Shown piece after piece: positions 1-64,000 of a stretch of 64,000 nucleotides of DNA. How positions within the stretch are numbered: the first letter of the stretch is position 1; each line of letters begins with the position of its first letter. The notes beneath the pieces were generated by a model. That model did not search any database. It saw only the letters and a program-made list of their open reading frames with translations, and was not told where the DNA came from. The position numbers and the translations under genes were made by a program. The stretch is from an uncultured Alphaproteobacteria bacterium (GTDB taxonomy: Bacteria; Pseudomonadota; Alphaproteobacteria; Rs-D84): assembly GCA_946623825.1 (NCBI GenBank), contig CAMORN010000002.1, positions 20,237-84,236 on the forward strand, written 5' to 3'.

Positions 1-237
1 AATGGCCATGTATTAAAATCACCTATGGTTGGTGTTGCTTATTTATCACCTGAACCTGGCGCTGCACCTTTTGTAAAGGTTGGCGACACTGTTAAATCTG
101 GTGATACCGTTGCATTGGTAGAAGCAATGAAAACATTTAACCCAATTAAATCTGATATAGATGGTGTGGTCAAAGAAATATTGGTTGCTGATGGAAATGC
201 AGTTGAATTTGATACACCTATTATCGTTATAGAATAG
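1..237 (+). CDS. accB: Biotin carboxyl carrier protein, C-terminal biotinyl domain; 5' end lies outside the window
   Basis: Frame 1 reads ...SPMVGVAYLSPEPGAAPFVKVGDTVKSGDTVALVEAMKTFNPIKS..., with the EAMK biotinylation motif. It sits directly upstream of accC, as in the accBC operon. Confidence 0.85.
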   Translation, partial: NGHVLKSPMVGVAYLSPEPGAAPFVKVGDTVKSGDTVALVEAMKTFNPIKSDIDGVVKEILVADGNAVEFDTPIIVIE

Positions 238-238
238 G

Positions 239-1636
239 TTGAAAATTATGCCACAAATTAAAAAAGTTTTGATTGCAAATCGTGGTGAAATAGCATTGCG
301 TATTATTCGTGCCTGTCGTGATATGGGTATCAGAACGGTTGCTGTTTATTCAACCTCAGACAGGGACGCTATGCATGTAAAATTGGCAGATGAATCTGTA
401 TGTATTGGCCCTGCACAGAGCAGTGAATCATATCTTAATGAATCTGCAATTTTAACTGCCGCACTTTTAACAAACGCAGACGCAATTCACCCAGGCTATG
501 GATTTTTGTCCGAACGCGCTGATTTCGTAGAAAAGGTCGAACAACATCATCTTATCTGGATTGGCCCAAGCGCGGAAATGATTCGCAAAATGGGGGACAA
601 GGTTAACGCAAAACAAACCGCTGTCAAATGTGGTTTGCCTGTTGTTCCGGGCAGCGAAGGCGCCATTCGTGATATAGAAGAAGCAATTGTTTGGGCTGAT
701 AAAATTGGTTATCCAGTTATGATAAAAGCCGCTGCCGGTGGTGGTGGTCGTGGTATGCGCGCAATACATGATGTAAATGAATTGCGTGAATTTTTTCCTA
801 TTGTAAAAGCTGAATCTAAATCGGCTTTCGGTGATGATACACTTTATATGGAAAAATTATTATTACACCCACGTCATATTGAATTTCAAGTTTTGGGTGA
901 TAATCACGGAAATGTTGTTATATTCGGTGAACGCGATTGTTCTTTACAACGAAAAAATCAAAAAGTTATGGAAGAATGTCCAGCTGCTATTTTAACACAA
1001 AAACAGCGTGATGATATGATTGAAATCTGTAAAACCGCTGCCAAGAAAATGAAATACGCAAATGCCGGTACATTTGAATTTATGTTTGAAGACGGTAAAT
1101 TCTATTTCCTTGAAATGAATACCAGATTACAGGTTGAACACCCTGTGACAGAAATGGTTTATGGTATAGATTTGGTTCGTGAACAAATCAGAATTGCCGC
1201 TGGTGAAAAATTGGGTTATACACAATCAAGTTTGGTTGCACACGGACATGCAATCGAATTTCGTATAAACGCCGAAGACCCTGAAACATTTATCCCAAAC
1301 CCTGGTAAAATAGAATTATATGCACCATCTGGTGGTTTGGGTGTTCGCGTGGACAGTGCTGTTTACAGCGGTTATACAATTCCACCAACATACGATTCTA
1401 TGATTGCAAAATTAATTGTTCATGCGCAATCAAGACCCGCTTGCATTATGCGTGCAGAACGCGCATTGGACGAATTTGTTATAGAAGGAATCAAAACAAC
1501 AATTCCTTTGCAGAAAGAACTGTTATCTAACAGTGATGTCCGCCAATTAAAAACAGATAACCATTGGTTGGAACATTATCTGGAAGAAAAAAAGAATAAC
1601 CCTGAAATTGTTGAAGAAACAAACACAGAAGAATAA
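239..1636 (+). CDS. accC: Biotin carboxylase (acetyl-CoA carboxylase subunit)
   Basis: 465 aa. N-terminus KVLIANRGEIALRIIRACRDMGI, glycine-rich AAGGGGRGMR loop, ATP-grasp fold throughout, directly after accB. Confidence 0.95.
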   Translation: MKIMPQIKKVLIANRGEIALRIIRACRDMGIRTVAVYSTSDRDAMHVKLADESVCIGPAQSSESYLNESAILTAALLTNADAIHPGYGFLSERADFVEKVEQHHLIWIGPSAEMIRKMGDKVNAKQTAVKCGLPVVPGSEGAIRDIEEAIVWADKIGYPVMIKAAAGGGGRGMRAIHDVNELREFFPIVKAESKSAFGDDTLYMEKLLLHPRHIEFQVLGDNHGNVVIFGERDCSLQRKNQKVMEECPAAILTQKQRDDMIEICKTAAKKMKYANAGTFEFMFEDGKFYFLEMNTRLQVEHPVTEMVYGIDLVREQIRIAAGEKLGYTQSSLVAHGHAIEFRINAEDPETFIPNPGKIELYAPSGGLGVRVDSAVYSGYTIPPTYDSMIAKLIVHAQSRPACIMRAERALDEFVIEGIKTTIPLQKELLSNSDVRQLKTDNHWLEHYLEEKKNNPEIVEETNTEE

Positions 1637-1667
1637 AAAAAGACCCAAAAATTTGGGTCTTTTTTTA
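1635..1667. terminator. Bidirectional rho-independent terminator between convergent accC and pheT
   Basis: AGACCCAAA..TTTGGGTCT hairpin (1641-1660) flanked by an A-run upstream and a T-run downstream. Confidence 0.6.
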
Positions 1668-1683
1668 TTAGTCATTTTTTATT

Positions 1684-4002
1684 TTATGCACGCAATTTTG
1701 CGCCACATTTTGATTCTATGTTTTTAATAACAGTTTCCTGAATCTTGGACAATTCTGATTCGTCCATGTTATTTTCAGGATATATTGTTATTGTAAACGC
1801 GACAGATTTTTTACCATCACCCATATCAAAAGAATCAAATATCACAGCATTCGAAATTCTGAAATCGGCAGATATTGCCGTATTCACAATTTTTTCAGCT
1901 GCAAATTTACTGTCAACAACAAACGCGAAATCGCGTGTAATTGGCATAAATTCTGTGATTGGTGTCTTTTTGTTTTTTGGGTTTTGTGGTAAATTATTTA
2001 TATCTTCTACCATTGCGACAAATACTTTATTTTTAATATGCAATTGTTTTGCAATGGACGGATGTAATTGTCCAAATTCACCAAGAACTTTTTTACCCTG
2101 AACAATTTTTCCATAAACATATGGATGTGCCCAAAGCGGTGCATTATCAGATTCAATTGTATATTTTTGTGAACCCAACAAAGATATTAAATCAGCCTTG
2201 ACATCAAAAACATCTATGTTGCGATTACGTTTTTGCCAATGTTTAGGTGATGTTTCACCAACACGAACAATACAAATAGATGTATATTGTTCACCAGGTT
2301 TATCACCATAAAACACCGTTCCCAATTCAAACATATTTAAATCTGAGAAACCGCGTTTTTCATTATTAGCAACCGCCACCAATAAATTTTCCAACAAATT
2401 ATTACGCGCGGTATCCATATCAACCAAAATTGGATTAGCAATTTTTATAATTGGTTTGTCTGATAACAATTTTTCAATCTTGGAATTACCAAAACCAAAA
2501 GTTATAGATTCATTCAAACCACGATTTGCCAATTTTTGTTTCAAAGATATGTTTGTATCATTATGTTTAACATTTACAGATATATCTTTGATTAAATCAA
2601 GACCAACTTTGTCATAACCATAAATACGAACCAATTCGGAAACTATATTTTCTGGAATAACAATATCAACCCTTTGAGAAGTTGGGGTAATAATCCAATT
2701 TTTACCTGCTTGTTCAATATTGAAATGCAATTTTTCCAAAATCTTCTTTTGTGTTTCAGCATCTAATTTAATACCTGTTTTTTGTTCAAACAAATCAGGA
2801 TTATAAATCACAGGTTCTGGGACATAATTTTCACGACCAGCAACACCAACACCCACAATTTCGCCACCACATTCTTTCATAATGATATCAGCAGCAAAAG
2901 ACAATGCTTTTAATGTGCCATCTGGGTCTATACCGCGTTCATAACGATATGAAGAATCGGTTGATATACCGTATCTTTTCGCTGTTTTACGAACGAATAC
3001 AGGATCAAAATAAGCAGATTCCAGAATTATATTTTTTGTTTCGTTTGTAGTCGATGCACGCATACCACCAACAACACCAGCCAAAGCCAAAATACCGGCA
3101 TTATCGGTAATAACTAAATCTTTTTCACATAATTCATGTTCGTTTCCGAACAAGTCTGTGAATTTTTCTTGTGGTTTCGCCATACGAACAGTTATATCAC
3201 CAACAATTTCATCTGCATCAAAACAGTGCATAGGTTGTGCTAAATCATAGCAAATATAATTTGTTGCATCTATCGCAGCATTTTTTGGATTTATACCAGC
3301 ACTGTGTAAACGATTCTGGATTGTTTGGTTTGATTGTGTCATTTTCAAACCATGAATTTCACAAAAACGATATGTTTTACATGCCTCATTTGCCAACAAA
3401 TGAACATTTCTTGAACCAGAAACAGGTTTAATTAAATCAATTTTATTTTCAATATATTTACCCGCATCTGCAGCGCTTAAATCCAGCGCAATACCACGCA
3501 CAGATAAATAATCAGGACGGTTTGGTGTAATAGACGTTTCAAGCACAGCCGAACCCGTTCCCGCCAATGCAGATATAGGTTGACCAATAACTTCTTTTGA
3601 TTCATCTAATTCAATAATACCACTGTGGTCATCATTTATTCCCAATTCTTTGCCAGAACACATCATGCCATCTGACATAACGCCACGCAATTTACCAGAT
3701 TGAATAACAATGTCCCCAATCTTGCAACCAGGTATTGCCAACGCAGAAACTAAACCAACACGGGCATTTGGTGCACCACATACAACCTGACGCAAAATAC
3801 CGGTTCCATCATCAACCTTTAACACATGCAGATGGTCAGAATTTTCATGTGGAATACATTCAACAATTTTTGCTGCAATTGGTAATACAGGCACACATAA
3901 ATCTTCTACCTCTAACCCAATAGCAGTTAATTTATCAGCAATCTGTTCAGGTGTTAAATTTGTATCAAGATATTGTTTTAACCATTCATAAGACCATTTC
4001 AT
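1684..4002 (-). CDS. pheT: Phenylalanine--tRNA ligase beta subunit
   Basis: 772 aa with typical PheT N-terminal tRNA-binding, B3/4 and B5 domain layout. Immediately downstream of pheS. Confidence 0.93.
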   Translation of the reverse strand: MKWSYEWLKQYLDTNLTPEQIADKLTAIGLEVEDLCVPVLPIAAKIVECIPHENSDHLHVLKVDDGTGILRQVVCGAPNARVGLVSALAIPGCKIGDIVIQSGKLRGVMSDGMMCSGKELGINDDHSGIIELDESKEVIGQPISALAGTGSAVLETSITPNRPDYLSVRGIALDLSAADAGKYIENKIDLIKPVSGSRNVHLLANEACKTYRFCEIHGLKMTQSNQTIQNRLHSAGINPKNAAIDATNYICYDLAQPMHCFDADEIVGDITVRMAKPQEKFTDLFGNEHELCEKDLVITDNAGILALAGVVGGMRASTTNETKNIILESAYFDPVFVRKTAKRYGISTDSSYRYERGIDPDGTLKALSFAADIIMKECGGEIVGVGVAGRENYVPEPVIYNPDLFEQKTGIKLDAETQKKILEKLHFNIEQAGKNWIITPTSQRVDIVIPENIVSELVRIYGYDKVGLDLIKDISVNVKHNDTNISLKQKLANRGLNESITFGFGNSKIEKLLSDKPIIKIANPILVDMDTARNNLLENLLVAVANNEKRGFSDLNMFELGTVFYGDKPGEQYTSICIVRVGETSPKHWQKRNRNIDVFDVKADLISLLGSQKYTIESDNAPLWAHPYVYGKIVQGKKVLGEFGQLHPSIAKQLHIKNKVFVAMVEDINNLPQNPKNKKTPITEFMPITRDFAFVVDSKFAAEKIVNTAISADFRISNAVIFDSFDMGDGKKSVAFTITIYPENNMDESELSKIQETVIKNIESKCGAKLRA

Positions 4003-4017
4003 TTTTTACACCTTTTA

Positions 4018-4971
4018 TTAAAAACCACTGTTTTTCAACCAACGAATATCACCATCAGTAAATGCACGGATATCGTCCAGACCATATTTTACCATTGCCA
4101 ATCTGGCCCAACCAAAACCGAATGCAAAACCCTGATATTCATTTGGGTCTATGTTGCAATTTTTCAAAACATTTGGGTGAACCATACCGCCACATAATAA
4201 TTCCATCCATTTATCCCCGAATTTCATATCTATTTCAATAGATGGTTCTGTAAATGGGAAATAAGAAGGGCGAATACGCAATTCTACATTGTCTTTTTCA
4301 AAAAACTTTGAAGCAAATGTTCGCATAGTTGCCAACATATCAGACAGATTTATTTTCTTTTCCACTTTATCAACACACAAACCTTCTATTTGACCGAACA
4401 TAGCAGAATGTGTTGCATCTAATTCTTTGCGATAACATTGACCAACCGTAAACATTTTAATTGGGGCACCCAATTTTTCCATTGCACGAATTTGAACAGC
4501 ACTGGTTTGTGTACGCATTACATTGCCATTTTCCAAAAAGAATGTATCCTGCATATCACGGGCAGGGTGATAATCAGGTGTATTTAATGCGGTAAAATTA
4601 TGCCAATCATCTTCAATTTCTGGGCCATCCATAAATGTATATCCCAAAGATTCAAAAATACTAACTACTTCCTTGAAACTCTGGGTCAAAGGATGAATTG
4701 TTCCACGATTTTCAGGTTCACAATCTAAACTGACATCAACAAATTCTGTTGCCAATTTTGCATTTAACGCAGCATTTTCAAGTTCAATTTGTTTATCTTT
4801 GAACAATTGACGCAATTCAGCATTTTCAGTATTTACAATTGCCCTTTCTTCGTTGGATAAATTGGCCATATTTTTCAATTTAGCCGTCATAGTTCCGTTT
4901 TTACCGAAAGTCGCAGTGTACAATTCCTGTAATTCTTCAAGTGATGATATACTTTTAATTTTATCTTTCAT
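4018..4971 (-). CDS. pheS: Phenylalanine--tRNA ligase alpha subunit
   Basis: 317 aa with class II aaRS motifs (FPFTEPS, GFAFGFGWARLAM). Confidence 0.95.
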   Translation of the reverse strand: MKDKIKSISSLEELQELYTATFGKNGTMTAKLKNMANLSNEERAIVNTENAELRQLFKDKQIELENAALNAKLATEFVDVSLDCEPENRGTIHPLTQSFKEVVSIFESLGYTFMDGPEIEDDWHNFTALNTPDYHPARDMQDTFFLENGNVMRTQTSAVQIRAMEKLGAPIKMFTVGQCYRKELDATHSAMFGQIEGLCVDKVEKKINLSDMLATMRTFASKFFEKDNVELRIRPSYFPFTEPSIEIDMKFGDKWMELLCGGMVHPNVLKNCNIDPNEYQGFAFGFGWARLAMVKYGLDDIRAFTDGDIRWLKNSGF

Positions 4972-4989
4972 AATTTCCCCGCTTAAATA

Positions 4990-5017
4990 AATAAGACCGT
5001 ATTGCTACGGCCTTATT
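4990..5017 (-). promoter_or_regulatory. Stem-loop between rplT and pheS; possible terminator or attenuator
   Basis: AATAAGACCGTA/TACGGCCTTATT 12-bp stem with one mismatch and a TTGC loop. On the minus strand it is followed by a U-rich tract, then the pheS RBS AAGCGGGG. Confidence 0.4.
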
Positions 5018-5046
5018 ATGACAAAACAAATCATTGCCGTATAGCA

Positions 5047-5415
5047 TTATTTTGCAGATTCAGCAATAAATCGTTTAGCTGTTTCAACCAATGTGTCGAA
5101 GTTTTTATCAGCATCATATGCCATTTGGGCCAAAACTTTGCGGTCCAATGAGATACCTGCTTTCTTCAAACCATTCATAAATTGGCTGTAAGTCAAACCG
5201 TTAGCACGAACAGCAGCATTAATACGAACAATCCACAAAGAACGAAAATCACGTTTCTTTTGACGACGATCGCGATATGCATATTGTCCTGCTTTTTCAG
5301 TTTTTTCACGTGCAGCACGATAAGTTGAATGATGACGGGCCAAATAACCCTTGGCACGATCAAGTATTTTCTTATGTTTTTGTTTAACGGTAGTTCCGCG
5401 TTTTACTCTTGCCAT
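5047..5415 (-). CDS. rplT: 50S ribosomal protein L20
   Basis: [24 protein letters not shown]... is the canonical bL20 N-terminus. Confidence 0.95.
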
Positions 5416-5427
5416 GATTGCCCCCTA

Positions 5428-5631
5428 TTATTTCAAACCGTATGGAGCCAAGATTTTAGCCTGACCCATCATGTTATCGTTCAAGTACTGTGGTTTAGAT
5501 CCAGCGTTATTAGCGCGTTTAGATTTATGCAACAGACATTTATGGTGAGCATTTCTTGCAACACGGATTTTTCCAGTTGCAGTCATGGATGCACGTTTCT
5601 TTAAATAAGATTTTGTTTTCATTTTTGGCAT
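5428..5631 (-). CDS. rpmI: 50S ribosomal protein L35
   Basis: MPKMKTKSYLKKRASMTATGKIRV... is bL35. Directly upstream of rplT. Confidence 0.9.
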   Translation of the reverse strand: MPKMKTKSYLKKRASMTATGKIRVARNAHHKCLLHKSKRANNAGSKPQYLNDNMMGQAKILAPYGLK

Positions 5632-5758
5632 TTTTTATCCTTTTTTTTGTACCCTCGTGGCAATGCCTTGCCATTTCGGTTGACTCTATTTTGACAGATA
5701 AAAAAGAAAAATCAAGTTTTTATTGAATATTCGCTTTTTTCTGATTAAAGTATTTTTC

Positions 5759-6580
5759 ATGACAAAAGACAAATTATCTTACAAAATATCAAAAATCATA
5801 AAATCAGCCATTGCAACGGCTGCTCTGCCTATTTTTATAATATATATCATGGTTGCAAAACCAGATTATGCCATTATGAATGGTATGGCACATATTGTTT
5901 TACCGGTTGCAAATGCGGTTGGTGCGGTTATAACATGGCCAATTCGTGCGGTTGGACATGGGGCAGATTGGGTTCGAGAAACCGCAAATTTGCGCTCTGA
6001 AAACGAAAGATTGAGATTATTATTAGATGAAGCACAATCAAATAAAAATGCCTGTGATGTCGCAATTGCTGAAAACAAAAAATTGGAAAACGAATTAAAT
6101 GTGAAAAAAACATCGCCATTTGATACAGTTGTTGCAAATATTCAATTTGAAGATGCCGCTTTTTATCATTCTACATTTTTAATAGATAAAGGTCGTAAAA
6201 ACGGCCTTGAAAAAGGTATGGTTGTTGTTTCTTTTGAAAACAGACTTGTTGGAACTATCATGGATTGTGGTTCTGAATTTTGCCGTGTTCGTTCTTTAAG
6301 TGATTCTGACACAAATATTGCAGTTCGAATTGCAGGAACAGATATTTCCGGTTTTTTAAAAGGAAATGGTAAAAATAAATCTTCTATCGGATTTTTTAAT
6401 GATACTAAATTTGAATCACAAAAGGGCTTAAAAGTTATAAGCAGTAATATCAGTGGTATTTTACCTTCTGGTATATATATTGGAACAACATTAGATAATG
6501 GTCATGTTGATGTATTAACACCAAACAAGATTTCGCGTGTTATAGTATTAAAATATACAAATCAGGGTTCTTATAAATAA
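5759..6580 (+). CDS. mreC: Rod shape-determining protein MreC
   Basis: N-terminal TM, coiled coil (ENERLRLLLDEAQ...ENELN), then the MreC beta-domain pattern (GMVVVS..RLVGTI....GILPSGIYIGT). The ORF track starts at TTG 5723; ATG 5759 (MTKDKL) is more likely. First gene of the mreCD-mrdA-rodA block. Confidence 0.75.
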   Translation: MTKDKLSYKISKIIKSAIATAALPIFIIYIMVAKPDYAIMNGMAHIVLPVANAVGAVITWPIRAVGHGADWVRETANLRSENERLRLLLDEAQSNKNACDVAIAENKKLENELNVKKTSPFDTVVANIQFEDAAFYHSTFLIDKGRKNGLEKGMVVVSFENRLVGTIMDCGSEFCRVRSLSDSDTNIAVRIAGTDISGFLKGNGKNKSSIGFFNDTKFESQKGLKVISSNISGILPSGIYIGTTLDNGHVDVLTPNKISRVIVLKYTNQGSYK

Positions 6581-7029
6581 TGTATGAATTAAAGACTTTT
6601 TTTAAAAATTCATTTCCTTTTTTAATTACCTTGTTTTTATGGTATTTATCCATTTCTTTTTGGAATCCGGCTGGAATATTGGCATTGATACCAATATTTT
6701 ACTATTCTTTTGTAAAACCAACAAAAGGATTTAGTTTATATGCGTTTTTATTCTGTTTTCTGATAGATTACAGATGTGATTTAACATTGCTTTGGTCTTT
6801 CATGTTTTGTTTATTTTACGCAATAAACGGCTTTCAAAAATTTATAGATTTAAGTTGCACAGATAATAACGCAATAAATGTATTTATGGTATTTATCGGA
6901 CTTGGAATTTTTGTTTTGACCTTGTCCCATTTTACATGGTTAAATTTAATACATAATATATGGTTGATGATATGGTTTTGGGTATTATATACACCAATAA
7001 CTGCACTAGATAAATGGGTAAATAAATGA
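6580..7029 (+). CDS. mreD: Rod shape-determining protein MreD (polytopic membrane protein)
   Basis: 149-aa highly hydrophobic protein with about 5 TM segments. ATGA-coupled to mreC and followed by mrdA. Confidence 0.6.
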   Translation: MYELKTFFKNSFPFLITLFLWYLSISFWNPAGILALIPIFYYSFVKPTKGFSLYAFLFCFLIDYRCDLTLLWSFMFCLFYAINGFQKFIDLSCTDNNAINVFMVFIGLGIFVLTLSHFTWLNLIHNIWLMIWFWVLYTPITALDKWVNK

Positions 7030-8792
7030 TAGACACAGAAGTAGCAAGAACATTCGACAGACGCAGTGCTTTGTTTTTAACGGGCGGGGCGGTTCTTACT
7101 TCTTTGTTGGTTTTGCGTATGTTGCAGATGCAGATTTTTGAATATCGTGAATATAATCGTAAAAGTGAAAACAATTCTTTCCGTATTCAAATAACCATGC
7201 CTAAAAGGGGAAATATATTATCTGAATCTGGTTCTATTATTTCCCAAGATATTCCAATTTATAGAATATATATTATCCCAGAAGAAACTGATGATATAAC
7301 AAGCCTTGTTCAATTCATCACAGATGAATTAAAACTGCGGAAAAAAACCGTGGACAGAATTTGGCGAACGATAAAAAAACAACAATCTTTTCAACCTGTT
7401 CTTATCAGTGAAAATTCTAATTGGGATACACTAGCAAAATTGGCTGCTAAAAATATAGCTGGAATACATATAACCAATGGTTTTTCGCGTTCTTATGAAT
7501 TAGGTCCCGCCGGTGCCCAGATATTTGGTTATGTTGGTGCACCAAAGAAAAGTGTCCCAAATAATCCGTTTTTTACAACGGGTATAACCGGTCTCGAAAA
7601 AAGATATAATAATGATGTTGCTGGAACACCGGGACAAACAGTTATGATAACAAACGCCGTTGGTCGAATCACAGGTGAAGATAAATCTCAATTTATATCT
7701 CCGATTGTTGGGAAAAATATCAAAACAACAATTCGTGATAATGTACAAAAAGTTTTATATGATTCTTTATCAATGCATCGTGCTGGCTGTGGTGTTGCAC
7801 TTGATTTAGAAAATGGCGCAATACTTGCGATGGCTTCAACACCAAGTTTTGATCCAAATAATTTCAAAACAGATGATGGTGAAGAATACATATCATCATT
7901 ATTGCAAGATGTTGCAAAACCATTTATGAATAAAACAATAGAAGGTTTATATCCACCGGGGTCAACTTTCAAAATCGTTGTTGCATTGGCCGCCCTTGAA
8001 AGTGGCGCAATAACACCAAATGAAAAAGTATTTTGCCCTGGTTATTGGGAATATGGCGATCATAAATATCATTGTTGGGAAAAACACGGTCATGGTTATG
8101 TAGATTTATACGGTGCATTAAAACATTCATGCGACATATATTTTTATCAGTTGGCTTTACGTATTGGAATTGACGCTATTAAATCTATGGCTTTAAAATT
8201 AGGTTTAAATAAAAAATATATGGATGATGTTCTGGCTCATGAAATGGTTGGAATTATCCCAGACAGAAAATGGAAAGAAAGAAACGTTGGTTCATCATGG
8301 GTTCATGGTGACACCATTATTTCTGGTATAGGTCAGGGATTTATTCTGACAAATTGTTTGCAATTGGCAGTTATGATGGGACGTGTTGCGTCTAATAAAG
8401 AAATAACACCACATTTGATTTATACAAACAAAAAACAGAATTTTAAAAACCTTGGTTTACAACAAAAAAATATCAGACATGTTTTAACCGGTCTTGAACA
8501 AGTCACACAAAAGGGTGGAACAGCATCTGGTTCTGCAATAAATGTGAACGGTAAAAAAATGGGTGGTAAAACTGGAACATCTCAGGTTCGTAATATTTCA
8601 AAACAAGAACGAAAAACAGGTGTTTTAACAACAGAACAATTAAAATGGAATTTAAGGAATCATGGTTTATTTGTTGGTTATGCACCAACTGATAATCCAA
8701 AATATGCAGTATGTGTAATAATGGAACACGCGGGCGGATCGTCTCCTGCCGCTCACGCAGCCGCAGATATGATGAAGGAATTATTAAAATAA
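7026..8792 (+). CDS. mrdA: Peptidoglycan D,D-transpeptidase PBP2
   Basis: 588 aa with N-terminal TM, STFK (SxxK) motif and KTGT motif. Confidence 0.9.
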   Translation: MIDTEVARTFDRRSALFLTGGAVLTSLLVLRMLQMQIFEYREYNRKSENNSFRIQITMPKRGNILSESGSIISQDIPIYRIYIIPEETDDITSLVQFITDELKLRKKTVDRIWRTIKKQQSFQPVLISENSNWDTLAKLAAKNIAGIHITNGFSRSYELGPAGAQIFGYVGAPKKSVPNNPFFTTGITGLEKRYNNDVAGTPGQTVMITNAVGRITGEDKSQFISPIVGKNIKTTIRDNVQKVLYDSLSMHRAGCGVALDLENGAILAMASTPSFDPNNFKTDDGEEYISSLLQDVAKPFMNKTIEGLYPPGSTFKIVVALAALESGAITPNEKVFCPGYWEYGDHKYHCWEKHGHGYVDLYGALKHSCDIYFYQLALRIGIDAIKSMALKLGLNKKYMDDVLAHEMVGIIPDRKWKERNVGSSWVHGDTIISGIGQGFILTNCLQLAVMMGRVASNKEITPHLIYTNKKQNFKNLGLQQKNIRHVLTGLEQVTQKGGTASGSAINVNGKKMGGKTGTSQVRNISKQERKTGVLTTEQLKWNLRNHGLFVGYAPTDNPKYAVCVIMEHAGGSSPAAHAAADMMKELLK

Positions 8793-8793
8793 A

Positions 8794-9936
8794 ATGGCAA
8801 CAACACGTGTATCTAATGCAAATATGATGACATTCAATGAAAAGCTTTCACGTTTTTCATGGTTACTTTTTATACCTATGTTTGTTGTTTTAATATTTTC
8901 AATAATTGTTTTATTCAGTGCGGGTGGCGGTTCGTGGTTTCCATATGCGATGTCACAAATGATGAAGATGATTTTCGGTATGGCTATATTCTTTATTGTG
9001 GCATTTTCAAATATAAAAACATGGATAAAATCTGCTTATTTTATTTATGCAATAGCATTGATATTGATTATACTGGTCACATTTGTTGGTGATGTTGGTA
9101 TGGGCGCACAAAGATGGTTAAATCTAGGTTTTATAAATATTCAACCATCTGAATTTATAAAAATAGCTTTGGTATTGGCATTGGCAAGATATTTTGCATG
9201 GCAAAACAGTGTTGAATTATCACAATTTAAAAATTATATTATCCCAATTTTATTATTTATCGTTCCATTTATATTTATCTTTTTACAACCAGATCTTGGG
9301 ACTGGGATATCTGTTGGTTTAATAACATTGGGTATGTTTTACATTGTTGGTGCAAACAAAAAATGGTTTTTAATTGCTTTTATATTGGGTTTGATTGTAT
9401 CACCGGCGGTATGGTATGGTGCATTACATGATTATCAACGCGACAGAATTATAACATTTATAAATCCAGACAGTGATCCACGCGGTGCAGGTTATCAAAT
9501 AAATCAGGCAAAAATAGCATTCGGCAGTGGCGGTATAATTGGCAAAGGCTATATGTCTGGAACACAATCACAACAATCATTTTTACCTGAAAAACAAACT
9601 GATTTTATTTTTACAATGATGGGTGAAGAATTTGGTTTTATTGGCGCATTTTTATTAATATCTATATATACATTTATTGTTATCATGCTGTTTTGGGCAT
9701 CAAAAACATGCAGAAACAGATTTGGTCAATTGGTATGTTTTGGTTTTATGTTGAACTTTTTTGTTTATTATTTTATAAATATCTCGATGGTTTTGGGACT
9801 GATGCCGACGGTTGGGGTTCCTTTACCGTTAATGTCTTTTGGGGGAAGCAGTTTGATTTCATTGCTTTTTGGCTTTGGTTTATGTCAAAATGCTCATATC
9901 CACAAAGACCAACAATTATCGTCTAGAGGGTTTTAG
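8794..9936 (+). CDS. mrdB: Peptidoglycan glycosyltransferase RodA (SEDS family)
   Basis: 380-aa polytopic membrane protein, SEDS-like, immediately after PBP2. Confidence 0.88.
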   Translation: MATTRVSNANMMTFNEKLSRFSWLLFIPMFVVLIFSIIVLFSAGGGSWFPYAMSQMMKMIFGMAIFFIVAFSNIKTWIKSAYFIYAIALILIILVTFVGDVGMGAQRWLNLGFINIQPSEFIKIALVLALARYFAWQNSVELSQFKNYIIPILLFIVPFIFIFLQPDLGTGISVGLITLGMFYIVGANKKWFLIAFILGLIVSPAVWYGALHDYQRDRIITFINPDSDPRGAGYQINQAKIAFGSGGIIGKGYMSGTQSQQSFLPEKQTDFIFTMMGEEFGFIGAFLLISIYTFIVIMLFWASKTCRNRFGQLVCFGFMLNFFVYYFINISMVLGLMPTVGVPLPLMSFGGSSLISLLFGFGLCQNAHIHKDQQLSSRGF

Positions 9937-9938
9937 AA

Positions 9939-12182
9939 ATGAATTTACTTATCGTTGAATCTCCATCAAAAGCAAAAACAATAGAAAAATACCTTGGTAA
10001 TACATGGCGTGTTGTTGCCTCTATTGGTCATGTTCGTGATTTGGTTCCTGAATCAGGTTCAGTCGATATTGAACATGGTTTTGCACCAAAATGGAAAATT
10101 ATGGAAGGTAAAGAAAAACAATTAAAACTTATCACCGACGAATTAAAGAAAGCAGACGCAATATACCTTGCATCCGATCCGGACCGCGAAGGGGAAGCTA
10201 TCGCATGGCACATCAACGATATTTTAACATCTCGCAAGGTATTAGATGGAAAACCTGTTTATCGTGTTGCGTTTCATGAAATTACTAAAAACGCCATTAT
10301 AGAAGCATTAAAACACCCACGTGAAATTGATAATAATCTTGTTGATGCTTACCTTGTTCGCAGAATACTTGATTATTTAATTGGATTTGGAATTTCACCA
10401 TTATTATGGCGCAGAAATCTTGGTAAATCTGCGGGACGCGTTCAATCTGTGGCTGTTAAATTGGTTGTTGATCGTGAAAAAGAAATTGAAGTTTTCAAAC
10501 CTGTTGAATATTGGTCTGTAAATGCAAATTGTGGCAAAGATAAAACCAATTTCAAAGCATCACTTATAAAATATAACGGTAAAAAAATAGAAAAAATGAC
10601 CATAGAAAACAAAACTATGGTTGATGAAATTGTAAATTCTATTAATACACCAACAAAAGGCGTTGTTTCCAACATTGAAAAAAAGAAAGTGCAACGTCAT
10701 GCAGCGGCACCATTTACAACATCTACACTGCAACAAGAAGCAGCCAGAAAATTATATTTTTCATCTAAAAGAACAATGGCTACGGCACAAAAATTATATG
10801 AACACGGTTTTATTACTTATATGAGAACCGATGCGACAAATTTATCAAATGAAGCGGTTGCAGAAATTCGCGAATATATTAATAAAGAATATGGTGAAAA
10901 ATTCTTGCCTAAAACACCAAATGTTTATATCACTAAATCTAAAAATGCTCAGGAAGCACACGAAGCTATCCGTCCAACACATTTCTTGAATCAAAATGTA
11001 AATTTATCTGGCGATGAATTAAAATTATATAATTTAATATGGAAAAGAACCGTTGCTTGTCAAATGTGTAATGCTGAATTTGATTCTGTATCTGTTGATA
11101 TAGATGTAAATAATGCTATTTTCCATTGTGTTGGTACAACACGCACATTCGATGGTTTTATGAAGGTTTATATTGAAGATATTGATGATGAAAAAGAAAG
11201 TGATGAAGTAAAATTACCAGCTTTAAATATCAATGATGAAATTGAAATTAAATCTTTGGAATCTGAACAACATTTCACACAACCACCTGCAAGATTTACA
11301 GAAGCATCACTTGTTAAAAAATTGGAAGAATTAGGTATTGGTCGTCCATCAACATACGCAACAATTATGTCTACAATTGTGGACAGAAAATATGTTGAAC
11401 AAGATAAACAACATCGTTTTCATCCAACGATTTCTGGTTGGGTTCTGGTATCTTATCTTGCAAAATATTTCAGCGAATTAGTTGATGTAAATTTCACCGC
11501 TAAAACAGAAGACACATTAGACGATGTTTCAAATGGAACAAAAGATAAATTATCATCATTGCAATCATTTTGGACACCAACAAACAAAATGATAAATGAT
11601 GCAAAAGAAATTAAAACATCTGATATCATAGATTCTATAAACGAATTTATGCATGAACATTTATTCAAAGATGGTTCTGATGTATGTCCAAAATGTGGTG
11701 GAAAATTGGGATTAAAATTATCTAAATACGGTGCATTTGTTGGTTGTGTAAATTATCCAACATGTGATTATACATTAAAATTATCAAATGATATTCCGGA
11801 AAATATTCCTGAAAAAGAAACAAATAATTCTGAAAAAGATTTGGGTGATAATATAATTTTCCGTATTGGTAAATATGGTCCATATATCACAGATGGTGCA
11901 AAAAATGTTCCTGCTAAAAATTATACAGCTGAAACAATAACACTTGAAATAGCAAAAGAATTATTGGATAAAAAAAGTAAAAAAATAGAACCTGTTATTC
12001 TTGGTAAAAACCCAGATACAGATAAACCAATTTATTATTATCCAGATGGCAGATATGGTCCATATTTATCATCAAATCGTGTAAATGTTTCTGTGAAAGA
12101 ACAACCGTCATTAGAAGAAGCAATAAATTTAATAAATAATAAAAAACCGAATACATCTAAATTTGTAAAAAAGGCTAAATAA
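9939..12182 (+). CDS. topA: DNA topoisomerase I
   Basis: MNLLIVESPSKAKTIEKYLG Toprim N-terminus, catalytic core, C-terminal Cys4 zinc-ribbon repeats (CPKCGG...CVNYPTCDY). Confidence 0.95.
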   Translation: MNLLIVESPSKAKTIEKYLGNTWRVVASIGHVRDLVPESGSVDIEHGFAPKWKIMEGKEKQLKLITDELKKADAIYLASDPDREGEAIAWHINDILTSRKVLDGKPVYRVAFHEITKNAIIEALKHPREIDNNLVDAYLVRRILDYLIGFGISPLLWRRNLGKSAGRVQSVAVKLVVDREKEIEVFKPVEYWSVNANCGKDKTNFKASLIKYNGKKIEKMTIENKTMVDEIVNSINTPTKGVVSNIEKKKVQRHAAAPFTTSTLQQEAARKLYFSSKRTMATAQKLYEHGFITYMRTDATNLSNEAVAEIREYINKEYGEKFLPKTPNVYITKSKNAQEAHEAIRPTHFLNQNVNLSGDELKLYNLIWKRTVACQMCNAEFDSVSVDIDVNNAIFHCVGTTRTFDGFMKVYIEDIDDEKESDEVKLPALNINDEIEIKSLESEQHFTQPPARFTEASLVKKLEELGIGRPSTYATIMSTIVDRKYVEQDKQHRFHPTISGWVLVSYLAKYFSELVDVNFTAKTEDTLDDVSNGTKDKLSSLQSFWTPTNKMINDAKEIKTSDIIDSINEFMHEHLFKDGSDVCPKCGGKLGLKLSKYGAFVGCVNYPTCDYTLKLSNDIPENIPEKETNNSEKDLGDNIIFRIGKYGPYITDGAKNVPAKNYTAETITLEIAKELLDKKSKKIEPVILGKNPDTDKPIYYYPDGRYGPYLSSNRVNVSVKEQPSLEEAINLINNKKPNTSKFVKKAK

Positions 12183-13802
12183 TTGGCTAAATATGATAAT
12201 TCTTTTACAGATGAATTAAGACAAAGATTATCTTTGGTTGATGTTATTTCGCGTCGTGTACCTTTGACCAAGAAAGGACAAAATTATTGGGGTTGTTGTC
12301 CATTTCATAATGAAAAAACACCATCTTTTTCAGTAAGTGAAGAAAAAGGTTTTTATCATTGTTTTGGTTGTGGTGAACATGGTGATATTATTTCATTCAC
12401 TATGAAATCTGAAAATGTAGATTTTAAAACAGCTATTACAGAACTTGCAGAAATGGCTGGATTAAAATTACCGGAAATAAAACAAAAATCACAACAACAA
12501 ATTGAACAAGAAAAAACATATATAGATATTACTGAACAGGCTGCTAAAATTTATCAAGATTTATTATATTCTGAATCTGGTCGTGAAGCGTTAGAATATA
12601 TAAAAAAGCGCGGTTTCAGTGATGAAATGATAAAAAAATATAGATTGGGTTATGCGCCAAAAAATAATATTATTTCATCTAAATTTTCAAATATAAAAAT
12701 TGATAAATTAACTGCAACTGGATTGGTTCGAATTGGTGAATATGGCCCTTATGATTTCTTTCGTCATAAATTAATGTTTCCTATATTTAATGCACACGGT
12801 CAAATTGTTGCTTTTTCTGGCAGGTCCTTAGACGGCAGTGAACCAAAATATATAAATACTTCTGATACAGAATTATTTCATAAAAGACAAACTATATTTG
12901 GTTTTAATTTTGCACGCGATTTTATACATCGCCAAAACAGAAGCATTATTGTAGAAGGCCAAATAGACGCAATTCAAATGCAGGTTCATGGTTTTCCAGA
13001 AACTGTTGCACCACTTGGTACCGCTTTAACAGAAGATCATATTGCAATTTTATGTAAATCAAACAGAAATATAACATTTTGTTTTGATGGTGATAATGCT
13101 GGACAAAAGGCTGCTATGCGGGCGTGTCTGCTGGTTTTACCATTTTTGCGTGATAATTCAGATGTAAAATTTGCTTTTGTTTCTGGGGGTAAAGATCCAG
13201 ATGAAATCTTGAAAAATCATGGTACATCTGCAATGCAAAAAATTATAGATGACGCGGTTCCTTTGATAGATTTCTTGTGGCAAAGTGTTAATAAAAACTA
13301 TTTAACACAAACACCAAGTGGCAGAACACAAGCCGAAAAATTCTTGAAAGAATCTATTTCTAAAATAAAAGATAAAATTTTTCAAAACGAAATAGAACAG
13401 GAATATAATCAAAGAAAATTTAATCAATGGCATAAATGGTCTCGTAAAACAAATACTATAAATATAGAAGTTCCAAATATAGTTGATATGTCAACCAAGA
13501 TATTAAAATCTATTGTTCAAACATATCCTGAATTATCTGAAAAATATATAGAATTTTTATCTTCATTAAATATATCTTTTGATGAAGATGTTGAAAAAAC
13601 AGATTTATCATTAACAGATGCTGAAAATTATATTAAAAAATTATCTTTGAAAAAGATGCTCGAAAAATTAAATAATGAAAGAATTAAATTCTTGTCAGAT
13701 ATAAAAAATGAATCTGAAAATGAAGAAAATAAAAATAAATTAAAAATGATTAATGATAAAATTCAGGAAATAACAAACAAATTAAAATTGTTTAATGAAT
13801 AA
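12183..13802 (+). CDS. dnaG: DNA primase
   Basis: Zinc-binding CPFHNEKTPSFSV...HCFGCGEHGD and a Toprim domain. TTG start abuts the topA stop. Confidence 0.9.
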   Translation: MAKYDNSFTDELRQRLSLVDVISRRVPLTKKGQNYWGCCPFHNEKTPSFSVSEEKGFYHCFGCGEHGDIISFTMKSENVDFKTAITELAEMAGLKLPEIKQKSQQQIEQEKTYIDITEQAAKIYQDLLYSESGREALEYIKKRGFSDEMIKKYRLGYAPKNNIISSKFSNIKIDKLTATGLVRIGEYGPYDFFRHKLMFPIFNAHGQIVAFSGRSLDGSEPKYINTSDTELFHKRQTIFGFNFARDFIHRQNRSIIVEGQIDAIQMQVHGFPETVAPLGTALTEDHIAILCKSNRNITFCFDGDNAGQKAAMRACLLVLPFLRDNSDVKFAFVSGGKDPDEILKNHGTSAMQKIIDDAVPLIDFLWQSVNKNYLTQTPSGRTQAEKFLKESISKIKDKIFQNEIEQEYNQRKFNQWHKWSRKTNTINIEVPNIVDMSTKILKSIVQTYPELSEKYIEFLSSLNISFDEDVEKTDLSLTDAENYIKKLSLKKMLEKLNNERIKFLSDIKNESENEENKNKLKMINDKIQEITNKLKLFNE

Positions 13803-13871
13803 AAAATTTACCGGCTTTTTTGATAAAAATATTCAAAAACACCGGTATTTTATTTTGTTTTCTTAAAAATT

Positions 13872-13899
13872 AAAAATACCGGCATTTACCGGTATTTTT
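13872..13899. terminator. Bidirectional terminator between convergent dnaG and ychF (ACCGGT-palindrome family)
   Basis: AAAAATACCGG-CATTTA-CCGGTATTTTT: perfect inverted repeat flanked by A and T runs. Related TACCGG elements also at 13809-13850. Confidence 0.6.
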
Positions 13900-13906
13900 T
13901 TATTTT

Positions 13907-14986
13907 TTATACATTAAACAAGAAATGACATATATCACCTTCTTGCATGATATATTCTTTACCAACTAATCTCATTTTACCCGCTTCTTTTACTGCGACT
14001 TCGCCACCATATTGAATATAATCGGCAGGTGATATAATTTCAGCACGAATAAATCCGCGTTCAAAATCACTGTGAATTTTACCAGCCGCCTGTGGTGCAG
14101 TCATACCTTTTGTTATAGTCCAAGCGTGTGCTTCTTTTGGACCAACGGTATAAAATGTTTGTAAACCTAATGTGTCATAACCAGTGTGAATAACCTGTTC
14201 AAGACCAGATTGTGATAAACCTAATTCATCAAGAAACATTTTTCTTTCTTCTGTATCAACAATTTGTGCAATTTCCATTTCTATTTTTGAAGAAATAATT
14301 AACACAGGTGAAACAGATGAATATTTTTCAACAACCATATCTGAAAATTTATTTCCTTTACTTGCAGCCGATTCTTCAACATTACATACATAAATAACCG
14401 GTTTTTTTGTTAATAAATTAAATGGTGTTGCGTCAACATCTTGTAATCTTGCAGGTATAGATTTTTCAAGATTTGATTTAATATTTTTTGCGTCTTCTAA
14501 TAATTTTGCAGCATTTTTATCAAGTCCATGAACCTTTTTTTCAAGTTTTTTAATTTGATTATCCAAACTTTCAATATCAGCCAACATTAATTCCGTTTCA
14601 ATTGTTTCAATATCAGCCAATGGGTCTATCTTTCCATTTACATGAACAATATCATCATTTTCAAAACATCTGACCACATGAATAATTGCATCAGTTTCAA
14701 GAATATTTGATAAAAATTTATTTCCAAGTCCTTCTCCACTGGATGCGCCCTTAACCAGACCGGCAATATCAACAATTTCAAGTTGTGTTGGTATTATACG
14801 TTCTGCCCCAGCAACCTTGGCCAGATTATGCAGTGTTGCATCAGGAACAACAACACGCCCAGTATTAGGTTCTATCGTACAAAATGGATAATTTTGTGCG
14901 TCCGCAGCAGCACTTTGAGTCAAAGCATTAAATAATGTAGATTTTCCAACATTTGGTAAACCAACAATACCACAATTAAATCCCAT
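13907..14986 (-). CDS. ychF: Ribosome-binding ATPase YchF
   Basis: MGFNCGIVGLPNVGKSTLFNALT P-loop and a C-terminal TGS domain; 359 aa. Confidence 0.93.
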   Translation of the reverse strand: MGFNCGIVGLPNVGKSTLFNALTQSAAADAQNYPFCTIEPNTGRVVVPDATLHNLAKVAGAERIIPTQLEIVDIAGLVKGASSGEGLGNKFLSNILETDAIIHVVRCFENDDIVHVNGKIDPLADIETIETELMLADIESLDNQIKKLEKKVHGLDKNAAKLLEDAKNIKSNLEKSIPARLQDVDATPFNLLTKKPVIYVCNVEESAASKGNKFSDMVVEKYSSVSPVLIISSKIEMEIAQIVDTEERKMFLDELGLSQSGLEQVIHTGYDTLGLQTFYTVGPKEAHAWTITKGMTAPQAAGKIHSDFERGFIRAEIISPADYIQYGGEVAVKEAGKMRLVGKEYIMQEGDICHFLFNV

Positions 14987-15005
14987 ATCTTTTCACCAAT
15001 TAAAG

Positions 15006-15752
15006 TTGTATTTTGTTAATATTTTTTATATTATATTGATATATAATAATTCGGTTATAAATATGTCATACCTTTGGCAAGAATTCAATATAAAAACATT
15101 TCCGGCGGAAACTTTAGTTTTCCGTGATGGTTTATTTTGTGAAGAATTATCAGATTATAAATCTGCAACATATTCACAAAATCAAATAGATATAAATAAA
15201 AAATCAGATTTACCAATTCATATTATCTATGTCGGTAATATAGAAAATGAAAATATATTAAAAATTAATATAAAAGCCGGTGATTGTACTGTTTTTATGA
15301 CAACCAGAATAAAAAATGAAAAATCTGCCAATTTAGATATTTATGTTAAAAATACCGGCAAAAACAGTATTTTTAATGGAAAAATTGTCGCTGAAAACCA
15401 TAATTTATTAAAAATAGACACATATGGTGAACATTTATCACAAAATACCGGTATTTTTATAAAAACTCATGTTCTGGCGTATAAAAATTCAGAAACAGAA
15501 TTAAATGGATACGCAATCATAGAAAAAAATATGCAAGATTGTGAAAGTGATGTTTCTTTTTCTGTGATGGCAGATGAAAGTGCCAAAATAAAATTAAAAC
15601 CGGTTCAAAATATAAAATCTGTACCAATTGCCGCATCACACAGTGCTTCTTTATATAAACCAAACGATTTTCAGATAAATTATCTTAAATCATCTGGTCT
15701 GGGTGAACAAGAAGTTAAAAATATCTTGGCTGAAGCATTTCTTTTATTATAA
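15006..15752 (+). CDS. SufD/SufB-family (UPF0051) domain protein, short orphan form
   Basis: The C-terminal ...KPVQNIKSVPIAASHSASLYKPNDFQINYLKSSGLGEQEVKNILAEAFL matches the conserved SufB/SufD C-terminal signature (A.HGAtvGqidEeQLFYL.SRGi.eeeA..LL..gF). It is only 248 aa, and no sufB/sufC are adjacent. Confidence 0.5.
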   Translation: MYFVNIFYIILIYNNSVINMSYLWQEFNIKTFPAETLVFRDGLFCEELSDYKSATYSQNQIDINKKSDLPIHIIYVGNIENENILKINIKAGDCTVFMTTRIKNEKSANLDIYVKNTGKNSIFNGKIVAENHNLLKIDTYGEHLSQNTGIFIKTHVLAYKNSETELNGYAIIEKNMQDCESDVSFSVMADESAKIKLKPVQNIKSVPIAASHSASLYKPNDFQINYLKSSGLGEQEVKNILAEAFLLL

Positions 15753-15778
15753 AAAAAATACCCGCGATAAATCGGGTA
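15751..15778 (-). terminator. Rho-independent terminator of rpmJ
   Basis: TACCCG-CGATAAAT-CGGGTA hairpin. On the minus strand it is followed by a run of eight Ts. Confidence 0.5.
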
Positions 15779-15804
15779 TAAAAAACATATCCAATTGGAT
15801 TATA

Positions 15805-15939
15805 TTATTTTTTCTTGAATCCCTGTTTTGCCTTTAATTTAGGATTAGAAGGGTCAATCAAGATAACTTGTTTTCCACGACGGATTTGTTTAACATTTCC
15901 ACGTTTTTTCCAAGCTTTAAGAGAACTTAAAAATTTCAT
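15805..15939 (-). CDS. rpmJ: 50S ribosomal protein L36 (bL36, Cys-less alphaproteobacterial type)
   Basis: A 44-aa ORF absent from the 60-aa ORF track: MKFLSSLKAWKKRGNVKQIRRGKQVILIDPSNPKLKAKQGFKKK. It matches the bL36 pattern MKVxSSLKxxKxRxxxCxIVRRxGRxYVINxxNPRFKARQG. The 82-aa ORF at 15815-16063 (+) is its antisense shadow. Confidence 0.75.
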   Translation of the reverse strand: MKFLSSLKAWKKRGNVKQIRRGKQVILIDPSNPKLKAKQGFKKK

Positions 15940-16200
15940 ATTTAATCCTTTTTACTGGGCAATTATAAACCAGATTTCTAAAAAATCAAATATTTATTAT
16001 AAATTATTGTTGTTTTTGTTTAGGCTGTTTATTTTATTAAAAACTTTTTTCAACTTTTTATAAACAGTTTTTCAACAAAAAAATCAAGGTTTTCTGCTGT
16101 TTTTATAAAAATAAGTGTAAAAAAATCAAAAATATCAACAAGTTGAAAAATATAGACTTTTTAATAAATTTAACAAAATTATAGATTTTTACTTTTATAC

Positions 16201-16229
16201 TTGTTGAAAAAAGTTGAAATTGTTATAAT
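16201..16229 (+). promoter_or_regulatory. Sigma-70-like promoter for virB3-virB4
   Basis: -35 TTGTTG (16201-06), 17-bp spacer, -10 TATAAT (16224-29). RBS GGAGAGG (16244-50) sits 5 nt before the TTG start at 16256. Upstream are repeated TTGTTGAAAAA / CAACAAGTTG inverted-repeat motifs (16068, 16137, 16199). Confidence 0.45.
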
Positions 16230-16255
16230 TACAACATAAGACTGGAGAGGGAATT

Positions 16256-16552
16256 TTGAAACAACGGGTTTTAAAGGCTTTGGCAAATCCACCACGCATA
16301 TTTTATGTGGCTTATAATCTTGCTATGCTGAATTTCTTGTTCTGGTTTATGATATTTGTTGTAACAATGGTTGTTTTTTTGGTTGTGACTAAAAATATTC
16401 CAATGTTGGCACCGCTGATATTTCTTGGGGTATTGTTTATATCACACAGTATTTTGGGAATTTATTCAAAAAAAGAACCACAACTGGCACAAATGATAAT
16501 GTCTGGTTTTAAAATTTTTAAAAGCAGAATACCGGAAAAATTGGTAGTATAA
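16256..16552 (+). CDS. virB3: Type IV secretion system protein VirB3
   Basis: 98-aa protein with two hydrophobic helices, immediately upstream of and coupled to virB4. Size and topology fit VirB3. Confidence 0.6.
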   Translation: MKQRVLKALANPPRIFYVAYNLAMLNFLFWFMIFVVTMVVFLVVTKNIPMLAPLIFLGVLFISHSILGIYSKKEPQLAQMIMSGFKIFKSRIPEKLVV

Positions 16553-16554
16553 AA

Positions 16555-18969
16555 ATGGAATATTTATTTAATTATTTTGCAGGAAATTCAAATTCAATGA
16601 CATTGACATTGGTTATTATTGCGATGTCTGTGTTGTTGGTATTTATTGTTTTGTTGGCTTATATACCGACTTTAACAAAAAGAATTTTACCTGAATTTGG
16701 TTATGCTAGATATTCTGATTATTTACCATTCAAGGGTGTTTATAAAGATGATATTATATCTTTAAATGATGGTTCTTTGGCACGCGCATATAAAATAAAT
16801 GGTGTTCAAACCAGTATAATGGACGATGAAAACCGTGAAAAATTATTAGATTTACGTGCACAATTATTCAATCAAATTCAAGATCCGTCTGTTCATATTC
16901 GTTTTTATACAATTCGTGATAAAGTTGATGAAAAAACAAATTATGAATTTCATCAAAAAACACTGCAAAAAATTTATGATAAATGGAATAACCAAGGATT
17001 ACAGATATTTAATAATTCTTATTATGTTGTTATATCTGTAAATGGTGCGAATAATTATGATAAATTATTGCATTATTCTAATTTTATAGAATCTGTATTA
17101 TCTGTATATAAACCAGTATTATTAAAACACAACAGTTTTGATAACATAGCAACATTATTTGGTCGTATATTATCACCAATAACAAAACCTGTTATTAAAA
17201 AATGTGATAATGATATTTCAGAACTTGTTGCTGTTGATAATGTTTATTTTGGTAAAAATGGAATCATAGAATATTCAAGTGGTGATAAATCTTATTTTGC
17301 ATCTTTGATTTCATTTAAATCAGCACCTGATTTTATGGATGAAGAATTTTTTAATTCTGTATCAACAATACAATGTGAAATGATTTGTATGAACGCATTT
17401 CATGTTTTAAAAGCAAGTGATATTGATTCTATTATAAGACAACATAAATCAACAATCACAGACGGCAGCGAAGATTCCACCATTGAACAAATAGAACAGG
17501 CACAATCTTCTATGGATGAAAATATAACTGGTGCACAAACATTGGTTGATTATTATCCATTATTTATATTATTTGGTTATAATAAAGATGAACTTGAAAA
17601 AAATGTTTCAGAATTCAAGAAAATAGCTGCATCTTTTGGTGTTGCGCCAGTTGTTGAAAATTTTGCAACCAAGGCTTCTTTCTTTTCTCAGATACCTGGT
17701 TTTGATATATTCCCACGCAGTTTCAAGATGTTGTCAAAAACCGCTGCGGTCAGTATACCTTTGTCATCAATGCCACATGGGGTCGCAAACAGTGACTGGG
17801 GTAATGGTCCGTTAGTTATATTCCCAACTGCTCAGGGAACACCATATCAATTTCAATTTCATGTTTCAGATAAACCGGCTGCTGTGGGACATACATTAAC
17901 AATTGGTCCAACTGGTGGTGGTAAAACAACATTGTTCTCGTTTCTTATTGCTCAATCTTTGAGACACCAAAAGTTAAAAGCTTTCTTCTTTGACAGAAAC
18001 AAGGGTGCAGAAATATTTACATTGGCTGTTGATGGTAAATATATAACCATGAATGGTAAAGAAAAAGATGCAAAACAAGATGTATTTTTAACACATTTAA
18101 ATCCATTAAAAATGCCGGATACTGCGGCAAATCGCGCATTTTTAAGACGTTGGTTTGCAATGATTACTGGTCAAAGTGATGTTGTTTCAAGTGATGAAAT
18201 TGCGCGTGCTGTATCTGTGAATTTTGATTATTTGAAAGACGAAGACAGATTATTGAAAAATCTGTATGAAAGTTGTTTTTCAAGTGAAGGTACAATGCGT
18301 GGTGAATTAAAGAAATGGGTTGATCCATTACAATATGGTGATATTTTCAATGAAACCGAAGATACACTTGATTTAAACGCCCGTTTAACAACATTTGATT
18401 TTACAGATATTTTGCAAGATGAAGTTTTAGCACCAGCAGTTATATCTTATATCTTACACAGAATAAATAATACAACTGTATCTGGTGGAAATCCTTCTTT
18501 GATTATGATTGACGAAACCGCACCTATGCTTGAAAACAAAATGTTCCGTGATAATTTCATAGCGGGCCTGCAAGAAGGTCGTAAAAATCGTCAAGCATAC
18601 ATGGTTGCGTTCCAACGCGCGAATGTTCTTGATAAACTTGGTATTGGTGATGTTGTTCGTGGTCAGGCACAAACTGTGTTATTTTTCCGTAATCCTGCGG
18701 CTGATTTAAGTGATTATGAAAAATGGAATTTAAATCCACTTGAAATGGCTTTTATTCAGGGTAAAGCATATCCAAATTTAAAACGCGCAGTATTATTATC
18801 ACGTCCAGTAAACGGGGAATCTGTAATTTTAAATACCGAATTGGGTGGTTTGGGTAATATGTTGCGTTTGTTTGAATCGGGTCGTTCTTCTGTTTTATTG
18901 GCTGAAGAATTATACAGAAATTATGGAAATAATTTTGTTGAAGAATATCTGAAAAAACAAACAATGTAA
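16555..18969 (+). CDS. virB4: Type IV secretion system ATPase VirB4
   Basis: 804 aa with N-terminal TM region, Walker A GPTGGGKTT, and a CagE/TrbE/VirB4 family C-terminal ATPase domain. Confidence 0.9.
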   Translation: MEYLFNYFAGNSNSMTLTLVIIAMSVLLVFIVLLAYIPTLTKRILPEFGYARYSDYLPFKGVYKDDIISLNDGSLARAYKINGVQTSIMDDENREKLLDLRAQLFNQIQDPSVHIRFYTIRDKVDEKTNYEFHQKTLQKIYDKWNNQGLQIFNNSYYVVISVNGANNYDKLLHYSNFIESVLSVYKPVLLKHNSFDNIATLFGRILSPITKPVIKKCDNDISELVAVDNVYFGKNGIIEYSSGDKSYFASLISFKSAPDFMDEEFFNSVSTIQCEMICMNAFHVLKASDIDSIIRQHKSTITDGSEDSTIEQIEQAQSSMDENITGAQTLVDYYPLFILFGYNKDELEKNVSEFKKIAASFGVAPVVENFATKASFFSQIPGFDIFPRSFKMLSKTAAVSIPLSSMPHGVANSDWGNGPLVIFPTAQGTPYQFQFHVSDKPAAVGHTLTIGPTGGGKTTLFSFLIAQSLRHQKLKAFFFDRNKGAEIFTLAVDGKYITMNGKEKDAKQDVFLTHLNPLKMPDTAANRAFLRRWFAMITGQSDVVSSDEIARAVSVNFDYLKDEDRLLKNLYESCFSSEGTMRGELKKWVDPLQYGDIFNETEDTLDLNARLTTFDFTDILQDEVLAPAVISYILHRINNTTVSGGNPSLIMIDETAPMLENKMFRDNFIAGLQEGRKNRQAYMVAFQRANVLDKLGIGDVVRGQAQTVLFFRNPAADLSDYEKWNLNPLEMAFIQGKAYPNLKRAVLLSRPVNGESVILNTELGGLGNMLRLFESGRSSVLLAEELYRNYGNNFVEEYLKKQTM

Positions 18970-18972
18970 TAT

Positions 18973-19587
18973 ATGTTAAAAAAATATCTGATTTTTGTAT
19001 TTTGTTTATTACCAAATCTGGTTTTAGCAGATGATTGCCTTAGTTATAAATTAAATCCAAATATAAATATAAAAACACCATCTTGGTCAAAACAGGTTGT
19101 TCAACCATTACAAAAAATGGATGTTTTACATGGTGATGTTATTGCGACAATGGTTGATAATTATGAATTAACAACAGATATAACATCAATAGAAGATGGT
19201 TTTTGTGTTTCTTTGAAAAGTGTTGATGCAACAATTGGATATTCTGATTTTTTGGTTCAAATTGATTTATCACATAAAAAAAATACTTGTTCATATAATG
19301 CGGTTTTATCACACGAAGACGAACATATTCGTGCTTATTTATCAGTCATAGATGATAACCAAGATTTATTAAAAAAATCGCTGAAATCTGCTGCAATTTC
19401 AATAACACCAATTTTTGTCAGGGAACAAAAAGATATAGATTCTGCGGTTGATAAATTAAATGAAGAATTACAATCTCATCCAGATATAATTTTATTAAAA
19501 CAACACTTGAAAGCCGAAGAAGAAATCCGTAATAAACGCGTTGATCAAAATGACACCGGCGAAAGTTTAAGAAAGTGTTTCTTATAA
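18973..19587 (+). CDS. Secreted hypothetical protein with HExxH-like motif (SHEDEHI), immediately after virB4
   Basis: Signal peptide MLKKYLIFVFCLLPNLVLA; 204 aa. Starts 4 nt after the virB4 stop. HEDEH motif. No confident family assignment. Confidence 0.4.
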   Translation: MLKKYLIFVFCLLPNLVLADDCLSYKLNPNINIKTPSWSKQVVQPLQKMDVLHGDVIATMVDNYELTTDITSIEDGFCVSLKSVDATIGYSDFLVQIDLSHKKNTCSYNAVLSHEDEHIRAYLSVIDDNQDLLKKSLKSAAISITPIFVREQKDIDSAVDKLNEELQSHPDIILLKQHLKAEEEIRNKRVDQNDTGESLRKCFL

Positions 19588-19654
19588 ATCTAAATTTTTG
19601 TAAATAATACTGTTTTATGATAAAATATTCTTGATATATAACAGGGAGTATTTT

Positions 19655-20419
19655 ATGCAAAAATGGGAAAAAGCGCTTGATAAATTTATGCAAGATTATG
19701 TAAATAAACCTTGGTTTGAAGGGGCTGTTTTATGTGGTTCTTATTCAACCGGAAATCAAAATAAATTTTCCGATATAGATGTTGTTATCGTTGGTTCTAA
19801 TGATATAGGTTTTCAGGAAAAATCAAATCGTTATGTTGATGGTTTTTTGATGGAATACACCATAAATCCAATATATAAAGTCCAAGAATATATGAAATCT
19901 GGCAAAGATAAAAACAGAATGATTGATCAATTTATGTATGCATACGGTGTTGTTTTGTATGATAAACATGGTGTTATAAAAAAATTACATCAACAGGCCG
20001 TGCGTGATTTAAAAGCAAAAATAAAACCTTTGTCTAAATATTCTGCTGAATTTGTAAAATATCATTTATGGGACAGATATGACGAATTACAATCATTGAA
20101 TCATGATGGTTTTCACACAGATTTAACATATTGGTCTTTGGTAAAAGAATTGATAGTTGCTTATTATGATTTTAATTGTTTGCCTCATGTTTCTTGGTCA
20201 AAGATAGAAAAAATTTTAACAAATAAAGATTTTGCAAAACGTTATCATGCAGATAAATTGCCAGATAAAAAATTTACAACATTGTTGTTAAATTGTTTTA
20301 ATGCAAAACAGAAAGAAAAAATGTCTGCTATAGATAAATTATATAAACATGTTATGAAATCTGGCGGTGGTTTTGAAATTGGACAATTCCGTGGAAAACA
20401 TAAAATCGAAAAGAGATAA
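19655..20419 (+). CDS. Nucleotidyltransferase-domain protein (Pol-beta superfamily; ANT/Lnu-like minimal NTase with a helical C-terminal domain)
   Basis: GAVLCGSYSTGNQNKFSDIDVVIVGS is the GS...DxD nucleotidyltransferase signature. About 254 aa, the same size and layout as aminoglycoside/lincosamide nucleotidyltransferases. The ORF-track start at 19631 contains the RBS AGGGAG, so ATG 19655 is preferred. Confidence 0.55.
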   Translation: MQKWEKALDKFMQDYVNKPWFEGAVLCGSYSTGNQNKFSDIDVVIVGSNDIGFQEKSNRYVDGFLMEYTINPIYKVQEYMKSGKDKNRMIDQFMYAYGVVLYDKHGVIKKLHQQAVRDLKAKIKPLSKYSAEFVKYHLWDRYDELQSLNHDGFHTDLTYWSLVKELIVAYYDFNCLPHVSWSKIEKILTNKDFAKRYHADKLPDKKFTTLLLNCFNAKQKEKMSAIDKLYKHVMKSGGGFEIGQFRGKHKIEKR

Positions 20420-20430
20420 AAGGAAATAAA

Positions 20431-21195
20431 ATGATAACCAATGCTTTTGATAGTTCTACACCAGCAATTATAAATCCAAGAGAAAATTCAAATGCTGTTG
20501 TTGTTGATGCGTGTATCATAACTTTTTCATATAAAATAGAAGAATATGTTTTATCACACTTTAAACCAAAACAAATTGGTGAAATTCATTTTGCTACCGG
20601 TATAACACCAATATGGATGATAGAAAGAAATGGTAAAAAATTTGCATTTTTTAAAACTTATGTTGGGGCGCCTGCATGTGTTGGTTCTATTGAAGATTCT
20701 TTAGGTGAAATTAAAACAAAAAAATATGTTCTTTTTGGTGGTGCTGGTTGTTTAAATAAAGAAATTGCACGCGGTAAAATAATGATTCCAAATGCAGCAT
20801 GGCGTGATGAAGGAACTTCTTATCATTATATGCCTACAAGCGATTGGGTTGATGTTCCTAATTATAAAAAAGTATGTAAATTCATGGAACAAAGCAAATT
20901 ACCGTTTGTTATTGGTAAAACATGGACAACAGATTCATTCTATCGTGAAACACGTGGTAATTTTGAAAAACGCAAGACAGATGGTTGTATAAGTGTTGAA
21001 ATGGAATGTGCTGGTGTTCAGGCAATGTGTGATTTTCGTGAACTTGATTTTTATGTATTCTTTACAAGTGGTGATTTATTAGATGCACCTGAATGGGATA
21101 ACAGACATAGTTTTGATGGAACAGAAACAGGTTCCCAGCATGATGCACAACATTTTGAAATTGCACTTGAATTAGCAGAATTTATAAGTAAATAA
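20431..21195 (+). CDS. PNP/UDP-family nucleoside phosphorylase-like protein
   Basis: LFGGAGCL and VEMECAGV motifs correspond to the phosphate-binding and EMEsAA motifs of purine/uridine phosphorylase family 1; 254 aa. Confidence 0.6.
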   Translation: MITNAFDSSTPAIINPRENSNAVVVDACIITFSYKIEEYVLSHFKPKQIGEIHFATGITPIWMIERNGKKFAFFKTYVGAPACVGSIEDSLGEIKTKKYVLFGGAGCLNKEIARGKIMIPNAAWRDEGTSYHYMPTSDWVDVPNYKKVCKFMEQSKLPFVIGKTWTTDSFYRETRGNFEKRKTDGCISVEMECAGVQAMCDFRELDFYVFFTSGDLLDAPEWDNRHSFDGTETGSQHDAQHFEIALELAEFISK

Positions 21196-21205
21196 AAGGA
21201 AAAAA

Positions 21206-21757
21206 ATGTTGAAATTAGTCAAAGTATCACCTGAATATGCGGATATATTTTTATTTGCAGTAAATGAATATAGAACAGATACTGCTAAATTTGGTTTAGA
21301 CAGTATGCATCAATTATTAAAAACAATTGATGATGGTAAATTTGACGAATGGCTTGAAAAAGCACGCAAAAACGATATTGGCTTAGATTTACCAGACGGT
21401 TGGATAAGCAACACTAAATATTGGTTATTGGATAATGACGAATATATTGGTTCTTTCACTTTGCGTCATGATTTAAATGAAACACTTATGAAATGGGGTG
21501 GACATATTGGTTATATAATTCGTCCATCAAAGCGAGGGCAAGGTTATGCGTTTAAGGGACTTGAACTGGTATTAGCAGAGGCATCAAAACGCGGACTGAA
21601 ACGGTGTTTAATTACATGTAATACCGAAAATGATGCTTCTTTTGCAGTTATAAACAAAGCAAAAAATATTTATGGTGGTGAACAATTAGAAGACAGTCAT
21701 CTTGACGGATTTTCAGAACATCGTGTTTGGGTAAATACAATAAAGGAAACAAAATGA
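21206..21757 (+). CDS. GNAT-family N-acetyltransferase
   Basis: The acetyl-CoA binding motif RGQGYAFKGLELVLAEA plus predicted GNAT-fold secondary structure pattern. Confidence 0.5.
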   Translation: MLKLVKVSPEYADIFLFAVNEYRTDTAKFGLDSMHQLLKTIDDGKFDEWLEKARKNDIGLDLPDGWISNTKYWLLDNDEYIGSFTLRHDLNETLMKWGGHIGYIIRPSKRGQGYAFKGLELVLAEASKRGLKRCLITCNTENDASFAVINKAKNIYGGEQLEDSHLDGFSEHRVWVNTIKETK

Positions 21758-22305
21758 AAAATTTAACAGAATTTCCACAAATAATAAAAACACCAAGATT
21801 GGTTTTGCGGGTTATTTTACCAACAATGGAAAATGCTGAAATTGGGTTAAATATAATTGAACAAAATCGTGATTATCTTGAAAACTGGCAGGGACATTTT
21901 GGTAAATTACATACTGTGGCAGAAGTTCTTGAAAAATTAAAACACAGATACGAACAAATATCTAAAAATGAAGGTGTTTTATTTGGTATTTATCATAATG
22001 ATAATTTAATAGGACGAATTCGTTTCTTTGATGTGAAAGATAATGGCTGTGAAATTGGTTATTGGTTAATACAATCTGTCAATGGTAATGGTTATATGAG
22101 CGAAGCATTATCTGGTTTAGAGAAAGAATTATTTAAATTCGGTTTCAAGAAAATAAAATTGGATATAGATAACGGAAATATTCATTCTGAAAATCTTGCA
22201 AAACGCAATGGGTATAAATTGGAAGAAACCCTGCCAATGGCCAGTTATGCAAAATGTGTCGGAAAATGTGATTCTTTGATTTATATAAAAAGAGAAGGCA
22301 GATGA
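21754..22305 (+). CDS. GNAT-family N-acetyltransferase (RimJ/RimL-like)
   Basis: IGRIRFFDVKDNGCEIGYWLIQSVNGNGYMSEAL...FKKIKLDIDNGNIHSENLAKRNGYKLE is a typical RimL-type GNAT. ATGA overlap with the upstream GNAT. Confidence 0.6.
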   Translation: MKNLTEFPQIIKTPRLVLRVILPTMENAEIGLNIIEQNRDYLENWQGHFGKLHTVAEVLEKLKHRYEQISKNEGVLFGIYHNDNLIGRIRFFDVKDNGCEIGYWLIQSVNGNGYMSEALSGLEKELFKFGFKKIKLDIDNGNIHSENLAKRNGYKLEETLPMASYAKCVGKCDSLIYIKREGR

Positions 22306-23078
22306 AATTAATTTGGCGACATAAAGATTTTGACGATGATTTAGATTTTATTTTGTTTCATCAGAAAGACGGAACACCAATTTGGTGGCAAAAACAGTTG
22401 TTTAAAGCATACCCTGATTTAGATTATGAATATGCGATATCTTTGTCTGAATCAAAAAGATTTGAATATATAACAGAACAAATGAAAATTCAGGCGGAAA
22501 AAAGAAAATCTGTTGTTGATAATTCTATCAAAATTTTTAGTGATAAATGGTCTGAAATTTCGGGTAAATTAAATGGTGTTTATAATTATGCCTTTGATAA
22601 CGATTGCAGCGATATTTTAAATGATATGGTTGCAAATGTTGGGTTAAACCCAATTTGTCCGCGTGATATACAAAATCATAGTTTTGATGTTTACCATTAT
22701 TTTGATTCACAATATGCAATAACAATCGCATTGCATGAAATAACACATTTTGTTTGGTTTTATTTCTGGAATAAACATTTCAAAGATAATGAAACTGAAT
22801 ATGATTTTCCAAGCATTAAATGGTTATTATCTGAAATAGTTGTTGAAACAATAATCAGAAATTCAGAAATAAATAATTTAATAAAACAGCCACAATATAT
22901 CGCATATTCTTATTTTTACGATATGACAATAAACGGTGAATTGATATTTGATATTATGAAAAAAATGTATCTGAATCGCACAGATATTTATGATTTTATG
23001 GAAAAATCGTTTAATTGGATAAAAAATAATGAATCTGAATTGCGTGAAAAAATAGCGGTCGCAGAATCAAAAGAATAA
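22302..23078 (+). CDS. Hypothetical protein with HExxH motif (ALHEITHFVW)
   Basis: 258 aa, ATGA-coupled to the upstream GNAT. It carries a metallopeptidase-like HEITH motif. No family recognised. Confidence 0.35.
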   Translation: MKLIWRHKDFDDDLDFILFHQKDGTPIWWQKQLFKAYPDLDYEYAISLSESKRFEYITEQMKIQAEKRKSVVDNSIKIFSDKWSEISGKLNGVYNYAFDNDCSDILNDMVANVGLNPICPRDIQNHSFDVYHYFDSQYAITIALHEITHFVWFYFWNKHFKDNETEYDFPSIKWLLSEIVVETIIRNSEINNLIKQPQYIAYSYFYDMTINGELIFDIMKKMYLNRTDIYDFMEKSFNWIKNNESELREKIAVAESKE

Positions 23079-23109
23079 TTATAAATTATAAAAAACAAAG
23101 GAGTAAAAA

Positions 23110-23487
23110 ATGGCAAAATATTCAATAACTAATTTTGGCACAATGGCAGATGTCGCAAAAACAGAATATGGCAAGGCTTTCTTGCACGACGCATTGAATT
23201 TAACATCTGCTGAAATTTCCGTCAGTGTTATGCCAGCGGGCGCAAAATCACCATTTAATCATATTCATAAACAAAACGAAGAAATCTATATTTTCTTGTC
23301 TGGTAATGGAAAATTTATGGTTGATGATGAAATTTTTGATATAAAACCAGGAACAGCTGTTCGTGTCGCAACCGGTGCAAAACGCGCAATGGAAAACACA
23401 GGCACAACAGAAATGCAATATATCTGTATTCAGGCAAAAGAAAATTCTTTGACACAATTTGCCTTTGCCGACGCAGAAATTTGTTAA
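23110..23487 (+). CDS. Cupin-domain protein
   Basis: 125 aa with the HIHKQNEEIYIFLSGNGKF...PGTAVRVATGAKRAMEN conserved cupin barrel motifs. Confidence 0.6.
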   Translation: MAKYSITNFGTMADVAKTEYGKAFLHDALNLTSAEISVSVMPAGAKSPFNHIHKQNEEIYIFLSGNGKFMVDDEIFDIKPGTAVRVATGAKRAMENTGTTEMQYICIQAKENSLTQFAFADAEIC

Positions 23488-23510
23488 AAGTGTAAAAATA
23501 TAAAAAAATA

Positions 23511-23540
23511 AAAAATACCGGCAAAAGCCGGTGTTTTTTG
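23511..23540 (+). terminator. Rho-independent terminator ending the NTase-to-cupin operon
   Basis: ATACCGGC-AAAA-GCCGGTGT hairpin followed by TTTTTT. Confidence 0.6.
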
Positions 23541-23615
23541 TATTTAGTATAAAGTTTGTGGAGATTTGTGAAATAATATTTATACATTGAAAAATAAGAT
23601 TTTTATGATACTATC

Positions 23616-23840
23616 ATGGCATTAACAAAAGGAGTAAAAATGAAAAAATTAGTAGTATTAGTTGCGTTGTTTTCTTTGGTTGGTATAACTGATGCAAGTG
23701 CTGGTTATTACAGAAATAGAAACTCTTTTACTGGCACATACACATCTACTGGTCGTACCAATAATTTAGGAACACATAGAGCACCAGCAGGTTATCATAC
23801 AACATCATATGGTACTGTTCAAAGAAATAGTATCTGGTAA
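23616..23840 (+). CDS. Small secreted hypothetical protein
   Basis: 74 aa with signal peptide MKKLVVLVALFSLVGITDASA and a Tyr/Thr/Arg/Asn-rich mature part. RBS AAGGAG 7 nt upstream of the inner ATG, and its own terminator downstream. Confidence 0.35.
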   Translation: MALTKGVKMKKLVVLVALFSLVGITDASAGYYRNRNSFTGTYTSTGRTNNLGTHRAPAGYHTTSYGTVQRNSIW

Positions 23841-23845
23841 AATTT

Positions 23846-23876
23846 AAAAAAGTGGCAATAAATTGCCACTTTTTTA
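23846..23876. terminator. Bidirectional terminator hairpin
   Basis: AAAAAAGTGGCAAT-AA-ATTGCCACTTTTTT. Confidence 0.55.
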
Positions 23877-23955
23877 TTTCAACTTTTGAACTTTTTGTAA
23901 ATATTAGTTTTTTAACAAAAAAAACACCCACAAGGGGTGCTTTTTTATTAAATCT

Positions 23956-24032
<77 letters not shown>

Positions 24033-24101
24033 ATAAGCAAAATCTATTATATATATTTAATTTGGACTGTCAAATAAAAAAAGCATTTTATCTTATTTTT
24101 T

Positions 24102-24908
24102 GTGAATTTATTGGTTGCTTGCATTGTATGTTTTTTGTTGCTAGAATCAGGGTATAAGGTGATTATCTTGGGAAAATATCTTAGAAAACAAATCAGAAGA
24201 TTTTTTCGTATTTTATACGGTTGGGGTGTTATCCAATGGATTTTGGCACTGATATATTATGTGCTGATTTGGTTTGTATATTTTACATCTGAAAAAGATA
24301 TCAAGGGTTTAAATGTCCTTAAAAAATATGGCAGAAAACCGGCTATTTTCGTATTTTGGCACGGGCGAACAATGATGTTATCACCGGTTATTGCATTGAA
24401 TCATGTTCGTGGTTATGCCATCGCAGACAGCAGGAAAGATGGTCGTGCAATTGCAAAAATGGAAAAATTGTTTGGGTTGCGCACTATTTATGGGTCGTCA
24501 TCTCATGGTGGGGTGTCTGTATTAAAGAAAGGTGTCAATGTTTTACGAAATGGTAATTTCTGTCTTGCGTTATCCCCAGATGGCCCAAATGGACCATCTA
24601 TGCGGTTTCATGATGGGGCATTATATTTTGCAAAAATGACGGGTGCACCAATTATACCGGTTTGTTATTCTTGTTCGCGTCCGTGGTTCTTGAATCGTTG
24701 GGACAGATATTTGTTGACACATCCTTTTTCTAAAATAGCGGGAGAGGTCGGAAAACCTATCTTTATAGATAAAAAAACACCAATTGAAGATTTTGAAAAA
24801 ATAAGAAAAAATTTGGAAGATTTAATGGTTAAACAGGCATATAATCTTGATAAAAAATTCACAGATTTCAAGGTTGAACAAGATTTAACCCCAAAAAATT
24901 TTGATTAA
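24102..24908 (+). CDS. DUF374-family protein (lysophospholipid acyltransferase-like) upstream of lpxK
   Basis: FWHGRTMML, YGSSSHGG and SPDGPNGPS match the conserved WHGR / RGSSSRGG / PDGPRGP blocks of DUF374 proteins that commonly neighbour kdtA/lpxK. Start codon uncertain (TTG at 24102). Confidence 0.55.
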   Translation: MNLLVACIVCFLLLESGYKVIILGKYLRKQIRRFFRILYGWGVIQWILALIYYVLIWFVYFTSEKDIKGLNVLKKYGRKPAIFVFWHGRTMMLSPVIALNHVRGYAIADSRKDGRAIAKMEKLFGLRTIYGSSSHGGVSVLKKGVNVLRNGNFCLALSPDGPNGPSMRFHDGALYFAKMTGAPIIPVCYSCSRPWFLNRWDRYLLTHPFSKIAGEVGKPIFIDKKTPIEDFEKIRKNLEDLMVKQAYNLDKKFTDFKVEQDLTPKNFD

Positions 24909-24922
24909 AAAAAAGATTTATT

Positions 24923-25849
24923 ATGAAAACACCAAACTGGTTTTTAAGAAAAAATTTAATTTCGTATATTTTATATCCATTTTCTGGGTTCTATTTTCTG
25001 GCGTCCAAATTTGTTTTTTTTATGCGTGAAAAAAGACAATTTGTATCAAATCGTCCTGTAATTTGTTTTGGGAATATTTTATCTGGCGGTGTTGGTAAAA
25101 CCCCAATTGTAAGACAGGTTGCTAAATATTTTGATTCACCAGTTGTTATGCGTGGTTATAAAAAATCTGCACAAACTGGCAATGTTGGTGATGAAGCAAA
25201 AATGTTATCAAATGACGGAATATTGGTTCATGTTGGAAACAGAAAAAGTAATTTAATTGTATTAAATAAACAATCTGAAAAAACACCAATTATTATGGAC
25301 GACGGTTTTCAAAATTCATCTATTAAAAAAGATATTTCAATATTGGTGTTTGATGAAAGTATTGGTTTTGGAAATGGGTTTTTATTGCCTGCGGGTCCTT
25401 TGCGTGAACCTGTTTCTGCAATTCACAGGGCAGATGCTATTATCGTAATCAGAAAGAAAAAAGTCGCAAATAATTTTAATTTGCCGACAAATATTCCTAT
25501 CTTTTATGCCAAGAACAAAGAAATATACCCATATGATGAAAAAACACCTGTTATCGCGTTTGCAGGTATTGGATATCCTGAAAAATTCTTTGATAATATA
25601 AATGCTAATTTGATTGAAACAAAATCTTTCCCAGACCATTATCAATATAATGATAATGATATCAAAGATTTAATAAACATGGCAGATGAAAAAAATGCTA
25701 AATTATTAACAACTGAAAAAGATTGGGTCAGATTGCCAGATTGGGCAAAAAAACAAATAAGATTTTCTGCGTTAAATACTGAAATTGAAAACGGTTTTTA
25801 TGATTGGTTAAAAGGAAAGGTAAATGACATCTCTAACAAAAAAAGTTAA
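24923..25849 (+). CDS. lpxK: Tetraacyldisaccharide 4'-kinase
   Basis: N-terminal membrane helix followed by the P-loop CFGNILSGGVGKTPIV, characteristic of LpxK. Confidence 0.8.
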   Translation: MKTPNWFLRKNLISYILYPFSGFYFLASKFVFFMREKRQFVSNRPVICFGNILSGGVGKTPIVRQVAKYFDSPVVMRGYKKSAQTGNVGDEAKMLSNDGILVHVGNRKSNLIVLNKQSEKTPIIMDDGFQNSSIKKDISILVFDESIGFGNGFLLPAGPLREPVSAIHRADAIIVIRKKKVANNFNLPTNIPIFYAKNKEIYPYDEKTPVIAFAGIGYPEKFFDNINANLIETKSFPDHYQYNDNDIKDLINMADEKNAKLLTTEKDWVRLPDWAKKQIRFSALNTEIENGFYDWLKGKVNDISNKKS

Positions 25850-26753
25850 GATTTCTGGAGTTGGTATTCATTCTGGAAATATTGTGAATATGGTTATAAA
25901 ACCATCTAAAAAATATGGTATTTTTTTTCAAAGAATTGATATACCAAATTCTGAATTGATTCCTGCAAGTTTTGATAATGTTGGGGAAACTTTGATGCGT
26001 AATACCACAATTGGTAAAACAAATGGTGCGCATGTCCAAACAATTGAACATTTAATGGCTGCCTTGTTTTTATTGGGTATAGACAGCGCGATTATTGAAA
26101 TAGATGGTCAAGAAACACCAATTTTGGACGGCAGTGCATACGAATTTATCAAGATGCTGGAAAAATATGTTGGTGCAAAAACCAAGATGAAAAAGATTAT
26201 TGTTAAAAAGACAATTGTTGCAAAAAGAAATGAATTGGTTAAACAAATGCATGGTTTCAAGAAATTAAAAACAATTATCTTTAACCATACAATTTGGAGA
26301 AAAGGTAACGGTTTTGTTAAATTATCTCCGAACAGCAAAGGCTTAAACATAGATGCAACATTGGTTTATAAAGATAAAATCATAGGAACACAATCTTATT
26401 CTTGTTTCTTGGACGGAACAAAAAGAACGAAAGATAAATTTATCAAAGATATTGCAAAATCAAGAACTTTCGGTAAATACAGTGAATGGGAATGGTTAAA
26501 GGCGCATGGTATGGGGCGTGGTGCAAATGAACATAATGTGATTGCTTTGAATGATACTGGTGATGGGACATTAAATAAATTATATTATAAAAACGAATTT
26601 GTTCGTCATAAAATCATAGACGCAATTGGTGATATGTTTACAAGTGGTGGTTTTGTGTATGCGAATCTTGAATCAGTTAAGGGGTCTCATGCGTTAAATA
26701 ATTTGGTTTTGCGTAAATTATTCAGTGACCCAGATAATTATGAAATCATATAA
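25824..26753 (+). CDS. lpxC: UDP-3-O-acyl-N-acetylglucosamine deacetylase
   Basis: KKVKISGVGIHSGNIVNMVIKPS N-terminus and the HEFVRHKIIDAIGDM zinc-site motif of LpxC. Confidence 0.85.
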   Translation: MTSLTKKVKISGVGIHSGNIVNMVIKPSKKYGIFFQRIDIPNSELIPASFDNVGETLMRNTTIGKTNGAHVQTIEHLMAALFLLGIDSAIIEIDGQETPILDGSAYEFIKMLEKYVGAKTKMKKIIVKKTIVAKRNELVKQMHGFKKLKTIIFNHTIWRKGNGFVKLSPNSKGLNIDATLVYKDKIIGTQSYSCFLDGTKRTKDKFIKDIAKSRTFGKYSEWEWLKAHGMGRGANEHNVIALNDTGDGTLNKLYYKNEFVRHKIIDAIGDMFTSGGFVYANLESVKGSHALNNLVLRKLFSDPDNYEII

Positions 26754-26770
26754 ACAAAAGGAGGAAAGAA

Positions 26771-27082
26771 ATGAAAAAATTATTATTACTGTCTTTATTT
26801 TTGGGCGCGTGTGCAACAACGGTACCTGAACAAGATAATGGTATTGTCAGATTGACCAGCGAACCAAAAAATTGTGAATATTTGTATAATGTTGATACAA
26901 CAATGACATCTTACAATGTAAAAGATGCCTATGAATTCCTTGAAAAAAGAATAATTGAACAAGATGGTCTGGGGGATACTTACTATATCACAGGCGAAGA
27001 AATTTTGAATAACGAAGGCGCAATATTTGGTCCAAAAAACACCTTTAAAATCAAATCAAAAGTTTATAAATGCAAAAAATAA
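26771..27082 (+). CDS. Small lipoprotein (hypothetical)
   Basis: Signal peptide with lipobox FLGAC; 103 aa. RBS AAGGAGGAAAG upstream and a terminator (27084-27110) downstream. Confidence 0.4.
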   Translation: MKKLLLLSLFLGACATTVPEQDNGIVRLTSEPKNCEYLYNVDTTMTSYNVKDAYEFLEKRIIEQDGLGDTYYITGEEILNNEGAIFGPKNTFKIKSKVYKCKK

Positions 27083-27083
27083 A

Positions 27084-27110
27084 CAAAAGTCGTAGAAATA
27101 CGACTTTTTT
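27084..27110 (+). terminator. Rho-independent terminator
   Basis: AGTCGTA-GAAA-TACGACT hairpin followed by TTTTTT. Confidence 0.6.
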
Positions 27111-27172
27111 AATACAATTTTGCCTTTATTTTATTTTATCTTTTGTGTTATAATACTTACACAGAAGAGAGA

Positions 27173-28423
27173 ATGATTAAGCAAATTATAACAGTTCATC
27201 ATAAAAAATTTGCGACAGGTCTATTTTGGCAACCTGTCAGTGTTGGTAATACAGCCTTTAATTATGCGAGACAACTGGCAAAAAATACAAAATATACACT
27301 GTTCACAGAATATAAATCTATGGTTGGTTTAACCAATGCAAGAAACGGTGCACATTTTTCGATGCCAAGTGCAGCTGCAGAAATTGTTGAACATTTTGCA
27401 GATTTAATTTCTTTCTTGGGTGTATTTCAGGCGGATAATGGTTTTTATTTGGTTGCGGTGCGTAATGGAATTATTATTCGTGATATTTTGATAGAATCTG
27501 AAACAAATGCCCGTGAAATTTATACTGAATTGTCAAATATACCTGATTGGGGTGCTTTGTTTGCGCCTGCGTCTTGGGGAATGCCTCGTTCTCAGGAAAA
27601 ATTTTTATCAGACATTATTCAAAATAACAATGTTGCGAGATTACGCAATATCAGTATCGTAAAATCTTTATTACCATCTATCTTTTTCATTGCGATTTTC
27701 GTGGTGGCATTCGTTTCGTTTTTATATTCACCAATGGGTAAAAGTATTATGCCACGCAAACGGGTAAATATAGATCCTGAATTAGCAGCAGAATACAAAC
27801 GCCAAATTGAATTAAAAAACAAAGAATTAGATGAACAATTCAATATTGTTAAGAAAGAAGTTGAACCATTAAATCGTCCATACGAACATTTACCAGATGT
27901 CATGGAACGCGCAAATTTGTGCTACAAGGCGATTGCTTTTGTTATGCAACCAGTTTCTGGTTGGAATCAGACATATACAAAATGTGATGAAAAATATGTA
28001 ACTGCTACATTTAAACGCGATTTTGGAACATTAAATGATTTTTATGATATTGGTTCTGAATTATTCCCAGGCGCGGTTGTTCAACAATTGTCTGAAAACG
28101 AAATATTGGTTCGTGTTATGTTGCCTGAATTAAAAACAGTTTCTTCTTTAGATGAACGCGATCAGGTCAGTGCTATGCGCGACATTACAACCAATTTCCA
28201 ACAAATAAACACTAAATTGCACATAAATGGTGTTTCGGATACTGTATCAAATGGGGAAGAAACCGAAAAATTAAATGTTATAGAGGTTTCTGCATCATCA
28301 AAAATGATACCGACTGAATTTATGAATGTGTTTAATGATTTTGGTGGTGTTTATATGACATCTGTAAATTGGAACGCAAACACAAGAACATGGAATTACG
28401 AAGTAATTGTTTATACAAAATAA
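27173..28423 (+). CDS. Bitopic inner-membrane protein; candidate type IVb pilus accessory protein (R64 PilO / BfpC / GspL-like)
   Basis: About 190-aa cytoplasmic N-domain, a single TM (LLPSIFFIAIFVVAFVSFLY), and an approximately 200-aa periplasmic C-domain. Size (416 aa) and position (immediately before a PilP-like protein, the ATPase and the platform) match R64 pilO-pilP-pilQ-pilR. A -10 TATAAT lies at 27149-54 and the RBS GAAGAGAGA precedes ATG 27173. Confidence 0.35.
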   Translation: MIKQIITVHHKKFATGLFWQPVSVGNTAFNYARQLAKNTKYTLFTEYKSMVGLTNARNGAHFSMPSAAAEIVEHFADLISFLGVFQADNGFYLVAVRNGIIIRDILIESETNAREIYTELSNIPDWGALFAPASWGMPRSQEKFLSDIIQNNNVARLRNISIVKSLLPSIFFIAIFVVAFVSFLYSPMGKSIMPRKRVNIDPELAAEYKRQIELKNKELDEQFNIVKKEVEPLNRPYEHLPDVMERANLCYKAIAFVMQPVSGWNQTYTKCDEKYVTATFKRDFGTLNDFYDIGSELFPGAVVQQLSENEILVRVMLPELKTVSSLDERDQVSAMRDITTNFQQINTKLHINGVSDTVSNGEETEKLNVIEVSASSKMIPTEFMNVFNDFGGVYMTSVNWNANTRTWNYEVIVYTK

Positions 28424-28439
28424 AAAAAGGAAAAATAAG

Positions 28440-29087
28440 ATGATTAATAAAATTCAGAAAATATTGTTATCAGTGTTGATTATATTTGGTTTTTCTGTCC
28501 CATCTTTTTCAGAAGAATTTATCGAAGAAGAAATTATCACAGAAGAAAATGCAGACCAAATATCTGCTGATGCGTTAAATAATTATGAAGTGAACGGTTC
28601 TTTGTTTGAAAGAATAACAACATTGGAACAAGAAAAAGTTGTTATGCAACTTGAAAAAGAAAGGGCACAGCTTGATTTAGAATTGGAAAGATTAAATGCT
28701 GAAAAAATAAAAATTCAAATGGAATTGGATACTTTGTCTGGGCGTGCAGAACAACAACAGCAAGAATTGGAAGCAACCAAGGCACAATTGGAAGCGCAAA
28801 CTGAAAAATTAAAACGTCAACTGGAAGAAGTAGAAGAAGAAAAACCTGTTGAAAGACCAACAAAAAAAGTTGTAGAAGGTGGTTTATCAAATCAATATAA
28901 ATTGGTTAATGTTATTGGTATTGGTAATCAATTACAGGCAACACTTGAAGAAGTTGCGACTGGTCAAAATAAACGCGTAAGTGTTGGTAAACAAATTGGT
29001 GGTTATATTGTAAAAAGCATTTCTTTAAATGACGGTATTATTTTTGAAAAAGACGGTCAGGAAGAAAACATAAATATTGGAAAATAA
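28440..29087 (+). CDS. PilP/GspC-like periplasmic protein (N-terminal anchor, coiled coil, C-terminal beta domain)
   Basis: N-terminal hydrophobic helix, acidic stretch, and a long coiled coil (LEKERAQLDLELERLNAEKIKIQMELD...). The C-terminal approximately 70 aa (YKLVNVIGIGNQLQATLEEVATGQNKRVSVGKQIGGYIVKSISLNDGIIFEKDG) resembles PilP/GspC homology-region domains. Confidence 0.35.
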   Translation: MINKIQKILLSVLIIFGFSVPSFSEEFIEEEIITEENADQISADALNNYEVNGSLFERITTLEQEKVVMQLEKERAQLDLELERLNAEKIKIQMELDTLSGRAEQQQQELEATKAQLEAQTEKLKRQLEEVEEEKPVERPTKKVVEGGLSNQYKLVNVIGIGNQLQATLEEVATGQNKRVSVGKQIGGYIVKSISLNDGIIFEKDGQEENINIGK

Positions 29088-29088
29088 T

Positions 29089-30717
29089 ATGCCAAACAAA
29101 GATGATAAATTTTTAACAGATGTTTCATCAAAACCGTCAATTCCGGCGGGACTTGAAAACGCAAACAGTAAAGATATTATTGATTATTTGTTTTCTAATC
29201 AAAACAGATTATTAACATCTTCCGTGGGTGAATTGGCTTTGCCGAAAGACACACAAAGTTTGATTGCATATTTTTCAAGTGGCGAAATTATTATTTCCAG
29301 AACACACAGATACGATGGTCGTGTTATTGCGTTTATAGATTTATTGCGTCAGAAAAATAAATTGATGAAACAACCTTTTTATTCTGATTTAGGTTTAATA
29401 TCAAACATTTATAAATATAACGACGAAAGGGTTGGCGGAATACATGCGCGTCCTGACTATGATAACCAGATGCAGAAAGATTTTGTTGATATTATTGCAC
29501 GTGCTGCATCGCAAAAGGTTTCTGATATTCACATAGAGGTCGCAGACCAAACAACAATTTATTTCCGTATAGATGGCAGTATGCAACCGGTTCTTGAATA
29601 CAATTCACAATGGGGTGAATCTTTCGTTCGTGCGGCGTTTGCATCGGCTGATATTTCTAATTCGAGTTATGCACAAAACGAATATCAAACCGCCCAGAAA
29701 GATGGACGAACACCATTGCGTGGAACAAAAGATTTATATTTGCCAAATGGTGTGTTGGGTATTCGTATGCAATTTAATCCGATTGCGTTTGGTTCGCAAT
29801 ATGTGGTTATGCGTTTGTTATATGATAACCCAAGCGAAGGTATAAAAACCGAACAAGAATTTAATGAATATGAACAAAAATTATTGATGCGTTTGCGTTC
29901 TGCACCAACTGGATTGGTTGTTGTTGCGGGTCCTACATCTTCTGGTAAATCTACGACATTGGTTCGCAATATGGCGTTGATGTTGAAAGAAAAAAGATAT
30001 GAAATAAATCTTATTACTGTGGAAGATCCTGCGGAACAAAAGATTTTTGGCGCACATCAAATGCCGGTTGTTAACACAACGAACGAAGAACAACGCGAAG
30101 AAAAATTTACAGAAGCCCTTGCGGCTGCTTTGCGAAGCGACCCTGATACATTAATGGTCGGTGAAATCAGAACATTATCTGCGGCGCAATTGACGGTCAA
30201 GGGCGCATTGTCTGGTCATAATGTGTGGACAACATTGCACGCTAATTCTGCGATGGGCGCGTTGACCCGTTTGTTGGATATGGGCGTGGAAGCTTTCAAA
30301 TTAAAAGATGAAACAATGATGCGTGGTTTGGTTTCTATGCGTTTATTTAAAAAATTGTGTCCACATTGTCGTGAAAGATTACTGGATAAAAGAAATCATC
30401 CGTCATATAACCGTGTTCGTGAAACATTGGGTGATTTAGGGTTGGCGCAAACATATGTTCGTGGTGTTGGTTGCGAATATTGTAATGGCACCGGAACAAT
30501 TGGTCGTGTCAAGGCGGGTGAAATTATTATCACAAACAGTGAATTTTTATCGCTTGCGCTGGCGGGGGAAACAGAAAGCGCAGTGAAATATTGGCTTGAA
30601 AAAATGAACGGACGAACACTGAAAGAATCTGCAATTGAATTGATGTTGCGTGGTATTATCGGTGTTGATGAATTGGAAGACAGGGTTGGTTTATTAGACA
30701 GACCATGGGTATATTAA
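29089..30717 (+). CDS. GspE/PilB/TcpT-family secretion ATPase
   Basis: Walker A VVAGPTSSGKSTTL, Asp box/Walker B, His box (MVGEIRTLSAAQL...GHNVWTTLHANSA), and a C-terminal tetracysteine motif CPHC...CEYCNGTG as in GspE/PilB. ATG 29089 directly follows the upstream stop. Confidence 0.85.
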   Translation: MPNKDDKFLTDVSSKPSIPAGLENANSKDIIDYLFSNQNRLLTSSVGELALPKDTQSLIAYFSSGEIIISRTHRYDGRVIAFIDLLRQKNKLMKQPFYSDLGLISNIYKYNDERVGGIHARPDYDNQMQKDFVDIIARAASQKVSDIHIEVADQTTIYFRIDGSMQPVLEYNSQWGESFVRAAFASADISNSSYAQNEYQTAQKDGRTPLRGTKDLYLPNGVLGIRMQFNPIAFGSQYVVMRLLYDNPSEGIKTEQEFNEYEQKLLMRLRSAPTGLVVVAGPTSSGKSTTLVRNMALMLKEKRYEINLITVEDPAEQKIFGAHQMPVVNTTNEEQREEKFTEALAAALRSDPDTLMVGEIRTLSAAQLTVKGALSGHNVWTTLHANSAMGALTRLLDMGVEAFKLKDETMMRGLVSMRLFKKLCPHCRERLLDKRNHPSYNRVRETLGDLGLAQTYVRGVGCEYCNGTGTIGRVKAGEIIITNSEFLSLALAGETESAVKYWLEKMNGRTLKESAIELMLRGIIGVDELEDRVGLLDRPWVY

Positions 30718-30720
30718 GAT

Positions 30721-31791
30721 ATGAATAAATTAGATTTGCTGTATGCAAAACTGGTTTTTAGAACAAATACTGATAAACGTATGGCGATTTCAAGAAAAAT
30801 CGCATCTCTGCTTCGTAATAATTTTACATTGATGGACGCGTTGCACCGTATTGAAATGATAGAATCATTTGACGGACGAAAACCAAATGAACCATTTGCA
30901 ATCGCAATGCGTGAAATTCAACAGAACCTTGAAAAAGGTATGACTTTCAGCGAGGCCACACGTGGTTGGGTTCCAAATGAAGAAACATTGCTTTTAATGT
31001 CTGGTAATGTGTCCAGTTTATTGGTTTCGCTTGAAAATGTATCGCGTGTTGTTGGTGGTATCAGAAGAATTAAACGCGCAATGTGGTCTGCGTTGGCATA
31101 TCCATTATTTTTGTTTTTATTGACGATTGGTATAATTATTATGGTTGGAATATATCTTGTTCCACCATTGGCACAAGCGGCGGGCAGCGATATTATATGG
31201 CGTGGCACGGCGGCGTCCCTGATATGGGTATCAGATTTTGCAAATAAATATTGGTATGTTTTTGCAGCCGGATTGGTTGGGGTGATATCTGTTGTATGGT
31301 TATCTTTGCCAATATGGACGGGAAAATTAAGAACCATGTTTGATAAATTACCACCATGGAATATTTATAAATTACAAACATCTGTTGGTTGGTTAATGTC
31401 ATTGGCTGCAATGGTGTCTGCGGGTGTGTCTGTGCCGGACGCGTTGCGTTTATTGATGGATTCATCAAACAGATATTTATCAAATATATTGGAAGAAACC
31501 CTGCATTATATTGCAAACGGTGAAAATTTGGGTTCTGCGCTGGCGTTGACTGGGAAAGATTTCCCAAATGGTGAAATCGTTGGCGATTTGATGATATATT
31601 CAGATATGAATGATTTCGCACAAAATCTGGACGATATCGCAAATGATTATATGGAAGAATCAGTTCGCCGTATGGAATCTATATCAAGTGTTTTAAACAG
31701 CATTGGTATTATATTAGTATCAATTATTATTGGGTGGATAGTTTTGGGCACTTTCCAGATGCAGGAACAAATCACCGCCGTTTTGATGTAA
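30721..31791 (+). CDS. GspF/PilC/TcpE-family inner-membrane platform protein
   Basis: 356-aa polytopic protein directly after the ATPase, with T2SS-F-like helical cytoplasmic segments alternating with TM helices. Size matches the type IVb platform proteins TcpE, BfpE and R64 PilR (about 340-365 aa). Confidence 0.55.
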   Translation: MNKLDLLYAKLVFRTNTDKRMAISRKIASLLRNNFTLMDALHRIEMIESFDGRKPNEPFAIAMREIQQNLEKGMTFSEATRGWVPNEETLLLMSGNVSSLLVSLENVSRVVGGIRRIKRAMWSALAYPLFLFLLTIGIIIMVGIYLVPPLAQAAGSDIIWRGTAASLIWVSDFANKYWYVFAAGLVGVISVVWLSLPIWTGKLRTMFDKLPPWNIYKLQTSVGWLMSLAAMVSAGVSVPDALRLLMDSSNRYLSNILEETLHYIANGENLGSALALTGKDFPNGEIVGDLMIYSDMNDFAQNLDDIANDYMEESVRRMESISSVLNSIGIILVSIIIGWIVLGTFQMQEQITAVLM

Positions 31792-32044
31792 ATAAAATTT
31801 ACTTGTAAAAATTTTTCTAAAATTGCTATGATAAAAATGTCGATAAAATTTTTTATCGGTGGGGTGTAGTAACCCGTTTAAAACAGCGTCGTAAAGCAGA
31901 CGAAAAATGCCTCCAACTTGAATAATGGTTGGAGGGTCGTGATATACATAAATAAACGGCACAATTTCTGTTTTAATTGTTACTAACCTCCAACCACCAA
32001 ATGTTTATGGTGGTTTTCTTGTTAAAAAAAGAAAGGGAGTAACC

Positions 32045-33268
32045 ATGTCACAAAAAATCTTTTTAACATCCGCGCTTGCGATGGGCGTGATAGCACCGGC
32101 ATTTGCGGAACCATCACATACGGGAACATTCCCAGCCGACGGCTATATGGAAGAAGATTACACATATACCAACGCGGCAACTGCAGACAACATGGACAGC
32201 GTATATGAAGGAACCGTAGATGCAGTCGCGGAATACGAAGATGTATTATATCAAATCGTCGCGGGACAATATTTACCGGCGGGCGCAGAATCACCAATAG
32301 ATTGTGATCAATCTGGTTATTTCTGTGCTGGTGTGCAAAATGGTGTTTATTATGACGCAAATAATAATCAGGGACTTACATCATGTTCGGATGCGACAAA
32401 CGGCGCATATACATTATCCGCCGGAACTGGTGACAGCGTAAATTCATGTTATCGTACATGTACAAATTCGGATGTTGCACATTCAACGGGAACAATGAAC
32501 GGTGGCTATTATTATGGTAATAACAACCAATGTGGCGCAACATCTTGCGTTAACGGATGGCATTTGAAAACCAGCATGAGCGGCGGCGAATTAGTAACCG
32601 CAATTGGTACAGGCGCCGGTGAAAACAGTGCTCATATTAAGGCAGACGGTACATTTGGTGAACAAAACTTTGATGGTCAGGGAGAAAAGGGGCAATCATA
32701 TTATGGCTTAACCGACAATAACACATGGGCGGTAGATTACGGCACCAACGGAATGTTGGTTGGTCAGGCTCGTTGTTCTACACAAGCAGGTGATAATAAT
32801 GGTGCTACATGGACAAACCCAACAATAACATCAAGTTTAACAGATGAAACCGGTCAAGCGGGGGCACAATATTGTTATTGTAATGTGACGGGATATAAAG
32901 GTACGGACGGCACCATGCAGAGCTTGTCCGCCCCTTGGGTGTTCTACGAAGGCTTCAGCGGTGGCGAGTCGGCTTGCGCATACGGCTGCGCTAACGACTG
33001 TGCGAGCATCTTGCGTATCACGGACTCGTCCTTCCTCGCGTTCCGTGCTGCGTTGTTGGGATCCGTTCAATCAAGTCCAGCGATGTGTGAGGCAAATGTT
33101 ATCAACATTAATTGGTCGAATGCAGATGCAGCTGATGTTATTGCAAACAATGCGGGTACCGCCACATACGGAAGTGATGTTCGTACCCCTGTTAAGGCAC
33201 AGACCATTAAGGGTAAAACATTCCGTGGTTGGCGTTTCAGCAAACCAGAACAAACCAATTTGCCATAA
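32045..33268 (+). CDS. Secreted Cys/Gly/Thr/Asn-rich protein of unknown function, compositionally foreign
   Basis: Sec signal peptide MSQKIFLTSALAMGVIAPAFA-EP; 407 aa with more than 20 Cys and almost no Lys/Ile, unlike the rest of the proteome. Its DNA is 45-60% GC against a 30-33% background, with GC-rich third codon positions. RBS AAGGGAG. It lies just downstream of the secretion ATPase and platform genes. Confidence 0.5.
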   Translation: MSQKIFLTSALAMGVIAPAFAEPSHTGTFPADGYMEEDYTYTNAATADNMDSVYEGTVDAVAEYEDVLYQIVAGQYLPAGAESPIDCDQSGYFCAGVQNGVYYDANNNQGLTSCSDATNGAYTLSAGTGDSVNSCYRTCTNSDVAHSTGTMNGGYYYGNNNQCGATSCVNGWHLKTSMSGGELVTAIGTGAGENSAHIKADGTFGEQNFDGQGEKGQSYYGLTDNNTWAVDYGTNGMLVGQARCSTQAGDNNGATWTNPTITSSLTDETGQAGAQYCYCNVTGYKGTDGTMQSLSAPWVFYEGFSGGESACAYGCANDCASILRITDSSFLAFRAALLGSVQSSPAMCEANVININWSNADAADVIANNAGTATYGSDVRTPVKAQTIKGKTFRGWRFSKPEQTNLP

Positions 33269-33314
33269 TCGGCAAAAACCAATTGGTGTGTTTTTTGTTT
33301 CGCACACCAATATA

Positions 33315-33377
33315 AAAAAGGGTTCCTTTCCCTTTTTTGTTCCTGAAAAAAATACCGGTGTTTACCGGTATTTTTAT
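33315..33377. terminator. Two tandem terminator hairpins between convergent genes
   Basis: AAAAAGGG-TTCCTTT-CCCTTTTTT (33315-33338) and AATACCGG-TGTTTA-CCGGTATTTTT (33346-33377, ACCGGT family). Confidence 0.55.
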
Positions 33378-33388
33378 TATCTTTTTAT

Positions 33389-33958
33389 TTAAGCCATAAA
33401 TGGCAGGTTTTCAAGCGTTCCTTCTGTAACCCTTACATTTACGTCTATCAGCATGAAAACTGAATCTGGGGACGTTTTTGTGTTTTCTGGGAATATATCT
33501 GTTGATAATAAATGGCTGGTGTTGACGGTCAATTTTGTAACCAAATGGTCGTCGTCTAACAGAGTATAAATTGGTCCAACATCATGAGGGGTATTTTGAC
33601 CGATTTCATGTTCGTTTTGTGGACAACGCAACCCGTCCAATATTGTTTTGACACGGTTATCTATGTCTGAACGTGGAACACCAACAATTTCAGGGTGCAT
33701 CAACAAAATATCTAATTCTGCAATCATTTTCAGGTTTGATGTAATGATTGGGTTAAAATCTATACCGCCGATATGACGGGTTATAATCGGGCTTTTTGTA
33801 GCGTCAGGCATCATAAATTTAGACAAATTGTTCCATGGTTGGAAATTCAGCAATTTCTTTAATTGTGGGTGAAATTGCATGCGGATATCCGCAATATGTT
33901 GGGCGCGTTTTTTCGGATTTGTTAAAATATCGCCATAGTAAAGTAATTTAAATTTCAT
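33389..33958 (-). CDS. RusA-like Holliday-junction resolvase superfamily protein with N-terminal extension
   Basis: PRSDIDNRVKTILDGL matches the RusA catalytic block RRRDLDNLQKAAFDAL (DxDNxxKxxxDaL). The downstream LLDDDHLVTKLTV matches the RusA WLDDAQVVDYRVV block. 189 aa. Confidence 0.45.
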   Translation of the reverse strand: MKFKLLYYGDILTNPKKRAQHIADIRMQFHPQLKKLLNFQPWNNLSKFMMPDATKSPIITRHIGGIDFNPIITSNLKMIAELDILLMHPEIVGVPRSDIDNRVKTILDGLRCPQNEHEIGQNTPHDVGPIYTLLDDDHLVTKLTVNTSHLLSTDIFPENTKTSPDSVFMLIDVNVRVTEGTLENLPFMA

Positions 33959-34062
33959 ACATTAAACCTTTTGGTTAAAAATAGTGATTTTTTATACCTT
34001 TTCACTTGATAATTATATCATAAATTGCTATGTTTTACATAGCAAAAAGAAAGGAATTTTAA

Positions 34063-36462
<2,400 letters not shown>

Positions 36463-36481
36463 TTAAAACAAGGGGGTAAAA

Positions 36482-36676
36482 ATGGCAGACGATTTAATAA
36501 AACAAAATGTTGAAAAAAGTCGTCTGGCAAAAACCCCCGACGAAATATTAAAATCTGTTCAGGCATTGAACGAAGCCAAAGAAAAAATCAAACAAAAAAT
36601 AATTGAATCTGATAAATCAACAGATAATTCTGTGTTGTACACCGCAATTACAAAATTTGGAAAAACAAATGCATAA
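36482..36676 (+). CDS. Small hypothetical protein (64 aa)
   Basis: Strong RBS AAGGGGGT 5 nt upstream, and its stop overlaps the start of the next gene. No homology recognised. Confidence 0.35.
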   Translation: MADDLIKQNVEKSRLAKTPDEILKSVQALNEAKEKIKQKIIESDKSTDNSVLYTAITKFGKTNA

Positions 36677-37322
36677 AATTTTTTCAAAAGATTGGTTTAT
36701 AGAAATTGAATCTAAACTGCGTGAAATGGGTTTGGACAGTGATGATAAATCTTTTGATGAAATAAAAGAAAATTTATCAAATCAAAAAAAATTAAATCCA
36801 ACTGAATTTGCAAGCACGGTTTCTTATGTTATATTGGCGGGCGGTTTTTCACAAAAAACTGCAAAAAGAATTCATAAAATAATTATGGATATGTTGCCGT
36901 CCGGAGCATCTGTTGAAGATTTATTAAATGTGTTTAACAATAAAAACAAAATAAATGCTATTTATAAAATTTGGAATAACAGACAAGATTTTTGTGATGG
37001 TTTTTATAAATGTTATACACTGGACGAAAAATTAAATTATCTGCAACATTTACCACATATCGGAAAAATAACTGCAAATCATTTGGCACGAAATTTGGGT
37101 GAAAATGTTGTAAAATATGATATTTGGATTCAAAGACTTGGTGTTGTGTACGGCAGAAATAGCGGGCTTGCTGAAAAAATAGATAATGGTAAATTGGACA
37201 GAGATATAAAAAAATGTTGTGATGAAATGTTTGAACATTTGCATAAACAAACAAATTTGCCAATTGGTTATATAGATGTTGTTTTATGGAAAGCTTTGCA
37301 GAACCATTTGATAGAGGTTTAA
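36669..37322 (+). CDS. HhH-GPD superfamily DNA glycosylase (putative)
   Basis: Helix-hairpin-helix LQHLPHIGKITANHLARNLG followed by ENVVKYDIWIQRLGVVYG, with the catalytic Asp in the expected position. ATG 36669 overlaps the upstream stop. Coupled to ung. Confidence 0.5.
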   Translation: MHKIFSKDWFIEIESKLREMGLDSDDKSFDEIKENLSNQKKLNPTEFASTVSYVILAGGFSQKTAKRIHKIIMDMLPSGASVEDLLNVFNNKNKINAIYKIWNNRQDFCDGFYKCYTLDEKLNYLQHLPHIGKITANHLARNLGENVVKYDIWIQRLGVVYGRNSGLAEKIDNGKLDRDIKKCCDEMFEHLHKQTNLPIGYIDVVLWKALQNHLIEV

Positions 37323-37325
37323 TTT

Positions 37326-37991
37326 ATGGATGTAAAAATTGAGCAATCTTGGAAAAATGTTTTGTCAGATGAATTTGAAAAAGAATATTTCAAAAAACTG
37401 ACTGATTTTGTTCGTGGTGAATATAAATCTGGAAAAATTATTTACCCAAAACCTCAAAATATTTTTAATGCGTTTAATTTATGTCCGTTATCGGATGTAA
37501 AAGTTGTTATTATCGGTCAAGACCCGTATCACGAACCGGGTCAGGCACACGGACTGTGTTTTTCAGTTGAAAACGGAATTGATTTGCCACCGTCTTTAAT
37601 CAATATTTACAAAGAAATAGAATCTGATATCGGACATAAATCAAAAACAAATGGTGATTTATCAGATTGGGCGCGTCAGGGTGTGTTATTATTAAATTCA
37701 ACACTTACAGTTCAGGCGCATCTGGCTGCTTCTCATTCAGGCAAGGGGTGGGAAACATTTACAGATTCTGTTATTCGTGCAGTATCTGAACACAGAAAAA
37801 ATGTTGTTTATTTATTGTGGGGTTCGTTCGCACAAAAGAAAGCAGATTTTGTGAACCCAGAACAAAATTTAATTTTAAAATCTGCACACCCATCACCATT
37901 ATCTGCATATCGTGGTTTTTTTGGTAATCATCATTTTTCAAAAACAAATGAATATTTAATTGCGCACGGCGAAACACCAATAGATTGGTAA
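37326..37991 (+). CDS. ung: Uracil-DNA glycosylase
   Basis: VVIIGQDPYHEPGQAHGLCFSV and HPSPLSA motifs of family-1 UDG. Confidence 0.92.
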   Translation: MDVKIEQSWKNVLSDEFEKEYFKKLTDFVRGEYKSGKIIYPKPQNIFNAFNLCPLSDVKVVIIGQDPYHEPGQAHGLCFSVENGIDLPPSLINIYKEIESDIGHKSKTNGDLSDWARQGVLLLNSTLTVQAHLAASHSGKGWETFTDSVIRAVSEHRKNVVYLLWGSFAQKKADFVNPEQNLILKSAHPSPLSAYRGFFGNHHFSKTNEYLIAHGETPIDW

Positions 37992-37995
37992 TTCT

Positions 37996-38565
37996 TTAAA
38001 AATTATGTGTTAACCCAATTCCATAAAAAGCATAAGAATGGTTTTCTTCGGCTGTGTTTGCGTTGGAAAAATGTTGAATAAATATTTCTGTTGCCCATAT
38101 TTTGTTGAAATTATATCCAAAACTTATTTTGAATTGAAACAATAATTTAGACCCAAGACGTTTGTTTTCTTTCGCTTGCAGGCCAACACCAGCGCCCATA
38201 CCCATATAAATTTTATCATATCTGAACATTGCTATATCTTCGCTGACATAGGCAATAGGAATTGAATAATCTTGCCAATTCCAGCCGTCTTTTCTTTCAA
38301 TTCCGATTGTTTGAGAAATATTTAATGAACGACGGGCAGGTATTCTGAAAAACTTTGTTGGTTGTGAATATTGCAAAGTCATAATGTAAAAAGGAACTGG
38401 ACGAACCGGTGGTGGTAATAAGATACCTGTGTCAAAACCTTGGCCAATACCAAAGCCAATTTGATTGCTGAAATCGCCCATAAAAGGGTCTTTTTCAGGT
38501 AAAAGACAGGTGTTAGCCATTGCGGTATTTGTGAACAAACAGAATAAAAATACAGATTTTTTCAT
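37996..38565 (-). CDS. Outer-membrane beta-barrel protein, PagL-like lipid A deacylase / acyloxyacyl hydrolase (putative)
   Basis: Signal peptide, 189 aa, C-terminal aromatic residue (..HNF), and an IQHFSNANTAEEN block resembling the His-x-Ser-Asn active-site region of the PagL family. Confidence 0.45.
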   Translation of the reverse strand: MKKSVFLFCLFTNTAMANTCLLPEKDPFMGDFSNQIGFGIGQGFDTGILLPPPVRPVPFYIMTLQYSQPTKFFRIPARRSLNISQTIGIERKDGWNWQDYSIPIAYVSEDIAMFRYDKIYMGMGAGVGLQAKENKRLGSKLLFQFKISFGYNFNKIWATEIFIQHFSNANTAEENHSYAFYGIGLTHNF

Positions 38566-38618
38566 GTTTGAATTTTATTCTAAATAACGCATATAATACA
38601 AATGACATGAATTCCTAG

Positions 38619-38646
38619 TTGCAAAGTGAAAAAAGTTTGTTATAAT
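38619..38646 (+). promoter_or_regulatory. Sigma-70-like promoter for tRNA-Met
   Basis: -35 TTGCAA (38619-24), 16-bp spacer, -10 TATAAT (38641-46). The tRNA begins 10 nt downstream. Confidence 0.5.
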
Positions 38647-38656
38647 GTTGCTTGCT

Positions 38657-38731
38657 GGCGGCGTAGCTCAGTGGTAGAGCAGAGGAATCATAATCCTTTG
38701 GTCAGGGGTCCGAATCCCTTCGCCGCTACCA
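38657..38731 (+). tRNA. tRNA-Met (CAU), elongator type or possibly tRNA-Ile2
   Basis: GGCGGCGUAGCUCAGUGGUAGAGCAGAGGAAUCAUAAUCCUUUGGUCAGGGGUCCGAAUCCCUUCGCCGCUACCA. Cloverleaf with a G1-U72 pair, anticodon CAU, encoded CCA. The T-loop reads UCCGAAU (C at position 55). Terminator hairpins follow at 38741-38766 and 38803-38826. Confidence 0.8.
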
Positions 38732-38824
38732 GAATAACAAACGACCCTTGTGGTCGTTTTTATTTTGTTATGGTCGCGAAAGATAGGGTGTTGGGATTTG
38801 GATACCGGTAAATACCGGTGTTTT

Positions 38825-39661
38825 TTATATGTTTTTTTCTGCTATATCAACAACATTTTCCATCAGACCTGCGATTGTCATTGGACCGATACCACCAGGG
38901 GTTGGGGTTATATAGCCTGCTGTTTTTTCACATGATTCAAAATCGCAATCGCCATGTAATTTTCCGTTTTCATCACGTTGCATACCAACATCTAATAATA
39001 CACAGTCTGGTTTTATCATGTCGCCCGTGATTTTTATTTTTCCAGTTGCGGCAACAATGATGTCTGCATTGCGGGTATATTCAGATAAATTTTGTGTTTT
39101 GCTGTGGCAAATTGTGACGGTTGCATTTCTTTTTAAAAACATCATTGCAGTTGGTTTTCCAACAATATCAGAACGACCAATTATAACTGTGTTTTTACCA
39201 ATGATGTTTATTTTGTATTCATCTAATATTTCCAATATTCCACGCGTGGTACATGGAATTATATAGTTATCGCCCGAACCACACATTTTACCAATATTAG
39301 CATCTGTGAAACCATCAACATCTTTTGTTTCGGAAACAGTGTTTAATACTGTTTTTGTGTCTATGTGTTTTGGCAGGGGTAATTGAATCAATATTGCGTT
39401 TACAGATTTATCATTATTTAATTTTTCAATAGTTGAAATTAAATCATTTGTTGTAGATGTTTCAGGCATACGAATAACATCTGTTTCAATACCGGCAATT
39501 TCAGCGAATTTTTCTTTGTTTCGGACATAAATTTGACTGGCTGGGTCATTACCAACCAATACGGCAACCAATTTTGGTTTAACAGACATATTATCAACAC
39601 GAATTCTCAATTCGTTTAATATACGATTTCTTAATGCAATACCGTCCATAATTACTGCCAT
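38825..39661 (-). CDS. folD: Bifunctional methylenetetrahydrofolate dehydrogenase/cyclohydrolase
   Basis: MAVIMDGIALRNRILNELR... N-terminus and a Rossmann GxSxxxGxP-type region (VIIGRSDIVGKP), typical of FolD; 278 aa. Confidence 0.9.
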   Translation of the reverse strand: MAVIMDGIALRNRILNELRIRVDNMSVKPKLVAVLVGNDPASQIYVRNKEKFAEIAGIETDVIRMPETSTTNDLISTIEKLNNDKSVNAILIQLPLPKHIDTKTVLNTVSETKDVDGFTDANIGKMCGSGDNYIIPCTTRGILEILDEYKINIIGKNTVIIGRSDIVGKPTAMMFLKRNATVTICHSKTQNLSEYTRNADIIVAATGKIKITGDMIKPDCVLLDVGMQRDENGKLHGDCDFESCEKTAGYITPTPGGIGPMTIAGLMENVVDIAEKNI

Positions 39662-39724
39662 ATTTACCCCCGTTTAGTGATTTACAATATAGCACCTTTT
39701 TCGTGTAAAACAATGATTATATTA

Positions 39725-39751
39725 TTGACACCGATATTTTCATGATATAAT
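39725..39751 (+). promoter_or_regulatory. Near-consensus promoter for the histidine phosphatase gene
   Basis: TTGACA (39725-30), 15-bp spacer, TATAAT (39746-51). RBS AAAGGAC before ATG 39772. Confidence 0.4.
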
Positions 39752-39771
39752 AAAAAGAAAAGGACTTGTTG

Positions 39772-40443
39772 ATGATAAAGAACCTTTATATATTCAGACA
39801 TGGTGAAACAGATTATAATGTTGCCCGCCGTATGCAAAGTGTTTTAGATATTCCATTAAACCAAAACGGTATTCATCAGGCAGAAGAATTAGCAAAAAAA
39901 TTAGCAAATGTGAATCTGGGGTGTATTTATACATCTAAATTGGGACGTGCAATTGAAACGGCAAAAATTGTAGCGAAAACAAATAATACACCTGTTATTG
40001 TTGATGACAGATTGCATGAATGGGACCTTGGGGTGTTCAAGGGTAAAATTTTAAATGTAATCAAGGCACCAAAAAACACACCGATAGATTTAACAAAAGA
40101 TACGGTTTCAATTCCGCGTTTGTTATTGATAGACAATGATTTTGTTCCTGAAAATGGTGAGAGTTTTAACACATGTATAAATCGCGTTAGTGATGCGCTG
40201 GATTATATCGTGAAAAATACGGATTCTGAAAATATAGGTATTGCGACACATGGTGGTGTAATCAGGGCGATTTTAACAAGATATACAAACTATGCTAACG
40301 GTGGTATGCCAAATGCAGATTATATGATATTGCAATGGGACGGAAAAAAATTCAAATTATTGGAAAAACCAAATTGGTTAAAAGTTAAACATCCAATTGT
40401 ATTAATTAAAGATTTTGCGAGCAGGGTGTTTCATTGTAGATAA
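39772..40443 (+). CDS. Histidine phosphatase superfamily protein (phosphoglycerate mutase-like)
   Basis: The LYIFRHGETDYN catalytic RHG motif, and a second His in IATHGGVIRA. Confidence 0.75.
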   Translation: MIKNLYIFRHGETDYNVARRMQSVLDIPLNQNGIHQAEELAKKLANVNLGCIYTSKLGRAIETAKIVAKTNNTPVIVDDRLHEWDLGVFKGKILNVIKAPKNTPIDLTKDTVSIPRLLLIDNDFVPENGESFNTCINRVSDALDYIVKNTDSENIGIATHGGVIRAILTRYTNYANGGMPNADYMILQWDGKKFKLLEKPNWLKVKHPIVLIKDFASRVFHCR

Positions 40444-40475
40444 AAAAAAAGACCCTTAAACAAGGGTCTTTTTTA
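40442..40475. terminator. Bidirectional terminator between convergent genes
   Basis: AAAAAAAAGACCCTT-AAAC-AAGGGTCTTTTTT. Confidence 0.65.
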
Positions 40476-40490
40476 TTTGATTTTTAGAAA

Positions 40491-43400
40491 CTATTTTGCA
40501 TTGTTTGCTTGTTCTATAGTTTCTTGGATAATTGCAGAAGCAATTTGTTTTTTCTGTTCTTCTGAATATTCGTGATTCGCCATTATTTCTGCCAGACGTT
40601 CAGATGCTTTTTTCCAAACTTTTTTAGCAGAATCTGTTTTTGCCTTGGCAAGTTTCTTCTTGGCAAGTTTAGCAGCATAATCAGCAGATGTTACATCTTC
40701 TGCTGTTGTGTCGCCGAATCCTTTGAAAAATGCAGATATTGCTTGGCCAAAGCGTCTTGCTTTTGTTTTTTGACCATCTGCTTCTATGCCTGCAACTTTT
40801 GTTTTGCCACGTGCAGTTGTTGCAGCTACATTTGCGGCACCTTGTGCTTCTAATATTCTTAATTTATTTTCTAATTCAGCCAATTTCAAACGGGCGTCCA
40901 TTGCGCTTTTACCACCCATGCTTTTGAATTTTTCAACTTCTTTTTCTAATAAATCAAGTTCTGCCAAACGACGGTCTGTGCTGTGTTGTTGGCCCATATC
41001 TTCCATTTTGAATTGTGCGCGCAATTCAATAATCTTTTTACCGATTTTGCCCATGGCTTTTTCGTCCAGATGAGCAATTGCAACACCATCTTTCAAAGAT
41101 ACATCTGCAAGATCTTCAATGCTTATGTCTTTGTATTCTTTGTTTAAAGCCTTTATGCCACGTGCGCGTTCAATGGCGCGTTTGTTTTTTGCTTTTACGT
41201 CTTCTATTTTCATTTGGTTTACTCCTTGTTGTATTTGTAGGTTAATATTATGAATTCCTTTTATAGTTTTTTGTGTACCGTGATACACGGATTGCATTAT
41301 TTTATAAGTTATATCTTTACATCTGCCGAAAAATCCGCGTTTTGCAGGTTTTTCTTCTGGTTCGTTTCCATCATTTGGTTTTGGTGGATTAACAATCACA
41401 GGTGTTTCTGGTTGTATATTTTCCGTTGGTGGCATTATAACAATACCGTCAGAAGGTCTGGCAACATTTCGTGGAATATCAGGTCTTTCATCAGTTTGTG
41501 TATTTTGGGTTCCGTCTATTTGATGATCAATTCTGTCGCCACGATCAGCCAATGCACCCGCGCGTTCACGCATACGGGTTAAATATTCATCAGGTACAAC
41601 ACGTGGTTCATATATTCCAAATGTTCCAATTCCAGCAGGGAAAGCCAATTCGTTTGGTGTAAATATACTGGTGGTTTCATTGGTTATGATTGGAATATCG
41701 TTAAATACCTGACCTGAATGTTCAACATATGTTGAATAAACATCATTTCCAGGAATCAAAACACCATTTGCATCGTATGTTGCGTTTGCTGGTAAATCAT
41801 AATTTACCGGTGCGTTTGGAATATATCCAACGGTGTTTATAGCAGAAATGTGTGGATTAAAATGTTCAAACGCTGCGAGTGCTTCTGGTGATAAATTTAT
41901 TTCAGAACCATTTATGGAACCACGTAACGCAGATAATGCATCTGAATCTAGGCCGATATTATGGAAATAACCATTCCCAAGATTATGGTCTGTTGCGTCA
42001 TGCCATGCTAATAAATAGCGAACTGCGTCATCATGGCTTAAACCTGCGTTCATTAAACCGCTAATTCTGGTGTCAAAAGATTGTTGTGTTTCCCAATTAT
42101 TATTCAACATCATTTCTTCGTGATGTTCAATAACACCATCATTATAAACGCGTTGTGTTGTTTCGGTTTGATTTATTGTTGTATGTTCTGTTTTGAATAA
42201 TGTTGAATCTGTGTTTTCGTTCACATAGTTTATAACACCATTCATGGCCCAACGACCAAACAAACCACCAGCGACCACAGAACCAGATACAGCCAAAGCG
42301 CCAGCCAATGCCTGACCACGGGTATAGCCAGAATTTATTGCGTCTTTATATGTCATAACACCAGATGATGTTCCGCCAACTGCCATTGCAGACAGGCCAA
42401 ACGCACCTGCTAATTCAGGGTTCCCTGTTGCCATACTGATTACAGCGGCAACACCCAAACCAGATGTTAAAGCCGGTCCCCAATTTCGTTTATCTGAAAA
42501 GAATTCTTTTATACCATGTGGTTTTCCTGCTTTCTTTTGTTCACGACGCCATTTAAATCCCTGAACAATCATATTGCCGATACCCAGTGTTGTTCCAATT
42601 GCGGCGCCTGCATATGCGATACCGGTTGCTTTTCCTATGAATGTAAGTCCAGCAGATACGGCGGTAGCAGTCAGGAAATTTTTCAAAGAACGACGAAAGA
42701 AACTGATTTTCTTTTTACGACCATCAGCACCGGTTTTTTCTGTTCTTGTTTTTGATAATTTATCAATATCATTAACAGCTTCAAAAGGACGCATAACAAT
42801 TTTTTTATCATTGCCGACATGTTCTGCCATCATTCCTGCAAAACCAGCAGCCTGATTAACCTGAGCGTCCAATGCGTCTTGATAACCTTCGTCTGTTATT
42901 TCTCCGCCATCTGTTTTAATAGAATCCCAAAATTCATCAACTTCCTGTTGGGTCAAAGGCTTGTGTTCTGCAACCCCAGAAACACTTTGGTCAGGCACAG
43001 ATATCTCCGCCATTTTCCATGGGATAGATTCTGATAATTCAGATTCAAGATTTATATCTTTAACTTCTGTTTCAAGGTCGCCCACATTTCGCATATTTAC
43101 ATCTGTTTTTGCCAATGATATTATGCGATTTAATCTGCCGTTCGGGTCCAATTTATACCCCGGTTTAAATTCAGATTGTGTTTTTCCGTTTTCATCTAAA
43201 AATTGAGGAATCGGTTTACCATTTTCGTCTAAAAACTTGTATTTAGATAATGTTGATAATATTTCATCGTTTATTTCAACATCTTTTAATGAATTTGCAA
43301 TTTCTTGCCAACGTTTATCCAGTTTTTCAGCATCTTCCGGTTTTAAATTTTTCAGATTCCACATATCTGAATACAAAGATACAATTTCTTCAAGACGAGC

Positions 43401-44228
43401 GAGAGATTCTGATATATTTTGTCTGACGGTTTCTTTGTATTTTTTTGTTGTATTATTGTCGGTTGTTTTTTCGCGGACATCTTTTTCGCGAATCTGACAC
43501 ATTTTGCGGTATCCAGCATAAACATCTGCAATATTTGATGGGTCAGAATAAAAATAATCAACTTTCTTTGCAAAATTATTTATCAGATAATCAATGCGTT
43601 TCGCCAATGTTAAAAATCTGTCTGCTGCATCTTTGTTGTTTTTGTCTTTCATATATTGTTCACGAGCAAACAGATACGCATCTGTTAAAATTTTTGGTGG
43701 AACCAATTCGAATAATTCATTGTTGCCAACAACTAAAGATATAAAATTATTTGCATATTGTTGACGTTGTGTTTCTGTCATATTTACAGAATTTATAAGT
43801 TCTGCGACCTGATTTGGAGTCAGATTTTTTTCGTCTGTATCAGACGGAATTAAACCCATGTCACGCAGAATACCCAAAGAAATTAAATCAAATTTAATCT
43901 GGTTTTGGTCCGATGTCAGCGAAAAAATTCTTTGATTATCAGCCGCGTTTTCTGCGTTTTCCAATGAATCAATAATTGATTGATATTTTGCCATTGCGCG
44001 TGCGCCAATTTCATTCAGGACATTATTTCCGTCTGCATCTTTTGTCATACAGCAAGTTTCTATGATTTTTTGCAATTCTGGCAACGCAGATTGTTCAATA
44101 TCAATTTTTTCATTAATAAAATTATCAAGTAATCTGTTAGCTATTTCGATAGATTCTTCGCGTGAATCTGGGGACGAATACATATCTAGAATTTCTTGTA
44201 ATCTAGATTTAGTATATACTAGTTGCAT
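40491..44228 (-). CDS. Large (about 1245 aa) hypothetical membrane protein with extended coiled-coil regions and a central Gly/Ala-rich multi-TM block
   Basis: Central segment ...TAVSAGLTFIGKATGIAYAGAAIGTTLGIGNMIVQG...LGVAAVISMATGNPELAGAFGLSAMAVGG...ALAGALAVSGSVVAGGLFG has 4-5 predicted TM helices. Long heptad-rich N- and C-terminal regions. The likely start is MQLVYTKS (ATG at 44228) with RBS AAAGGA; the ORF-track N-extension up to 44318 contains a TATAAT box. Confidence 0.5.
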   Translation of the reverse strand: MQLVYTKSRLQEILDMYSSPDSREESIEIANRLLDNFINEKIDIEQSALPELQKIIETCCMTKDADGNNVLNEIGARAMAKYQSIIDSLENAENAADNQRIFSLTSDQNQIKFDLISLGILRDMGLIPSDTDEKNLTPNQVAELINSVNMTETQRQQYANNFISLVVGNNELFELVPPKILTDAYLFAREQYMKDKNNKDAADRFLTLAKRIDYLINNFAKKVDYFYSDPSNIADVYAGYRKMCQIREKDVREKTTDNNTTKKYKETVRQNISESLARLEEIVSLYSDMWNLKNLKPEDAEKLDKRWQEIANSLKDVEINDEILSTLSKYKFLDENGKPIPQFLDENGKTQSEFKPGYKLDPNGRLNRIISLAKTDVNMRNVGDLETEVKDINLESELSESIPWKMAEISVPDQSVSGVAEHKPLTQQEVDEFWDSIKTDGGEITDEGYQDALDAQVNQAAGFAGMMAEHVGNDKKIVMRPFEAVNDIDKLSKTRTEKTGADGRKKKISFFRRSLKNFLTATAVSAGLTFIGKATGIAYAGAAIGTTLGIGNMIVQGFKWRREQKKAGKPHGIKEFFSDKRNWGPALTSGLGVAAVISMATGNPELAGAFGLSAMAVGGTSSGVMTYKDAINSGYTRGQALAGALAVSGSVVAGGLFGRWAMNGVINYVNENTDSTLFKTEHTTINQTETTQRVYNDGVIEHHEEMMLNNNWETQQSFDTRISGLMNAGLSHDDAVRYLLAWHDATDHNLGNGYFHNIGLDSDALSALRGSINGSEINLSPEALAAFEHFNPHISAINTVGYIPNAPVNYDLPANATYDANGVLIPGNDVYSTYVEHSGQVFNDIPIITNETTSIFTPNELAFPAGIGTFGIYEPRVVPDEYLTRMRERAGALADRGDRIDHQIDGTQNTQTDERPDIPRNVARPSDGIVIMPPTENIQPETPVIVNPPKPNDGNEPEEKPAKRGFFGRCKDITYKIMQSVYHGTQKTIKGIHNINLQIQQGVNQMKIEDVKAKNKRAIERARGIKALNKEYKDISIEDLADVSLKDGVAIAHLDEKAMGKIGKKIIELRAQFKMEDMGQQHSTDRRLAELDLLEKEVEKFKSMGGKSAMDARLKLAELENKLRILEAQGAANVAATTARGKTKVAGIEADGQKTKARRFGQAISAFFKGFGDTTAEDVTSADYAAKLAKKKLAKAKTDSAKKVWKKASERLAEIMANHEYSEEQKKQIASAIIQETIEQANNAK

Positions 44229-44378
44229 ATGTAAAAATCCTTTCTTTCGTTGACTCCGTTTGTGCTTCTTTTCTCTCCCCTTGCGATATATTATACACTT
44301 TTTTAGGTCTTTATTCAAGTATGTTGAAATACATAATATAGGTTTATATATAATTAAAAATCTGGTATAATACGCGGT

Positions 44379-46229
44379 ATGAACAAAGATTTAGATAATT
44401 ATTTATATTATTCCGATGTTATGACGAAAATTTCAGATTCTGTTGATGATTCTGAAAATGACATAATAGACATTTTAAATGTTTATTACAAAGAATTGCG
44501 TACATTAGCATTTATGAATTATTGTAATAATGATGTTTTGCCAGATGCTGTAAATACATATCTGAAAATTCTTTTTAAATTGCCGAAACAGGCTGCAATA
44601 GAATCTTTTAATTTTATGTATGATAATTATGAGAAAATCATAACAAAAAAATCTGTAATATTTATTGTTGGAAAATATCCTGAAACAGCGGATTCTGTAT
44701 TTGAAAAAATATATAAATCTTTGAATGAAAAATATTCTGAAAATAAATTGTTGTTTTTATATTTGGTTGTTCAGAACACCAGTGGCGCAAAAAAGAAATT
44801 TTTCTTGAAACAGATTTTTGATTATTTGAATAATGGTTCAAATATTATAAGAATTTCTAAATTATTAAGTTTTCATAATGAAAATAATTTTGTCCTTGAT
44901 ATAGATGATTCTGTTATCGATGTTTTGATAGAAATGGCTGATATTGCATTAATGTCGCCAATGCTGAATACAGAAATTGTTGAATCTATAATAAATCTGA
45001 TGGCAAGAATATATAAAAAGCCAGAACACAAAAACAGCGCGGAAAAAATTCTTGAAAATATAAAAACCAGAACAGATATAATAAATTCACATCAAAAAAG
45101 AACTATTGCCAGAATTTTTAATGATACAGAAAATTTGCGCAGTGATGTTGAAATTGCAAAACGGGTGGAAAAAACCGCAATAAATGAATATGGATACCAG
45201 ATTGTAGAACAAATTCCGGTTGATGAAGTATGTTGTTTAATATTGGGTGGAAATGGTGCAGATAATTCAAAAAAAGCAAACGGATATATGAAAGAAATTG
45301 AATATTTGCTGAATACGAATGGTTTAAATACGGCTGTTAATGTTTATGGTGTTGCGTATGATTTTGGTGAATCTGAAGATGTGAAATATTCATTTAACGA
45401 TGGGCGTGCGCGTATAAGAATGGCTTTCGAACACGGTCGTCGCAGATTGCATTCTTTGGTGTCGCACAAACTTGAAAGATATGTTTCTGAAAAACAATTT
45501 AATAATGATTCAGAAGAACAGAAAGACCCAAGATATATTAAAAAAATATTTGATATTGCGATTTTACCACGAATATCCCAAGACGGTAAAAAGATAGATG
45601 TTGCCTTGGCAAAAAGGTATATTCGAAATTTAAATATTTTTGTGCATTGTCATGGTGGATATACTTTCATAAAATTGGAAGAAATGATGCAGGCAAAAAT
45701 GGCTGAATTGGGCTATACAAAGCAAGAAATGAAAGATATTCAAAAACAATTATTGTGTATTGGTTTTGCACCATATTGTCCGTTGGGAATATCAAAATCT
45801 ACATTTATCAGTTTTTGTTCTGCGATGGATTTTAACAGCAAATATTTTAATTTGTTCGAATTATTGGGGCGTCCTTTGTTCAAAGAAGGTATCGCATGGT
45901 TCCCAGATAATTTAGGAAATGTTTTTGTTGTTTCTGAAATTGGTCAGAATAGAAATATAGAAGAACATATGGCTTATATTGGTACTGCGGGTGGAATTGG
46001 TATGTCGGACGCGGGTAAAATAATGGTTCAAATGGAAAAGAACGCAATTGTAAACGGAATTAAAAATTCATTAGACAATGGAACGGTTCCAAATGTGAAA
46101 CAATTGGTTGCGGGTGATGATATTGAAATGAGACACGAATTTGAAACAGCGGTAATAAATGGTCGTGAAAAATATAAAGCCATGTTGGAACGCATAAAAA
46201 AAGAGAGAGAAAATGGCAGAAAGATTTAA
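44379..46229 (+). CDS. Hypothetical protein (616 aa)
   Basis: Long ORF with host-typical codon usage, divergent from the 1245-aa gene. No family recognised. Confidence 0.4.
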   Translation: MNKDLDNYLYYSDVMTKISDSVDDSENDIIDILNVYYKELRTLAFMNYCNNDVLPDAVNTYLKILFKLPKQAAIESFNFMYDNYEKIITKKSVIFIVGKYPETADSVFEKIYKSLNEKYSENKLLFLYLVVQNTSGAKKKFFLKQIFDYLNNGSNIIRISKLLSFHNENNFVLDIDDSVIDVLIEMADIALMSPMLNTEIVESIINLMARIYKKPEHKNSAEKILENIKTRTDIINSHQKRTIARIFNDTENLRSDVEIAKRVEKTAINEYGYQIVEQIPVDEVCCLILGGNGADNSKKANGYMKEIEYLLNTNGLNTAVNVYGVAYDFGESEDVKYSFNDGRARIRMAFEHGRRRLHSLVSHKLERYVSEKQFNNDSEEQKDPRYIKKIFDIAILPRISQDGKKIDVALAKRYIRNLNIFVHCHGGYTFIKLEEMMQAKMAELGYTKQEMKDIQKQLLCIGFAPYCPLGISKSTFISFCSAMDFNSKYFNLFELLGRPLFKEGIAWFPDNLGNVFVVSEIGQNRNIEEHMAYIGTAGGIGMSDAGKIMVQMEKNAIVNGIKNSLDNGTVPNVKQLVAGDDIEMRHEFETAVINGREKYKAMLERIKKERENGRKI

Positions 46230-46273
46230 TATTGAAAAAAATTGCGTTTTGTGATATAATACACAACACAGGG

Positions 46274-46332
46274 CGACGAAATAATTCGTCGTTTTTTGTT
46301 TTAAATTTGCCGGTATTTGCCGGCCTTTTTTT
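46274..46332 (+). terminator. Two tandem terminator hairpins
   Basis: CGACGAA-ATAA-TTCGTCG + TTTTTT (46274-46297) and GCCGG-TATTT-GCCGGC + TTTTTTT (46306-46332). Confidence 0.55.
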
Positions 46333-46353
46333 ATAAAAAAATGGAGTTTAATT

Positions 46354-46827
46354 ATGTCAAGACAAATACAAATCAGACGCGGAAGCGCAACTGAAAATGA
46401 TAATTTTACCGGTGTAATCGGTGAAATCACCATGGATACAACAAATAAAACCCTGCGTGTTCATGACGGCGAAACAGTTGGCGGAACGGTATTGGCAAAA
46501 CAAAGCGAAATACCAGACATAGCCAATGCAGATTATGTTATTGAATTTCAACGCCCGAATGCCACGAATAATTATACATGGTATCGGAAATATAAATCTG
46601 GTTGGGTTGAAATGGGTGGTGAAATAACAACAAATATAAACACAGTTGCTTTACCAATCGAAATGGCAGACAATCATTACATATTATTAAGAACACAGGT
46701 TGGTTCAGCAATGCAATCACAATATCCAGCATGGGTTGCGGGATACAATTCCAAAACAACTACAAATTTTACTATATCGAATATATCTGTAAATAATATA
46801 TGGTATGCGTGTGGTATGGCCGCATAA
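46354..46827 (+). CDS. Phage tail-fibre-like protein with Mtd_N-type N-terminal domain (orphan)
   Basis: IQIRRGSATENDNFTGVIGEITMDTTNKTLRVHDGETVGGTVLAKQSE parallels the N-terminal domain of the Bordetella phage major tropism determinant and related tail fibres (VQFRRGTTAQ...TGA.GEl.vDTDk.tlvvHDG.T.GG..LA). RBS TGGAG. No other phage genes nearby. Confidence 0.45.
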   Translation: MSRQIQIRRGSATENDNFTGVIGEITMDTTNKTLRVHDGETVGGTVLAKQSEIPDIANADYVIEFQRPNATNNYTWYRKYKSGWVEMGGEITTNINTVALPIEMADNHYILLRTQVGSAMQSQYPAWVAGYNSKTTTNFTISNISVNNIWYACGMAA

Positions 46828-46849
46828 TAAATAATATGAAACATCACTT

Positions 46850-48331
46850 TTAGTGGTGTTTCATATTTTGTTTGATAAATTTAATTGCTGAATTAATATC
46901 ATCAAAAGGAATCTGTTTAATAATTTCATCAGGCAAATTCCACCATTGTAATTTCAACAATTCTTTTCTTGTTTTTTCGTCAAAACGATAACGAATTATT
47001 CGTGCAGGAACACCCGCAACAATCGCATATGGTGGAACATCATGTGTCACAACAGAACACGCACCAACAATTGCACCATTTCCGATTTTTACACCGTTTT
47101 TAACAAAAACATCGTCGCCAATCCAAACATCATTACCAATAACAATAGGTTCACAATAAAAGAAATTATTGTATGATTTTGCTTCTTTGTTTTTCCATTT
47201 CAATAAATCAAAATAAAAATAAGGCGATGTTGATAAAAAATCTTTTGGGTGTTCACCATGTCCCAAACGAACATTTTTGCCAATGGAACAAAAATGGCCA
47301 ATAACGGTTTGTTCTTTGTTTGCAACATTTAAATTTTTTGTAAAATATGAACAACGACCACAATTTTTTATGTTAGGAGTGAAAAAACCATTACGGCGTA
47401 TTTTCTTTTTGTATTTTATAAACAATATGCGTTTTTTAATGTATCTTTCGCCAATGTGTTCTGAATAAAACAGTCTTTTAAGTGTACCGGTGAAATTATA
47501 TGTCCAACGCAAACGGTTCTTGATTAAATTTTGGCGGAAATTTCCACGAAAATGTATAAGTGATAAAGCGGAACGCATTAAACCTTTGTCTTTTAAATTA
47601 TGTTGTTTGTAATATTTTTCTATATCAAGAGCAGATATTAAATGACCTTGCTTTGAAATTTTAGACAGGTTATGAGTAATTTGATTTTCGTGTTGTCTGT
47701 GCATATATAATTCTTGGTTCACAATCATAATTTTTTTTGCAAACCATAATGTTAAAATATGAAAAGGCACATCATGCAATTTATTGTATCTGGCTGGAAA
47801 TTTAATGTCATTTTTTTCTATTAAATCACGACGAATAATTTTTGTCCATTGTGGATAAAAACATGTATTTATTTCTGATTTTTTTTGTTGTGGTAATTCG
47901 CCACTTTCAAACCATGGATACACAATGCGCGCACTGGAATTTGTGGTGTCATCAAATGTTCGACCATAACACAAAGCCATATCGGCATTTTCAGAATCAA
48001 TCGCATCAAACATTTCTTGCAGATAATTTTTTTGATATTTATCATCTTGGTCCAAGAAACAAAAATATTTACCATTTGCATGTTTCATACCGAAATTCAA
48101 ACTTTCGCCCGGTCCAGAATTAGTGTTGTTGAAAACATGAATTCTTGAATCTTTTTTTGCGTATTCATTTAACACTTTCGCGCTGTTATCTTTTGAACCA
48201 TCATTTACAATTATGAATTCCCAATCTTTGAAAGATTGATTTAAAACACTTGGTATGCTGTCGTTTAACCATTGTTCACCATTATAAACAGGCATAATAA
48301 CAGAAATCATAGGCATTGTTTTTTTAGACAT
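46850..48331 (-). CDS. Fusion protein: family-2 glycosyltransferase (N) + hexapeptide-repeat acetyltransferase (C)
   Basis: N-terminus [42 protein letters not shown] (GT2 DXD-type). C-terminus [48 protein letters not shown] (left-handed beta-helix acetyltransferase). Confidence 0.7.
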
Positions 48332-48938
48332 TTTTTAATAATTCCTTTTTATTGTAAATTATTGGTTGATATATTTTTTCAGCAACTTTGCGTTTCTTTA
48401 ATAATTTTGCAGGAACACCAGCCAATATATAAAAATCATCATATTTTTTACCAAGAACAACCGCGCCAGTTCCAACAATTGAACCGCAACCAATTTGAGC
48501 GCCACCCTGAATTGTACAATTTGCACCAATCCATGTGCCAGCCCCAACGATAATTTCTTGGTTTTCAGATACATCGGAAAAATCTTCGACATTGTGTGTG
48601 CCTGCAACAAATATGACATTTACAGATGTAAAACTGTTTTTTTTGATTGTAATTTTATTCCAAGCCATAAATGTATTGTTATCGTTAATTATAACATTGT
48701 CTTCAATTTTTAAATTTTTTGGACGAAAGATAAAACAATTCGGTGCAATACGAACATTTTTTCCAATTTTTGCACCACAAAACCGCAACAAAGAATTTTG
48801 AAGTTTTGTTTCGCGGCTAGAATAATTAAATATCCCAAGAAATTTAAGTAAACCAGACAATATTATCGGATTACGATTCAATAAATTCTTAAAATACTTT
48901 AAATGAATAAAATTCAATATTGCACGACGAATCTTCAT
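48324..48938 (-). CDS. Hexapeptide-repeat sugar O-acetyltransferase
   Basis: [34 protein letters not shown]...LAGVPAKLL. Confidence 0.7.
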
Positions 48939-49777
48939 CTTGTTTTACCCAGTATTTTATTTAATTTGTCTGTGTTCCCATAAATTAAAGGAGAATCATA
49001 TTTTCTTGATGGATACGCACCAAATTCAGGTGTTATCTGTAATTTATTTGTTTTTATGAATTCTTCCACTTTGCTTTTTAATGTTGTTGGTTTTCCAGAA
49101 CATACATTTATAATACCCGTTACAGATGTTTGAATGCTTGCGCGTGTTATGTATTCAGCTAACTTTTGTATATTGATAAAATCATATTGGTTTGTTCCAG
49201 AAACAAAAGGAAATGTCTTTTGTCCATTTTTAGCCATTTCCAAGATTTTAGAAAACACGGAATGATTTGCCCAATCATCGCCAGTTATATAAAACGCACG
49301 CAACCATTTAATCGCAACATCTTTGTCTGCGGTGTATGTTAACAATGCCTGTCTCAGAGAATTTTTTGCAATACCATATAAAGACATTGGGTTGCATGGT
49401 GTGTTTTCGTTTATTTCGCCTGTGAAATAGCCAACTTCGTGCATAGACCCCATAACAGAAATATTTTTACACCCAGAATCAATCATGTTTTTAATAAAAG
49501 AATAATGATTGCTTAAATACATTAAATGCGCATCTGAATTGTGTGAAAAACCGTCTTTCCATGCCAAATGCAATATAGCATCTGGTTTGCCCAATTTTTC
49601 ATATAAATCATTATCTTGTGCATGTTGCAATATATCAATGTTTTTATATTCTATGTTTTCAGGTAATCTTGAATTACTGAAATCCACAGCAATTAAATCA
49701 CAAGATTTTGTTTCTGTGATATATTTCACAATATGTGAACCGATATAACCATTTGCACCAGTAATTAATAACTTCAT
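48935..49777 (-). CDS. NAD-dependent epimerase/dehydratase family protein (short-chain dehydrogenase/reductase fold)
   Basis: MKLLITGANGYIGSHIVKYI Rossmann motif; 280 aa. Confidence 0.65.
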   Translation of the reverse strand: MKLLITGANGYIGSHIVKYITETKSCDLIAVDFSNSRLPENIEYKNIDILQHAQDNDLYEKLGKPDAILHLAWKDGFSHNSDAHLMYLSNHYSFIKNMIDSGCKNISVMGSMHEVGYFTGEINENTPCNPMSLYGIAKNSLRQALLTYTADKDVAIKWLRAFYITGDDWANHSVFSKILEMAKNGQKTFPFVSGTNQYDFINIQKLAEYITRASIQTSVTGIINVCSGKPTTLKSKVEEFIKTNKLQITPEFGAYPSRKYDSPLIYGNTDKLNKILGKTR

Positions 49778-49790
49778 TTTTGTACCTTTT

Positions 49791-50492
49791 TTAATCTATT
49801 ATTCCGCCGTGCCATGTGATGTCAGATTTTACAATTTTACATGGGTTTCCGGCATATATACTGTTTGGTTGTGATAATTTGCTTGCACAAACACTTGAAT
49901 GTCCCAAAATACAATTTTCTGGAATATTAGCACCTTTTAATAAAACACATGATGCGCCTATCCAACAATGGTTTCCTATGCTGACACAAGATTTTTTATT
50001 GTTTATACATTTACCATTCATATCAAAAATAGGATGTGTATCTGTGGTATATATTTCTATGTCATAAGATAAAACAACATCTTTGCCTATTTTCAAAGAA
50101 GTGCCTTTTTCATTTAACATGTGTACACGAACACCACCGATTGCGGTATTTTCGTCTATAAATACAACAGATTCATTATATGCCTCTATTTTTGTATAAT
50201 TTAAACATGATTTATGTATGGTAATCACACAATCGTTTATCAAATGAAATTCGCAAGTTTTAAATTTTATTGGATAAAATAATTCTATTGTTGAATTTTT
50301 ACCATTAAAATGAACCTTTAATTCAGGAATTCTGTGTGGATTCGTGATAGTTTTGCCATTTGGTAAATGAATAATAATTTTATTATTATGACGATATTTT
50401 ATACGGTTGGCTTTTACATACAATGCCCTGAATTTTTTACGCAATTTTTTAAATGGTATAAAATAACATATAACAGACATAAATTTTTGCAT
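49791..50492 (-). CDS. Hexapeptide-repeat acetyltransferase
   Basis: CVSIGNHCWIGASCVLLKGANIPENCILGHSSVC left-handed beta-helix repeats. Confidence 0.6.
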   Translation of the reverse strand: MQKFMSVICYFIPFKKLRKKFRALYVKANRIKYRHNNKIIIHLPNGKTITNPHRIPELKVHFNGKNSTIELFYPIKFKTCEFHLINDCVITIHKSCLNYTKIEAYNESVVFIDENTAIGGVRVHMLNEKGTSLKIGKDVVLSYDIEIYTTDTHPIFDMNGKCINNKKSCVSIGNHCWIGASCVLLKGANIPENCILGHSSVCASKLSQPNSIYAGNPCKIVKSDITWHGGIID

Positions 50493-51319
50493 TATTTTAT
50501 TCCTTTGTATTTATCACCTTTGACCCAAGAGGCAGACGAATTTGCTGTTTTTTTATAAAATACAGATTCTGTGTTTTCGGTTGTTTCAAGCCATGGTAAA
50601 TGTGTTGCTGTCATGTTGCCCGCTGTACGAATAGCACTGTAAAAAGTATCAGAATGCATTTTCATTTTACCCGGACGATACAATGCAAATGTTGTGTCTA
50701 TATTTGCCAGATATAAATCTTTATCAATTTGATTTTGCCAGAATTGTTTTTCCCATTTTTTTACAGTTTTATTTTTTTCTGTATTTGGTAAATTTTTTAT
50801 GTTTAATGCAAATCCAACCTTGGTTATATATGGGTATGTGCAAAGTATTTTATATAAATGTTTTATGAAATCTTTTGGCAGTTTTTTATTTGGTGCAATA
50901 TCACAATCTGAAACTATATAACATTTATTTTTTATAATATCGTCAAATTCACCAGAATCCCATACAACCGTATGACCATAGTTTTTATCCATATGATGAA
51001 CAATACAATCTGATTTATTCAGATAATTTAACAAGGGTTTATAACTTGATTGATTATCAACAATATGTATGTTTTTGAAACCGTATTTTTTTAACCAATC
51101 AACCATCTGTTTTACATATGACAATTGATTATAAGAAATTATAAACACAGGTGTATTATATACATCATTAAAATCATATGAAATTTTGTGTTTGGCTTTT
51201 GATACAGACCGGTTTAATAAATAGTTTTTTAATTTTATATGTCTTGTCTGTTTGTTAAACATATATAAAATTTGCAGCAATCTGTATCTGAAATCACGAA
51301 AAGGCTTTATATGATTCAT
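50492..51319 (-). CDS. Putative glycosyltransferase (GT2-like N-terminal motif)
   Basis: VFIISYNQLSYVKQMVDWL...IHIVDNQSSY resembles the GT2 xSxxTYNxx...VDNxS pattern. Weak. Confidence 0.35.
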   Translation of the reverse strand: MNHIKPFRDFRYRLLQILYMFNKQTRHIKLKNYLLNRSVSKAKHKISYDFNDVYNTPVFIISYNQLSYVKQMVDWLKKYGFKNIHIVDNQSSYKPLLNYLNKSDCIVHHMDKNYGHTVVWDSGEFDDIIKNKCYIVSDCDIAPNKKLPKDFIKHLYKILCTYPYITKVGFALNIKNLPNTEKNKTVKKWEKQFWQNQIDKDLYLANIDTTFALYRPGKMKMHSDTFYSAIRTAGNMTATHLPWLETTENTESVFYKKTANSSASWVKGDKYKGIK

Positions 51320-51434
51320 ATTTATCCACTATTTTTGACAAAACATAAAAATCAAACGGTCATTTGTTTTTTATAAAAATACTATACAAACAAGTTTCCT
51401 TAAAATCAAGTCTGGGTTATTGGTTATATTTAGG

Positions 51435-51462
51435 TTGATTTTTTGTCGCACACGGGTATAAT
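51435..51462 (+). promoter_or_regulatory. Sigma-70-like promoter for tRNA-Thr
   Basis: -35 TTGATT (51435-40), 16-bp spacer, -10 TATAAT (51457-62). The tRNA begins 10 nt downstream. Confidence 0.45.
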
Positions 51463-51472
51463 AAGAGCCGTT

Positions 51473-51546
51473 GCCCTAATAGTCTAGTGGTAAAACACGT
51501 CCTTGGTAAGGACGAGTCGCAAGTCCGATTCTTGCTTAGGGCACCA
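51473..51546 (+). tRNA. tRNA-Thr (GGU)
   Basis: GCCCUAAUAGUCUAGUGGUAAAACACGUCCUUGGUAAGGACGAGUCGCAAGUCCGAUUCUUGCUUAGGGCACCA. Perfect acceptor stem, anticodon loop CUUGGUAAG as in E. coli Thr-GGU, encoded CCA. T-loop UCCGAUU (C55). Confidence 0.8.
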
Positions 51547-51818
51547 GAAACACATTATCTATTTTACAGTTGTTTGTAATAAATTTTCTAAAACTGGTTG
51601 AAAATTGGTTTTTTAGGGTATAAAATTACCACTGATTGATATATATTATGTGTTGATACGATTAACGCCCGTGGAATGTGATATATTATCAAACGAGTAA
51701 AAAAAGCAGGGTGGCACCGCGCGAAAAAATCTTAGCGCCCCTGACATTTAAGATTTGAATTGGTGCCGTATCTCAGAATTATCTTTATGGCACCGAAACA
51801 AAACATAAGGTGTAAAAA

Positions 51819-53588
51819 ATGATGTCTTTAAAATCTAAATACAGGACTCATACCTGTGGCGAATTGACCGAAAAAAATGTCGGTGAAGTTGTCACTTTGT
51901 CTGGTTGGGTTCATCGTAAACGCGATCATGGTTCACTTTTGTTCGTAGATTTGCGTGATAATTATGGTATAACACAATGCGTGTTTGATGGTGGTGATGA
52001 AAATCTTGAAAGAATTCACCCTGAATCTGTTATTCAAATCACTGGTACTGTTGTTGCTCGTGATAAAGAAGCAATAAATGACAAAATTCCAACCGGTCAT
52101 ATTGAAATTAAATCTCAAAAATGGGACGTTTTGACCAGTGCGGAAGTTTTGCCTTTCCCTGTGTTTGGTGATGAAGATACAGGTGAAGAATTGCGTTATA
52201 AATATCGCTTCCTTGATTTGCGTCGTGAAAAATTACATCACAATATTTTAATGCGCAACAAAATGATTAAATGGATGCGTGATAAAATGTGGGAATTGGG
52301 TTTTTCAGAATTCCAAACACCATTACTTACTGCGGATTCACCAGAAGGCGCACGTTGTTTCTTGGTGCCAAGTCGTTTGAACCATGGTAAATTTTATGCG
52401 TTGCCTCAGGCACCCCAGATGTTTAAACAATTGTTGCAAGTATCTGGTTTCGACAGATATTTCCAAATTGCACCATGTTTCCGTGATGAAGATTTGCGTT
52501 CTGACAGATTGTTGGAATTCTATCAATTAGATGTGGAAATGTCTTTCGTTGATTTGCCTGAAATTTGGGCGGTTGGTGAAACAGTTATTCCTGAATTGAT
52601 TAAAACTTTCGCACCTGATGCAAATGTGTATCCAGAAATTCCACATATTTCATTTGATGATGCTATGTTGAAATATGGTTCCGATAAACCAGATTTAAGA
52701 AACCCTATTTTGATTAGTGATGTATCTGAAATATTCCGTGGTTCTGAATTCGGTATATTTGCAAATGCAGTTGAAAACGGTTCTGTGATTCGTGCGATAC
52801 CTGCACCAAATTCTGCGGATAAACCACGCTCGTGGTTTGATAAATTGGGTGAATATGCAACCAAAGAATTGGGGTTGGGCGGATTGGCTTATATCGTATT
52901 TGCCGATGAACCAAAGGGACCTGTTGCAAAGAAATTAGATGCAGATCGTATCGCAAAATTGAAAGAAATTGCAGGTGATAATTCTTCTTTGTTCTTTGTA
53001 TGCGATGCCGAAGAACCTGCGTCAAAGGCAGCGGGTAAATTGCGCAACAAATTGGGTGCTGATTTGGGTTTGATAAACCCACGCGATTTCGCAATTTGCT
53101 GGGTTGATGAATTCCCATTCTTTGAACCAGATGAAGATCGTGGTGGCGCACCTAAATTTACACACAATCCATTCTCTTATCCAATTGCTACATTGGAAGA
53201 ATTGGAAACAAAAGACCCATTTTCTATCAAGGCAGCACAATTTGATATGGTTATAAACGGTATTGAAATGTGCAGTGGTGGTCTGCGTAATTATAACCCA
53301 GAAATCATGAAAAAATGTTTTGATATTGCGGGATACCCAATCGAAGCAGTCGAGAAAAACTTTTCTGCTTTATACACAGCGTTCAAATATGGCGCACCAC
53401 CACACGGTGGATTCGGATTTGGTATTGACCGTTTGATTTCTGAAATCTTGGGCACGGGTGAAAGTTTGCGTGAAACAGTTGCGTTCCCTGCAAACCAACG
53501 CGGACAAGATTTGTTGATGGGTTCCCCGAACGAAGTCAGTGAACAACAATTGCGTGATGTTCATATCAAGATTCGTACAAAGGGATAA
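51819..53588 (+). CDS. aspS: Aspartate--tRNA ligase
   Basis: 589 aa with an N-terminal OB anticodon-binding domain and class II motifs (FRDEDLRSDR, GGFGFGIDRL). Confidence 0.95.
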   Translation: MMSLKSKYRTHTCGELTEKNVGEVVTLSGWVHRKRDHGSLLFVDLRDNYGITQCVFDGGDENLERIHPESVIQITGTVVARDKEAINDKIPTGHIEIKSQKWDVLTSAEVLPFPVFGDEDTGEELRYKYRFLDLRREKLHHNILMRNKMIKWMRDKMWELGFSEFQTPLLTADSPEGARCFLVPSRLNHGKFYALPQAPQMFKQLLQVSGFDRYFQIAPCFRDEDLRSDRLLEFYQLDVEMSFVDLPEIWAVGETVIPELIKTFAPDANVYPEIPHISFDDAMLKYGSDKPDLRNPILISDVSEIFRGSEFGIFANAVENGSVIRAIPAPNSADKPRSWFDKLGEYATKELGLGGLAYIVFADEPKGPVAKKLDADRIAKLKEIAGDNSSLFFVCDAEEPASKAAGKLRNKLGADLGLINPRDFAICWVDEFPFFEPDEDRGGAPKFTHNPFSYPIATLEELETKDPFSIKAAQFDMVINGIEMCSGGLRNYNPEIMKKCFDIAGYPIEAVEKNFSALYTAFKYGAPPHGGFGFGIDRLISEILGTGESLRETVAFPANQRGQDLLMGSPNEVSEQQLRDVHIKIRTKG

Positions 53589-53603
53589 ACCAAAATAGCT
53601 TGA

Positions 53604-53640
53604 ATTAAATAACCCCGATTTTTTCGGGGTTATTTTTTTA
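53604..53640. terminator. Bidirectional terminator between convergent aspS and the AsmA-like gene
   Basis: ATAACCCCGA-TTTTTT-TCGGGGTTAT followed by TTTTTTT. Confidence 0.65.
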
Positions 53641-56118
53641 TCAGAATTTATCGTGAGATTTTGTAAAACTGCGCATATATTCAGGATCAAAATTTAACAT
53701 TATTTCATGTAATGAATATTTGCGCGTACCGTCTGGATTAATTATTAATTCTATTGGTGATGGGCCTGCAGATGTTCCACGCAAAACAAGTTTCGAATTT
53801 ACAAACATTTTGTTGTTTATAATTTCCATTTCGCCGATTGCATCAATGTGTTTCATTGATAACAAAATAGGAGAAGTTGTTTTTATTTTATCTTTTTCAT
53901 ATGTTCCGATAATTCGCATTGTTTTGATTTGGGTTGTGCCACCTTCCAATGCTTTGGCAAGGGCGAATTCTGCGTTTAATATAGTCAGATTTTGTGCAGA
54001 CGCATAAAATTCATCAAACCCCATGCCATATAAAATTCCACCATTGAATGTTAAATCAAAATCGCCATGTAAATTATCAAATATATCGTGTGCTATTTTT
54101 CCAGAAGTTTGCAGATTTATTTCTGCGGTCAATGAAAAATCTGATATGTTTAAAGGCATATCTTGTTTCAATAATTGTTTTCTCATAACAAATTTATTTA
54201 ATTGAACATTGATATCATAATTTATGTTGTTCTTTTTTATAATTGCTAATAAATTTCCACGGTCAGAATCACTGATTGAAAAAGTTTGTGTTTTTGGTTT
54301 TAATGAATACACAAAATTATCAAATTTTTGTTTGTTATAAATCAATTTATTTGCAGATAATGATAATTCAATATCTATATCAAATGGTATTGTTATCGGA
54401 GAAACTGTAAAGAAAGATAATTCTTCATAATTTTTTATAAAATATTCATCTGTGAAAGCGTCCATGTTTAAGATATCTGTTTTTAATGTTATGTTTTTAC
54501 CAGACGCAGAACCTTTGAATGTATGTCCTGCAATTTCCAATGTCAAATCAGATATATTTCCGTTCTTATAGTTTCCATACACAACATATGATAAATTTTT
54601 TATTGAACGCAAATCGAGTTCAGGAAACCATTTCTTGAAATTTTCACCGCTGATTTTAAATAAATCTTTATTCATTTGGAAATACCATGTTTTTGAATTT
54701 GGAACAAATGTTATTGAATTGTTTTTCCATACCAGATTGCCGTTTTCTGTTTTCATAAATTCAGGTAAAAATGGTAAATCTATATTGGCCCATGTTAAAT
54801 TTTTATTTACAGCATAATCATATTGAAAATATGTTTTATCATCATCTATTTTGACAGAACCAATTAAATCAGGGAAAGTAAAATTGATGATACCTTCGTC
54901 CCCAATTCTTTTTGCAGAATTTATGATTTTATTCATATCATAATCATCATACAATGAAGATACATTTATAACAAAATCATCGTCATCAACACTGATGTTG
55001 CCGGCAAATTGATTGCCATATATAATATCTGTGCATGACCATTTGTTTGGTGTGCCATTAAAAATACATTGTGTTTCAACACCGTTTTCAGGTAATGATA
55101 TTTTTACATCATGTGCGCCATATTGGTCTATATAACCGCCACTGATTTTTAATGTGTCTGCAATAATTTTGTTTATTTGTATTTTGTCTTGATGACCAAC
55201 TATATTCACATATAAATGTTTGAATGTTTTATCCATAAATTTTATTTTACCGGTTAAATCTAAATCAAAACTGCCACCTTGTAAAAGGTCGATATCTTGC
55301 AAAATAAAATCAAGATTATAATCTGCATTATTTGTTTTCAATTTTACAATTTTATAACCGTCTTCTTGTAAGATTGCGCTGCCCGATATGCCGTTTGCAG
55401 ATATGTTTTCAAATTTAACCCCATAACCGCCATTCCATGTTAAGTCAGCGGTTATTGGGAATTTGCCATTGATTTTTGGTTTATCAAATTCAAACCATTT
55501 ATTTATATTTTGTGCTGTTATGCTGATTTTAGCGTTCGCGCTGCCATCTGAATTTAAAGTCCCGTATAAATCAAGGTTATTGTTTTTATTTTTTATATGG
55601 AAATTATTGTTTTCAGATTTAATGTCGTATTTATGTTGGTCTGTGCGAACAATCGCAGACATTTTGTCTTTTGATAATTTACCACTTATTATATTATATT
55701 CTTTGTTTAAAAATCTGATTTTAGAATCGTATATATTTACGGTACTGTTTATATAAAAAGGTACAATTTTATCAACTGAAAAAGAAGCACCATTTATTGT
55801 TATATCATCGCTTATATTTGCATTTCTGATATCGAAAATATTGTTGAAAGGAATTGTGAATTCTATGTCAGAAATAACCCCATTTGGCACAGATATATTA
55901 TGTGCAACAATTGTTGCGTGTCCCAATAAACTGAAATGAATATTGCCGTGGATTTCAGATTTTATACCTGTTTTATTGAATATAGCTGTTTCTATTTGTG
56001 GTTTTAAATTGTTCAGGTTTATCATAGGTGGAATTGTTATCAAAGATATGATTCCCAAAGCAATCAAGCCCGTTAAAAACAATATAAATTTAATAGCAAA
56101 ATTATTTTTTATAGACAT
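53641..56118 (-). CDS. AsmA-family protein (inner-membrane anchored, large periplasmic domain)
   Basis: N-terminal TM FILFLTGLIALGIISLITIP followed by NLNNLKPQIETAIFNKTGIKSEIHGNIHFSLLGHATIVAHNISV, typical of the AsmA N-terminal domain; 825 aa. Confidence 0.5.
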   Translation of the reverse strand: MSIKNNFAIKFILFLTGLIALGIISLITIPPMINLNNLKPQIETAIFNKTGIKSEIHGNIHFSLLGHATIVAHNISVPNGVISDIEFTIPFNNIFDIRNANISDDITINGASFSVDKIVPFYINSTVNIYDSKIRFLNKEYNIISGKLSKDKMSAIVRTDQHKYDIKSENNNFHIKNKNNNLDLYGTLNSDGSANAKISITAQNINKWFEFDKPKINGKFPITADLTWNGGYGVKFENISANGISGSAILQEDGYKIVKLKTNNADYNLDFILQDIDLLQGGSFDLDLTGKIKFMDKTFKHLYVNIVGHQDKIQINKIIADTLKISGGYIDQYGAHDVKISLPENGVETQCIFNGTPNKWSCTDIIYGNQFAGNISVDDDDFVINVSSLYDDYDMNKIINSAKRIGDEGIINFTFPDLIGSVKIDDDKTYFQYDYAVNKNLTWANIDLPFLPEFMKTENGNLVWKNNSITFVPNSKTWYFQMNKDLFKISGENFKKWFPELDLRSIKNLSYVVYGNYKNGNISDLTLEIAGHTFKGSASGKNITLKTDILNMDAFTDEYFIKNYEELSFFTVSPITIPFDIDIELSLSANKLIYNKQKFDNFVYSLKPKTQTFSISDSDRGNLLAIIKKNNINYDINVQLNKFVMRKQLLKQDMPLNISDFSLTAEINLQTSGKIAHDIFDNLHGDFDLTFNGGILYGMGFDEFYASAQNLTILNAEFALAKALEGGTTQIKTMRIIGTYEKDKIKTTSPILLSMKHIDAIGEMEIINNKMFVNSKLVLRGTSAGPSPIELIINPDGTRKYSLHEIMLNFDPEYMRSFTKSHDKF

Positions 56119-56181
56119 ATTCTCTTTCCTTGTATTTTTATTATAATGAATTATATTATGGTATGTGAATAAAAAAATTTA

Positions 56182-58176
56182 ATGAAAACAAAAGAAAGTG
56201 TTTTTTCGTTAGAATCAGATTATGCCCCAATGGGTGATCAACCAACGGCGATTGCTGAATTGGTTGCTGGTGTTAATGAGGGTAAAAAATCTCAGGTTTT
56301 ATTGGGGGTAACTGGGTCTGGGAAAACATTTACGATGGCAAATGTTATCCAAGAATTATCCCGTCCAACTATAATTATGGCACCAAATAAAATTTTGGCT
56401 GCGCAATTATATACGGAAATGAAATCTTTCTTTCCAAGAAATCATGTTGAATATTTCGTTTCTTTTTATGATTACTATCAACCAGAAGCATATGTTCCAA
56501 CCACAGATACATATATAGATAAAGATGCGGCTATTAATGAACAATTGGACCGTATGCGACACAGTGCAACACGCGCGATGCTTGAAGAAAAAGATGTTAT
56601 TGTTGTTTCATCTGTGTCGTCTATTTACGGTATTGGTTCGCCAGAACAATATGCCCAGATGAAATTAGTATTGAATACCAGTGATAAAATATCCGAAAAA
56701 GATGTTGCGCGGTATTTGGTAGATATTCAATATAAAAGAAACGATATGGGATTTTCGCGCGGCGAATTCCGTGTTCGTGGTGATACATTAGATGTTTTCC
56801 CATCTCATTCTCAGGACAGGGCATGGAAAATATCTTTTTTTGGAGATGAAGTTGATGAAATCTGGGAAATAGATGTTTTGACTGGTAATAAATTACAAAA
56901 ATTAAGCAGAATTTCTATTTATCCAAATACACACTATGCGACACCTATGCCATCTGTATTACAGGCGTTGGATCAAATTAAAATAGATTTAGATGAACGG
57001 TTAAAATATTTTCATGATAATATGAAATATATAGAAGAACAGAGATTACGCGAACGTGTTAATTTTGATATTGAAATGATGGAATCTACGGGAACTTGTC
57101 GCGGAATTGAAAATTATTCAAGATATATGACGGGCAGATTACCGGGACAACCACCGCCAACTTTGTTTGAATATTTACCAGATGATGCGGTTTTGTTTAT
57201 AGATGAAAGCCATGTTACTGTGCCACAAATTGGCGCTATGTCGCGTGGTGATCGCGCACGCAAAGAAACATTAGCGCAATATGGTTTCAGATTACCATCA
57301 TGTGTTGATAACAGACCACTTACATTTGATGAATGGGACGCGTTGCGCCCACAGACAATATTTGTGTCTGCTACACCTGCACAATGGGAATTGGAACAAT
57401 CTGGTGGAATTGTATCTGAACAGGTTATTCGTCCAACTGGATTATTAGACCCAATTTGTGATGTTCGTCCAACACAAAATCAGGTTGATGATTTATTAAA
57501 TCAGGTTAAACAGACAAAAGGTCGTGTTATTGTAACAACTTTGACCAAGAAAATGGCTGAACAATTGACAGATTATTTTGTTGAAAATGGTGTTCGTGCG
57601 CGTTATCTGCACAGTGATATAGAAACACTTGAAAGAATTGATTTGTTGCGTGATTTAAGATTGGGAAAATACGATGTTTTGGTTGGAATTAATTTGTTAA
57701 GGGAAGGTCTGGATGTCCCAGAATGCGAATTGGTTGCAATTATGGATGCTGATAAAGAAGGATTTTTGCGTTCAACCCGTTCGTTGATTCAGACAATTGG
57801 TCGTGCGGCTAGAAATGCAAATGGTCGTGTTATTTTATATGCAGATAAGATAACCGATTCTATGAAAGAAGCATTGACCGAGACAGCCCGTCGTCGTGAA
57901 AAACAACAAAAATATAACGAAGAACATGGAATAGTACCTAAAACAATTGCGAAATCTGTTTTTGACGAGGTTGTAATTGATCAAGGAAAAACTGACAAAG
58001 CAAAAAGATTTGTGTATAATAAGAATGGTGTTATGGATGCTGAATCTTTACGCAAGGAAATAAAAGCTTTGACCAAGAAAATGTTAAAGCATGCTGAAAA
58101 TCTTGAATTTGAAGAAGCGGCAGAAATACGCGATACAATTCATAAACTCGAAGATGATTTATTATTATTGGAATAA
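56182..58176 (+). CDS. uvrB: Excinuclease ABC subunit B
   Basis: Helicase motifs ([19 protein letters not shown]) and a C-terminal UVR domain ([17 protein letters not shown]). Confidence 0.95.
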
Positions 58177-58180
58177 AAAA

Positions 58181-58585
58181 ATGGAACAGAAAACTTTTAT
58201 TTTAAATAATGTTGAAGAAACAAGAAACTTTGCTCGTGAATTTGCAAAAACATTGCATGCACCAATAACTGTCGCTTTGCATGGTGATTTGGGTATGGGA
58301 AAAAGTGAAATTGCGCGCACAATTATAAAAACTTTGTGTGGCGAAGACACGGTTGTGCCAAGTCCTACATTTACATTGGTTCAAAATTATGATGGTATTT
58401 CACATTTTGATTTATACAGAATAGGGGACGAATCTGAATTGGAAGAAATTGGTCTGCAATATGCCATAGATAATGATATAACATTAATAGAATGGCCAGA
58501 TATCGCAAAAGATAAATTGCCATCGAATACCATACACATTTATATAACACAAAATGGTGATGGGCGTAAATTAGTGCTTCAATAA
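58181..58585 (+). CDS. tsaE: tRNA t6A37 threonylcarbamoyladenosine biosynthesis protein TsaE
   Basis: ITVALHGDLGMGKSEIART P-loop typical of TsaE/YjeE; about 134 aa from ATG 58181. The ORF-track start at 58091 overlaps uvrB. Confidence 0.8.
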   Translation: MEQKTFILNNVEETRNFAREFAKTLHAPITVALHGDLGMGKSEIARTIIKTLCGEDTVVPSPTFTLVQNYDGISHFDLYRIGDESELEEIGLQYAIDNDITLIEWPDIAKDKLPSNTIHIYITQNGDGRKLVLQ

Positions 58586-60355
58586 ATTTATGATTGCCAA
58601 TCTGAAATCTGGTGCATTCGCAAGATAAGAACCGGATACTAATAAATTCGCACCAGCATCCCAGCATAATTTTGCAGTATCTGGATTTATTCCACCATCA
58701 ACACTGATTAAATATTTTAAACCGTGTTTTTTTCTGGTGTAATCAAGCGCTTTGATTTTTTCAAGAACACTGTCTTCAAATTGTTGTCCCGCCGCCCCAG
58801 GTTTCACAGCCATAACCATAACTTCGTCAATGAAAGGCAACATATCTTTTATAAATGTTGCAGGAATATCTGGATTTAATGCAATTCCACAACGTTTTCC
58901 TGCTTTTTTTATAATTTTGATTGCGTTTTCTGTCCCCGGTGTTTCTGCAGGAATTATGATTGTATCTGCGCCGGCATTTATTGCGTCAGCTGCAACAATA
59001 GCAGGTGTTTGAACCATCAAATGTGTATGCAGATGCATACCTGTTTTTAATCTGATTTTTTCAAGTTCTTCTATGCTGCCAGCCATTCTGTCTACATATA
59101 AACCATCCATAATATCAACATGAATCATGGAAATGCCGCCAGATGCAAACATTGTATATGTTGATTTTTCATTCATATCAAAACAAAGTGTGCTTGGCAT
59201 GATTGGAACCAATTTATGTTTAGCTTTGATTTTTTTTCTTTTGAATTTTTTGAATATTTTATGAAATATTTCGGTTCTTGCATTTTGTTTTTTTATAAAT
59301 GTTTCGCGTTCTTCTTTGTGAGATTCCCATACATAATTTAATAACGCATTTAATGAAGCCATTTCACCGTGATTTTCAGTTGGTAATCCAAAATGTTTTT
59401 CCAAAAAAGAACCAATGTTTCGAATAGATGCACCACCACCAGAAAATATAATTTTGTTTGGTTTATATCTTTCAATGTATCTGGCAGATTCTTGTTTTAT
59501 CAAATTAATTAATTCAAGTATTTGTGGTTGAAAAACATCGTTTATGTCGGATCTTTGTATAGAAGCGAATCTGCCTGTTTCAGCCGCCGGACGGAATCTG
59601 TCATTTTCATTTGGGACGGTATCTGATATAGATATTTTTAAATCATCAGCATCTTTTTCAGATATATTTAATTTATCAGCCAATGCCATTGTAATATCGT
59701 TTTGTCCAAAAGGAATTTTTTTGATAAATAATGGTCCTTTGAAAAACCAGAGTGATACAGTTGTGTATTCTGCACCAAAATCTATAAACAAAGTTTTACC
59801 GTTTTTTGGCATATAAAGTTGACCTTGTAAAAAACATGGGTCAAAAAATCCGATTGGTTGTATGTGTGCGTTATGTAAAATATCAGTTATTTCTATTGTT
59901 TTATCTTCTGGGTAAGAAATAACACTGAAAACGCTTTTTAATTCTGTATCAACCTGATTTATTGGACTGGTTTTTATATCTGATTTAGTAGGCGTTCTGA
60001 ATAATACAGGTATAATATGCATTTTATAAAAACCGTCTTTGTTCGGGATTTTATCAATTTGCTTTTTTAAATCATATTCTGTTATTTGATGCGGAACACC
60101 AAATTGTTTTATTTGGGTTGATAATTGAAAATCAAGTTCACCAAAATTACCGGTTATATACGCGTTGTTAAAATGTGTCCCCAATTTTTGTTCAAGTTCG
60201 TCTATCACACTTTTTAAGGCAAAATTTGTGTTTTTATTTTTAACAAAATGAGCATAAGATTGTTCCATTTTGCCATTTATAACACGCGTTGCCAAACCGC
60301 ATACACCGTATGAACCAATATCTAGACATAAAATATACGATTTAGAAAAATTCAT
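58571..60355 (-). CDS. ftsA: FtsA (actin-like cell-division protein) fused in frame to ribulose-phosphate 3-epimerase
   Basis: Residues 1-360 follow the FtsA layout (LCLDIGSYGVCGL; LFIDFGAEYTTVSLWF..IPFGQNDITMALADKLNISEKDADDLK; IIFSGGGASIRNIGSFLEKHFGLPT). A basic amphipathic tail IFHKIFKKFKRKKIKAKHK follows. Residues 386-594 are a complete Rpe (MPSTLCFDMN...HVDIMDGLYV...MVMAVKPGAAGQQF...SVDGGIN) beginning at an internal ATG (59198-59200) with no intervening stop. Coupled to ftsQ upstream. Confidence 0.7.
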   Translation of the reverse strand: MNFSKSYILCLDIGSYGVCGLATRVINGKMEQSYAHFVKNKNTNFALKSVIDELEQKLGTHFNNAYITGNFGELDFQLSTQIKQFGVPHQITEYDLKKQIDKIPNKDGFYKMHIIPVLFRTPTKSDIKTSPINQVDTELKSVFSVISYPEDKTIEITDILHNAHIQPIGFFDPCFLQGQLYMPKNGKTLFIDFGAEYTTVSLWFFKGPLFIKKIPFGQNDITMALADKLNISEKDADDLKISISDTVPNENDRFRPAAETGRFASIQRSDINDVFQPQILELINLIKQESARYIERYKPNKIIFSGGGASIRNIGSFLEKHFGLPTENHGEMASLNALLNYVWESHKEERETFIKKQNARTEIFHKIFKKFKRKKIKAKHKLVPIMPSTLCFDMNEKSTYTMFASGGISMIHVDIMDGLYVDRMAGSIEELEKIRLKTGMHLHTHLMVQTPAIVAADAINAGADTIIIPAETPGTENAIKIIKKAGKRCGIALNPDIPATFIKDMLPFIDEVMVMAVKPGAAGQQFEDSVLEKIKALDYTRKKHGLKYLISVDGGINPDTAKLCWDAGANLLVSGSYLANAPDFRLAIINLLKH

Positions 60356-61095
60356 TTTCGTGTTTTTACTAAAATTCTTGCGTCGTTTCTTAAATCTATA
60401 ATTTCAATTTCACGCGACAATAATTTATGTGTTTGGTTTAATATGTTAATTTTATTTACAGCTGTCGCAGGATTGTTTTCTGGTAAGTAAATAGTTATTC
60501 CATTTTTTGTGTGTAAATTCCAACGTCTTGATTCTATGTAATCCATATAATCAATATGTTCAGATAACACAGAAACTGTTTTTATGATTTCTGTTAAATC
60601 GTCAGGCATATCTTCAAGATTGCCACGGAAAACAATCGAATTTTCGTCCCTTGTTTCAGATGGTGTGTCTATTTTTGTTTTGTCTTCTGATAAAGGATAA
60701 TAATACACACCATCAAAAAATAGGGCAATCGCATGATGTTGTTTCGTTTGTATGATTATATTCCCATTAGGCATACGACGGGTTGCAGAATTTTTTACCC
60801 CAGGTACCTTTAACATACGGTTGTTTATTTGATTTAAATCGACGGAACGAATATCTGTGCCATATGGAATACCAACCGCCAATTTTAACGGTTCCATATC
60901 AGTTTCTTTTGTGTCGCTGAATATGTCGACTTGTTTTATTTGAGATATTGGACCGCGTCCCATTTGACTGGTTATAATTCTGGTTGAAAAATAGACAGCC
61001 AAAACAATGGATACAATAAAATATAGCCAAAAGAATATAGTTTTCTTCATGCCAACAATTATATCATATTTTTTAGTAAATAGCCAACATAACAC
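60352..61095 (-). CDS. ftsQ: Cell division protein FtsQ
   Basis: N-terminal TM, POTRA domain, and the typical C-terminus ...LSREIEIIDLRNDARILVK; 247 aa. Confidence 0.7.
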   Translation of the reverse strand: MLCWLFTKKYDIIVGMKKTIFFWLYFIVSIVLAVYFSTRIITSQMGRGPISQIKQVDIFSDTKETDMEPLKLAVGIPYGTDIRSVDLNQINNRMLKVPGVKNSATRRMPNGNIIIQTKQHHAIALFFDGVYYYPLSEDKTKIDTPSETRDENSIVFRGNLEDMPDDLTEIIKTVSVLSEHIDYMDYIESRRWNLHTKNGITIYLPENNPATAVNKINILNQTHKLLSREIEIIDLRNDARILVKTRK

Positions 61096-61101
61096 GCAAA
61101 A

Positions 61102-61476
61102 TTATTTTGCTCGCAACAAATAACCGCGTTTTAACATACACTTACGATAATATCCGGTTGTTTTAGAGGCACTGTTAGGTGGTACAGATAACAGAGCCCT
61201 TTGTCCGACATCTTTGTATTCATTAGATTGAAATGTGACCCACAAACCGTCCCAATCAGGCATCTGGGCGCTTTGATTCGGGGATAACAGCTTTGCAATT
61301 CGGGAACGCGGAATATAATTGTTTGTTTTTATTCCAAGGCATGATTTGTGGTCGCGAACAAATTGTTCGGTTGTAACCGCATCATTTTCCCAATTTAATA
61401 TTGTGGCGTCATCTATAGACCCACGATTTGCAGATGCACACGCTGTTAAACCAATCAATAAAAATAAATATTTCAT
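61102..61476 (-). CDS. Small lipoprotein (hypothetical)
   Basis: MKYLFLLIGLTAC lipobox signal from ATG 61476. The ORF-track N-extension is unlikely. Confidence 0.4.
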   Translation of the reverse strand: MKYLFLLIGLTACASANRGSIDDATILNWENDAVTTEQFVRDHKSCLGIKTNNYIPRSRIAKLLSPNQSAQMPDWDGLWVTFQSNEYKDVGQRALLSVPPNSASKTTGYYRKCMLKRGYLLRAK

Positions 61477-61559
61477 TCTCATTTCTTTCTTATTATAATT
61501 TATTTGCCTTTTTGTGGCAATAGTTTTTATAATGTAAAAAACATAGTGGGGAAAAAGAG

Positions 61560-61883
61560 ATGGCAATATCAATTCAAAATTATATAAAATTGGCTAATTT
61601 TTACAACGAAATGTCGCGCATTTTGTCGGCTGTGTGTGTTGAAAAAGGCGGGATTGCGCTGGAAAATTATGTTGGTCGTTTCTTTGCTGCAGATGTTCTT
61701 GAATATATTGTGGAATATGGAAACAGATTAAAAAAGTCTGGGGCGCAATTGACACCAGATATAACAAATGCGATGGATTTGTTTGAAAAAAAATTTGAAA
61801 GTGTGAAACATCTTGTTACCCCAACACAAAAACCTATATACGAAATGACGCTAGAAGAATTTGAAAAAATTATGAATATCTAG
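61560..61883 (+). CDS. Hypothetical protein (107 aa)
   Basis: ORF with plausible RBS GGGGAAAAAGAG. No family recognised. Confidence 0.3.
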   Translation: MAISIQNYIKLANFYNEMSRILSAVCVEKGGIALENYVGRFFAADVLEYIVEYGNRLKKSGAQLTPDITNAMDLFEKKFESVKHLVTPTQKPIYEMTLEEFEKIMNI

Positions 61884-61919
61884 TATAAATATGAATATAA
61901 ACATAAAAAAGGAAAGAAA

Positions 61920-63251
61920 ATGGCACAAAAACAAGCAAAAAACATGATATTTTTTATCGTAGGTTTGTGTTCTGTATTTGTTTACGGATGTGCAAACAAA
62001 CGACAAGATATGACTGTGTTTGATACGGTAAATGTTGTCCAAAATTCTGTTATAAATGAAAAATCTGTGCCTATTTTTCCTAAAAAGGCAGCTTTGACAA
62101 CAGATACAGCACAACATTTTGCGCTGGATTTGCCAAAGAGATGCACTGTAGATTGGGATAATCAAAGTGTGGTTTCTGTATTGCCAGAAGAAAAAATAGA
62201 AATTGTTCGTATTAACAACGGTGATCCATTACCAGATTTGAAGGTTTCTGATTTTGATTTCAAGAAAATGTATGTCAAAGATGTTCTTGAAAAATTATTG
62301 GCGGATACAGATGTTTCTGTATTGGAAGACCAAAAGACATTTGAAAAAATCACTGGTTCTATTAAAACAAGTTCATTGGCTGATGCGGTTGATTTAATTA
62401 CAAAATTGGGACGCGTTTATTATTCTTATGATAAAGAATTCGGTGAATTACACATAACTGGTCATGGTAAATTTATGATAAAAATGCCAAAAGATGAAAC
62501 TATGATAATGGCGATATTAGATGCTATGCGTGGTGCAGATGTGCTGAATTTATTGGTTAACTGGCAAGACAAAACAGTTGTTTTCGAAGGTAATTATCAA
62601 ACACAAAGAGAGGTTGCAAAAATCATTGCAGATGTCAGTGCTAAAAAATATGTAATCGCATGGGATATGGATGTGTATCGTGTATATCCAAAAATAGACA
62701 ATCCGATTGTTTGGATGAATATGTTACCTGCGTTTGGTGAAAAAAATATTCATATGTCTATTCCTGGGGTTGTAGGACGCGCGTTGGTGGTAAGTCCTGA
62801 AGTCAATACAAAAACATTGCAACAATTCATTTCTCAACAGGCAAAAATGGTATTGATATCTCAGGGTACTTTTGCGTTGCCTAATGGTTGGCAATCAAGA
62901 TTTGATATTGGTCAATGCAGCAAAGAAGATCGTCTCGAAACAGATTTGATTATTGGTGCAACTGGTACATATGGTAATTATGGCGGATATAATAAAATAG
63001 ATGCCAAGATTGTATTAAGTACCAGCAACGGCGAATTAACATCTTTCAAAATAATGTCAGATGTTGGTGATAATTATGTGTTTGTTGGTATTCCGACGCA
63101 CGCGTTTGTAACAACACCGGAAACTTTGATAAGTCCTTTTGCAGAATTGGTGGTGTTTGTAAGTCCGCGCTTAATATCAATTGTTGATGCAAATAAAACT
63201 GATTCTAAACAATTGGTTGGTGATAATTTGCGTGATTTCTTGAACCAATAA
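61920..63251 (+). CDS. Secretin-like outer-membrane lipoprotein (candidate type IVb pilus / T2SS secretin, PilN/TcpC/BfpB-like)
   Basis: Lipoprotein signal (FIVGLCSVFVYGC). N-terminal region resembling secretin N-domains (VKDVLEKLLADTDVSVL...IMAILDAMRGADVLNLLVNWQDKTVVFEG). C-terminus ...ELVVFVSPRLISIVD resembles the conserved secretin C-terminal strand (e.g. TELLVFITPRII). Confidence 0.35.
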   Translation: MAQKQAKNMIFFIVGLCSVFVYGCANKRQDMTVFDTVNVVQNSVINEKSVPIFPKKAALTTDTAQHFALDLPKRCTVDWDNQSVVSVLPEEKIEIVRINNGDPLPDLKVSDFDFKKMYVKDVLEKLLADTDVSVLEDQKTFEKITGSIKTSSLADAVDLITKLGRVYYSYDKEFGELHITGHGKFMIKMPKDETMIMAILDAMRGADVLNLLVNWQDKTVVFEGNYQTQREVAKIIADVSAKKYVIAWDMDVYRVYPKIDNPIVWMNMLPAFGEKNIHMSIPGVVGRALVVSPEVNTKTLQQFISQQAKMVLISQGTFALPNGWQSRFDIGQCSKEDRLETDLIIGATGTYGNYGGYNKIDAKIVLSTSNGELTSFKIMSDVGDNYVFVGIPTHAFVTTPETLISPFAELVVFVSPRLISIVDANKTDSKQLVGDNLRDFLNQ

Positions 63252-63262
63252 AGGAATAAAAT

Positions 63263-64000
63263 ATGTTGTTTTCTGATTTAGAAAAGAAAGTTGCTTTCAG
63301 ATATATGTTCGCCAAGAAACGCGGTTTTGGTTCTGTGGTTTCTTGGGTTTCTTTGATTGGTATTATGTTGGGTGTTGCAACTTTGATTGTTGTGATGTCT
63401 GTTATGGGTGGTTTTCATGAAACTTTGTTGTCCAGAATTATTGGTATGAATGGTCATGTTGTTGTTTATCACAATGGTGGAACAATTTCTGATTATGATT
63501 TCTTGATTGATAAAATGCGTCAAAATAAAGTTGTTGCAAAATATACAACTTCTATTGTTCCAATTGCAGAAGGTCAAATTATGGCGTCCAGCAATGGTAA
63601 TAATTCAGGCGCCATGGTTCGTGGTATTCGTATGCCTGATTTGATTGCAAAAACAAATACTGGAACACGCATTTATGGCAAGGCATTAGATAAAGTCAAA
63701 GATGATGAATTGGTTATTGGTTCCGCATTATCACGTGCATTGCGTGTTACATCTGGGGATAAAGTTTCTTTGATTTCTGCAAATGGTGGAACAGCTACAC
63801 CATTTGGAACGATGCCTCGGATAATGTCTTATCCGGTTGTTTCGTCTTTCTTTATGGGAATGTATGAATATGATTCTGGTTATATATTTATGTCATTAGA
63901 ATCTGCACAAAAATATTTAAATATTCAAGATTCTGTCACACACATAGATTTGTTCTTAACAGATGCAGAACGCAGTGGTGAAGTGGTCAGTGCATTGGAC
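63263..64000 (+). CDS. lolC: Lipoprotein-releasing system permease LolC/LolE (FtsX-like), N-terminal part; 3' end lies outside the window
   Basis: VAFRYMFAKKRGFGSVVSWVSLIGIMLGVATLIVVMSVMGGFHETLLSRIIG matches the LolC/E N-terminus (AlRYl...fis.is.is.iGi.LGVaaLIvVlSVMnGF). Confidence 0.7.
   Translation, partial: MLFSDLEKKVAFRYMFAKKRGFGSVVSWVSLIGIMLGVATLIVVMSVMGGFHETLLSRIIGMNGHVVVYHNGGTISDYDFLIDKMRQNKVVAKYTTSIVPIAEGQIMASSNGNNSGAMVRGIRMPDLIAKTNTGTRIYGKALDKVKDDELVIGSALSRALRVTSGDKVSLISANGGTATPFGTMPRIMSYPVVSSFFMGMYEYDSGYIFMSLESAQKYLNIQDSVTHIDLFLTDAERSGEVVSALD

Follow-up and report, generated by a model that had tools for sequence, protein, structure and literature searches.

A co-directional array of small accessory-enzyme genes in a variable interval beside the initiator tRNA gene of a Candidatus Enterousia-type genome

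Does a tightly packed run of small-enzyme genes beside an initiator tRNA gene encode one system, or has it been put together from genes that are gained and lost separately? The question is raised by an operon in the window analysed here, a stretch of 64,000 nucleotides from a Candidatus Enterousia-type MAG (order Rs-D84) from rumen or gut, a genus with genomes below 1 Mb (PMC12306168). Comparison with related loci points, at a probability of roughly 55%, to accessory-enzyme genes, each mobile on its own, that have accreted in this lineage into a co-transcribed block in a plasticity zone on the 3' side of tRNA-fMet. The block is not a conserved pathway, a defence system or a housekeeping cluster, and an accreted small-enzyme array in a tRNA-flanking plasticity zone is ordinary.

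Six co-directional ORFs for small accessory enzymes are tightly packed in 19655-23487 (Table 1), encoding a nucleotidyltransferase (NTase), a PNP-like protein, two acetyltransferases (GNAT-A and GNAT-B), an HExxH protein and a cupin. The initial annotation had counted seven genes, with a product list that also amounts to six, and its family calls are borne out by Pfam (NTP_transf_2, PNP_UDP_1, Acetyltransf_3 twice and Cupin_2), in which the HExxH protein has no family. The gaps of 0-12 nt or ATGA overlaps that it described hold for the first four junctions (11 nt for NTase/PNP-like, 10 nt for PNP-like/GNAT-A, and stop-start overlaps at 21754-57 for GNAT-A/GNAT-B and 22302-05 for GNAT-B/HExxH, which couple GNAT-B translationally on both sides) but not for the last, where the HExxH and cupin genes lie 31 nt apart. 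The strong terminator that it placed at the operon end is present as a GC-rich hairpin with a T-run. At the other end, the TGATAAAAT region of the promoter-like element is kept in the sister lineage L184, there directly 5' of GNAT-A. A terminator scan found none separating p204 from the NTase gene, so that transcription of virB3-virB4-p204 may also run on into the operon. Compact genomes of this kind are about 90% coding and tight co-directional packing is normal in them, so that packing alone is no evidence for a functional unit.

Table 1 Features of the operon and of the variable interval in which it lies (positions in the window).
Feature	Position	Strand	Description and basis
p204	18973..19587	+	204-aa secreted protein, HEDEH motif; last backbone gene, left border of variable interval
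Promoter-like element	19598..19626	+	TTGTAA-17-TAAAAT, extended -10 TG; upstream of operon; consensus scan
Indel unit 1	19631..21200		~1.57 kb, NTase and PNP-like genes; in window, absent in L184 (blastn)
NTase	19655..20419	+	ATG start, GGGAG RBS; Pol-beta NTase domain and helical C-domain
PNP-like	20431..21195	+	NP-I (PNP_UDP_1) nucleoside phosphorylase/nucleosidase-like; PF01048, 64.5 bits
GNAT-A	21206..21757	+	Acetyltransferase; Acetyltransf_3, 47 bits; motif A intact (RGQGYA)
GNAT-B	21754..22305	+	RimJ/RimL/MccE-like acetyltransferase; Acetyltransf_3, 61 bits
HExxH protein	22302..23078	+	258 aa; invariant NPICPR, H145-E146-x-x-H149, S177-E178, Y202 (alignment)
Cupin	23110..23487	+	Cupin_2 protein, 125 aa; PF07883, 48.7 bits
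Indel unit 2	23112..23584		~0.47 kb, cupin gene and operon terminator; absent in L184
Intrinsic terminator	23508..23541	+	15-pair stem including ACCGGC/GCCGGT core, then T-run; closes six-gene operon
s74	23616..23840	+	74-aa signal-peptide small protein (ORF); own promoter-like site; separate cargo unit
Initiator tRNA-Met	23956..24032	-	ARAGORN and Rfam; right border of variable interval

The backbone ychF-sufD-virB3-virB4-p204-[cargo]-tRNA-fMet-DUF374-lpxK-lpxC is common to 22 related loci, in which the length of the cargo varies between 246 bp (L153, empty, terminator only) and 7.7 kb and its contents are unrelated (RmlD, ABC-F, GNAT, LysR, NT5C, HNH, EcoRI methylase and RhuM at other loci). 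The p204 gene, whose product has no match in Pfam or NCBIfam, lies 3' of virB4 in essentially all 80 related loci (40-77% identity), in some as a tandem duplicate, while the tRNA gene, of initiator type by the C1:A72 mismatch read directly in the sequence, stands immediately upstream of DUF374 in 22/22 syntenic loci with its 3' end facing the cargo. The placement of the operon between virB4 and tRNA-fMet is correct, but that interval contains two further genes, p204 and s74; the latter is accompanied by a perfect 15-bp hairpin at 23845-23876 and is kept in L184 (97% DNA identity) and L148 (64%). Adjacency to the tRNA had been taken to suggest an old genomic island, which stands in so far as this flank of the tRNA is a zone of variable insertions. 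There is no support for a classical island made by an integrase, as no integrase was found at the cargo interval (in agreement with the initial annotation), a search for attachment-site or other tRNA-derived direct repeats flanking tRNA-fMet returned none, and GC and GC3 of the block are those of host genes, with no compositional deviation.

At the same site the sister lineage L184 (~91% DNA identity) holds only GNAT-A, GNAT-B and the HExxH gene of the six block genes. The window and L184 are colinear in blastn at ~91% over 15003-19630 and 21201-23111, blocks that have no sequence between them in L184, and the alignment stops at 23111 and restarts at 23585. In the present lineage, a piece with the NTase and PNP-like genes separates GNAT-A from the shared promoter, and one with the cupin gene and terminator lies at the 3' end. 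GNAT-A, GNAT-B and HExxH, with their overlapping stop and start codons, are the oldest local unit, and these overlaps are kept across species in two further lineages. In L039 and L014, a series GNAT-NTase-GNAT-B-HExxH-S51 peptidase occupies the 3' flank of a different tRNA(CAU), its GNAT-B and HExxH genes being colinear with the window at 85% DNA identity, ATGA junction included (96% identity for the GNAT-B protein), and in L132 a 78%-identical GNAT-A homologue stands alone in the same hotspot. The NTase is found in at least six other gene contexts and the PNP-like gene alone at a different site in L180. Among the species loci examined, the HExxH gene mostly lacks other block genes within 10 kb, and its upstream partners in other species come from unrelated families (an FR47-like GNAT, a papain/transglutaminase-like protein and unknowns). 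The cupin gene is in none of ~180 other loci compared except L001, a contig of the same genome; neither it nor the PNP-like gene lies within 10 kb of HExxH or NTase in other loci compared, and the pair of NTase and PNP-like genes occurs in none of them. For each block gene, most relatives have no copy at this site, and these include the closest ones, with VirB4 at 81-82% identity; the complete set was seen in this genome only. The block is accessory, as had been proposed, and outside the nearest relatives it is absent or different. The idea of a single coherent cassette or module gives way to that of an assembly from three or more pieces, each gained or lost separately, with genes that do not travel together.

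The NTase (NTP_transf_2, 28.9 bits; invariant G28 S29 ... D40 x D42) has the ANT(4') fold in an AF2 model (pLDDT 95.4), in keeping with its first description as ANT/KNTase-like with a helical C-domain, and with no match to Pfam KNTase_C. Its best Foldseek matches in the PDB are ANT(4')/KNTase (6p06/1kny, TM 0.60-0.65, 10-12% identity), followed by LinB, ANT(6) and AAD(9). A paralogue of GNAT-A (40-48% identity) with a degenerate acetyl-CoA motif (RGKYSS) repeatedly lies next to relatives of the NTase or is fused with them. Against NCBIfam, the best model for the PNP-like protein is the short AMP nucleosidase (49 bits vs a cut-off of 264), with DeoD, Udp and MtnN all far below cut-off; it also matches S. 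solfataricus MTAP (E 5e-8) and PRK07115 (E 4e-13). Its family is very large (2592 homologues, many at 63-68% identity; mean column identity 77%), and in a 3.3-Mb genome (L183) a homologue lies in a long co-directional array of GNAT, PNPOx, HAD and NUDIX genes. GNAT-B scores 39 bits against the RimL equivalog (cut-off 184) and matches 2fck, RimL 1s7k and MccE 3r95 in the PDB at E 7e-5 to 4e-3. The HExxH protein (AF2 pLDDT 95.2) is a member of an undescribed zincin-like family without a Pfam model, comprising 998 50%-identity clusters at E<=1e-3 and found in gut Alphaproteobacteria and Clostridia; 31 members had no Pfam match even at E<=5. A fold search of PDB and BFVD gave no significant match, the weak ones including minimal zincins (selecase, Wss1, IrrE, ArdC, SprT and M48). 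The closest solved relative of the cupin is 3cew, an 'uncharacterized cupin protein' (E 9e-22). In profile searches, the block proteins all stayed below the cut-offs of the models for resistance, defence, RimL, DeoD and Udp (18-49 bits vs cut-offs of 169-338 for RimL/DeoD/Udp-type models).

Tight translational coupling, the overlaps conserved in two further lineages, the S51 peptidase 3' of HExxH in L014, the existence of GNAT-A-like::NTase fusions and the weak similarity of GNAT-B to RimL and MccE could together reflect one pathway whose substrate is a nucleoside-type, aminoacyl-nucleotide or peptidyl-nucleoside compound, such as detoxification of a microcin-C-like antibiotic. The zincin would take off the peptide, GNAT-B would acetylate the aminoacyl-nucleotide, the NP-I enzyme would cleave the nucleoside, and the NTase and GNAT-A would modify other groups. 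We regard this as unlikely given the restriction of the whole set to one genome, the lack of NTase, PNP-like and cupin genes in L184, the separation of the PNP-like and cupin genes from HExxH and NTase elsewhere, the unrelated upstream partners of HExxH and an MccE match of only E 0.004. Somewhat less likely still is a cassette dedicated to antibiotic resistance, with ANT-type adenylylation and AAC-type acetylation of aminoglycosides or lincosamides, a reading favoured by the ANT(4')-like NTase fold, the two adjacent GNATs and the GNAT::NTase fusions of relatives, which recall the known bifunctional enzyme ANT(3'')-Ii/AAC(6')-IId. The antibiotic-modification cassette of the initial annotation is not demonstrated, as identity to ANTs is low, no NCBIfam/AMR model matches the NTase at E<=0.01 and the cofactor motif of the fused GNAT partner is degenerate. 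Aminoglycoside-binding enzymes, as far as is known, are acidic, and the basic NTase (pI 9.26; family median 9.2) argues against polycationic aminoglycosides; strict anaerobes that lack a respiratory chain generally take these compounds up poorly. The present host is such an anaerobe, living in the gut and having no respiratory chain (PMC12306168).

That the genes are housekeeping genes (rimL/rimJ, deoD/udp salvage) that happen to adjoin a tRNA is improbable: sub-1-Mb genomes would depend on nucleoside salvage (as may be deduced from PMC12306168), strong purifying selection acts on the PNP-like family and composition is host-like, but all equivalog scores are far under cut-off, and the PNP-like gene sits elsewhere in L180. 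Neither synteny across all relatives nor an orthologue of rimL, deoD or udp was found, which agrees with the earlier placement of the block outside core metabolism. Very improbable is anti-phage defence or toxin-antitoxin activity, either by a signalling NTase of Hailong/CBASS-like type paired with a PNP-type effector or by an MNT-type antitoxin. Hailong HalB and MntA do appear among the NTase Foldseek matches, PADLOC gives weak matches to the candidate systems PDC-M05A and PDC-S09, the variable site adjoins a tRNA, and EcoRI methylase and HNH cargo occupy the same hotspot in other genomes. However, TM is only 0.34-0.36 for HalB, CdnC is matched at E 0.12 and TM 0.23, MntA reaches 17 bits vs a cut-off of 60, and the PADLOC matches span only the generic N-terminal NTase motif, with none for the other five proteins. 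A fold that is not CD-NTase-like, the lack of an effector and of any membrane, nuclease or HEPN partner, the 65% cross-phylum identity of the PNP-like protein within a huge family found in metabolic-type arrays, and its pairing with the NTase in no other locus compared all count against the defence/toxin module once suggested.

If the block is an accretion of separately mobile genes, each product would be a stand-alone small-molecule enzyme: the ANT/Lnu-fold transferase would nucleotidylylate a hydroxyl group, the two acetyl-CoA-dependent GNATs would N-acetylate amines, the NP-I-fold enzyme would cleave the glycosidic bond of a nucleoside or nucleotide, and the zincin-like protein would be a metallohydrolase (peptidase, amidase or deacetylase). 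The six products may form a variable 'chemical housekeeping' repertoire rather than the steps of one pathway, detoxifying or inactivating amine- or hydroxyl-bearing xenobiotics and antibiotic-like compounds and contributing to nucleoside salvage. A role in detoxification is deduced solely from what such enzyme families tend to do. Co-transcription would result from compaction of the genome and from cassettes having inserted behind a promoter that was already there. The cross-species GNAT-A/GNAT-B/HExxH overlaps mean that these three could act together, which speaks partly against independent enzymes, and the occurrence of NTase relatives beside or fused with a GNAT-A paralogue likewise hints at functional coupling. 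That a genome below 1 Mb keeps accessory genes amounting to 3.8 kb suggests a real selective benefit, which accretion does not specify.

Among known systems, ANT(4')-Ia/kanamycin nucleotidyltransferase (1kny, 6p06) resembles the NTase in its Pol-beta N-domain, G-S...D-x-D motif, helical C-domain and length (both ~254 aa), while the NTase differs from this and related antibiotic NTases in its 10-12% identity, basic pI of 9.3 and relatives beside or fused with a GNAT-like domain with a degenerate cofactor motif. The PNP-like protein passes the PF01048 threshold and shares the VEMEC ribose-binding motif with the NP-I family (DeoD, Udp, MTAP; short AMP-nucleosidase-like, PDB 1ybf), but Leu/Phe align with the Arg of the R-x-G-x-x-G phosphate site, all equivalog cut-offs are far off and it forms its own highly conserved family. 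Both GNATs share Acetyltransf_3 with RimL/RimJ/MccE-type enzymes, and GNAT-B aligns with 1s7k and 3r95; matches are weak (E 1e-4 to 4e-3; RimL equivalog 24-39 bits vs 184) and there is no ribosomal-protein or microcin gene context here. Minimal zincins (selecase/minigluzincins, Wss1/SprT, IrrE/PprI, ArdC), which recur among the weak fold matches, likewise have HExxH on a long helix after a small beta-sheet and a later helix with an invariant Glu (S177-E178 here), but the HExxH protein differs in an extra N-terminal helical domain of ~105 aa, an invariant NPICPR that to our knowledge is not found in these families, and the lack of a significant match (Foldseek E>0.1, TM 0.2-0.3). The GNAT/'damage-control' arrays of gut Firmicutes (L183), for which we know of no defined function, contain the same kinds of genes tightly packed on one strand, with a PNP-like protein at 65% identity, whereas the present array, in an alphaproteobacterial genome below 1 Mb, is far shorter. 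As in tRNA-flanking islands and plasticity zones, the cargo lies directly 3' of a tRNA gene and varies from one close relative to the next, with one empty site known and related cargo at the 3' flank of a second tRNA in another genome; unlike them, the interval has no integrase, tRNA-derived direct repeat or compositional deviation, and changes here by single-gene-sized steps inside an operon.

The initial annotation had proposed seven coupled genes between virB4 and the initiator tRNA; only six ORFs are present in 19655–23487, encoding a nucleotidyltransferase (NTase), a PNP-like protein, two GNAT acetyltransferases (GNAT-A and GNAT-B), an HExxH protein and a cupin, referred to here as the block. 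A purine-rich ribosome-binding site precedes each of the six genes. The first two junctions are gaps (11 nt, then 10 nt), the next two are ATGA overlaps and the last is a gap of 31 nt. A promoter-like site lies upstream, and no terminator was found between the block and p204 (18973–19587), the gene for a 204-aa secreted protein after virB4. The small gene s74, which follows the block, encodes a secreted 74-aa protein rich in Gly, Thr, Tyr and Asn, its hairpin is a perfect 15-bp stem (23845–23876), and it is kept in the sister lineage L184 (97% DNA identity) and in locus L148 (64% protein identity), each time directly before tRNA-fMet. Rfam found three tRNAs only and no riboswitch or other regulatory RNA in the window.

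Coordinates of the block, its flanking features and related genes in comparison loci
Feature	Sequence	Position	Strand	Remarks
Promoter-like site	Window	19598–19626		Extended −10; upstream of block
NTase	Window	19655–20419		Co-directional with the other five block genes
PNP_UDP_1-like protein	Window	20431–21195		Co-directional with block
GNAT-A	Window	21206–21757		Co-directional with block
GNAT-B	Window	21754–22305		Co-directional with block
HExxH protein	Window	22302–23078		258 aa; co-directional with block
Cupin	Window	23110–23487		Co-directional with block
Block terminator	Window	23508–23541		GC-rich hairpin and T-run; closes the unit
s74	Window	23616–23840		Separate gene between block and tRNA; own hairpin and promoter-like site
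tRNA-fMet	Window	23956–24032	minus	C1:A72 mismatch typical of initiator tRNAs
GNAT-A-like::NTase fusion P0035	L008	10001–11329		Also P0018, P0021, P0022, P0034
ABC-F neighbour of HExxH gene	L025	2774–4192		
ABC-F neighbour of HExxH gene	L038	10855–12636		
ABC-F neighbour of HExxH gene	L062	11022–12788		

An identical sequence is present on a rumen metagenome scaffold, and homologues, which originate from rumen, colon and human gut, are labelled only 'MAG: Alphaproteobacteria bacterium', or 'Candidatus Enterousia sp.' in GTDB species representatives. Enterousia belongs to the order Rs-D84, has genomes of about 0.75–1.0 Mb and lacks a TCA cycle and respiratory chain (PMC12306168).

Mapping a panel of window proteins onto 80 loci fetched around VirB4 relatives (66–88% identity) revealed a conserved backbone, ychF-sufD-virB3-virB4-p204 on one side and tRNA-fMet-DUF374-lpxK-lpxC on the other, with both flanks present in 22 loci and tRNA-fMet directly before DUF374 in every one of these. 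The stretch separating p204 from the tRNA measures 246 bp at its shortest (L153, terminator only) and 7.7 kb at its longest, and its cargo elsewhere includes RmlD, a dTDP-sugar isomerase, ABC-F, GNATs, LysR, a pyrophosphatase, NT5C, HNH, an EcoRI methylase and RhuM. GNAT-A is the sole cargo of one locus (L132, 78% identity), and in two others (L131 and L147) the HExxH gene has different neighbours. The sister lineage (L184/L185), about 91% identical in DNA sequence across 15003–27000, carries at the same site p204, then GNAT-A, GNAT-B and HExxH, then s74 and the tRNA, and differs from the window by two clean indels: 19631–21200, comprising NTase and PNP, between a shared promoter-like TGATAAAAT element and the start of GNAT-A, and 23112–23584, comprising the cupin and terminator. 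With these indels and the separate contexts found elsewhere, the claim of a single cassette is not supported: the six block genes do not form one unit. We consider the block to be an operon that grew by accretion of accessory enzymes acting independently, built around an older GNAT-A/GNAT-B/HExxH core in a zone of plasticity on the 3' side of tRNA-fMet, with a probability of about 0.55.

Two features beside the block are recorded separately. The p204 product has a signal peptide and an HEDEH motif, lacks a Pfam or NCBIfam match, is encoded just after virB4 in nearly every one of the related loci fetched (L100–L179; 40–77% identity) and occurs as two tandem paralogues in about a dozen; possibly it is a T4SS-associated component of an uncharacterised type. 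In L184 (5809–8222), virB4 is called as two ORFs of 275 and 529 aa with a 4-nt overlap, as similarly in L185, a split that might stem from a frameshift, from decay into a pseudogene or from faulty assembly.

The proposal of a tRNA-linked island holds for the variable content at the tRNA 3' flank in the 22 syntenic loci, but not for the remaining hallmarks, as no integrase, tRNA-derived repeat or compositional deviation was found. All ORFs in 18973–24102 could be assigned, with no integrase among them; the 24-mer at the tRNA 3' end has no second copy at up to 3 mismatches; GC content is 0.305 in the block vs 0.335 in the window, and GC3 is host-like (0.13–0.27 vs 0.14–0.29 in core genes). A classical integrase-mediated island was rejected on these grounds. 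Just two copies of the 12-mer TTTTTGTAAATA are present in the 64-kb window, one at each border of the cargo (19595–19606 and 23892–23903), and they belong to a 34-nt repeat of 79% identity. This pair may be a chance product of AT-rich sequence or a scar left by recombination, and we do not rely on it since two matches also arose in 3 of 100 shuffles and the DNA is AT-rich.

Parts of the block also occur at other sites. In the sheep rumen genome RGIG6621 (L039/L014), a GNAT-NTase-GNAT-B-HExxH-S51 peptidase array is flanked by PagL on one side and, on the other, by the 3' end of a tRNA(CAU) whose sequence is identical to that of the second tRNA-Met of the window (38657–38731); GNAT-B and HExxH are colinear with the window at 85% DNA identity, ATGA junction included, and the NTase is 75% identical. 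The full content of this hotspot is GNAT, GNAT, NTase, GNAT-B, HExxH and S51 peptidase, with the tRNA inverted, and the window interval corresponding to L014 5403–9669 is empty (38565–38657, about 90 bp). The NTase gene is found directly 3' of folD in L013, folD being on the opposite side of the second tRNA in the window, and 3' of an HTH gene in L005. A third variable zone follows ftsQ and the gene for a MacB-type ABC transporter (L011 8410–11200; L016 5526–8777); one genome has the NTase and a GNAT-A-like partner there, another the HExxH gene. Homologues P0047 (NTase) and P0230 (PNP-like), both 67% identical, may share one contig, which would make them a pair of NTase and PNP from a lineage further away, because the longest ENA contig listed for each is exactly 4701 nt.

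The PNP-like protein passes PF01048 (64.5 bits vs a gathering score of 25.1) and falls far below all DeoD, Udp, MtnN and Amn equivalogs (18–49 bits vs cut-offs of 169–338), the top match of this type being a short AMP-nucleosidase model (49 bits vs 264). Its family is very large (2592 matches, 63–68% identity across clearly different phyla, 77% mean column identity in the alignment) and the VEMEC ribose motif is retained. In NP-I phosphorylases, the Arg of the R-x-G-x-x-G loop binds phosphate and is needed for phosphorolysis. In a single, sequence-only pairwise HMMER alignment, the Arg of MTAP 1jds 'IRYGTTG' falls on a Leu/Phe position of the PNP-like 'VLFGGAG', so the protein may be a hydrolase rather than a phosphorylase; FGGAGCL is invariant or nearly so across the family. 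The gene stands alone among glycosyltransferases in L180, and in L183, a 3.3-Mb genome, a 65%-identical homologue sits within a long one-strand array with GNATs, PNPOx, HAD and NUDIX genes, which corresponds to the block in a larger genome. That array (L183 1–12765) has at least 20 genes, with GNATs dominant, and also encodes a metallophosphatase, a hexapeptide acetyltransferase and a NUDIX-GNAT fusion.

The Pol-beta motif of the NTase (G28, S29, D40 and D42; G-S ... D-x-D) is invariant in 32 homologues. Its description as KNTase-like proved right at the fold level, since the AF2 model (pLDDT 95) best matches ANT(4')/kanamycin nucleotidyltransferase in Foldseek (1kny/6p06; TM 0.60–0.65, prob 1.00), with further matches to LinB, ANT(6) and AAD(9) and weaker ones to Hailong HalB and MntA. 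In relatives (L002, L011, L008), the NTase adjoins a GNAT-A-like protein or is joined to one in a single chain, the fusions being 437–444 aa long, with an N-terminal part that is GNAT-A-like (41% identity, E 2e-46) and a C-terminal part that is an NTase (70% identity). These GNATs are a GNAT-A paralogue subtype, 40–48% identical, in which motif A is degenerate (RGKYSS vs RGQGYA) both in fusions and in unfused partners (L002, L011), pointing to a role that is changed or no longer catalytic. The block's GNAT-A is the intact RGQGYA subtype, also found without an NTase (L103, L050), and the fusions therefore tie this family of NTases to GNAT-like domains generally and not to the block's GNAT-A specifically. 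The idea of NTase and GNAT-A as a conserved pair in the block was softened accordingly, the relatives' partner being the RGKYSS paralogue.

GNAT-A and GNAT-B are distinct Acetyltransf_3 proteins, hardly alike, and both exceed the Acetyltransf_3/_1 cut-offs. Motif A (Q/R-x-x-G-x-G/A) reads RGQGYA in GNAT-A, and the GNAT motif region of GNAT-B, read from sequence, is 'VNGNGYM'. At 23.8 and 39.1 bits respectively against a cut-off of 184 for the RimL equivalog PRK10151, neither scores as a RimL orthologue.

Across 31 members of the HExxH family, no Pfam match was obtained even with the threshold relaxed to E ≤ 5, nor any PDB sequence or profile match for the block protein. Invariant in 31 sequences are N-P-I-C-P-R (116–121), H145-E146-x-x-H149, S177-E178 and Y202. 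The model (pLDDT 95) comprises an N-terminal helical domain, a small sheet, the long HExxH helix (136–160) and then the helix bearing E178 (172–186); a HExxH helix with an invariant downstream Glu on the next helix would, as modelled, be that of a gluzincin. A full HMMER scan recovered 998 clusters at 50% identity (E ≤ 1e-3), from gut Alphaproteobacteria, Oscillospiraceae and Lachnospiraceae; domain fusions gave no functional clue apart from a second zincin domain, Peptidase_MA_2, in P0454. Gene context was sampled in 80 GTDB species loci. GNAT-B-like genes are the commonest immediate neighbours (11 of 159 neighbour slots, both orientations), and recurrent partners also include weakly papain/transglutaminase-like proteins, S41 peptidase, Exo_endo_phos, ABC-F and unknowns; an invariable pairing of HExxH with GNAT was rejected, as the other recurrent neighbours belong to unrelated families. 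The NTase adjoins HExxH only in L039 among these loci, and in L036 an NTase is encoded on the other strand at a distance of about 5.6 kb. ABC-F ATPases (ABC_tran + ABC_tran_Xtn) stand directly beside HExxH in three species and are also found among tRNA-fMet hotspot cargo in other loci.

As an accreted operon, the block would, from family membership, provide O-nucleotidylylation, N-acetylation, glycosidic-bond cleavage and metal-dependent hydrolysis, and might equip this highly reduced gut bacterium for variable modification of xenobiotic or antibiotic-like compounds together with the salvage of nucleosides. A single pathway detoxifying a nucleoside or aminoacyl-nucleotide compound is a weaker reading of the same tightly packed genes and an unlikely one; neither PNP nor cupin lies within 10 kb of HExxH in any of the 80 GTDB species loci fetched. 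We regard a true aminoglycoside or lincosamide resistance cassette, to which the NTase fold would be suited, as somewhat less probable still: the profile check for a resistance NTase came back empty, with no curated ANT/Lnu model or KNTase_C (Pfam/NCBIfam) matching at E ≤ 0.01, and the NTase, taken as a whole protein, is basic (pI 9.26, net charge +11; family median pI 9.2), and so lacks the acidity suited to polycationic aminoglycosides and expected of ANT(4')/KNTase.

Housekeeping genes would be an improbable explanation, and the initial annotation was correct in setting these aside, as equivalog scores of the GNATs and the PNP-like protein are far below cut-off. Least plausible is a defence or TA module, also raised initially: Foldseek gave no defence-type NTase signature (CdnC TM 0.23, E 0.12; HalB TM about 0.35), the MntA model scored 17 bits vs 60, PADLOC returned weak NTase-motif matches only and none for the other five proteins, PHROGs gave nothing meaningful, and the block contains no membrane or HEPN partner or other effector. 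A more speculative proposal, which we think rather doubtful, is that the conserved, translationally coupled GNAT-A/GNAT-B/HExxH core and the recurrent NTase-GNAT-like association form an uncharacterised small-molecule or peptide modification-and-hydrolysis system in gut bacteria, with HExxH as founder of a zincin family new to Pfam, of about 1000 clusters and lacking a structural relative in PDB or BFVD, and the degenerate fused GNAT acting as a substrate-recognition module for the NTase.

If the accreted-operon reading is right, the locus offers a clean worked example of accessory-operon building even in a genome under 1 Mb, in which single-gene-sized pieces insert behind an existing promoter at a tRNA-flanking hotspot, and a caution that tight gene packing is not evidence of a pathway. 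There is no sign here of a new resistance or defence mechanism. For annotators of gut and rumen metagenomes, the unmodelled zincin-like family, common to gut Alphaproteobacteria and Clostridia, and the ANT-fold nucleotidyltransferases repeatedly paired or fused with a GNAT-like domain could be of use, and neither touches a long-standing open question.

Taken by itself the block is of an ordinary type, and what is new is minor: the zincin-like family, the GNAT-like::NTase fusions and the very clean cassette-by-cassette assembly between sister lineages whose genomes are below 1 Mb. The modelled NTase shares the two-domain fold of ANT(4')/KNTase, a Pol-beta NTase domain with a helical substrate-binding C-domain, at 10–12% identity. 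GNAT-B is weakly like RimL and MccE, and the cupin resembles the uncharacterised Bacteroides cupin 3cew. For the HExxH protein, Foldseek against PDB and BFVD gave nothing significant, the weak matches including the minimal zincins selecase, Wss1, IrrE, ArdC, SprT and M48, and the predicted order of its elements is that of gluzincins.

Follow-up and report, generated by a model that had tools for sequence, protein, structure and literature searches.

A predicted type IVb pilus assembly core and a variable Cys-rich gene with a structured leader RNA in the Candidatus Enterousia (Rs-D84) lineage

Organisation of the locus

The window, which is the whole 64-kb stretch of DNA analysed here, carries five co-directional genes, as the preliminary description had it; all five ORFs are present on the + strand. 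The first four belong to a predicted pilus core and the fifth encodes a Cys-rich protein of 407 aa. The core is preceded by a lipoprotein gene, and the Cys-rich gene lies in a variable slot between pilR and orf189.

26771–27082, + strand: small conserved lipoprotein gene, neighbour upstream of pilO2; 103 aa, lipobox LGAC
27173–28423, + strand: pilO2 (pilO), bitopic inner-membrane type IVb pilus protein, BfpC/GspL analogue; 416 aa
28440–29087, + strand: pilP, periplasmic protein with N-terminal anchor, coiled coil of ~85 aa and C-terminal beta domain; 215 aa
29077–30717, + strand: pilQ, extension ATPase of the GspE/PilB superfamily, BfpD-like; 546 aa
30721–31791, + strand: pilR, inner-membrane platform protein of the GspF/PilC family; 356 aa
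31803–31832, + strand: promoter-like site for the Cys-rich cassette, TTGTAA-18-TATGAT with TG, from a consensus scan
31839–32025, + strand: structured 5' leader RNA, new motif; 187 nt
31992–32022, + strand: intrinsic-terminator-like hairpin at the leader 3' end, AACCACC...GGTGGTT and T-run, 22 nt before the start codon
32045–33268, + strand: Cys-rich gene, Sec-exported, disulfide-rich, hypervariable surface/secreted protein; 407 aa
33348–33375, no strand assigned: terminator-like palindrome between the convergent Cys-rich gene and orf189; 12-bp stem flanked by A- and T-runs
33389–33958, − strand: orf189, highly conserved, far edge of the variable slot, outside the pilus module

On sequence grounds we suggest that pilO2-pilP-pilQ-pilR is a type IVb pilus assembly core of the R64/BFP class, and this assignment is supported. 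The R64-like order pilO-pilP-pilQ-pilR, proposed earlier, agrees with the profile matches and with the preference of the ATPase for BfpD over GspE. The profile searches proposed at that stage match PilO2 to PF06864 PilO (E=1.3e-13, 51 bits against a cutoff of 26.7), PilQ to T2SSE (E=3.4e-66) and PilR to T2SSF (E=2.4e-26, two domains; the protein has three TM segments). The window copy of PilP scores below the cutoff of TIGR03021 (E=2e-5, 25.6 bits, cutoff 34.65); this family is the top one in 15 of 15 PilP orthologs, with a best value of 3e-11. PilP also occupies the PilP position of the Methylovorus, Bosea and E. coli plasmid operons, and its hhalign comparison with Methylovorus PilP is weak (E=0.004). 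Walker A, Asp box, Walker B and His box of PilQ are all intact, and the C-terminal tetracysteine noted before (CPHC...CEYC) is present.

The lipoprotein gene matches no Pfam or NCBIfam family in profile searches. Every one of the 31 loci that extend far enough has it ahead of pilO, at 33–93% identity; in three of them (L025, L027 and L036) an OMP-like gene is inserted between the two. Its membership of the pilus module is uncertain.

Relatives, conservation and missing partners of the pilus core

The four families are shared, in identical order (PilO2, PilP, ATPase, platform), with the annotated R64/ICE-type thin pilus operons of Methylovorus pMsip01, Bosea pBSY19_1 and an E. coli plasmid. Their ATPases are 33–37% identical to PilQ and their platform proteins ~33% identical to PilR. 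Other close systems are the bundle-forming pilus of enteropathogenic E. coli (BfpC/BfpD/BfpE) and PilO2 of Burkholderia pseudomallei. However, the reference operons are plasmid- or ICE-borne, whereas the core here lies on the chromosome with lpxC and gyrB on either side, and its PilP has a much longer coiled coil. The reference operons also add a TcpQ-like protein, the PilN secretin, the major and minor pilins PilS and PilV and a PilT-like ATPase, and they carry PilM, an A24 peptidase and a lytic transglycosylase, none of which is found here in the locus or the sampled DNA.

PilQ and PilR score with the GspE and GspF models too, which would fit a canonical T2SS or Tad system with its remaining genes elsewhere. 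We regard this as extremely improbable. The scores stay far below the equivalog cutoffs (GspE 224 against 630 bits; GspF 67 against 424 bits), those for CpaF/TadA are weak, and PilQ matches BfpD (8dze) over its full length, residues 38–538, much better than GspE (1.6e-74 against 2.7e-45). PilO2 and PilP are type IVb-specific families. T2SS pseudopilins and GspD are absent from the Pfam search of the window and from the tblastn and prepilin scans of 1.38 Mb of lineage DNA.

As described earlier, there is no prepilin, A24 peptidase or secretin next to the core, and none appears within the 64-kb window by Pfam search of ~45 proteins and motif scan. The wider set of 1.38 Mb of lineage DNA is redundant, about half of it being one locus repeated across 35 genomes; it contains no prepilin by a scan that recovers eight in three reference loci. 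Likewise, tblastn of the same 1.38 Mb with five reference pilins and with an A24 peptidase reference gives no match, and neither do three secretin and three TcpQ-like references. Pilin subunit, prepilin peptidase and outer-membrane channel are not in the locus, and hence would be encoded elsewhere in the genome or be non-canonical. Without pilin, peptidase and secretin anywhere, a classical pilus could not be built by the core.

These absences from locus and sampled DNA, which extend to PilM, the PilT-like ATPase and the lytic transglycosylase, together with the reduced genome (PMC12306168), could mean that a lost pilus system or an integrated conjugative element has left a decaying, non-functional remnant here. 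Such a remnant is highly improbable, and the selection data contradict it. All 35 genomes have the core, with intact ORFs, between lpxC and gyrB. PilQ and PilR, with median identities of 85% (32 genomes) and 78% (35 genomes), are conserved on a par with LpxC and LpxK. The dN/dS values across the core range from 0.03 to 0.2: pilQ (0.03), pilR (0.05) and pilO together span 0.03–0.07, equal to lpxC, lpxK and gyrB, and PilP is at 0.20; the upstream lipoprotein gene has 0.13. The catalytic motifs of PilQ are preserved, and the neighbourhood is a housekeeping one that lacks integrase and transfer genes. The core is under strong purifying selection and is therefore functional. It is inherited vertically on the chromosome within the Candidatus Enterousia (Rs-D84) lineage.

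By analogy with homologous systems, we suggest the following arrangement. Hexameric PilQ would dock on the cytoplasmic BfpC-like domain of the bitopic PilO2, which would thus act as its link to the periplasmic side of the apparatus. PilQ would then turn the platform PilR, and the coiled coil of PilP may join the complex across the periplasm.

Candidatus Enterousia are abundant, uncultured Alphaproteobacteria of gut and rumen with genomes below 1 Mb, and are thought to depend on partner cells for living (PMC12306168). This agrees with the endosymbiont-like genome assumed in the preliminary description. A pilus-motor core is unreported in the published Enterousia genome survey (PMC12306168). Kept under housekeeping-level constraint in so small a genome, it is a candidate interface for attachment to, or exchange with, the partner.

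The structured leader RNA

The earlier claim that the 407-aa gene stands behind its own structured leader holds: the 253-nt spacer before it is strongly structured (fold z = −5.08). The leader comprises the following elements, in addition to a 5' hairpin, a CGTC/GACG hairpin and the terminator hairpin.

31867–31871 with 31981–31985: long-range helix, TAGTA with TACTA
31878–31886 with 31968–31976: linker, TTAAAACAG paired with CTGTTTTAA
31910–31935: CCTCCAAC/GGTTGGAGG hairpin
31987–31995: second CCTCCAACC

The window leader scores 148.8 bits with the covariance model, and at least 120 instances occur in gut metagenomes. The alignment of 104 leaders is 96.4% paired against 83.4% when shuffled (0/500), with slid controls at 36–52%, and its covariation score is 0.376 against 0.144 shuffled (0/500). 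The linker-loop duplex has −9.15 kcal/mol, compared with −5.26 kcal/mol in non-cognate pairs (0/500 permutations). The terminator stem covaries as well; at one of its pairs the 104 leaders give A-U 50, G-C 36 and G-U 14. Most of the 104 leaders have a TAnAAT box 6–10 nt upstream. The invariance of the three CCUCCAAC/GGUUGGAGG elements is partly by construction, because the search pattern fixed them. Rfam has no family for the window leader (best E=0.26), and 20 diverse instances give one sub-threshold match, to sRNA-Xcc1 (32.5 bits, cutoff 53). Hence the leader is well supported as a genuine structured RNA; it has no Rfam family and is apparently undescribed.

Could the leader be primarily a DNA element, such as a mobile repeat or an attC-like site of cassette recombination? 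Leader-bearing genes vary in their point of insertion and occupy a hot spot, the hairpin arms YYYAAC/GTTRRR may be read as resembling integron core sites, and sRNA-Xcc1, the sub-threshold match, is an integron-cassette RNA. We nevertheless consider this unlikely. The leader is always 5' of an ORF in a single orientation, 40–60 nt from the ATG; a −10 box closely precedes it, and its 3' end carries a U-tailed terminator. Its long-range helices pair through entirely different sequences, and many of the pairs are G-U, which would be A-C on the opposite strand. No integrase stands beside the copies in the genome-derived loci with listed genes, and most paralogs of the 407-aa family have no leader, the covariance model locating it exclusively ahead of genes.

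As a regulatory RNA, the leader most likely acts as a transcription-attenuation switch, judging from its sequence. In this model the invariant GGUUGGAGG has two possible partners, the CCUCCAAC upstream of it and the second CCUCCAACC, adjoining the terminator stem. One of the two resulting states would be favoured by the long-range helices. The alternative GGUUGGAGG:CCUCCAACC pairing comes from inspection of the sequence, and the search pattern itself imposed the elements involved. With transcription-attenuating riboswitches and leader RNAs, this leader shares a promoter-proximal multi-helix fold, covariation, long-range pairing, predicted competing complementary segments and a U-tailed terminator-like hairpin shortly ahead of the RBS. 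However, the leader here has no match in Rfam. Its regulon is made up of genes for secreted or surface proteins and for small XRE-like regulators, not of metabolic or transport genes, and signal peptides are present in 81 of 103 downstream ORFs. Standing ahead of over a hundred different genes for secreted proteins, the leader may matter more than the pilus core, as a new candidate riboswitch/attenuator class with a testable surface-protein regulon.

The Cys-rich protein and the slot after pilR

The 407-aa protein has the Sec-type signal peptide and the Cys-, Gly-, Thr- and Asn-rich composition described before (3.4, 12, 9.8 and 7.6%, with Ala 11.8%). The gene was also called compositionally foreign in a 30% GC background. 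The measured background is 33.5% in the window, and the GC of the gene, 0.467 against 0.335, does not support a foreign composition: high GC is common to all paralogs of the family, lies mostly in codon position 2 (GC2 ~0.5) and is due to amino-acid composition.

In the protein, the N-terminal region is conserved and the centre mosaic, and an Flg_new-like module follows at the C-terminus; 14 Cys are conserved in the family. We found 273 homologs, several to a contig; the family comprises 1,427 clusters when grouped at 50% identity, and some of its members are giant proteins with multiple repeats. Its paralogs are dispersed over ten unrelated housekeeping contexts, among them yidC, trxB-like, clpB, RNase E/G and parB. 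The window copy is 61% identical in amino acids to its positional ortholog, compared with 97–99% for the flanking genes, with mosaic nucleotide identity (42–93%), dN/dS of 0.41 and dN of 0.29 against 0.01–0.04 in the flanking genes. The AF2 model (pLDDT 75) has no fold match in the PDB, and there is no sequence match to solved proteins.

Of 29 informative relatives, 17 have no gene between pilR and orf189, 5 have one of the Cys family there and 7 have other cargo. The five Cys-family loci exclude the window itself, so that secreted-protein genes follow pilR in six genomes with it. Where the slot is empty, orf189, which has a median identity of 87% and no Pfam match in the profile search, comes directly after pilR with a gap of 34–204 nt. 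The Cys-rich gene appears to form its own transcription unit, with −10 box, 187-nt leader containing the U-tailed hairpin, CDS and terminator. We suggest that the pilR-orf189 gap is an insertion hot spot, whose occupant here is a self-contained promoter-leader-gene cassette. The hot spot explains the secreted-protein genes in these six genomes, which is an explanation and not a proof.

The soluble, Sec-exported proteins TcpF of Vibrio cholerae and CofJ of ETEC are known to be secreted by type IVb systems. Like these, the 407-aa protein bears a Sec signal peptide and its gene comes directly after the platform gene, where type IVb operons hold pilins or secreted factors. This was the ground for the earlier proposal that it is the dedicated substrate of a type IVb/T2SS-like secretion system, like TcpF after tcpE. 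The secreted-protein genes in six genomes would fit such a role, as would the VirB T4SS being the sole other outer-membrane export route in the sampled DNA. We find a dedicated substrate quite unlikely, however. Of 29 relatives, 17 keep an intact core and yet have no gene in the slot, so that conserved linkage is lacking, and 7 more hold unrelated cargo. Unlike those of TcpF and CofJ, the gene has many dispersed copies, its position is not conserved, and its promoter, leader and terminators are its own. The protein has neither sequence nor fold similarity to TcpF or CofJ; the lack of any solved-fold match entails this, provided that the searched copy contains those structures. Finally, no secretin or pseudopilin was found in the sampled lineage DNA.

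Hence, we consider it probable that two independent units lie side by side, the type IVb core and an unrelated surface-protein cassette, with no functional operon link. Separating the core from its neighbour removes a tempting and, on this reading, wrong annotation as a secretion system plus substrate. By analogy, the core may still serve export in a general role. Going further, the orphan four-protein motor, working without classical pilin, peptidase and secretin, might be the outer-membrane export or display route for the fast-evolving Sec-exported Cys-rich repertoire, which the new class of riboswitch-like leaders would switch co-ordinately. This is very unlikely; if true, it would mean a dedicated system of "surfaceome" control and export for a partner-dependent lifestyle.

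The Cys-rich family itself has the look of a repertoire of variable adhesins or antigens in gut symbionts. With Flg_new (PF09479, Listeria-Bacteroides repeat) surface proteins and multigene variable surface-protein families it shares conserved ends, a mosaic centre and, in its giant relatives, tandem modules. Unlike these, it has a core domain with no known fold and a diderm alphaproteobacterial host. The C-terminal module of ~60 aa is weakly similar to Flg_new: the window copy reaches no Pfam threshold, PF09479 included, 16 of 44 family members have weak matches (best 6.5e-4), and in the giant relative P0243 PF09479 is found at the C-terminus with 28.1 bits, above the cutoff of 27.

Identity of the pilus core

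Judged by sequence comparison, pilO, pilP, pilQ and pilR encode PilO2, PilP, the ATPase and the platform, the core of a type IVb pilus machine of the R64/BFP class. The five co-directional ORFs of the preliminary description are present in the region, and the four pil proteins match the PilO, PilP, T2SSE and T2SSF families. The 416-aa protein scores above the gathering score of PF06864 (PilO), and the 546-aa and 356-aa proteins match T2SSE (E=3.4e-66) and T2SSF (E=2.4e-26), respectively. The 215-aa protein of the window matches TIGR03021 (PilP) below threshold; the same profile is matched by 15 of 15 PilP orthologs (best 3e-11). Alignment of the orthologs to a single Methylovorus PilP with hhalign is weak (E=0.004, probability 8%), and the PilP assignment is made because TIGR03021 matches. 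The ATPase keeps Walker A, the Asp box, Walker B, the His box and a CPHC...CEYC tetracysteine. Among solved proteins it is closest to BfpD, a type IVb ATPase, with a full-length alignment at E=1.6e-74 versus 2.7e-45 for GspE. Hence, the structural guess of a pilus-type module was right, and NCBI already names orthologs 'type 4b pilus protein PilO2'.

By homology, we suggest that hexameric PilQ attaches to the cytoplasmic, BfpC-like domain of PilO2 and drives PilR. The periplasmic ferredoxin-like domains of PilO2, together with PilP, would form the link towards the outer membrane. In PilP (28440-29087), the membrane anchor and the beta domain are separated by a coiled coil of some 85 residues, with a high content of E, Q, K and L. 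The coiled coil of the 148-aa Methylovorus PilP is far shorter, and the one here could be long enough to cross the periplasm.

The reference for missing parts was a set of annotated type IVb loci on Bosea, Methylovorus and E. coli plasmids. There, the same four genes are surrounded by a TcpQ-like protein, a secretin and major and minor pilins, and the operons further carry a PilT-like ATPase, PilM, an A24 peptidase and a lytic transglycosylase. Pfam searches of about 45 proteins find none of these in the 64-kb window, which agrees with the earlier remark that no prepilin, prepilin peptidase or secretin is adjacent; the rest of the window holds housekeeping genes and virB3/virB4-like genes. With 33 reference proteins from the three operons, tblastn against 1.38 Mb of lineage DNA matches only PilO2, the ATPase and the platform, and a prepilin-motif scan, for which the three reference loci served as a positive control (8 prepilins detected), finds no credible candidate in the lineage DNA; this DNA is a redundant sample and not a genome, so that absence from it is not proof of absence.

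Near a Cys-rich paralog in L170 and L171 (L-numbers denote loci from relatives' genomes or metagenomes) lies a second T2SSE ATPase, a short one, which was considered as a PilT-like retraction ATPase and rejected, as it is VirB11. The window itself has a virB3-like gene (98 aa), virB4 (804 aa, PF03135) and a 204-aa ORF at 16256-19587, and virB8, virB9 and virB10 lie in L041 (10322-14944). Taken together, these genes suggest a VirB type IV secretion system in the Rs-D84 lineage, Rickettsiales-like and scattered.

Conservation of the core and its host lineage

The genome scan gave 35 loci, all from metagenome-assembled genomes named Candidatus Enterousia or 'Alphaproteobacteria bacterium' and sampled from ruminant, horse and other animal guts; the exact platform protein is found in sheep-rumen metagenomes. 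Every locus has the order acyltransferase-lpxK-lpxC-small lipoprotein-pilO-pilP-pilQ-pilR-slot-orf189(-)-gyrB, where the slot is the space between pilR and orf189. PilQ and PilR (median identity 85% and 78%) are conserved at least as well as LpxC and LpxK (75% and 73%). Against the closest genome, dN/dS is 0.03 for pilQ, 0.05 for pilR, 0.07 for pilO and 0.20 for pilP, with 0.05 for lpxC and 0.02 for gyrB as comparison. Values of 0.03-0.20 and conservation at the housekeeping level counter a reading of the pil genes as decaying pseudogenes; therefore, as far as their sequences tell, they are functional and not decaying.

The small lipoprotein upstream of pilO has no Pfam family, even with 14 orthologs. 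In one subclade an extra gene stands between it and pilO (L025 713-1675, L027 5343-6332, L036 5141-6136), encoding a protein of 320-331 aa with a signal peptide and a C-terminal ...GLRFEF, an outer-membrane beta-barrel signature.

Members of the order Rs-D84 have genomes below 1 Mb without a TCA cycle or respiratory chain and are thought to rely on partner cells; type IV pili are not reported for the lineage in the published survey (PMC12306168). No account of the pil module or of the leader in Rs-D84 came up in literature searches. What the lineage carries is a new chromosomal variant of a known machine, apparently stripped down, and the core had not been discussed there before.

The variable slot and the Cys-rich family

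The preliminary description suggested that the 407-aa Cys-rich protein encoded behind pilR could be a TcpF-like dedicated substrate. Its observations were confirmed and its interpretation is partly supported: the pilus core holds, and the substrate link is not supported, since the slot is variable and the paralogs in ten neighbourhoods examined do not adjoin pil genes. In 17 of 29 informative genomes the slot is empty and pilR is followed directly by orf189 (gaps of 34-204 nt); five have a Cys-rich family member or distant relative, as in the window, and in seven the cargo is unrelated, for example genes for non-secreted proteins or a small HTH gene. In the closest genome the slot protein is 61% identical versus 97-99% for the flanking proteins. 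At the nucleotide level the slot is mosaic, with stretches of 42-65% identity, islands of 92% and 95-100% in the leader, and dN of the 407-aa gene is about 30-fold above that of pilQ. We conclude that the 407-aa gene is outside the pil operon. At the edge of this insertion hot spot, orf189 (33389-33958, minus strand) encodes a cytoplasmic-looking protein with no Pfam family; few genes of the region are more conserved (median identity 87%, dN/dS 0.02).

The gene had also been called compositionally foreign. Its GC content is 0.467, driven by codon position 2 (0.51) with a moderate rise at position 3. The high GC is common to all paralogs. It reflects a Gly/Ala/Thr/Cys-rich composition and not recent import, and high GC was dropped as a sign of foreign origin.

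At 50% identity the family falls into 1,427 clusters; single contigs hold several copies, and its longest proteins, built of many tandem modules, reach 6,218 aa. None of ten paralog neighbourhoods examined has adjoining pil genes; the neighbours are yidC with virB8-10, a trxB-like gene, PPDK, inositol phosphatase with PBP, RNase E/G, clpB, tRNA methyltransferase (twice) and ompA/parB. Conserved parts are the signal peptide and N-terminal 60 aa, 14 Cys, and a C-terminal module with a weak match to Flg_new; the centre is variable. For the AF2 model of the 407-aa protein (pLDDT 75, core above 90), no match emerged among solved folds or sequences. Most likely, this protein resembles an adhesin, is exported by Sec and disulfide-bonded, varies antigenically, and is either surface-bound or secreted.

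The related genomes of L045 and L169 share PPDK-nrdD-clpB synteny with the Cys-rich gene at different intergenic positions, after PPDK/MORN in one and after clpB in the other, which indicates that family members were inserted or relocated more than once, independently. Directly downstream of a paralog in L171 lies a prophage-like block (11919-20975; T7-type capsid, Phage_capsid_2, tube, terminase). Near another paralog, five consecutive genes of 410-480 aa (L046 1627-8252) have no Pfam match and may represent another lineage-specific family. In the window, a 157-aa ORF at 46354-46827 has an Mtd_N domain (E=9e-12), the N-terminal domain of the major tropism determinant of diversity-generating retroelement phages; the large ORFs beside it, 40491-44318 (minus strand, 1275 aa) and 44379-46229 (616 aa), have no Pfam match.

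The leader RNA and its candidate regulon

Of all results, the leader RNA with its candidate regulon of secreted-protein genes is the most novel. The 407-aa gene is predicted to be its own transcription unit, a cassette with an independent promoter, a structured leader and terminators read from the sequence.

Elements of the 407-aa gene cassette
31803-31832, promoter-like site with a TG-extended -10 box
31839-32025, leader of 187 nt, its 3' end a hairpin and U-run
31992-32022, leader-terminal hairpin and U-run, followed by the RBS and CDS
33348-33375, palindromic terminator after the CDS

The leader folds far better than shuffled sequences (z = -5.1), bearing out the structured leader noticed earlier, and a conserved copy precedes a paralog elsewhere, at L039. 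A search pattern of three leader elements, CCUCCAAC, GGUUGGAGG and CCUCCAACC, gave at least 120 instances in gut metagenomes (L047-L166). Among the matches listed, the leader always precedes an ORF, in most cases with 40-60 nt to the ATG; of 103 distinct downstream ORFs, 81, from many families, encode signal-peptide-like N-termini, and about six others encode small XRE-like HTH proteins.

In an alignment of 104 non-redundant leaders, a TAnAAT box precedes the leader and RNAalifold recovers five helices. Paired cells amount to 96.4% versus 83.4% in column shuffles, and the covariation score is 0.376 versus 0.144 (0/500 each); slid-partner controls are 36-52% paired. The invariance of CCUCCAAC, GGUUGGAGG and CCUCCAACC is partly by construction, because the search pattern required them. 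The long-range helix of 31867-31871 with 31981-31985 is 99% paired, with three or four Watson-Crick types per position. A further pairing is supported between the variable linker 31878-31886 and the loop of a later hairpin (31968-31976): cognate duplexes average -9.15 versus -5.26 kcal/mol for non-cognate ones (0/500 permutations), a support independent of the alignment. Rfam 15 has no family matching the leader. An attC/integron reading, prompted by one sub-threshold sRNA-Xcc1 match, is judged unlikely given the orientation, spacing, promoter, terminator and G-U pairs.

We suggest that the leader acts as an attenuator. GGUUGGAGG would have two alternative pairing partners, the upstream CCUCCAAC and the second CCUCCAACC, which abuts the terminator stem, and the long-range helices would lock one leader state on a signal.

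The covariance model of the leader (R1), run on the window and lineage loci, has one match in the window, the leader of the 407-aa gene. Further matches lie in the pilR slot of L004, L010, L030 and, weakly, L020, and outside it in L039 only; five other paralog loci scanned gave no leader. The idea of a leader on every paralog was thus rejected. In L030 (11350-11738) the leader stands in the slot after pilR, and the gene it precedes encodes a small XRE-like HTH protein and not a secreted one; the leader precedes such a gene in L050, L059, L092 and L105 as well. The HTH gene may be a regulator within the leader regulon.

Follow-up and report, generated by a model that had tools for sequence, protein, structure and literature searches.

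We identified an RNA leader, located immediately upstream of a secreted-protein gene, that is one copy of an uncatalogued and widely repeated leader family. Judged from sequence comparisons, the region is very probably a cis-acting leader for conditional transcription termination, i.e., a riboswitch-like attenuator, of Rs-D84/Candidatus Enterousia-like Alphaproteobacteria and their prophages. Our confidence is similarly high that the family constitutes a new orphan class of riboswitch-like attenuators. The order Rs-D84 comprises organisms with genomes below 1 Mb, in which most biosynthesis is absent and regulators are few (PMC12306168).

The leader in its locus

The window, which is the whole stretch of 64,000 nucleotides analysed here and to which all positions refer, contained the leader within a neighbourhood of type IVb-pilus-like genes, with a gene for a VirB4-like ATPase still further upstream.

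27143-28423: PilO-like gene, upstream of the leader
29077-30717: T2SSE ATPase gene, upstream of the leader
30721-31791: T2SSF platform protein gene; its stop lies at 31791 and the leader follows it directly
31803..31832, plus strand: predicted promoter, with a -35 box TTGTAA (31803-08), an 18-nt spacer and an extended -10 box TG-n-TATGAT (31824-32)
32015-32044, plus strand: linker to the gene, with a U tract complementary to an A tract at 32026-34 (inverted repeat) and the Shine-Dalgarno (SD) sequence GGGAG at 32035-39
32045-33268, plus strand: putatively regulated gene, starting with ATG at 32045; its 407-aa product has a signal peptide (AFA-EP) and matches no Pfam family

The 407-aa protein belongs to a large paralogous family of uncultured gut Alphaproteobacteria. 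A terminator scan placed the end of its gene unit, which is monocistronic, at a terminator at 33348-75, and an unannotated minus-strand ORF and then gyrB follow. Syntenic loci came from Candidatus Enterousia and uncultured Alphaproteobacteria MAGs of rumen and gut.

The initial annotation had described a 250-nt structured leader with mutually exclusive hairpins, and the sequence elements that it named were all present in their places: CCTCCAAC (31910-17) and GTTGGAGG (31928-35) separated by a 10-nt loop, a second CCTCCAAC (31987-94), and AACCACCA (31992-99) and TGGTGGTT (32008-15) followed by TTTTCTTGTT. A repeat search recovered these arms and, in addition, a 15-nt complement of 87% (31926-40 / 31982-96). 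CCTCCAAC or its complement occurred three times in the 64-kb window, all inside 85 nt, compared to an expectation of 0.63; a count of three was reached in 2 of 100 shuffles. When the 269-nt segment 31792-32060 was folded with RNAfold, its free energy was -71.1 kcal/mol, compared to -47.7 +/- 4.8 kcal/mol for dinucleotide shuffles (z = -4.9). The leader is thus structured, as had been proposed, but its transcribed part is shorter than 250 nt, approximately 205 nt from a transcription start site (TSS) that the promoter scan predicted near 31839. In a positional profile, 104 of 105 family members had a -10 box (TANNNT); this T.A..AAT or TAnAAT box sits 6–11 nt 5' of the first hairpin (P0, below), often with TG before it. 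At the other end of the leader, the linker is so short that a separate promoter cannot fit.

At one syntenic locus (L005), the leader was 98% identical to that of the window, and the differences (five positions and an A-tract indel) all fell in loops or linkers. The upstream T2SSF was 97% identical, whereas the downstream protein was only ~61% identical. Near-identity of the two leaders next to a diverged downstream protein suggests that the leader is under selection.

A widely repeated family and the genes that follow it

Searches with Rfam 15 (4227 covariance models) over the whole window at gathering thresholds yielded only three tRNAs. For positions 31700-32150 at E-values up to 10, the best match was rteR with 23 bits against a gathering threshold of 72, and every match was implausible; 12 further loci, each with at least one copy of the family, gave tRNAs only. 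That is, the leader corresponded to no catalogued family, and no unrelated Rfam element accounted for it. No earlier description was found in the parts covered of the literature on such leaders, the host organisms and the gene association, nor in a human-microbiome screen for structured RNAs, of whose 408 supplementary files the first 200 were covered; the family could already be an unnamed entry of some large-scale screen.

Members were collected with a search pattern of three conserved blocks, which thereby fixed the canonical sequences of three segments designated d, e and a' (below). The pattern matched at least 120 metagenomic sequences and 3 sequences on viral contigs, and at least 124 distinct copies were obtained, often several on one contig. 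They came from metagenomes of rumen, gut and termites, from Candidatus Enterousia-like MAGs and from one prophage. The window copy received 149.6 bits from the covariance model built for the family (R1), which found exactly one copy in the window; no second copy or paralog was detected within the window by BLAST, nhmmer or the covariance model. A further scan of viral contigs with a pattern for the P4 loop (below) added one variant (L179), and 18 other new loci had no match to the model. In one case (L081), two complete units stood in tandem ahead of a single gene, and one copy was located within a genuine myovirus-like prophage region, 5' of a secreted cargo protein. Where common genes existed, housekeeping genes on the copy-bearing contigs had 65–95% identity to Enterousia references, and on this ground the family appears, as far as tested, to be restricted to the Rs-D84/Enterousia-like lineage and its relatives, including termite-gut ones.

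Only 5 of 35 syntenic loci had the element after the T2SSF gene. It was in forward orientation at L005, L011 and L031, and the covariance model revealed a diverged, inverted copy, the only inverted one of the five, at L021. At L031 the element stood before another gene, coding for a 72-aa XRE-like protein.

Position relative to the next gene was highly regular. Sufficient flanking sequence was available for 102 copies; in 98 of these, a same-strand ORF with an SD sequence began within 300 nt, and the median distance from a' to its start was 51 nt. The start codon was 35–65 nt from a' in 66% of the members with such an ORF and no more than 100 nt from it in 83%, and some ORFs were more than 100 nt away. 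The ribosome-binding site or start codon was usually 20–30 nt after the terminator, which leaves no space for an independent promoter. Pfam assignments for 92 downstream proteins included Flg_new (Listeria-Bacteroides repeat; 27 proteins), XRE-type HTH (~11–17), Ephrin_rec_like (4) and EcoRI methylase (2), the rest having no Pfam match. Cysteine-rich secreted proteins and one UvrD helicase were also found downstream, and 69 of 107 downstream proteins appeared to carry a signal peptide. Taken together, the downstream genes make sense as a surface and accessory repertoire, and they name no metabolite.

A specific tie between the leader and the secreted-protein family was not borne out: elsewhere the element stands before genes for XRE regulators, before a methylase gene or before prophage cargo, and P0001 and P0002, the paralogs nearest to the 407-aa protein, have no such leader. 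We also considered that the leader might travel with the protein family and rejected this, as these two paralogs have plain upstream regions of ~100 nt. Three other proteins (P0017, P0028 and P0029) had a different leader with a (CA)n tract and no match to R1.

Covarying fold and a proposed three-strand exchange

Secondary structure was derived from an alignment (A2) of 105 copies, each less than 88% identical to any other; RNAalifold, a hand-specified structure and realignment with the covariance model were mutually consistent. The predicted elements in the window copy are listed below, with the pairs observed at selected alignment positions.

31839..31860, plus strand: P0, 5'-terminal hairpin, CGAUAAAA / UUUUAUCG (RNAfold)
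31861-64 with 31873-75, plus strand: Pa, GGG(G) with CCC; pair 54:67 is GC62/AU21/GU19
31865 with 31961, plus strand: long-range pair U31865:A31961; pair 57:233 is UA66/CG30
31867-72 with 31980-85, plus strand: P1, UAGUAA with UUACUA; 6 of 6 pairs covary, e.g., AU45/CG42/GC13/UA3
31878-86 with 31968-76, plus strand: P1b, UUAAAACAG with CUGUUUUAA; assessed by matched versus mismatched partners
31887-90 with 31899-902, plus strand: P2 hairpin, CGUC with GACG; pair 85:129 is CG63/UA18/UG9
31903-09, plus strand: A-rich joiner after P2
31910..31935, plus strand: P3 (d:e), consisting of d (CCUCCAAC, 31910-17), a loop (31918-26) and e (GGUUGGAGG, 31927-35)
31936-40 with 31956-60, plus strand: P4 hairpin, GUCGU with ACGGC; pair 184:232 is GC97/AU6/CG2 and pair 185:231 is UA38/CG30
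31962-65 with 31976-79, plus strand: P5, CAAU with AUUG; pair 235:254 is AU60/UA44

Across the 105 copies, 94.4% of the paired cells were complementary, compared to 31–51% after the partners were slid. Twenty-five pairs varied on both sides, and the covariation score was 0.350, which none of 500 shuffles attained, versus 0.04–0.08 for slid partners. A ranking by mutual information yielded only the proposed helices, and the scan detected no tertiary pair beyond 57:233 (A2 numbering; 64:270 in alignment A4). P1 was the most striking helix by covariation, and P0 pairs also covaried in the family, with GC, CG, AU and UA at several positions. P1b was hypervariable yet always complementary, with 97 different sequences among the 105 members: the longest complementary run averaged 7.5 bp for true partners (82% with at least 7 bp), whereas mismatched partners gave 4.3 +/- 1.3 bp (5.7% with at least 7 bp). 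The apical or internal loop of P4, GA(A)UA...(R)AAUAA, was conserved, AAUAA being invariant or almost so, and P4 adjoins P3 with zero linker. A short subtype upstream of XRE genes lacks P2 in the alignment.

The hairpin loop of Pa contains the 5' strand of P1, so that the two helices form an H-type pseudoknot. They have no nucleotide in common, and their loops (L1 of 2 nt, L2 of 0) are those of the classical H-type; the same applies to P5 and P1b. Pa and pair 57:233 covaried independently of one another. These data support a compact pseudoknotted core, probably made up of Pa, P1, P1b, P5 and the long-range pair, in a covarying domain of ~165 nt. Pa and P5 could also mark an alternative conformer that does not coexist with P1 and P1b, since both are ordinary hairpins in the nested fold forced to the antiterminator. 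The minimum-free-energy fold offers the second copy of the repeat another partner, GGGG at 31861-64; this extended P1 pairing (GGGG:CCUCC) was rejected, as it has no covariation support, unlike GGGG:CCC of Pa. Neither this partner nor the long-range helices P1 and P1b figured in the initial annotation. What emerges is a conserved structured 5'-UTR domain with covariation, as is characteristic of riboswitches.

The 3' part of the leader contains the strands that compete with P3.

31987..31995, plus strand: a', CCUCCAACC, a perfect 9-nt complement of e
31992..32023, plus strand: predicted intrinsic terminator, AACCACCA (31992-99) / UGGUGGUU (32008-15), followed by U-rich UUUUCUUGUU

The hairpin that had been called terminator-like was detected at 31992-32015 by the terminator scan, and stem-loop and U tract together have the form of an intrinsic terminator. 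Its stem covaries (pair 272:301 is AU46/GC43/GU15), and at least 6 T in the 8 nt after the stem were present in 89 of 102 members, a convincing U tract being absent in a few (L179 and the L059 and L061 type). The last four nucleotides of a' (AACC) are also the first four of the terminator 5' arm. Segment e can pair with d (CUCCAAC, 31911-17) over 7–8 bp or with a' over a perfect 9 bp.

Because the search pattern fixed the d, e and a' blocks, canonical copies cannot test e:a' pairing, and the evidence comes from three variant copies (two haplotypes), obtained via the covariance model, and one wobble variant. The three variant copies are:

L021: d CCCGAC, e GGUCGGGGAG, a' CUCCCCGACC
L047b: d CUCCUGA, e GUCAGGAGGG, a' CCUCCUGACC
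L136b: d CUCCUGGC, e GUCAGGAGGG, a' CCUCCUGACC

In all three, d, e and a' vary together, which agrees with the idea in the initial annotation that the middle strand pairs with either repeat and that pairing with the second disrupts the terminator. Segment d tolerates a wobble or bulge (L136b, L179 and L021), and a' remains a perfect partner of e in every haplotype. L047b and L136b each share a contig with a canonical copy, and this coexistence of canonical and variant haplotypes argues for pairing in cis and against a single sequence-specific trans factor. The formal count of e:a' pairs is low, with only 2 double-sided changes, owing to the pattern-selected sample, the few variants and the misalignment of one haplotype by an insertion. 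As far as these few variants sample it, a terminator/antiterminator alternative thus overlaps the sensor domain in the manner of an expression platform, and the label of riboswitch-like attenuator fits a switch that is embedded in the ~165-nt covarying pseudoknotted domain.

Proposed mechanism and competing explanations

In the mechanism that we propose, transcription would start at ~31839 from the leader's own promoter, and the RNA would fold into P0, the Pa/P1 pseudoknot and a junction that is closed by P1b and P5 and bears P2, P3 and P4, with U31865:A31961 tying the parts of the core together. Segment e would be the switching strand. Its pairing with d would form P3 (the anti-antiterminator) and leave a' free, so that AACC could join the terminator stem; with the terminator formed, RNA polymerase would halt in the U tract just 5' of the ribosome-binding site. 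Pairing of e with a' (the antiterminator, longer than d:e) would instead sequester half of the terminator 5' arm and allow read-through into the gene. The core would bring a', which follows P1 by 2 nt, beside e, which adjoins P4.

The fold with P3 and the terminator, and hence termination, would be the default. In calculations that ignore pseudoknots, this fold was favoured over a forced e:a' pairing by 12.3 +/- 4.2 kcal/mol among 102 members, and by 7.6 +/- 4.2 kcal/mol when the 3' arm of the terminator has yet to be made; P3 was present in the minimum-free-energy fold of 102 of 102 members. Since the antiterminator is far less stable in nested-fold energetics, an extra input must be postulated. 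We infer sensing of an effector by the folded core; a small molecule or a signalling nucleotide is the most likely candidate and a protein a less likely one, and binding of this effector would bias the competition between d and a'. The complexity of the fold and its invariant unpaired nucleotides favour direct ligand sensing. We lean slightly to an effector that favours read-through: the thermodynamic default is termination, and the helix of e with a' is always the better one. The surface and secreted proteins, XRE regulators and mobile-element cargo found downstream suggest that a global signal controls a set of cell-surface and accessory genes of these genome-reduced symbionts. Tentatively, the family may represent a new class of riboswitch: its core would bind a small signalling molecule (e.g., a nucleotide second messenger, or a compound derived from a host or partner) and thereby coordinate surface proteins, XRE regulators and prophage cargo by termination. 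If so, a single RNA would define a global regulon in gut symbionts of the Rs-D84/Enterousia type with genomes below 1 Mb, and phages would have adopted it too.

Several known systems share parts of this design. Like the riboswitches that act through a terminator and antiterminator, such as SAM-I (S-box) and the Mg2+ sensor M-box, the leader lies in the 5'-UTR right after the promoter, has a covarying multi-helix sensor with pseudoknot-type contacts, occurs in tandem units, and uses a sensor strand that also belongs to an antiterminator competing with a terminator before the ribosome-binding site. In contrast to these classes, it has no match in Rfam 15, its ligand sensing is putative, its genes code for surface proteins, XRE regulators and prophage cargo with no metabolic or transport pathway, and its d and a' are near-identical direct repeats, which gives a simple three-strand exchange. 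With respect to gene association, the nearest counterparts are the c-di-GMP-I/II riboswitches (GEMM), which occur in many copies per genome and are associated with pili, with proteins that are adhesin-like or secreted, and with phage genes, as opposed to biosynthesis. The leader family is likewise many-copy and associated with surface and phage genes; however, it matches neither c-di-GMP covariance model and its architecture differs. T-box, LicT/RAT, PyrR and TRAP systems resemble it in having a stable default terminator, a factor-stabilised antiterminator that overlaps the terminator 5' arm, and several units per genome as a regulon. Unlike a T-box, the leader has no Stem I specifier, T-box sequence, or aminoacyl-tRNA synthetase or amino-acid genes, and unlike LicT/RAT it has a large pseudoknotted sensor and no simple RAT-like hairpin.

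It is now rare to find an orphan riboswitch-like class with over 100 diverse and strongly covarying members, and historically each such class has led to a new ligand or regulatory principle. The host is an uncultured genome-reduced lineage of gut and rumen, and the input of the leader would reveal what these symbionts sense; the genes under control appear to code for cell-surface or host-interaction proteins, small transcription factors and prophage cargo. The exchange of three strands with near-identical repeats would be a simple and directly testable mechanism, one example of a mutant form of a' being CCAGGAACC (in place of CCUCCAACC). Covariance model R1 also makes it possible to annotate the regulon in MAGs.

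The same switch may respond to an RNA-binding protein or to a macromolecule (a tRNA, an sRNA, or the 30S subunit at the SD-like GGAGG of e), which we consider possible but rather unlikely. A regulon-like set of downstream genes with no metabolic pathway, several copies per genome, and a strong default terminator would all suit such an effector; T-box and LicT systems share this last feature and depend on a factor that stabilises their antiterminator. The almost invariant unpaired AAUAA of the P4 loop is a possible protein site, and e, d and a' resemble SD and anti-SD sequences. However, a fold with two pseudoknot-type interactions, a long-range pair and a junction exceeds the known binding sites of protein-dependent attenuators, and no candidate protein gene was consistently adjacent. 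The host genomes, below 1 Mb, have few regulators (PMC12306168). In addition, the leader has neither T-box features nor an Rfam T-box match, and no conserved start codon follows the SD-like e.

An independent small RNA gene that acts in trans via CCUCC, with the next gene incidental or reached by leaky read-through, appears improbable. The element does have its own promoter and a strong terminator, giving a transcript of ~180 nt, and is multi-copy; its CCUCC motifs are reminiscent of anti-SD sRNA families in Alphaproteobacteria, and in other bacteria the short RNAs left by riboswitch termination can work in trans. Orientation and spacing are nevertheless fixed, 96% of copies having a same-strand ORF with no room for a promoter, and tandem units occur ahead of a single gene. 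Moreover, the CCUCC motifs lie within stems instead of loops, no Rfam sRNA matched, and cis pairing is indicated by the concerted variation of d, e and a' together with the presence of different haplotypes within one genome. A conditional terminator acting in cis remains our preferred reading, and its terminated transcript could additionally act in trans.

Ribosome-mediated attenuation through a leader peptide is very improbable. The leader shares with trp-type attenuators four segments (1:2, 2:3 and 3:4) that form mutually exclusive hairpins, and two small ORFs exist in the window: the 13-codon ORF (MIKMSIKFFIGGV) of the initial annotation and AUG CCU CCA ACU UGA, which encodes Pro-Pro and overlaps d. 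However, unlike trp-type leaders, the family has no conserved translated ORF, so that a stalled ribosome cannot set the choice of hairpin. The ATG of the 13-codon ORF (31828) falls within the -10 box and thus precedes the likely TSS, and this ORF is not conserved. The AUG before d was restricted to the window and L005, the other members having AUAUCUCC or ACACCUCC at this position, and the second ORF was rejected as a candidate. An ATG was present in at least 15% of members only at alignment columns 5, 55 and 199, none with an SD sequence or a conserved frame.

The least credible explanation is that there is no regulation and that the region combines a terminator of the upstream pilus operon with chance repeats, or is a selfish MITE/REP-like element: the leader directly follows the T2SSF stop, is multi-copy, and contains a hairpin (31910-35) with an A-run after it that is readable as a minus-strand terminator, yet few of the syntenic loci have the element after T2SSF, one of them inverted, a promoter lies upstream, and the 105 copies, unlike recent selfish ones, are highly diverged (below 88% mutual identity), with compensatory changes in each variable helix and a constant orientation to the next ORF.

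Conserved leader and divergent secreted proteins

Between the window and L005, the closest syntenic locus, the leader was 98% identical (window 31792-32044 versus L005:5073-5329, from the two closest genomes) and the protein encoded by the upstream T2SSF gene was 97% identical, whereas identity fell to only ~61% for the secreted protein encoded downstream. Conservation of both the leader and the T2SSF protein next to such a diverged product suggests, at the level of sequence comparison, either that a cassette was replaced behind the leader or that strong diversifying selection acts there.

The window-type leader was absent upstream of two paralogs of the secreted protein in other genomes, P0017 and P0029, which were preceded by a different element:

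L163:9800-10000 and L165:9800-10000, alternative leader of P0017 and P0029: a Shine-Dalgarno sequence, a short GTG-initiated ORF across a (CA)n tract, and a strong hairpin with a U tract

The (CA)n tract inside this ORF had ~13 repeats in L163 versus ~4 in L165, and the hairpin and U tract, located 3' of the ORF, directly abutted the ribosome-binding site. Judged by its sequence, this arrangement looks like phase-variable, slipped-strand leader-peptide attenuation in the same protein family as the window secreted protein.

Leader copies in phage and other contigs

A genuine myovirus-like prophage region with tail sheath, tape measure and tail proteins (PHROGs) was identified in L041:1-14363 (IMG/VR UViG_3300024269_000278) and carried one member of the leader family:

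L041:12016-12197, leader copy upstream of a gene for a 316-aa signal-peptide protein

The leader and this gene adjoined a DNA methyltransferase gene. The presence of the copy in this prophage therefore indicates that phages of these bacteria employ the same leader for cargo genes. In another locus, L081, a single 72-aa XRE-type gene was preceded by a tandem pair of complete leader units (2303-2678, minus strand), both with a terminator of their own. The copy in the IMG/VR viral contig L179 (8438-8617) had CUCUAAC as segment d, giving a G.U wobble against segment e, and a perfect a' segment; a convincing terminator stem or U run was not found in this copy, which may be a variant working at the translation level or a copy in decay.

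Additional elements within the window leader

At window positions 32015-32034, an A tract, AAAAAGAAA, complements the terminator U tract, UUUCUUGUU, and lies immediately 5' of the Shine-Dalgarno sequence. The hairpin of U tract and A tract recurred at the corresponding position in many members of the family (e.g., L031, L043, L056 and L077) and may influence translation of read-through transcripts. Segment d is also overlapped by a short reading frame (31907-31921, AUG CCU CCA ACU UGA, Met-Pro-Pro-Thr-stop), limited to the window and L005. It is probably fortuitous, because it had no Shine-Dalgarno sequence and was not conserved across the leader family.

Neighbouring genes

Genes flanking the leader in the window included:

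16555-18969, VirB4/TrbE-like type IV secretion ATPase, upstream of the leader
27143-31791, PilO/T2SSE/T2SSF gene set, R64-type IVb pilus-like, upstream of the leader
33389-33958, minus strand, ORF of 189 aa, oriented convergently to the gene for the secreted protein

In R64-type clusters the platform gene is followed by a prepilin gene, whereas in the window no prepilin gene was present 3' of the platform gene and the leader and secreted-protein gene occupied that position. The 189-aa ORF had no Pfam match. A hairpin at 33348-75 has one A-rich and one T-rich side and could terminate transcription in both directions.

Follow-up and report, generated by a model that had tools for sequence, protein, structure and literature searches.

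The GC-rich patch at positions 32922-33067 of the window (the whole 64-kb stretch of alphaproteobacterial DNA that was analysed) is very probably the variable repeat (VR) of a diversity-generating retroelement (DGR) target gene, as judged from its sequence and from related loci. In those loci the non-coding templates (TRs) differ from the gene patches almost solely at template adenines. This is the signature of a DGR, since near-exclusive differences at template adenines are the defining behaviour of such elements (PMC5758913, PMC3240598). The features of the locus are as follows.

27143-31791, + strand: pilus/secretion genes PAP_PilO, T2SSE ATPase and T2SSF (Pfam), directly upstream of the target gene
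32045-33268, + strand: target gene (ORF call), encoding a secreted protein of 407 aa, rich in Cys, that belongs to a multi-copy family
32045-32107, + strand: probable Sec signal peptide MSQKIFLTSALAMGVIAPAFA with EP after it, recognised in the sequence itself and shared by the aligned family members, the cleavage site being putative
32537-33079, + strand: predicted domain carrying the VR (AlphaFold2, aa 165-345), with a helical hairpin C-terminal to a beta-sheet core
32922-33067, + strand: putative VR of a DGR, the high-GC3, low-A patch, its limits taken from homologous TR/VR pairs (145-156 nt) in related loci
32945-33034, + strand: variable core, codons 301-330 (codon list)
33035-33052, + strand: invariant GC-rich 3' block CTCGCGTTCCGTGCTGCG (paralogue comparison)
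33086-33244, + strand: C-terminal module CEANVININW...GKTFRGWRF, InlB B-repeat-like (Flg_new; family alignment, weak Pfam match)
33348-33375, + strand: terminator-like hairpin, a 12-pair stem and then a T run (consensus scan only)

Over 210-nt windows across the 64 kb, GC averages 0.335 (sd 0.056) and reaches its top value, 0.576, at 32851-33060, the most GC-rich stretch of the window. The original prediction had described a GC-rich segment of 58-60% GC here, and the sliding scan bears it out with roughly the same figures (55.5% for 32870-33080 and 62.1% for 32900-33060); the flanks of the patch within the same gene stand at 45.0% and 44.1%, against 33.5% for the whole window. Strongly G/C-ending codons had also been claimed, and they are indeed confined to this place: GC3 is 0.73-0.77 over 32885-33064, compared with 0.13-0.50 in the remainder of the gene and 0.13-0.36 in the other 47 ORFs, and a codon-position scan finds GC1 (~0.45) and GC2 (~0.58) flat. 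The best 49-codon window of the patch has a GC3 of 0.796, which corresponds to a z of 7.6 relative to the codon windows of other genes (mean 0.229, sd 0.075, maximum 0.551). G or C ends 37 of 50 codons, whereas the same amino acids written with the codon usage of the 64-kb window would give 12.0 (z 8.8), so that amino-acid composition alone is not the cause, as had been argued. The third positions of these 50 codons comprise 24 C, 13 G, 9 T and 4 A, with A falling from 0.32 to 0.08 and T from 0.34 to 0.17, and 32922-33067 as a whole is 61.2% GC and 10.9% A. The codons of the patch run TAC GAA GGC TTC AGC GGT GGC GAG TCG GCT TGC GCA TAC GGC TGC GCT AAC GAC in its first part and continue as TGT GCG AGC ATC TTG CGT ATC ACG GAC TCG TCC TTC CTC GCG TTC CGT GCT GCG. 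Spurious overlapping ORFs are present as predicted, but the other frames hold six (20 aa or longer) and not five. A second GC peak, at 42220-42440, was considered as a second VR and rejected, being a Gly/Ala-rich stretch with T-ending codons.

The 407-aa protein has no family match in Pfam. It has 273 homologues, often several per contig, all of them from uncultured gut and rumen Alphaproteobacteria recorded as Candidatus Enterousia or unclassified Alphaproteobacteria; the rumen genome RUG14070, a sister genome, holds about 16 dispersed copies of the gene. Weak C-terminal matches to Flg_new occur in 13 of 34 family members, and P0054 and P0065 carry PF09479. The order of the upstream PAP_PilO, T2SSE and T2SSF genes is kept in the RUG14070 locus L011, which is the syntenic orthologue of the window gene. 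Paralogues elsewhere stand in unrelated contexts, for example beside YidC and VirB genes in L001. An Rfam scan of 31000-34500 returned one sub-threshold chance match downstream of the gene and nothing else.

The compositional anomaly is a property of the family. In P0001, a homologue from a different genome, GC3 is 0.73-0.80 at the same place; in 45 family genes it averages 0.63 in the VR and 0.37 elsewhere, with A3 at 0.10 and 0.30, respectively. In the family alignment the patch is a hypervariable segment that follows the pattern x-C-A-x-x-C-A-x-x-C-A and is bounded by the conserved motifs SPWVF and LAFRAAL. When the window gene is aligned with that of P0001 at the DNA level, the differences fall at codon positions 1 and 2 and the third-position C stays in place, and the codons invariant between the two contain no A. 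Variation at positions 1-2 on a scaffold of A-free codons, as expected of a VR, is what the pair displays.

The templates themselves were found in relatives. With the patch as query against the fetched loci, nhmmer recovered homologous patches and seven non-genic, AAC-rich copies (TRs), in L021, L054, L030, L027, L026, L029 and L048. Across six TR/VR pairs of 145-156 nt there are 99 A-to-N differences and 7 others, 3 of which are the same terminal base (GGCTCC versus GGCGCC) in three pairs. With additional loci fetched from metagenomes through the reverse transcriptase (RT), the number of pairs with near-exclusive A differences rises to 15, and in L116 one TR is accompanied by two VRs. Among 11 VRs of the window's own lineage, high variability marks 29 of the 31 positions at which the L021 template has A, and 24 of the 95 at which it does not (p 7.5e-12).

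Beside these templates the cassette order is TR, a 108-aa ORF within ~250 nt, and then an RT of ~342 aa. The RT matches Pfam RVT_1 at 8e-15 and the phage RT family PHROG 1423 at 4e-99, and carries the motifs IGNLTSQ and YCDDF. Its best PDB relative is 8ub7_A (7e-55), which we take to be the Bordetella phage DGR reverse transcriptase; group II intron and retron RTs score 2e-19 or weaker. The cassettes appear, from sequence comparison, to be cellular rather than phage-borne, because the best IMG/VR relative of the RT is 48% identical. The 108-aa ORF is conserved in 30 loci (pI 7.6-8.6) and has no match in Pfam, PHROG, NCBIfam or PDB; an Avd homologue was not detected, and avd is absent from about a quarter of known DGRs and hence not strictly defining (PMC5758913). 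Adenine-specific differences and a DGR-type RT beside the TR are thus found in related loci of the family and not at the window copy itself.

The proposed mechanism would account for the composition of the patch in simple terms. In a DGR, a non-coding TR is transcribed and then reverse-transcribed by a dedicated RT, which puts random bases opposite template adenines, and the resulting cDNA takes the place of the VR within its target. The templates of this family read as AAC codons separated by A-free scaffold codons; on homing, AAC would become NNC, the amino acid being randomised and the third-position C kept, and the scaffold codons, which use C, G and T only, would stay GCG, TGC, TCG, CGT, CTC and GCT. 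In a genome of 33% GC, NNC codons on an A-free scaffold would be expected to give a GC3 of ~0.8 and ~11% A with GC1 and GC2 unchanged.

The window copy has the corresponding anatomy. Its variable core interleaves NNC-type codons with scaffold codons that lack A (TGC, GCT, TGT, GCG, CGT, ACG, TCG), and on a predicted helix Cys311, Cys315 and Cys319 are spaced i, i+4 as a ladder. Many intact paralogues and the L054 TR carry the block at 33035-33052 unchanged, even at synonymous sites, and it is mutated in the decayed copy L014; by analogy with the IMH of the Bordetella phage element, it likely serves as homing or priming homology. Hairpin folds downstream of the VR were considered as a target-recognition element and rejected, as they are weak across the family (-0.2 to -7.6 kcal/mol), inconsistent and not conserved. 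The VR ends 66 codons ahead of the stop and is thus internal, the InlB B-repeat-like module coming next.

Whether the window copy is still being written is a separate matter from how it originated. No second copy of the patch was found in the 64-kb window by exact and 3-mismatch pattern searches, blastn at word size 7 or an nhmmer VR/TR profile; a TR-spacer motif gave 0 matches in the same 64 kb; and a six-frame scan of it for YxDD returned no RT, only a penicillin-binding-protein-like YMDD. Among 170 genome, metagenome and viral loci there is no TR that agrees with the window VR at non-A sites as a cognate template would, the best candidate, the L021 TR, having 14 non-A mismatches and a 3-nt indel. 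There is also no RT within 10 kb of any of the ~16 RUG14070 paralogues. The window covers only ~7% of a genome reported to be <1 Mb (PMC12306168), and there is about one chance in two that the rest of that genome holds a cognate TR and RT that still act on this copy.

The comparison with the L011 orthologue bears on the same question. The flanking DNA of the two loci is 92-97% identical, and at the protein level T2SSE, T2SSF, a 189-aa ORF and gyrB are 97.5-99.2% identical and PilO 91.5%. Differences between the window and L011 are distributed over codon positions 1/2/3 as follows.

T2SSE: 10/4/101
T2SSF: 13/3/65
gyrB: 10/3/139
variable core, codons 301-331: 12/15/7

The variable core thus has a large excess of changes at positions 1-2 and a roughly neutral third-position divergence (7/30, close to the ~0.18 per codon of the flanks). 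A few differences between the two VRs fall at sites unable to be template adenines, e.g., TCG versus TGG.

The reading that survives best beside a working system is a relic VR, written in an ancestor whose working cassette has since been lost, with the diversity of the copies kept up by recombination between paralogues. It agrees with the DGR on origin and contests current activity only, and it is a substantial possibility, if somewhat short of an even chance. The absence of both TR and RT from the window and of RTs from the neighbourhood of the RUG14070 paralogues is in line with it, as are the 10 clusters of proteins at least 90% identical to one another: their members have identical VRs, even where near-identical proteins come from different assemblies, with no ongoing hypervariation seen (L001 and L002, from two samples, share one VR), and differ in their N- and C-terminal segments in mosaic fashion while the patch is common. 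The gene centre (32255-32725), merely 45-60% identical to the L011 orthologue between flanks that are far closer, fits the same picture. From this divergent centre and from the cluster members that differ at their ends around a shared patch, sequence comparison indicates that the family also evolves by mosaic exchange between paralogues. Decayed VRs are present in the family as well: L014, L017, L006 and others have A/T-ending VR codons and a GC3 of 0.24-0.45. The decayed copies, however, cut both ways, for they sit in the same genomes as intact ones, and the window patch has kept its GC3 of ~0.8 where other genes are at ~0.23 while paralogues in the sister genome have decayed. Because some paralogues have lost the signal under the strong AT bias, intact patches such as that of the window were probably rewritten comparatively recently. 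The position 1-2 excess of the orthologue pair, with third positions in the VR diverging at nearly the rate of the flanks, also speaks against a relic, and the cassette search saw but a small part of the genome.

Recombination could in principle have produced the composition as well as the mosaic, through GC-biased gene conversion among paralogues with no retroelement involved. Many paralogues per genome (~16 in RUG14070) and clear mosaicism would suit such a process, which is nevertheless very improbable here: the conserved N- and C-terminal segments that are exchanged have an ordinary GC3 of 0.3-0.4, so mosaic exchange is not the source of the GC3 signal; copies differ from one another most in the GC-rich patch; and both the NNC periodicity and the match between variable sites and template adenines are left unexplained.

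The original prediction had attributed the patch to recent horizontal acquisition or an intragenic recombination patch from a GC-rich foreign donor. Part of this stands: the patch does have an origin separate from the rest of the gene, having been copied from a donor sequence. The donor, however, is not a foreign GC-rich one, since related loci hold AAC-rich TRs, an RT and adenine-specific differences instead, and templates of this kind within the same genomes account for the patch. Nor does a one-off event fit, as ~40 of the 45 homologous genes compared, whose genomes have 33-47% GC, show this spike in the corresponding place. A sharp local anomaly, the highest of the window, is what an import would leave, but a horizontal island would be private to its genome and shifted at all codon positions, whereas orthologues and paralogues share this anomaly and position 3 alone is shifted; the patch is, moreover, the least conserved part of the protein and not a conserved import. 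Foreign origin therefore deserves hardly any credence. A chimeric assembly is unlikely, because an identical protein is recorded from another assembly (P0262, P0011) and because the reading frame and the conserved flanks run unbroken through the patch.

An overlapping second element (a structured RNA, or a gene on the opposite strand or in another frame) constraining synonymous sites is scarcely credible either, for the six other-frame ORFs of 25-143 aa on the patch are expected in any A/T-poor stretch, Rfam gives no match, the downstream folds are weak and inconsistent, and positions 1-2 of the + frame vary while position 3 is kept, which fits the + frame only.

With a retroelement-written VR retained as the preferred reading, the structural context of the variation can be considered. 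The AlphaFold2 model of aa 165-345 (pLDDT 94.2, pTM 0.88) predicts the VR as one strand and two helices, with the three cysteines of the ladder on one face of the predicted helix and the variable residues on the other. A Foldseek search of the domain model against the PDB gave no significant relative (best E 0.14, TM <0.3) and one against BFVD no match; a profile search of PDB sequences with the variable domain found none, and no lectin-type Pfam family was matched among 34 family members. The C-type lectin fold is near-universal in DGR targets (PMC8144416); the modelled VR domain gives no match to such a fold, and the VR is not at the protein C-terminus. Variable proteins with that fold include the Mtd, TvpA, FGE-sulfatase and DUF1566 types. 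The target would be a surface or secreted ligand-binding protein with a diversified, exposed helical face.

Related cassettes resemble the Bordetella phage BPP-1 DGR (mtd VR, TR, avd, brt) in their adenine-specific TR-to-VR differences, in an AAC-rich template that gives NNC codons, in the GC-rich invariant 3' end of the VR and in an RT that, among solved structures, is closest to that of 8ub7_A. They differ from it in that the Enterousia-type cassettes have the conserved 108-aa ORF between TR and RT, with Avd not detected, and appear to be cellular, in that the target VR is internal with no C-type lectin match, and in that the window target is far from any cassette. The DGRs of Treponema denticola (TvpA and six further targets) and Legionella (LdtA) are likewise cellular and diversify secreted or surface proteins, and the L116 arrangement of one TR and two VRs and a target family dispersed round the chromosome have parallels there; their targets, unlike the present ones, have VR domains of the C-type lectin type, and their accessories are Avd or HRDC. 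One template can serve several targets, non-adjacent ones included, and a maximum of seven has been quoted (PMC5758913). The ~16 RUG14070 paralogues, in a genome reported at <1 Mb (PMC12306168), exceed that maximum, although theirs is a count of paralogues and not of serviced targets.

Reduced-genome episymbionts (CPR bacteria, DPANN archaea) carry DGRs. The likeness lies in the small genome, the predicted partner-dependent host (PMC12306168) and the hypervariable surface proteins; here, by contrast, the host belongs to Alphaproteobacteria, the order is TR, accessory ORF and RT, and the target family carries no annotation. In Bacteroides, type V pilus adhesins are varied by DGRs (bioRxiv 10.1101/2024.11.15.621889) that share with the present case a gut setting and adhesin-like targets, the window target following PAP_PilO, T2SSE and T2SSF in a candidate pilus context; the N-terminus of the window protein is, however, Sec-type and not pilin-type, and its paralogues elsewhere have unrelated neighbours.

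The kind of system is already known, and the target family is apparently undescribed in the literature searched, where no paper linking DGRs with Enterousia or Rs-D84 was found. It may be proposed, tentatively and at less than even confidence, that the Enterousia-type DGR is a distinct variant, in which diversification falls on the exposed side of a helical hairpin with a cysteine ladder and not on a C-type lectin fold, the 108-aa accessory is unrelated to Avd, HRDC or MutS-like proteins, and a single cellular cassette, or a few of them, would rewrite as many as ~16 dispersed, recombining paralogues, among which is the copy in the window. If the helical scaffold and the accessory ORF hold up, the range of possible DGR targets and cofactors would be wider.

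At the level of the genome, a sharp spike of GC3 and low A inside a gene of an AT-rich organism can mark a DGR VR, even with the retroelement far off, and should not be taken for horizontal transfer. For the Rs-D84/Enterousia group, whose genome is reported at <1 Mb with a predicted partner-dependent lifestyle (PMC12306168), the finding would mean that a partner-dependent gut alphaproteobacterium spends many genes on a single secreted protein family, the binding face of which appears to be built for templated hypermutation.

A second GC peak lies in the window at 42220-42440 (about 0.50 GC), inside a minus-strand ORF at 40491-44318 whose 1275-aa product is without a Pfam match. Because this stretch codes for a Gly/Ala-rich, membrane-like segment and its codons are T-ending, its GC is accounted for by amino-acid composition, and it provides a useful contrast to the flagged patch, the variable repeat of a diversity-generating retroelement (DGR) within the target gene.

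The target is preceded by this group of genes:

Window 27143-31791: PAP_PilO, an ORF without assignment, T2SSE ATPase and T2SSF, all of pilus or secretion type and directly upstream of the target gene

Their order is kept in the sister rumen genome RUG14070, at the syntenic orthologue locus L011. The equivalent thin-pilus operon of plasmid R64 terminates in an adhesin that is varied by a shufflon. That the target protein might be linked to a pilus is only a thought, since unrelated contexts surround other paralogues. Outside the target gene, the highest 49-codon GC3 (0.55) falls at 30150-30300, in the T2SSE ORF (29077-30717).

Related loci with cassettes that bear a reverse transcriptase (RT) carry the following features:

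L116 4385-4489, 5287-5417 and 10611-10739: one template repeat and two variable repeats
L021 13240-13566, L054 1039-1365 and 28 further loci: conserved 108-aa ORF, always between template repeat and RT
L021 13018-13035, also L026, L027, L029, L030 and L048: conserved motif ACCTGTGGGACAAAGTGT, just downstream of template repeats
L021 14616-17911: genes after the DGR cassette, namely a terminase-like gene (Terminase_6C match) and an ORF that, as read from sequence only, resembles a ParB-like methyltransferase

In L116 a single template has two targets, with one variable repeat upstream and the other about 5 kb downstream, and nearly all differences from the template are at adenines (14 in one repeat; 15, plus two at other bases, in the other). 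The 108-aa ORF, with a pI of 7.6-8.6, matched nothing in searches of Pfam, PHROGs, NCBIfam and PDB sequences and may be a new accessory protein for DGRs. The ACCTGTGGGACAAAGTGT motif, absent from the 64-kb window, precedes a short inverted repeat (AAAGTGT..ACACTTT) and is probably part of the structured spacer RNA of the element. The genes following the L021 cassette hint, at this one locus, at a prophage or gene-transfer-agent neighbourhood. Near the L054 cassette, a large ORF (3320-5359) resembles, judging by its sequence alone, an anaerobic ribonucleotide reductase.

Comparison with L011 shows 92-97% identity in the DNA flanking the target gene vs 45-60% in the gene centre (window 32255-32725 vs L011 10200-10700), and N- and C-terminal segments are exchanged among members of the protein clusters of the target family. 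The low central identity and the swapped termini indicate that the paralogues undergo mosaic recombination in addition to retroelement action. Some family proteins, such as P0054 (702 aa) and P0065, carry two tandem modules with a variable-repeat-like patch in each (SAPWVF...LAFRAA twice). Other paralogues (L014, at 10815-10968, L017, L006, L025, L028 and L023) carry a decayed patch with codons AAT, GAT, TAT, TGT and GCA and a GC3 of 0.24-0.45, and in L014 the GC-rich 3' block is also altered; these copies look like targets whose rewriting has ceased.
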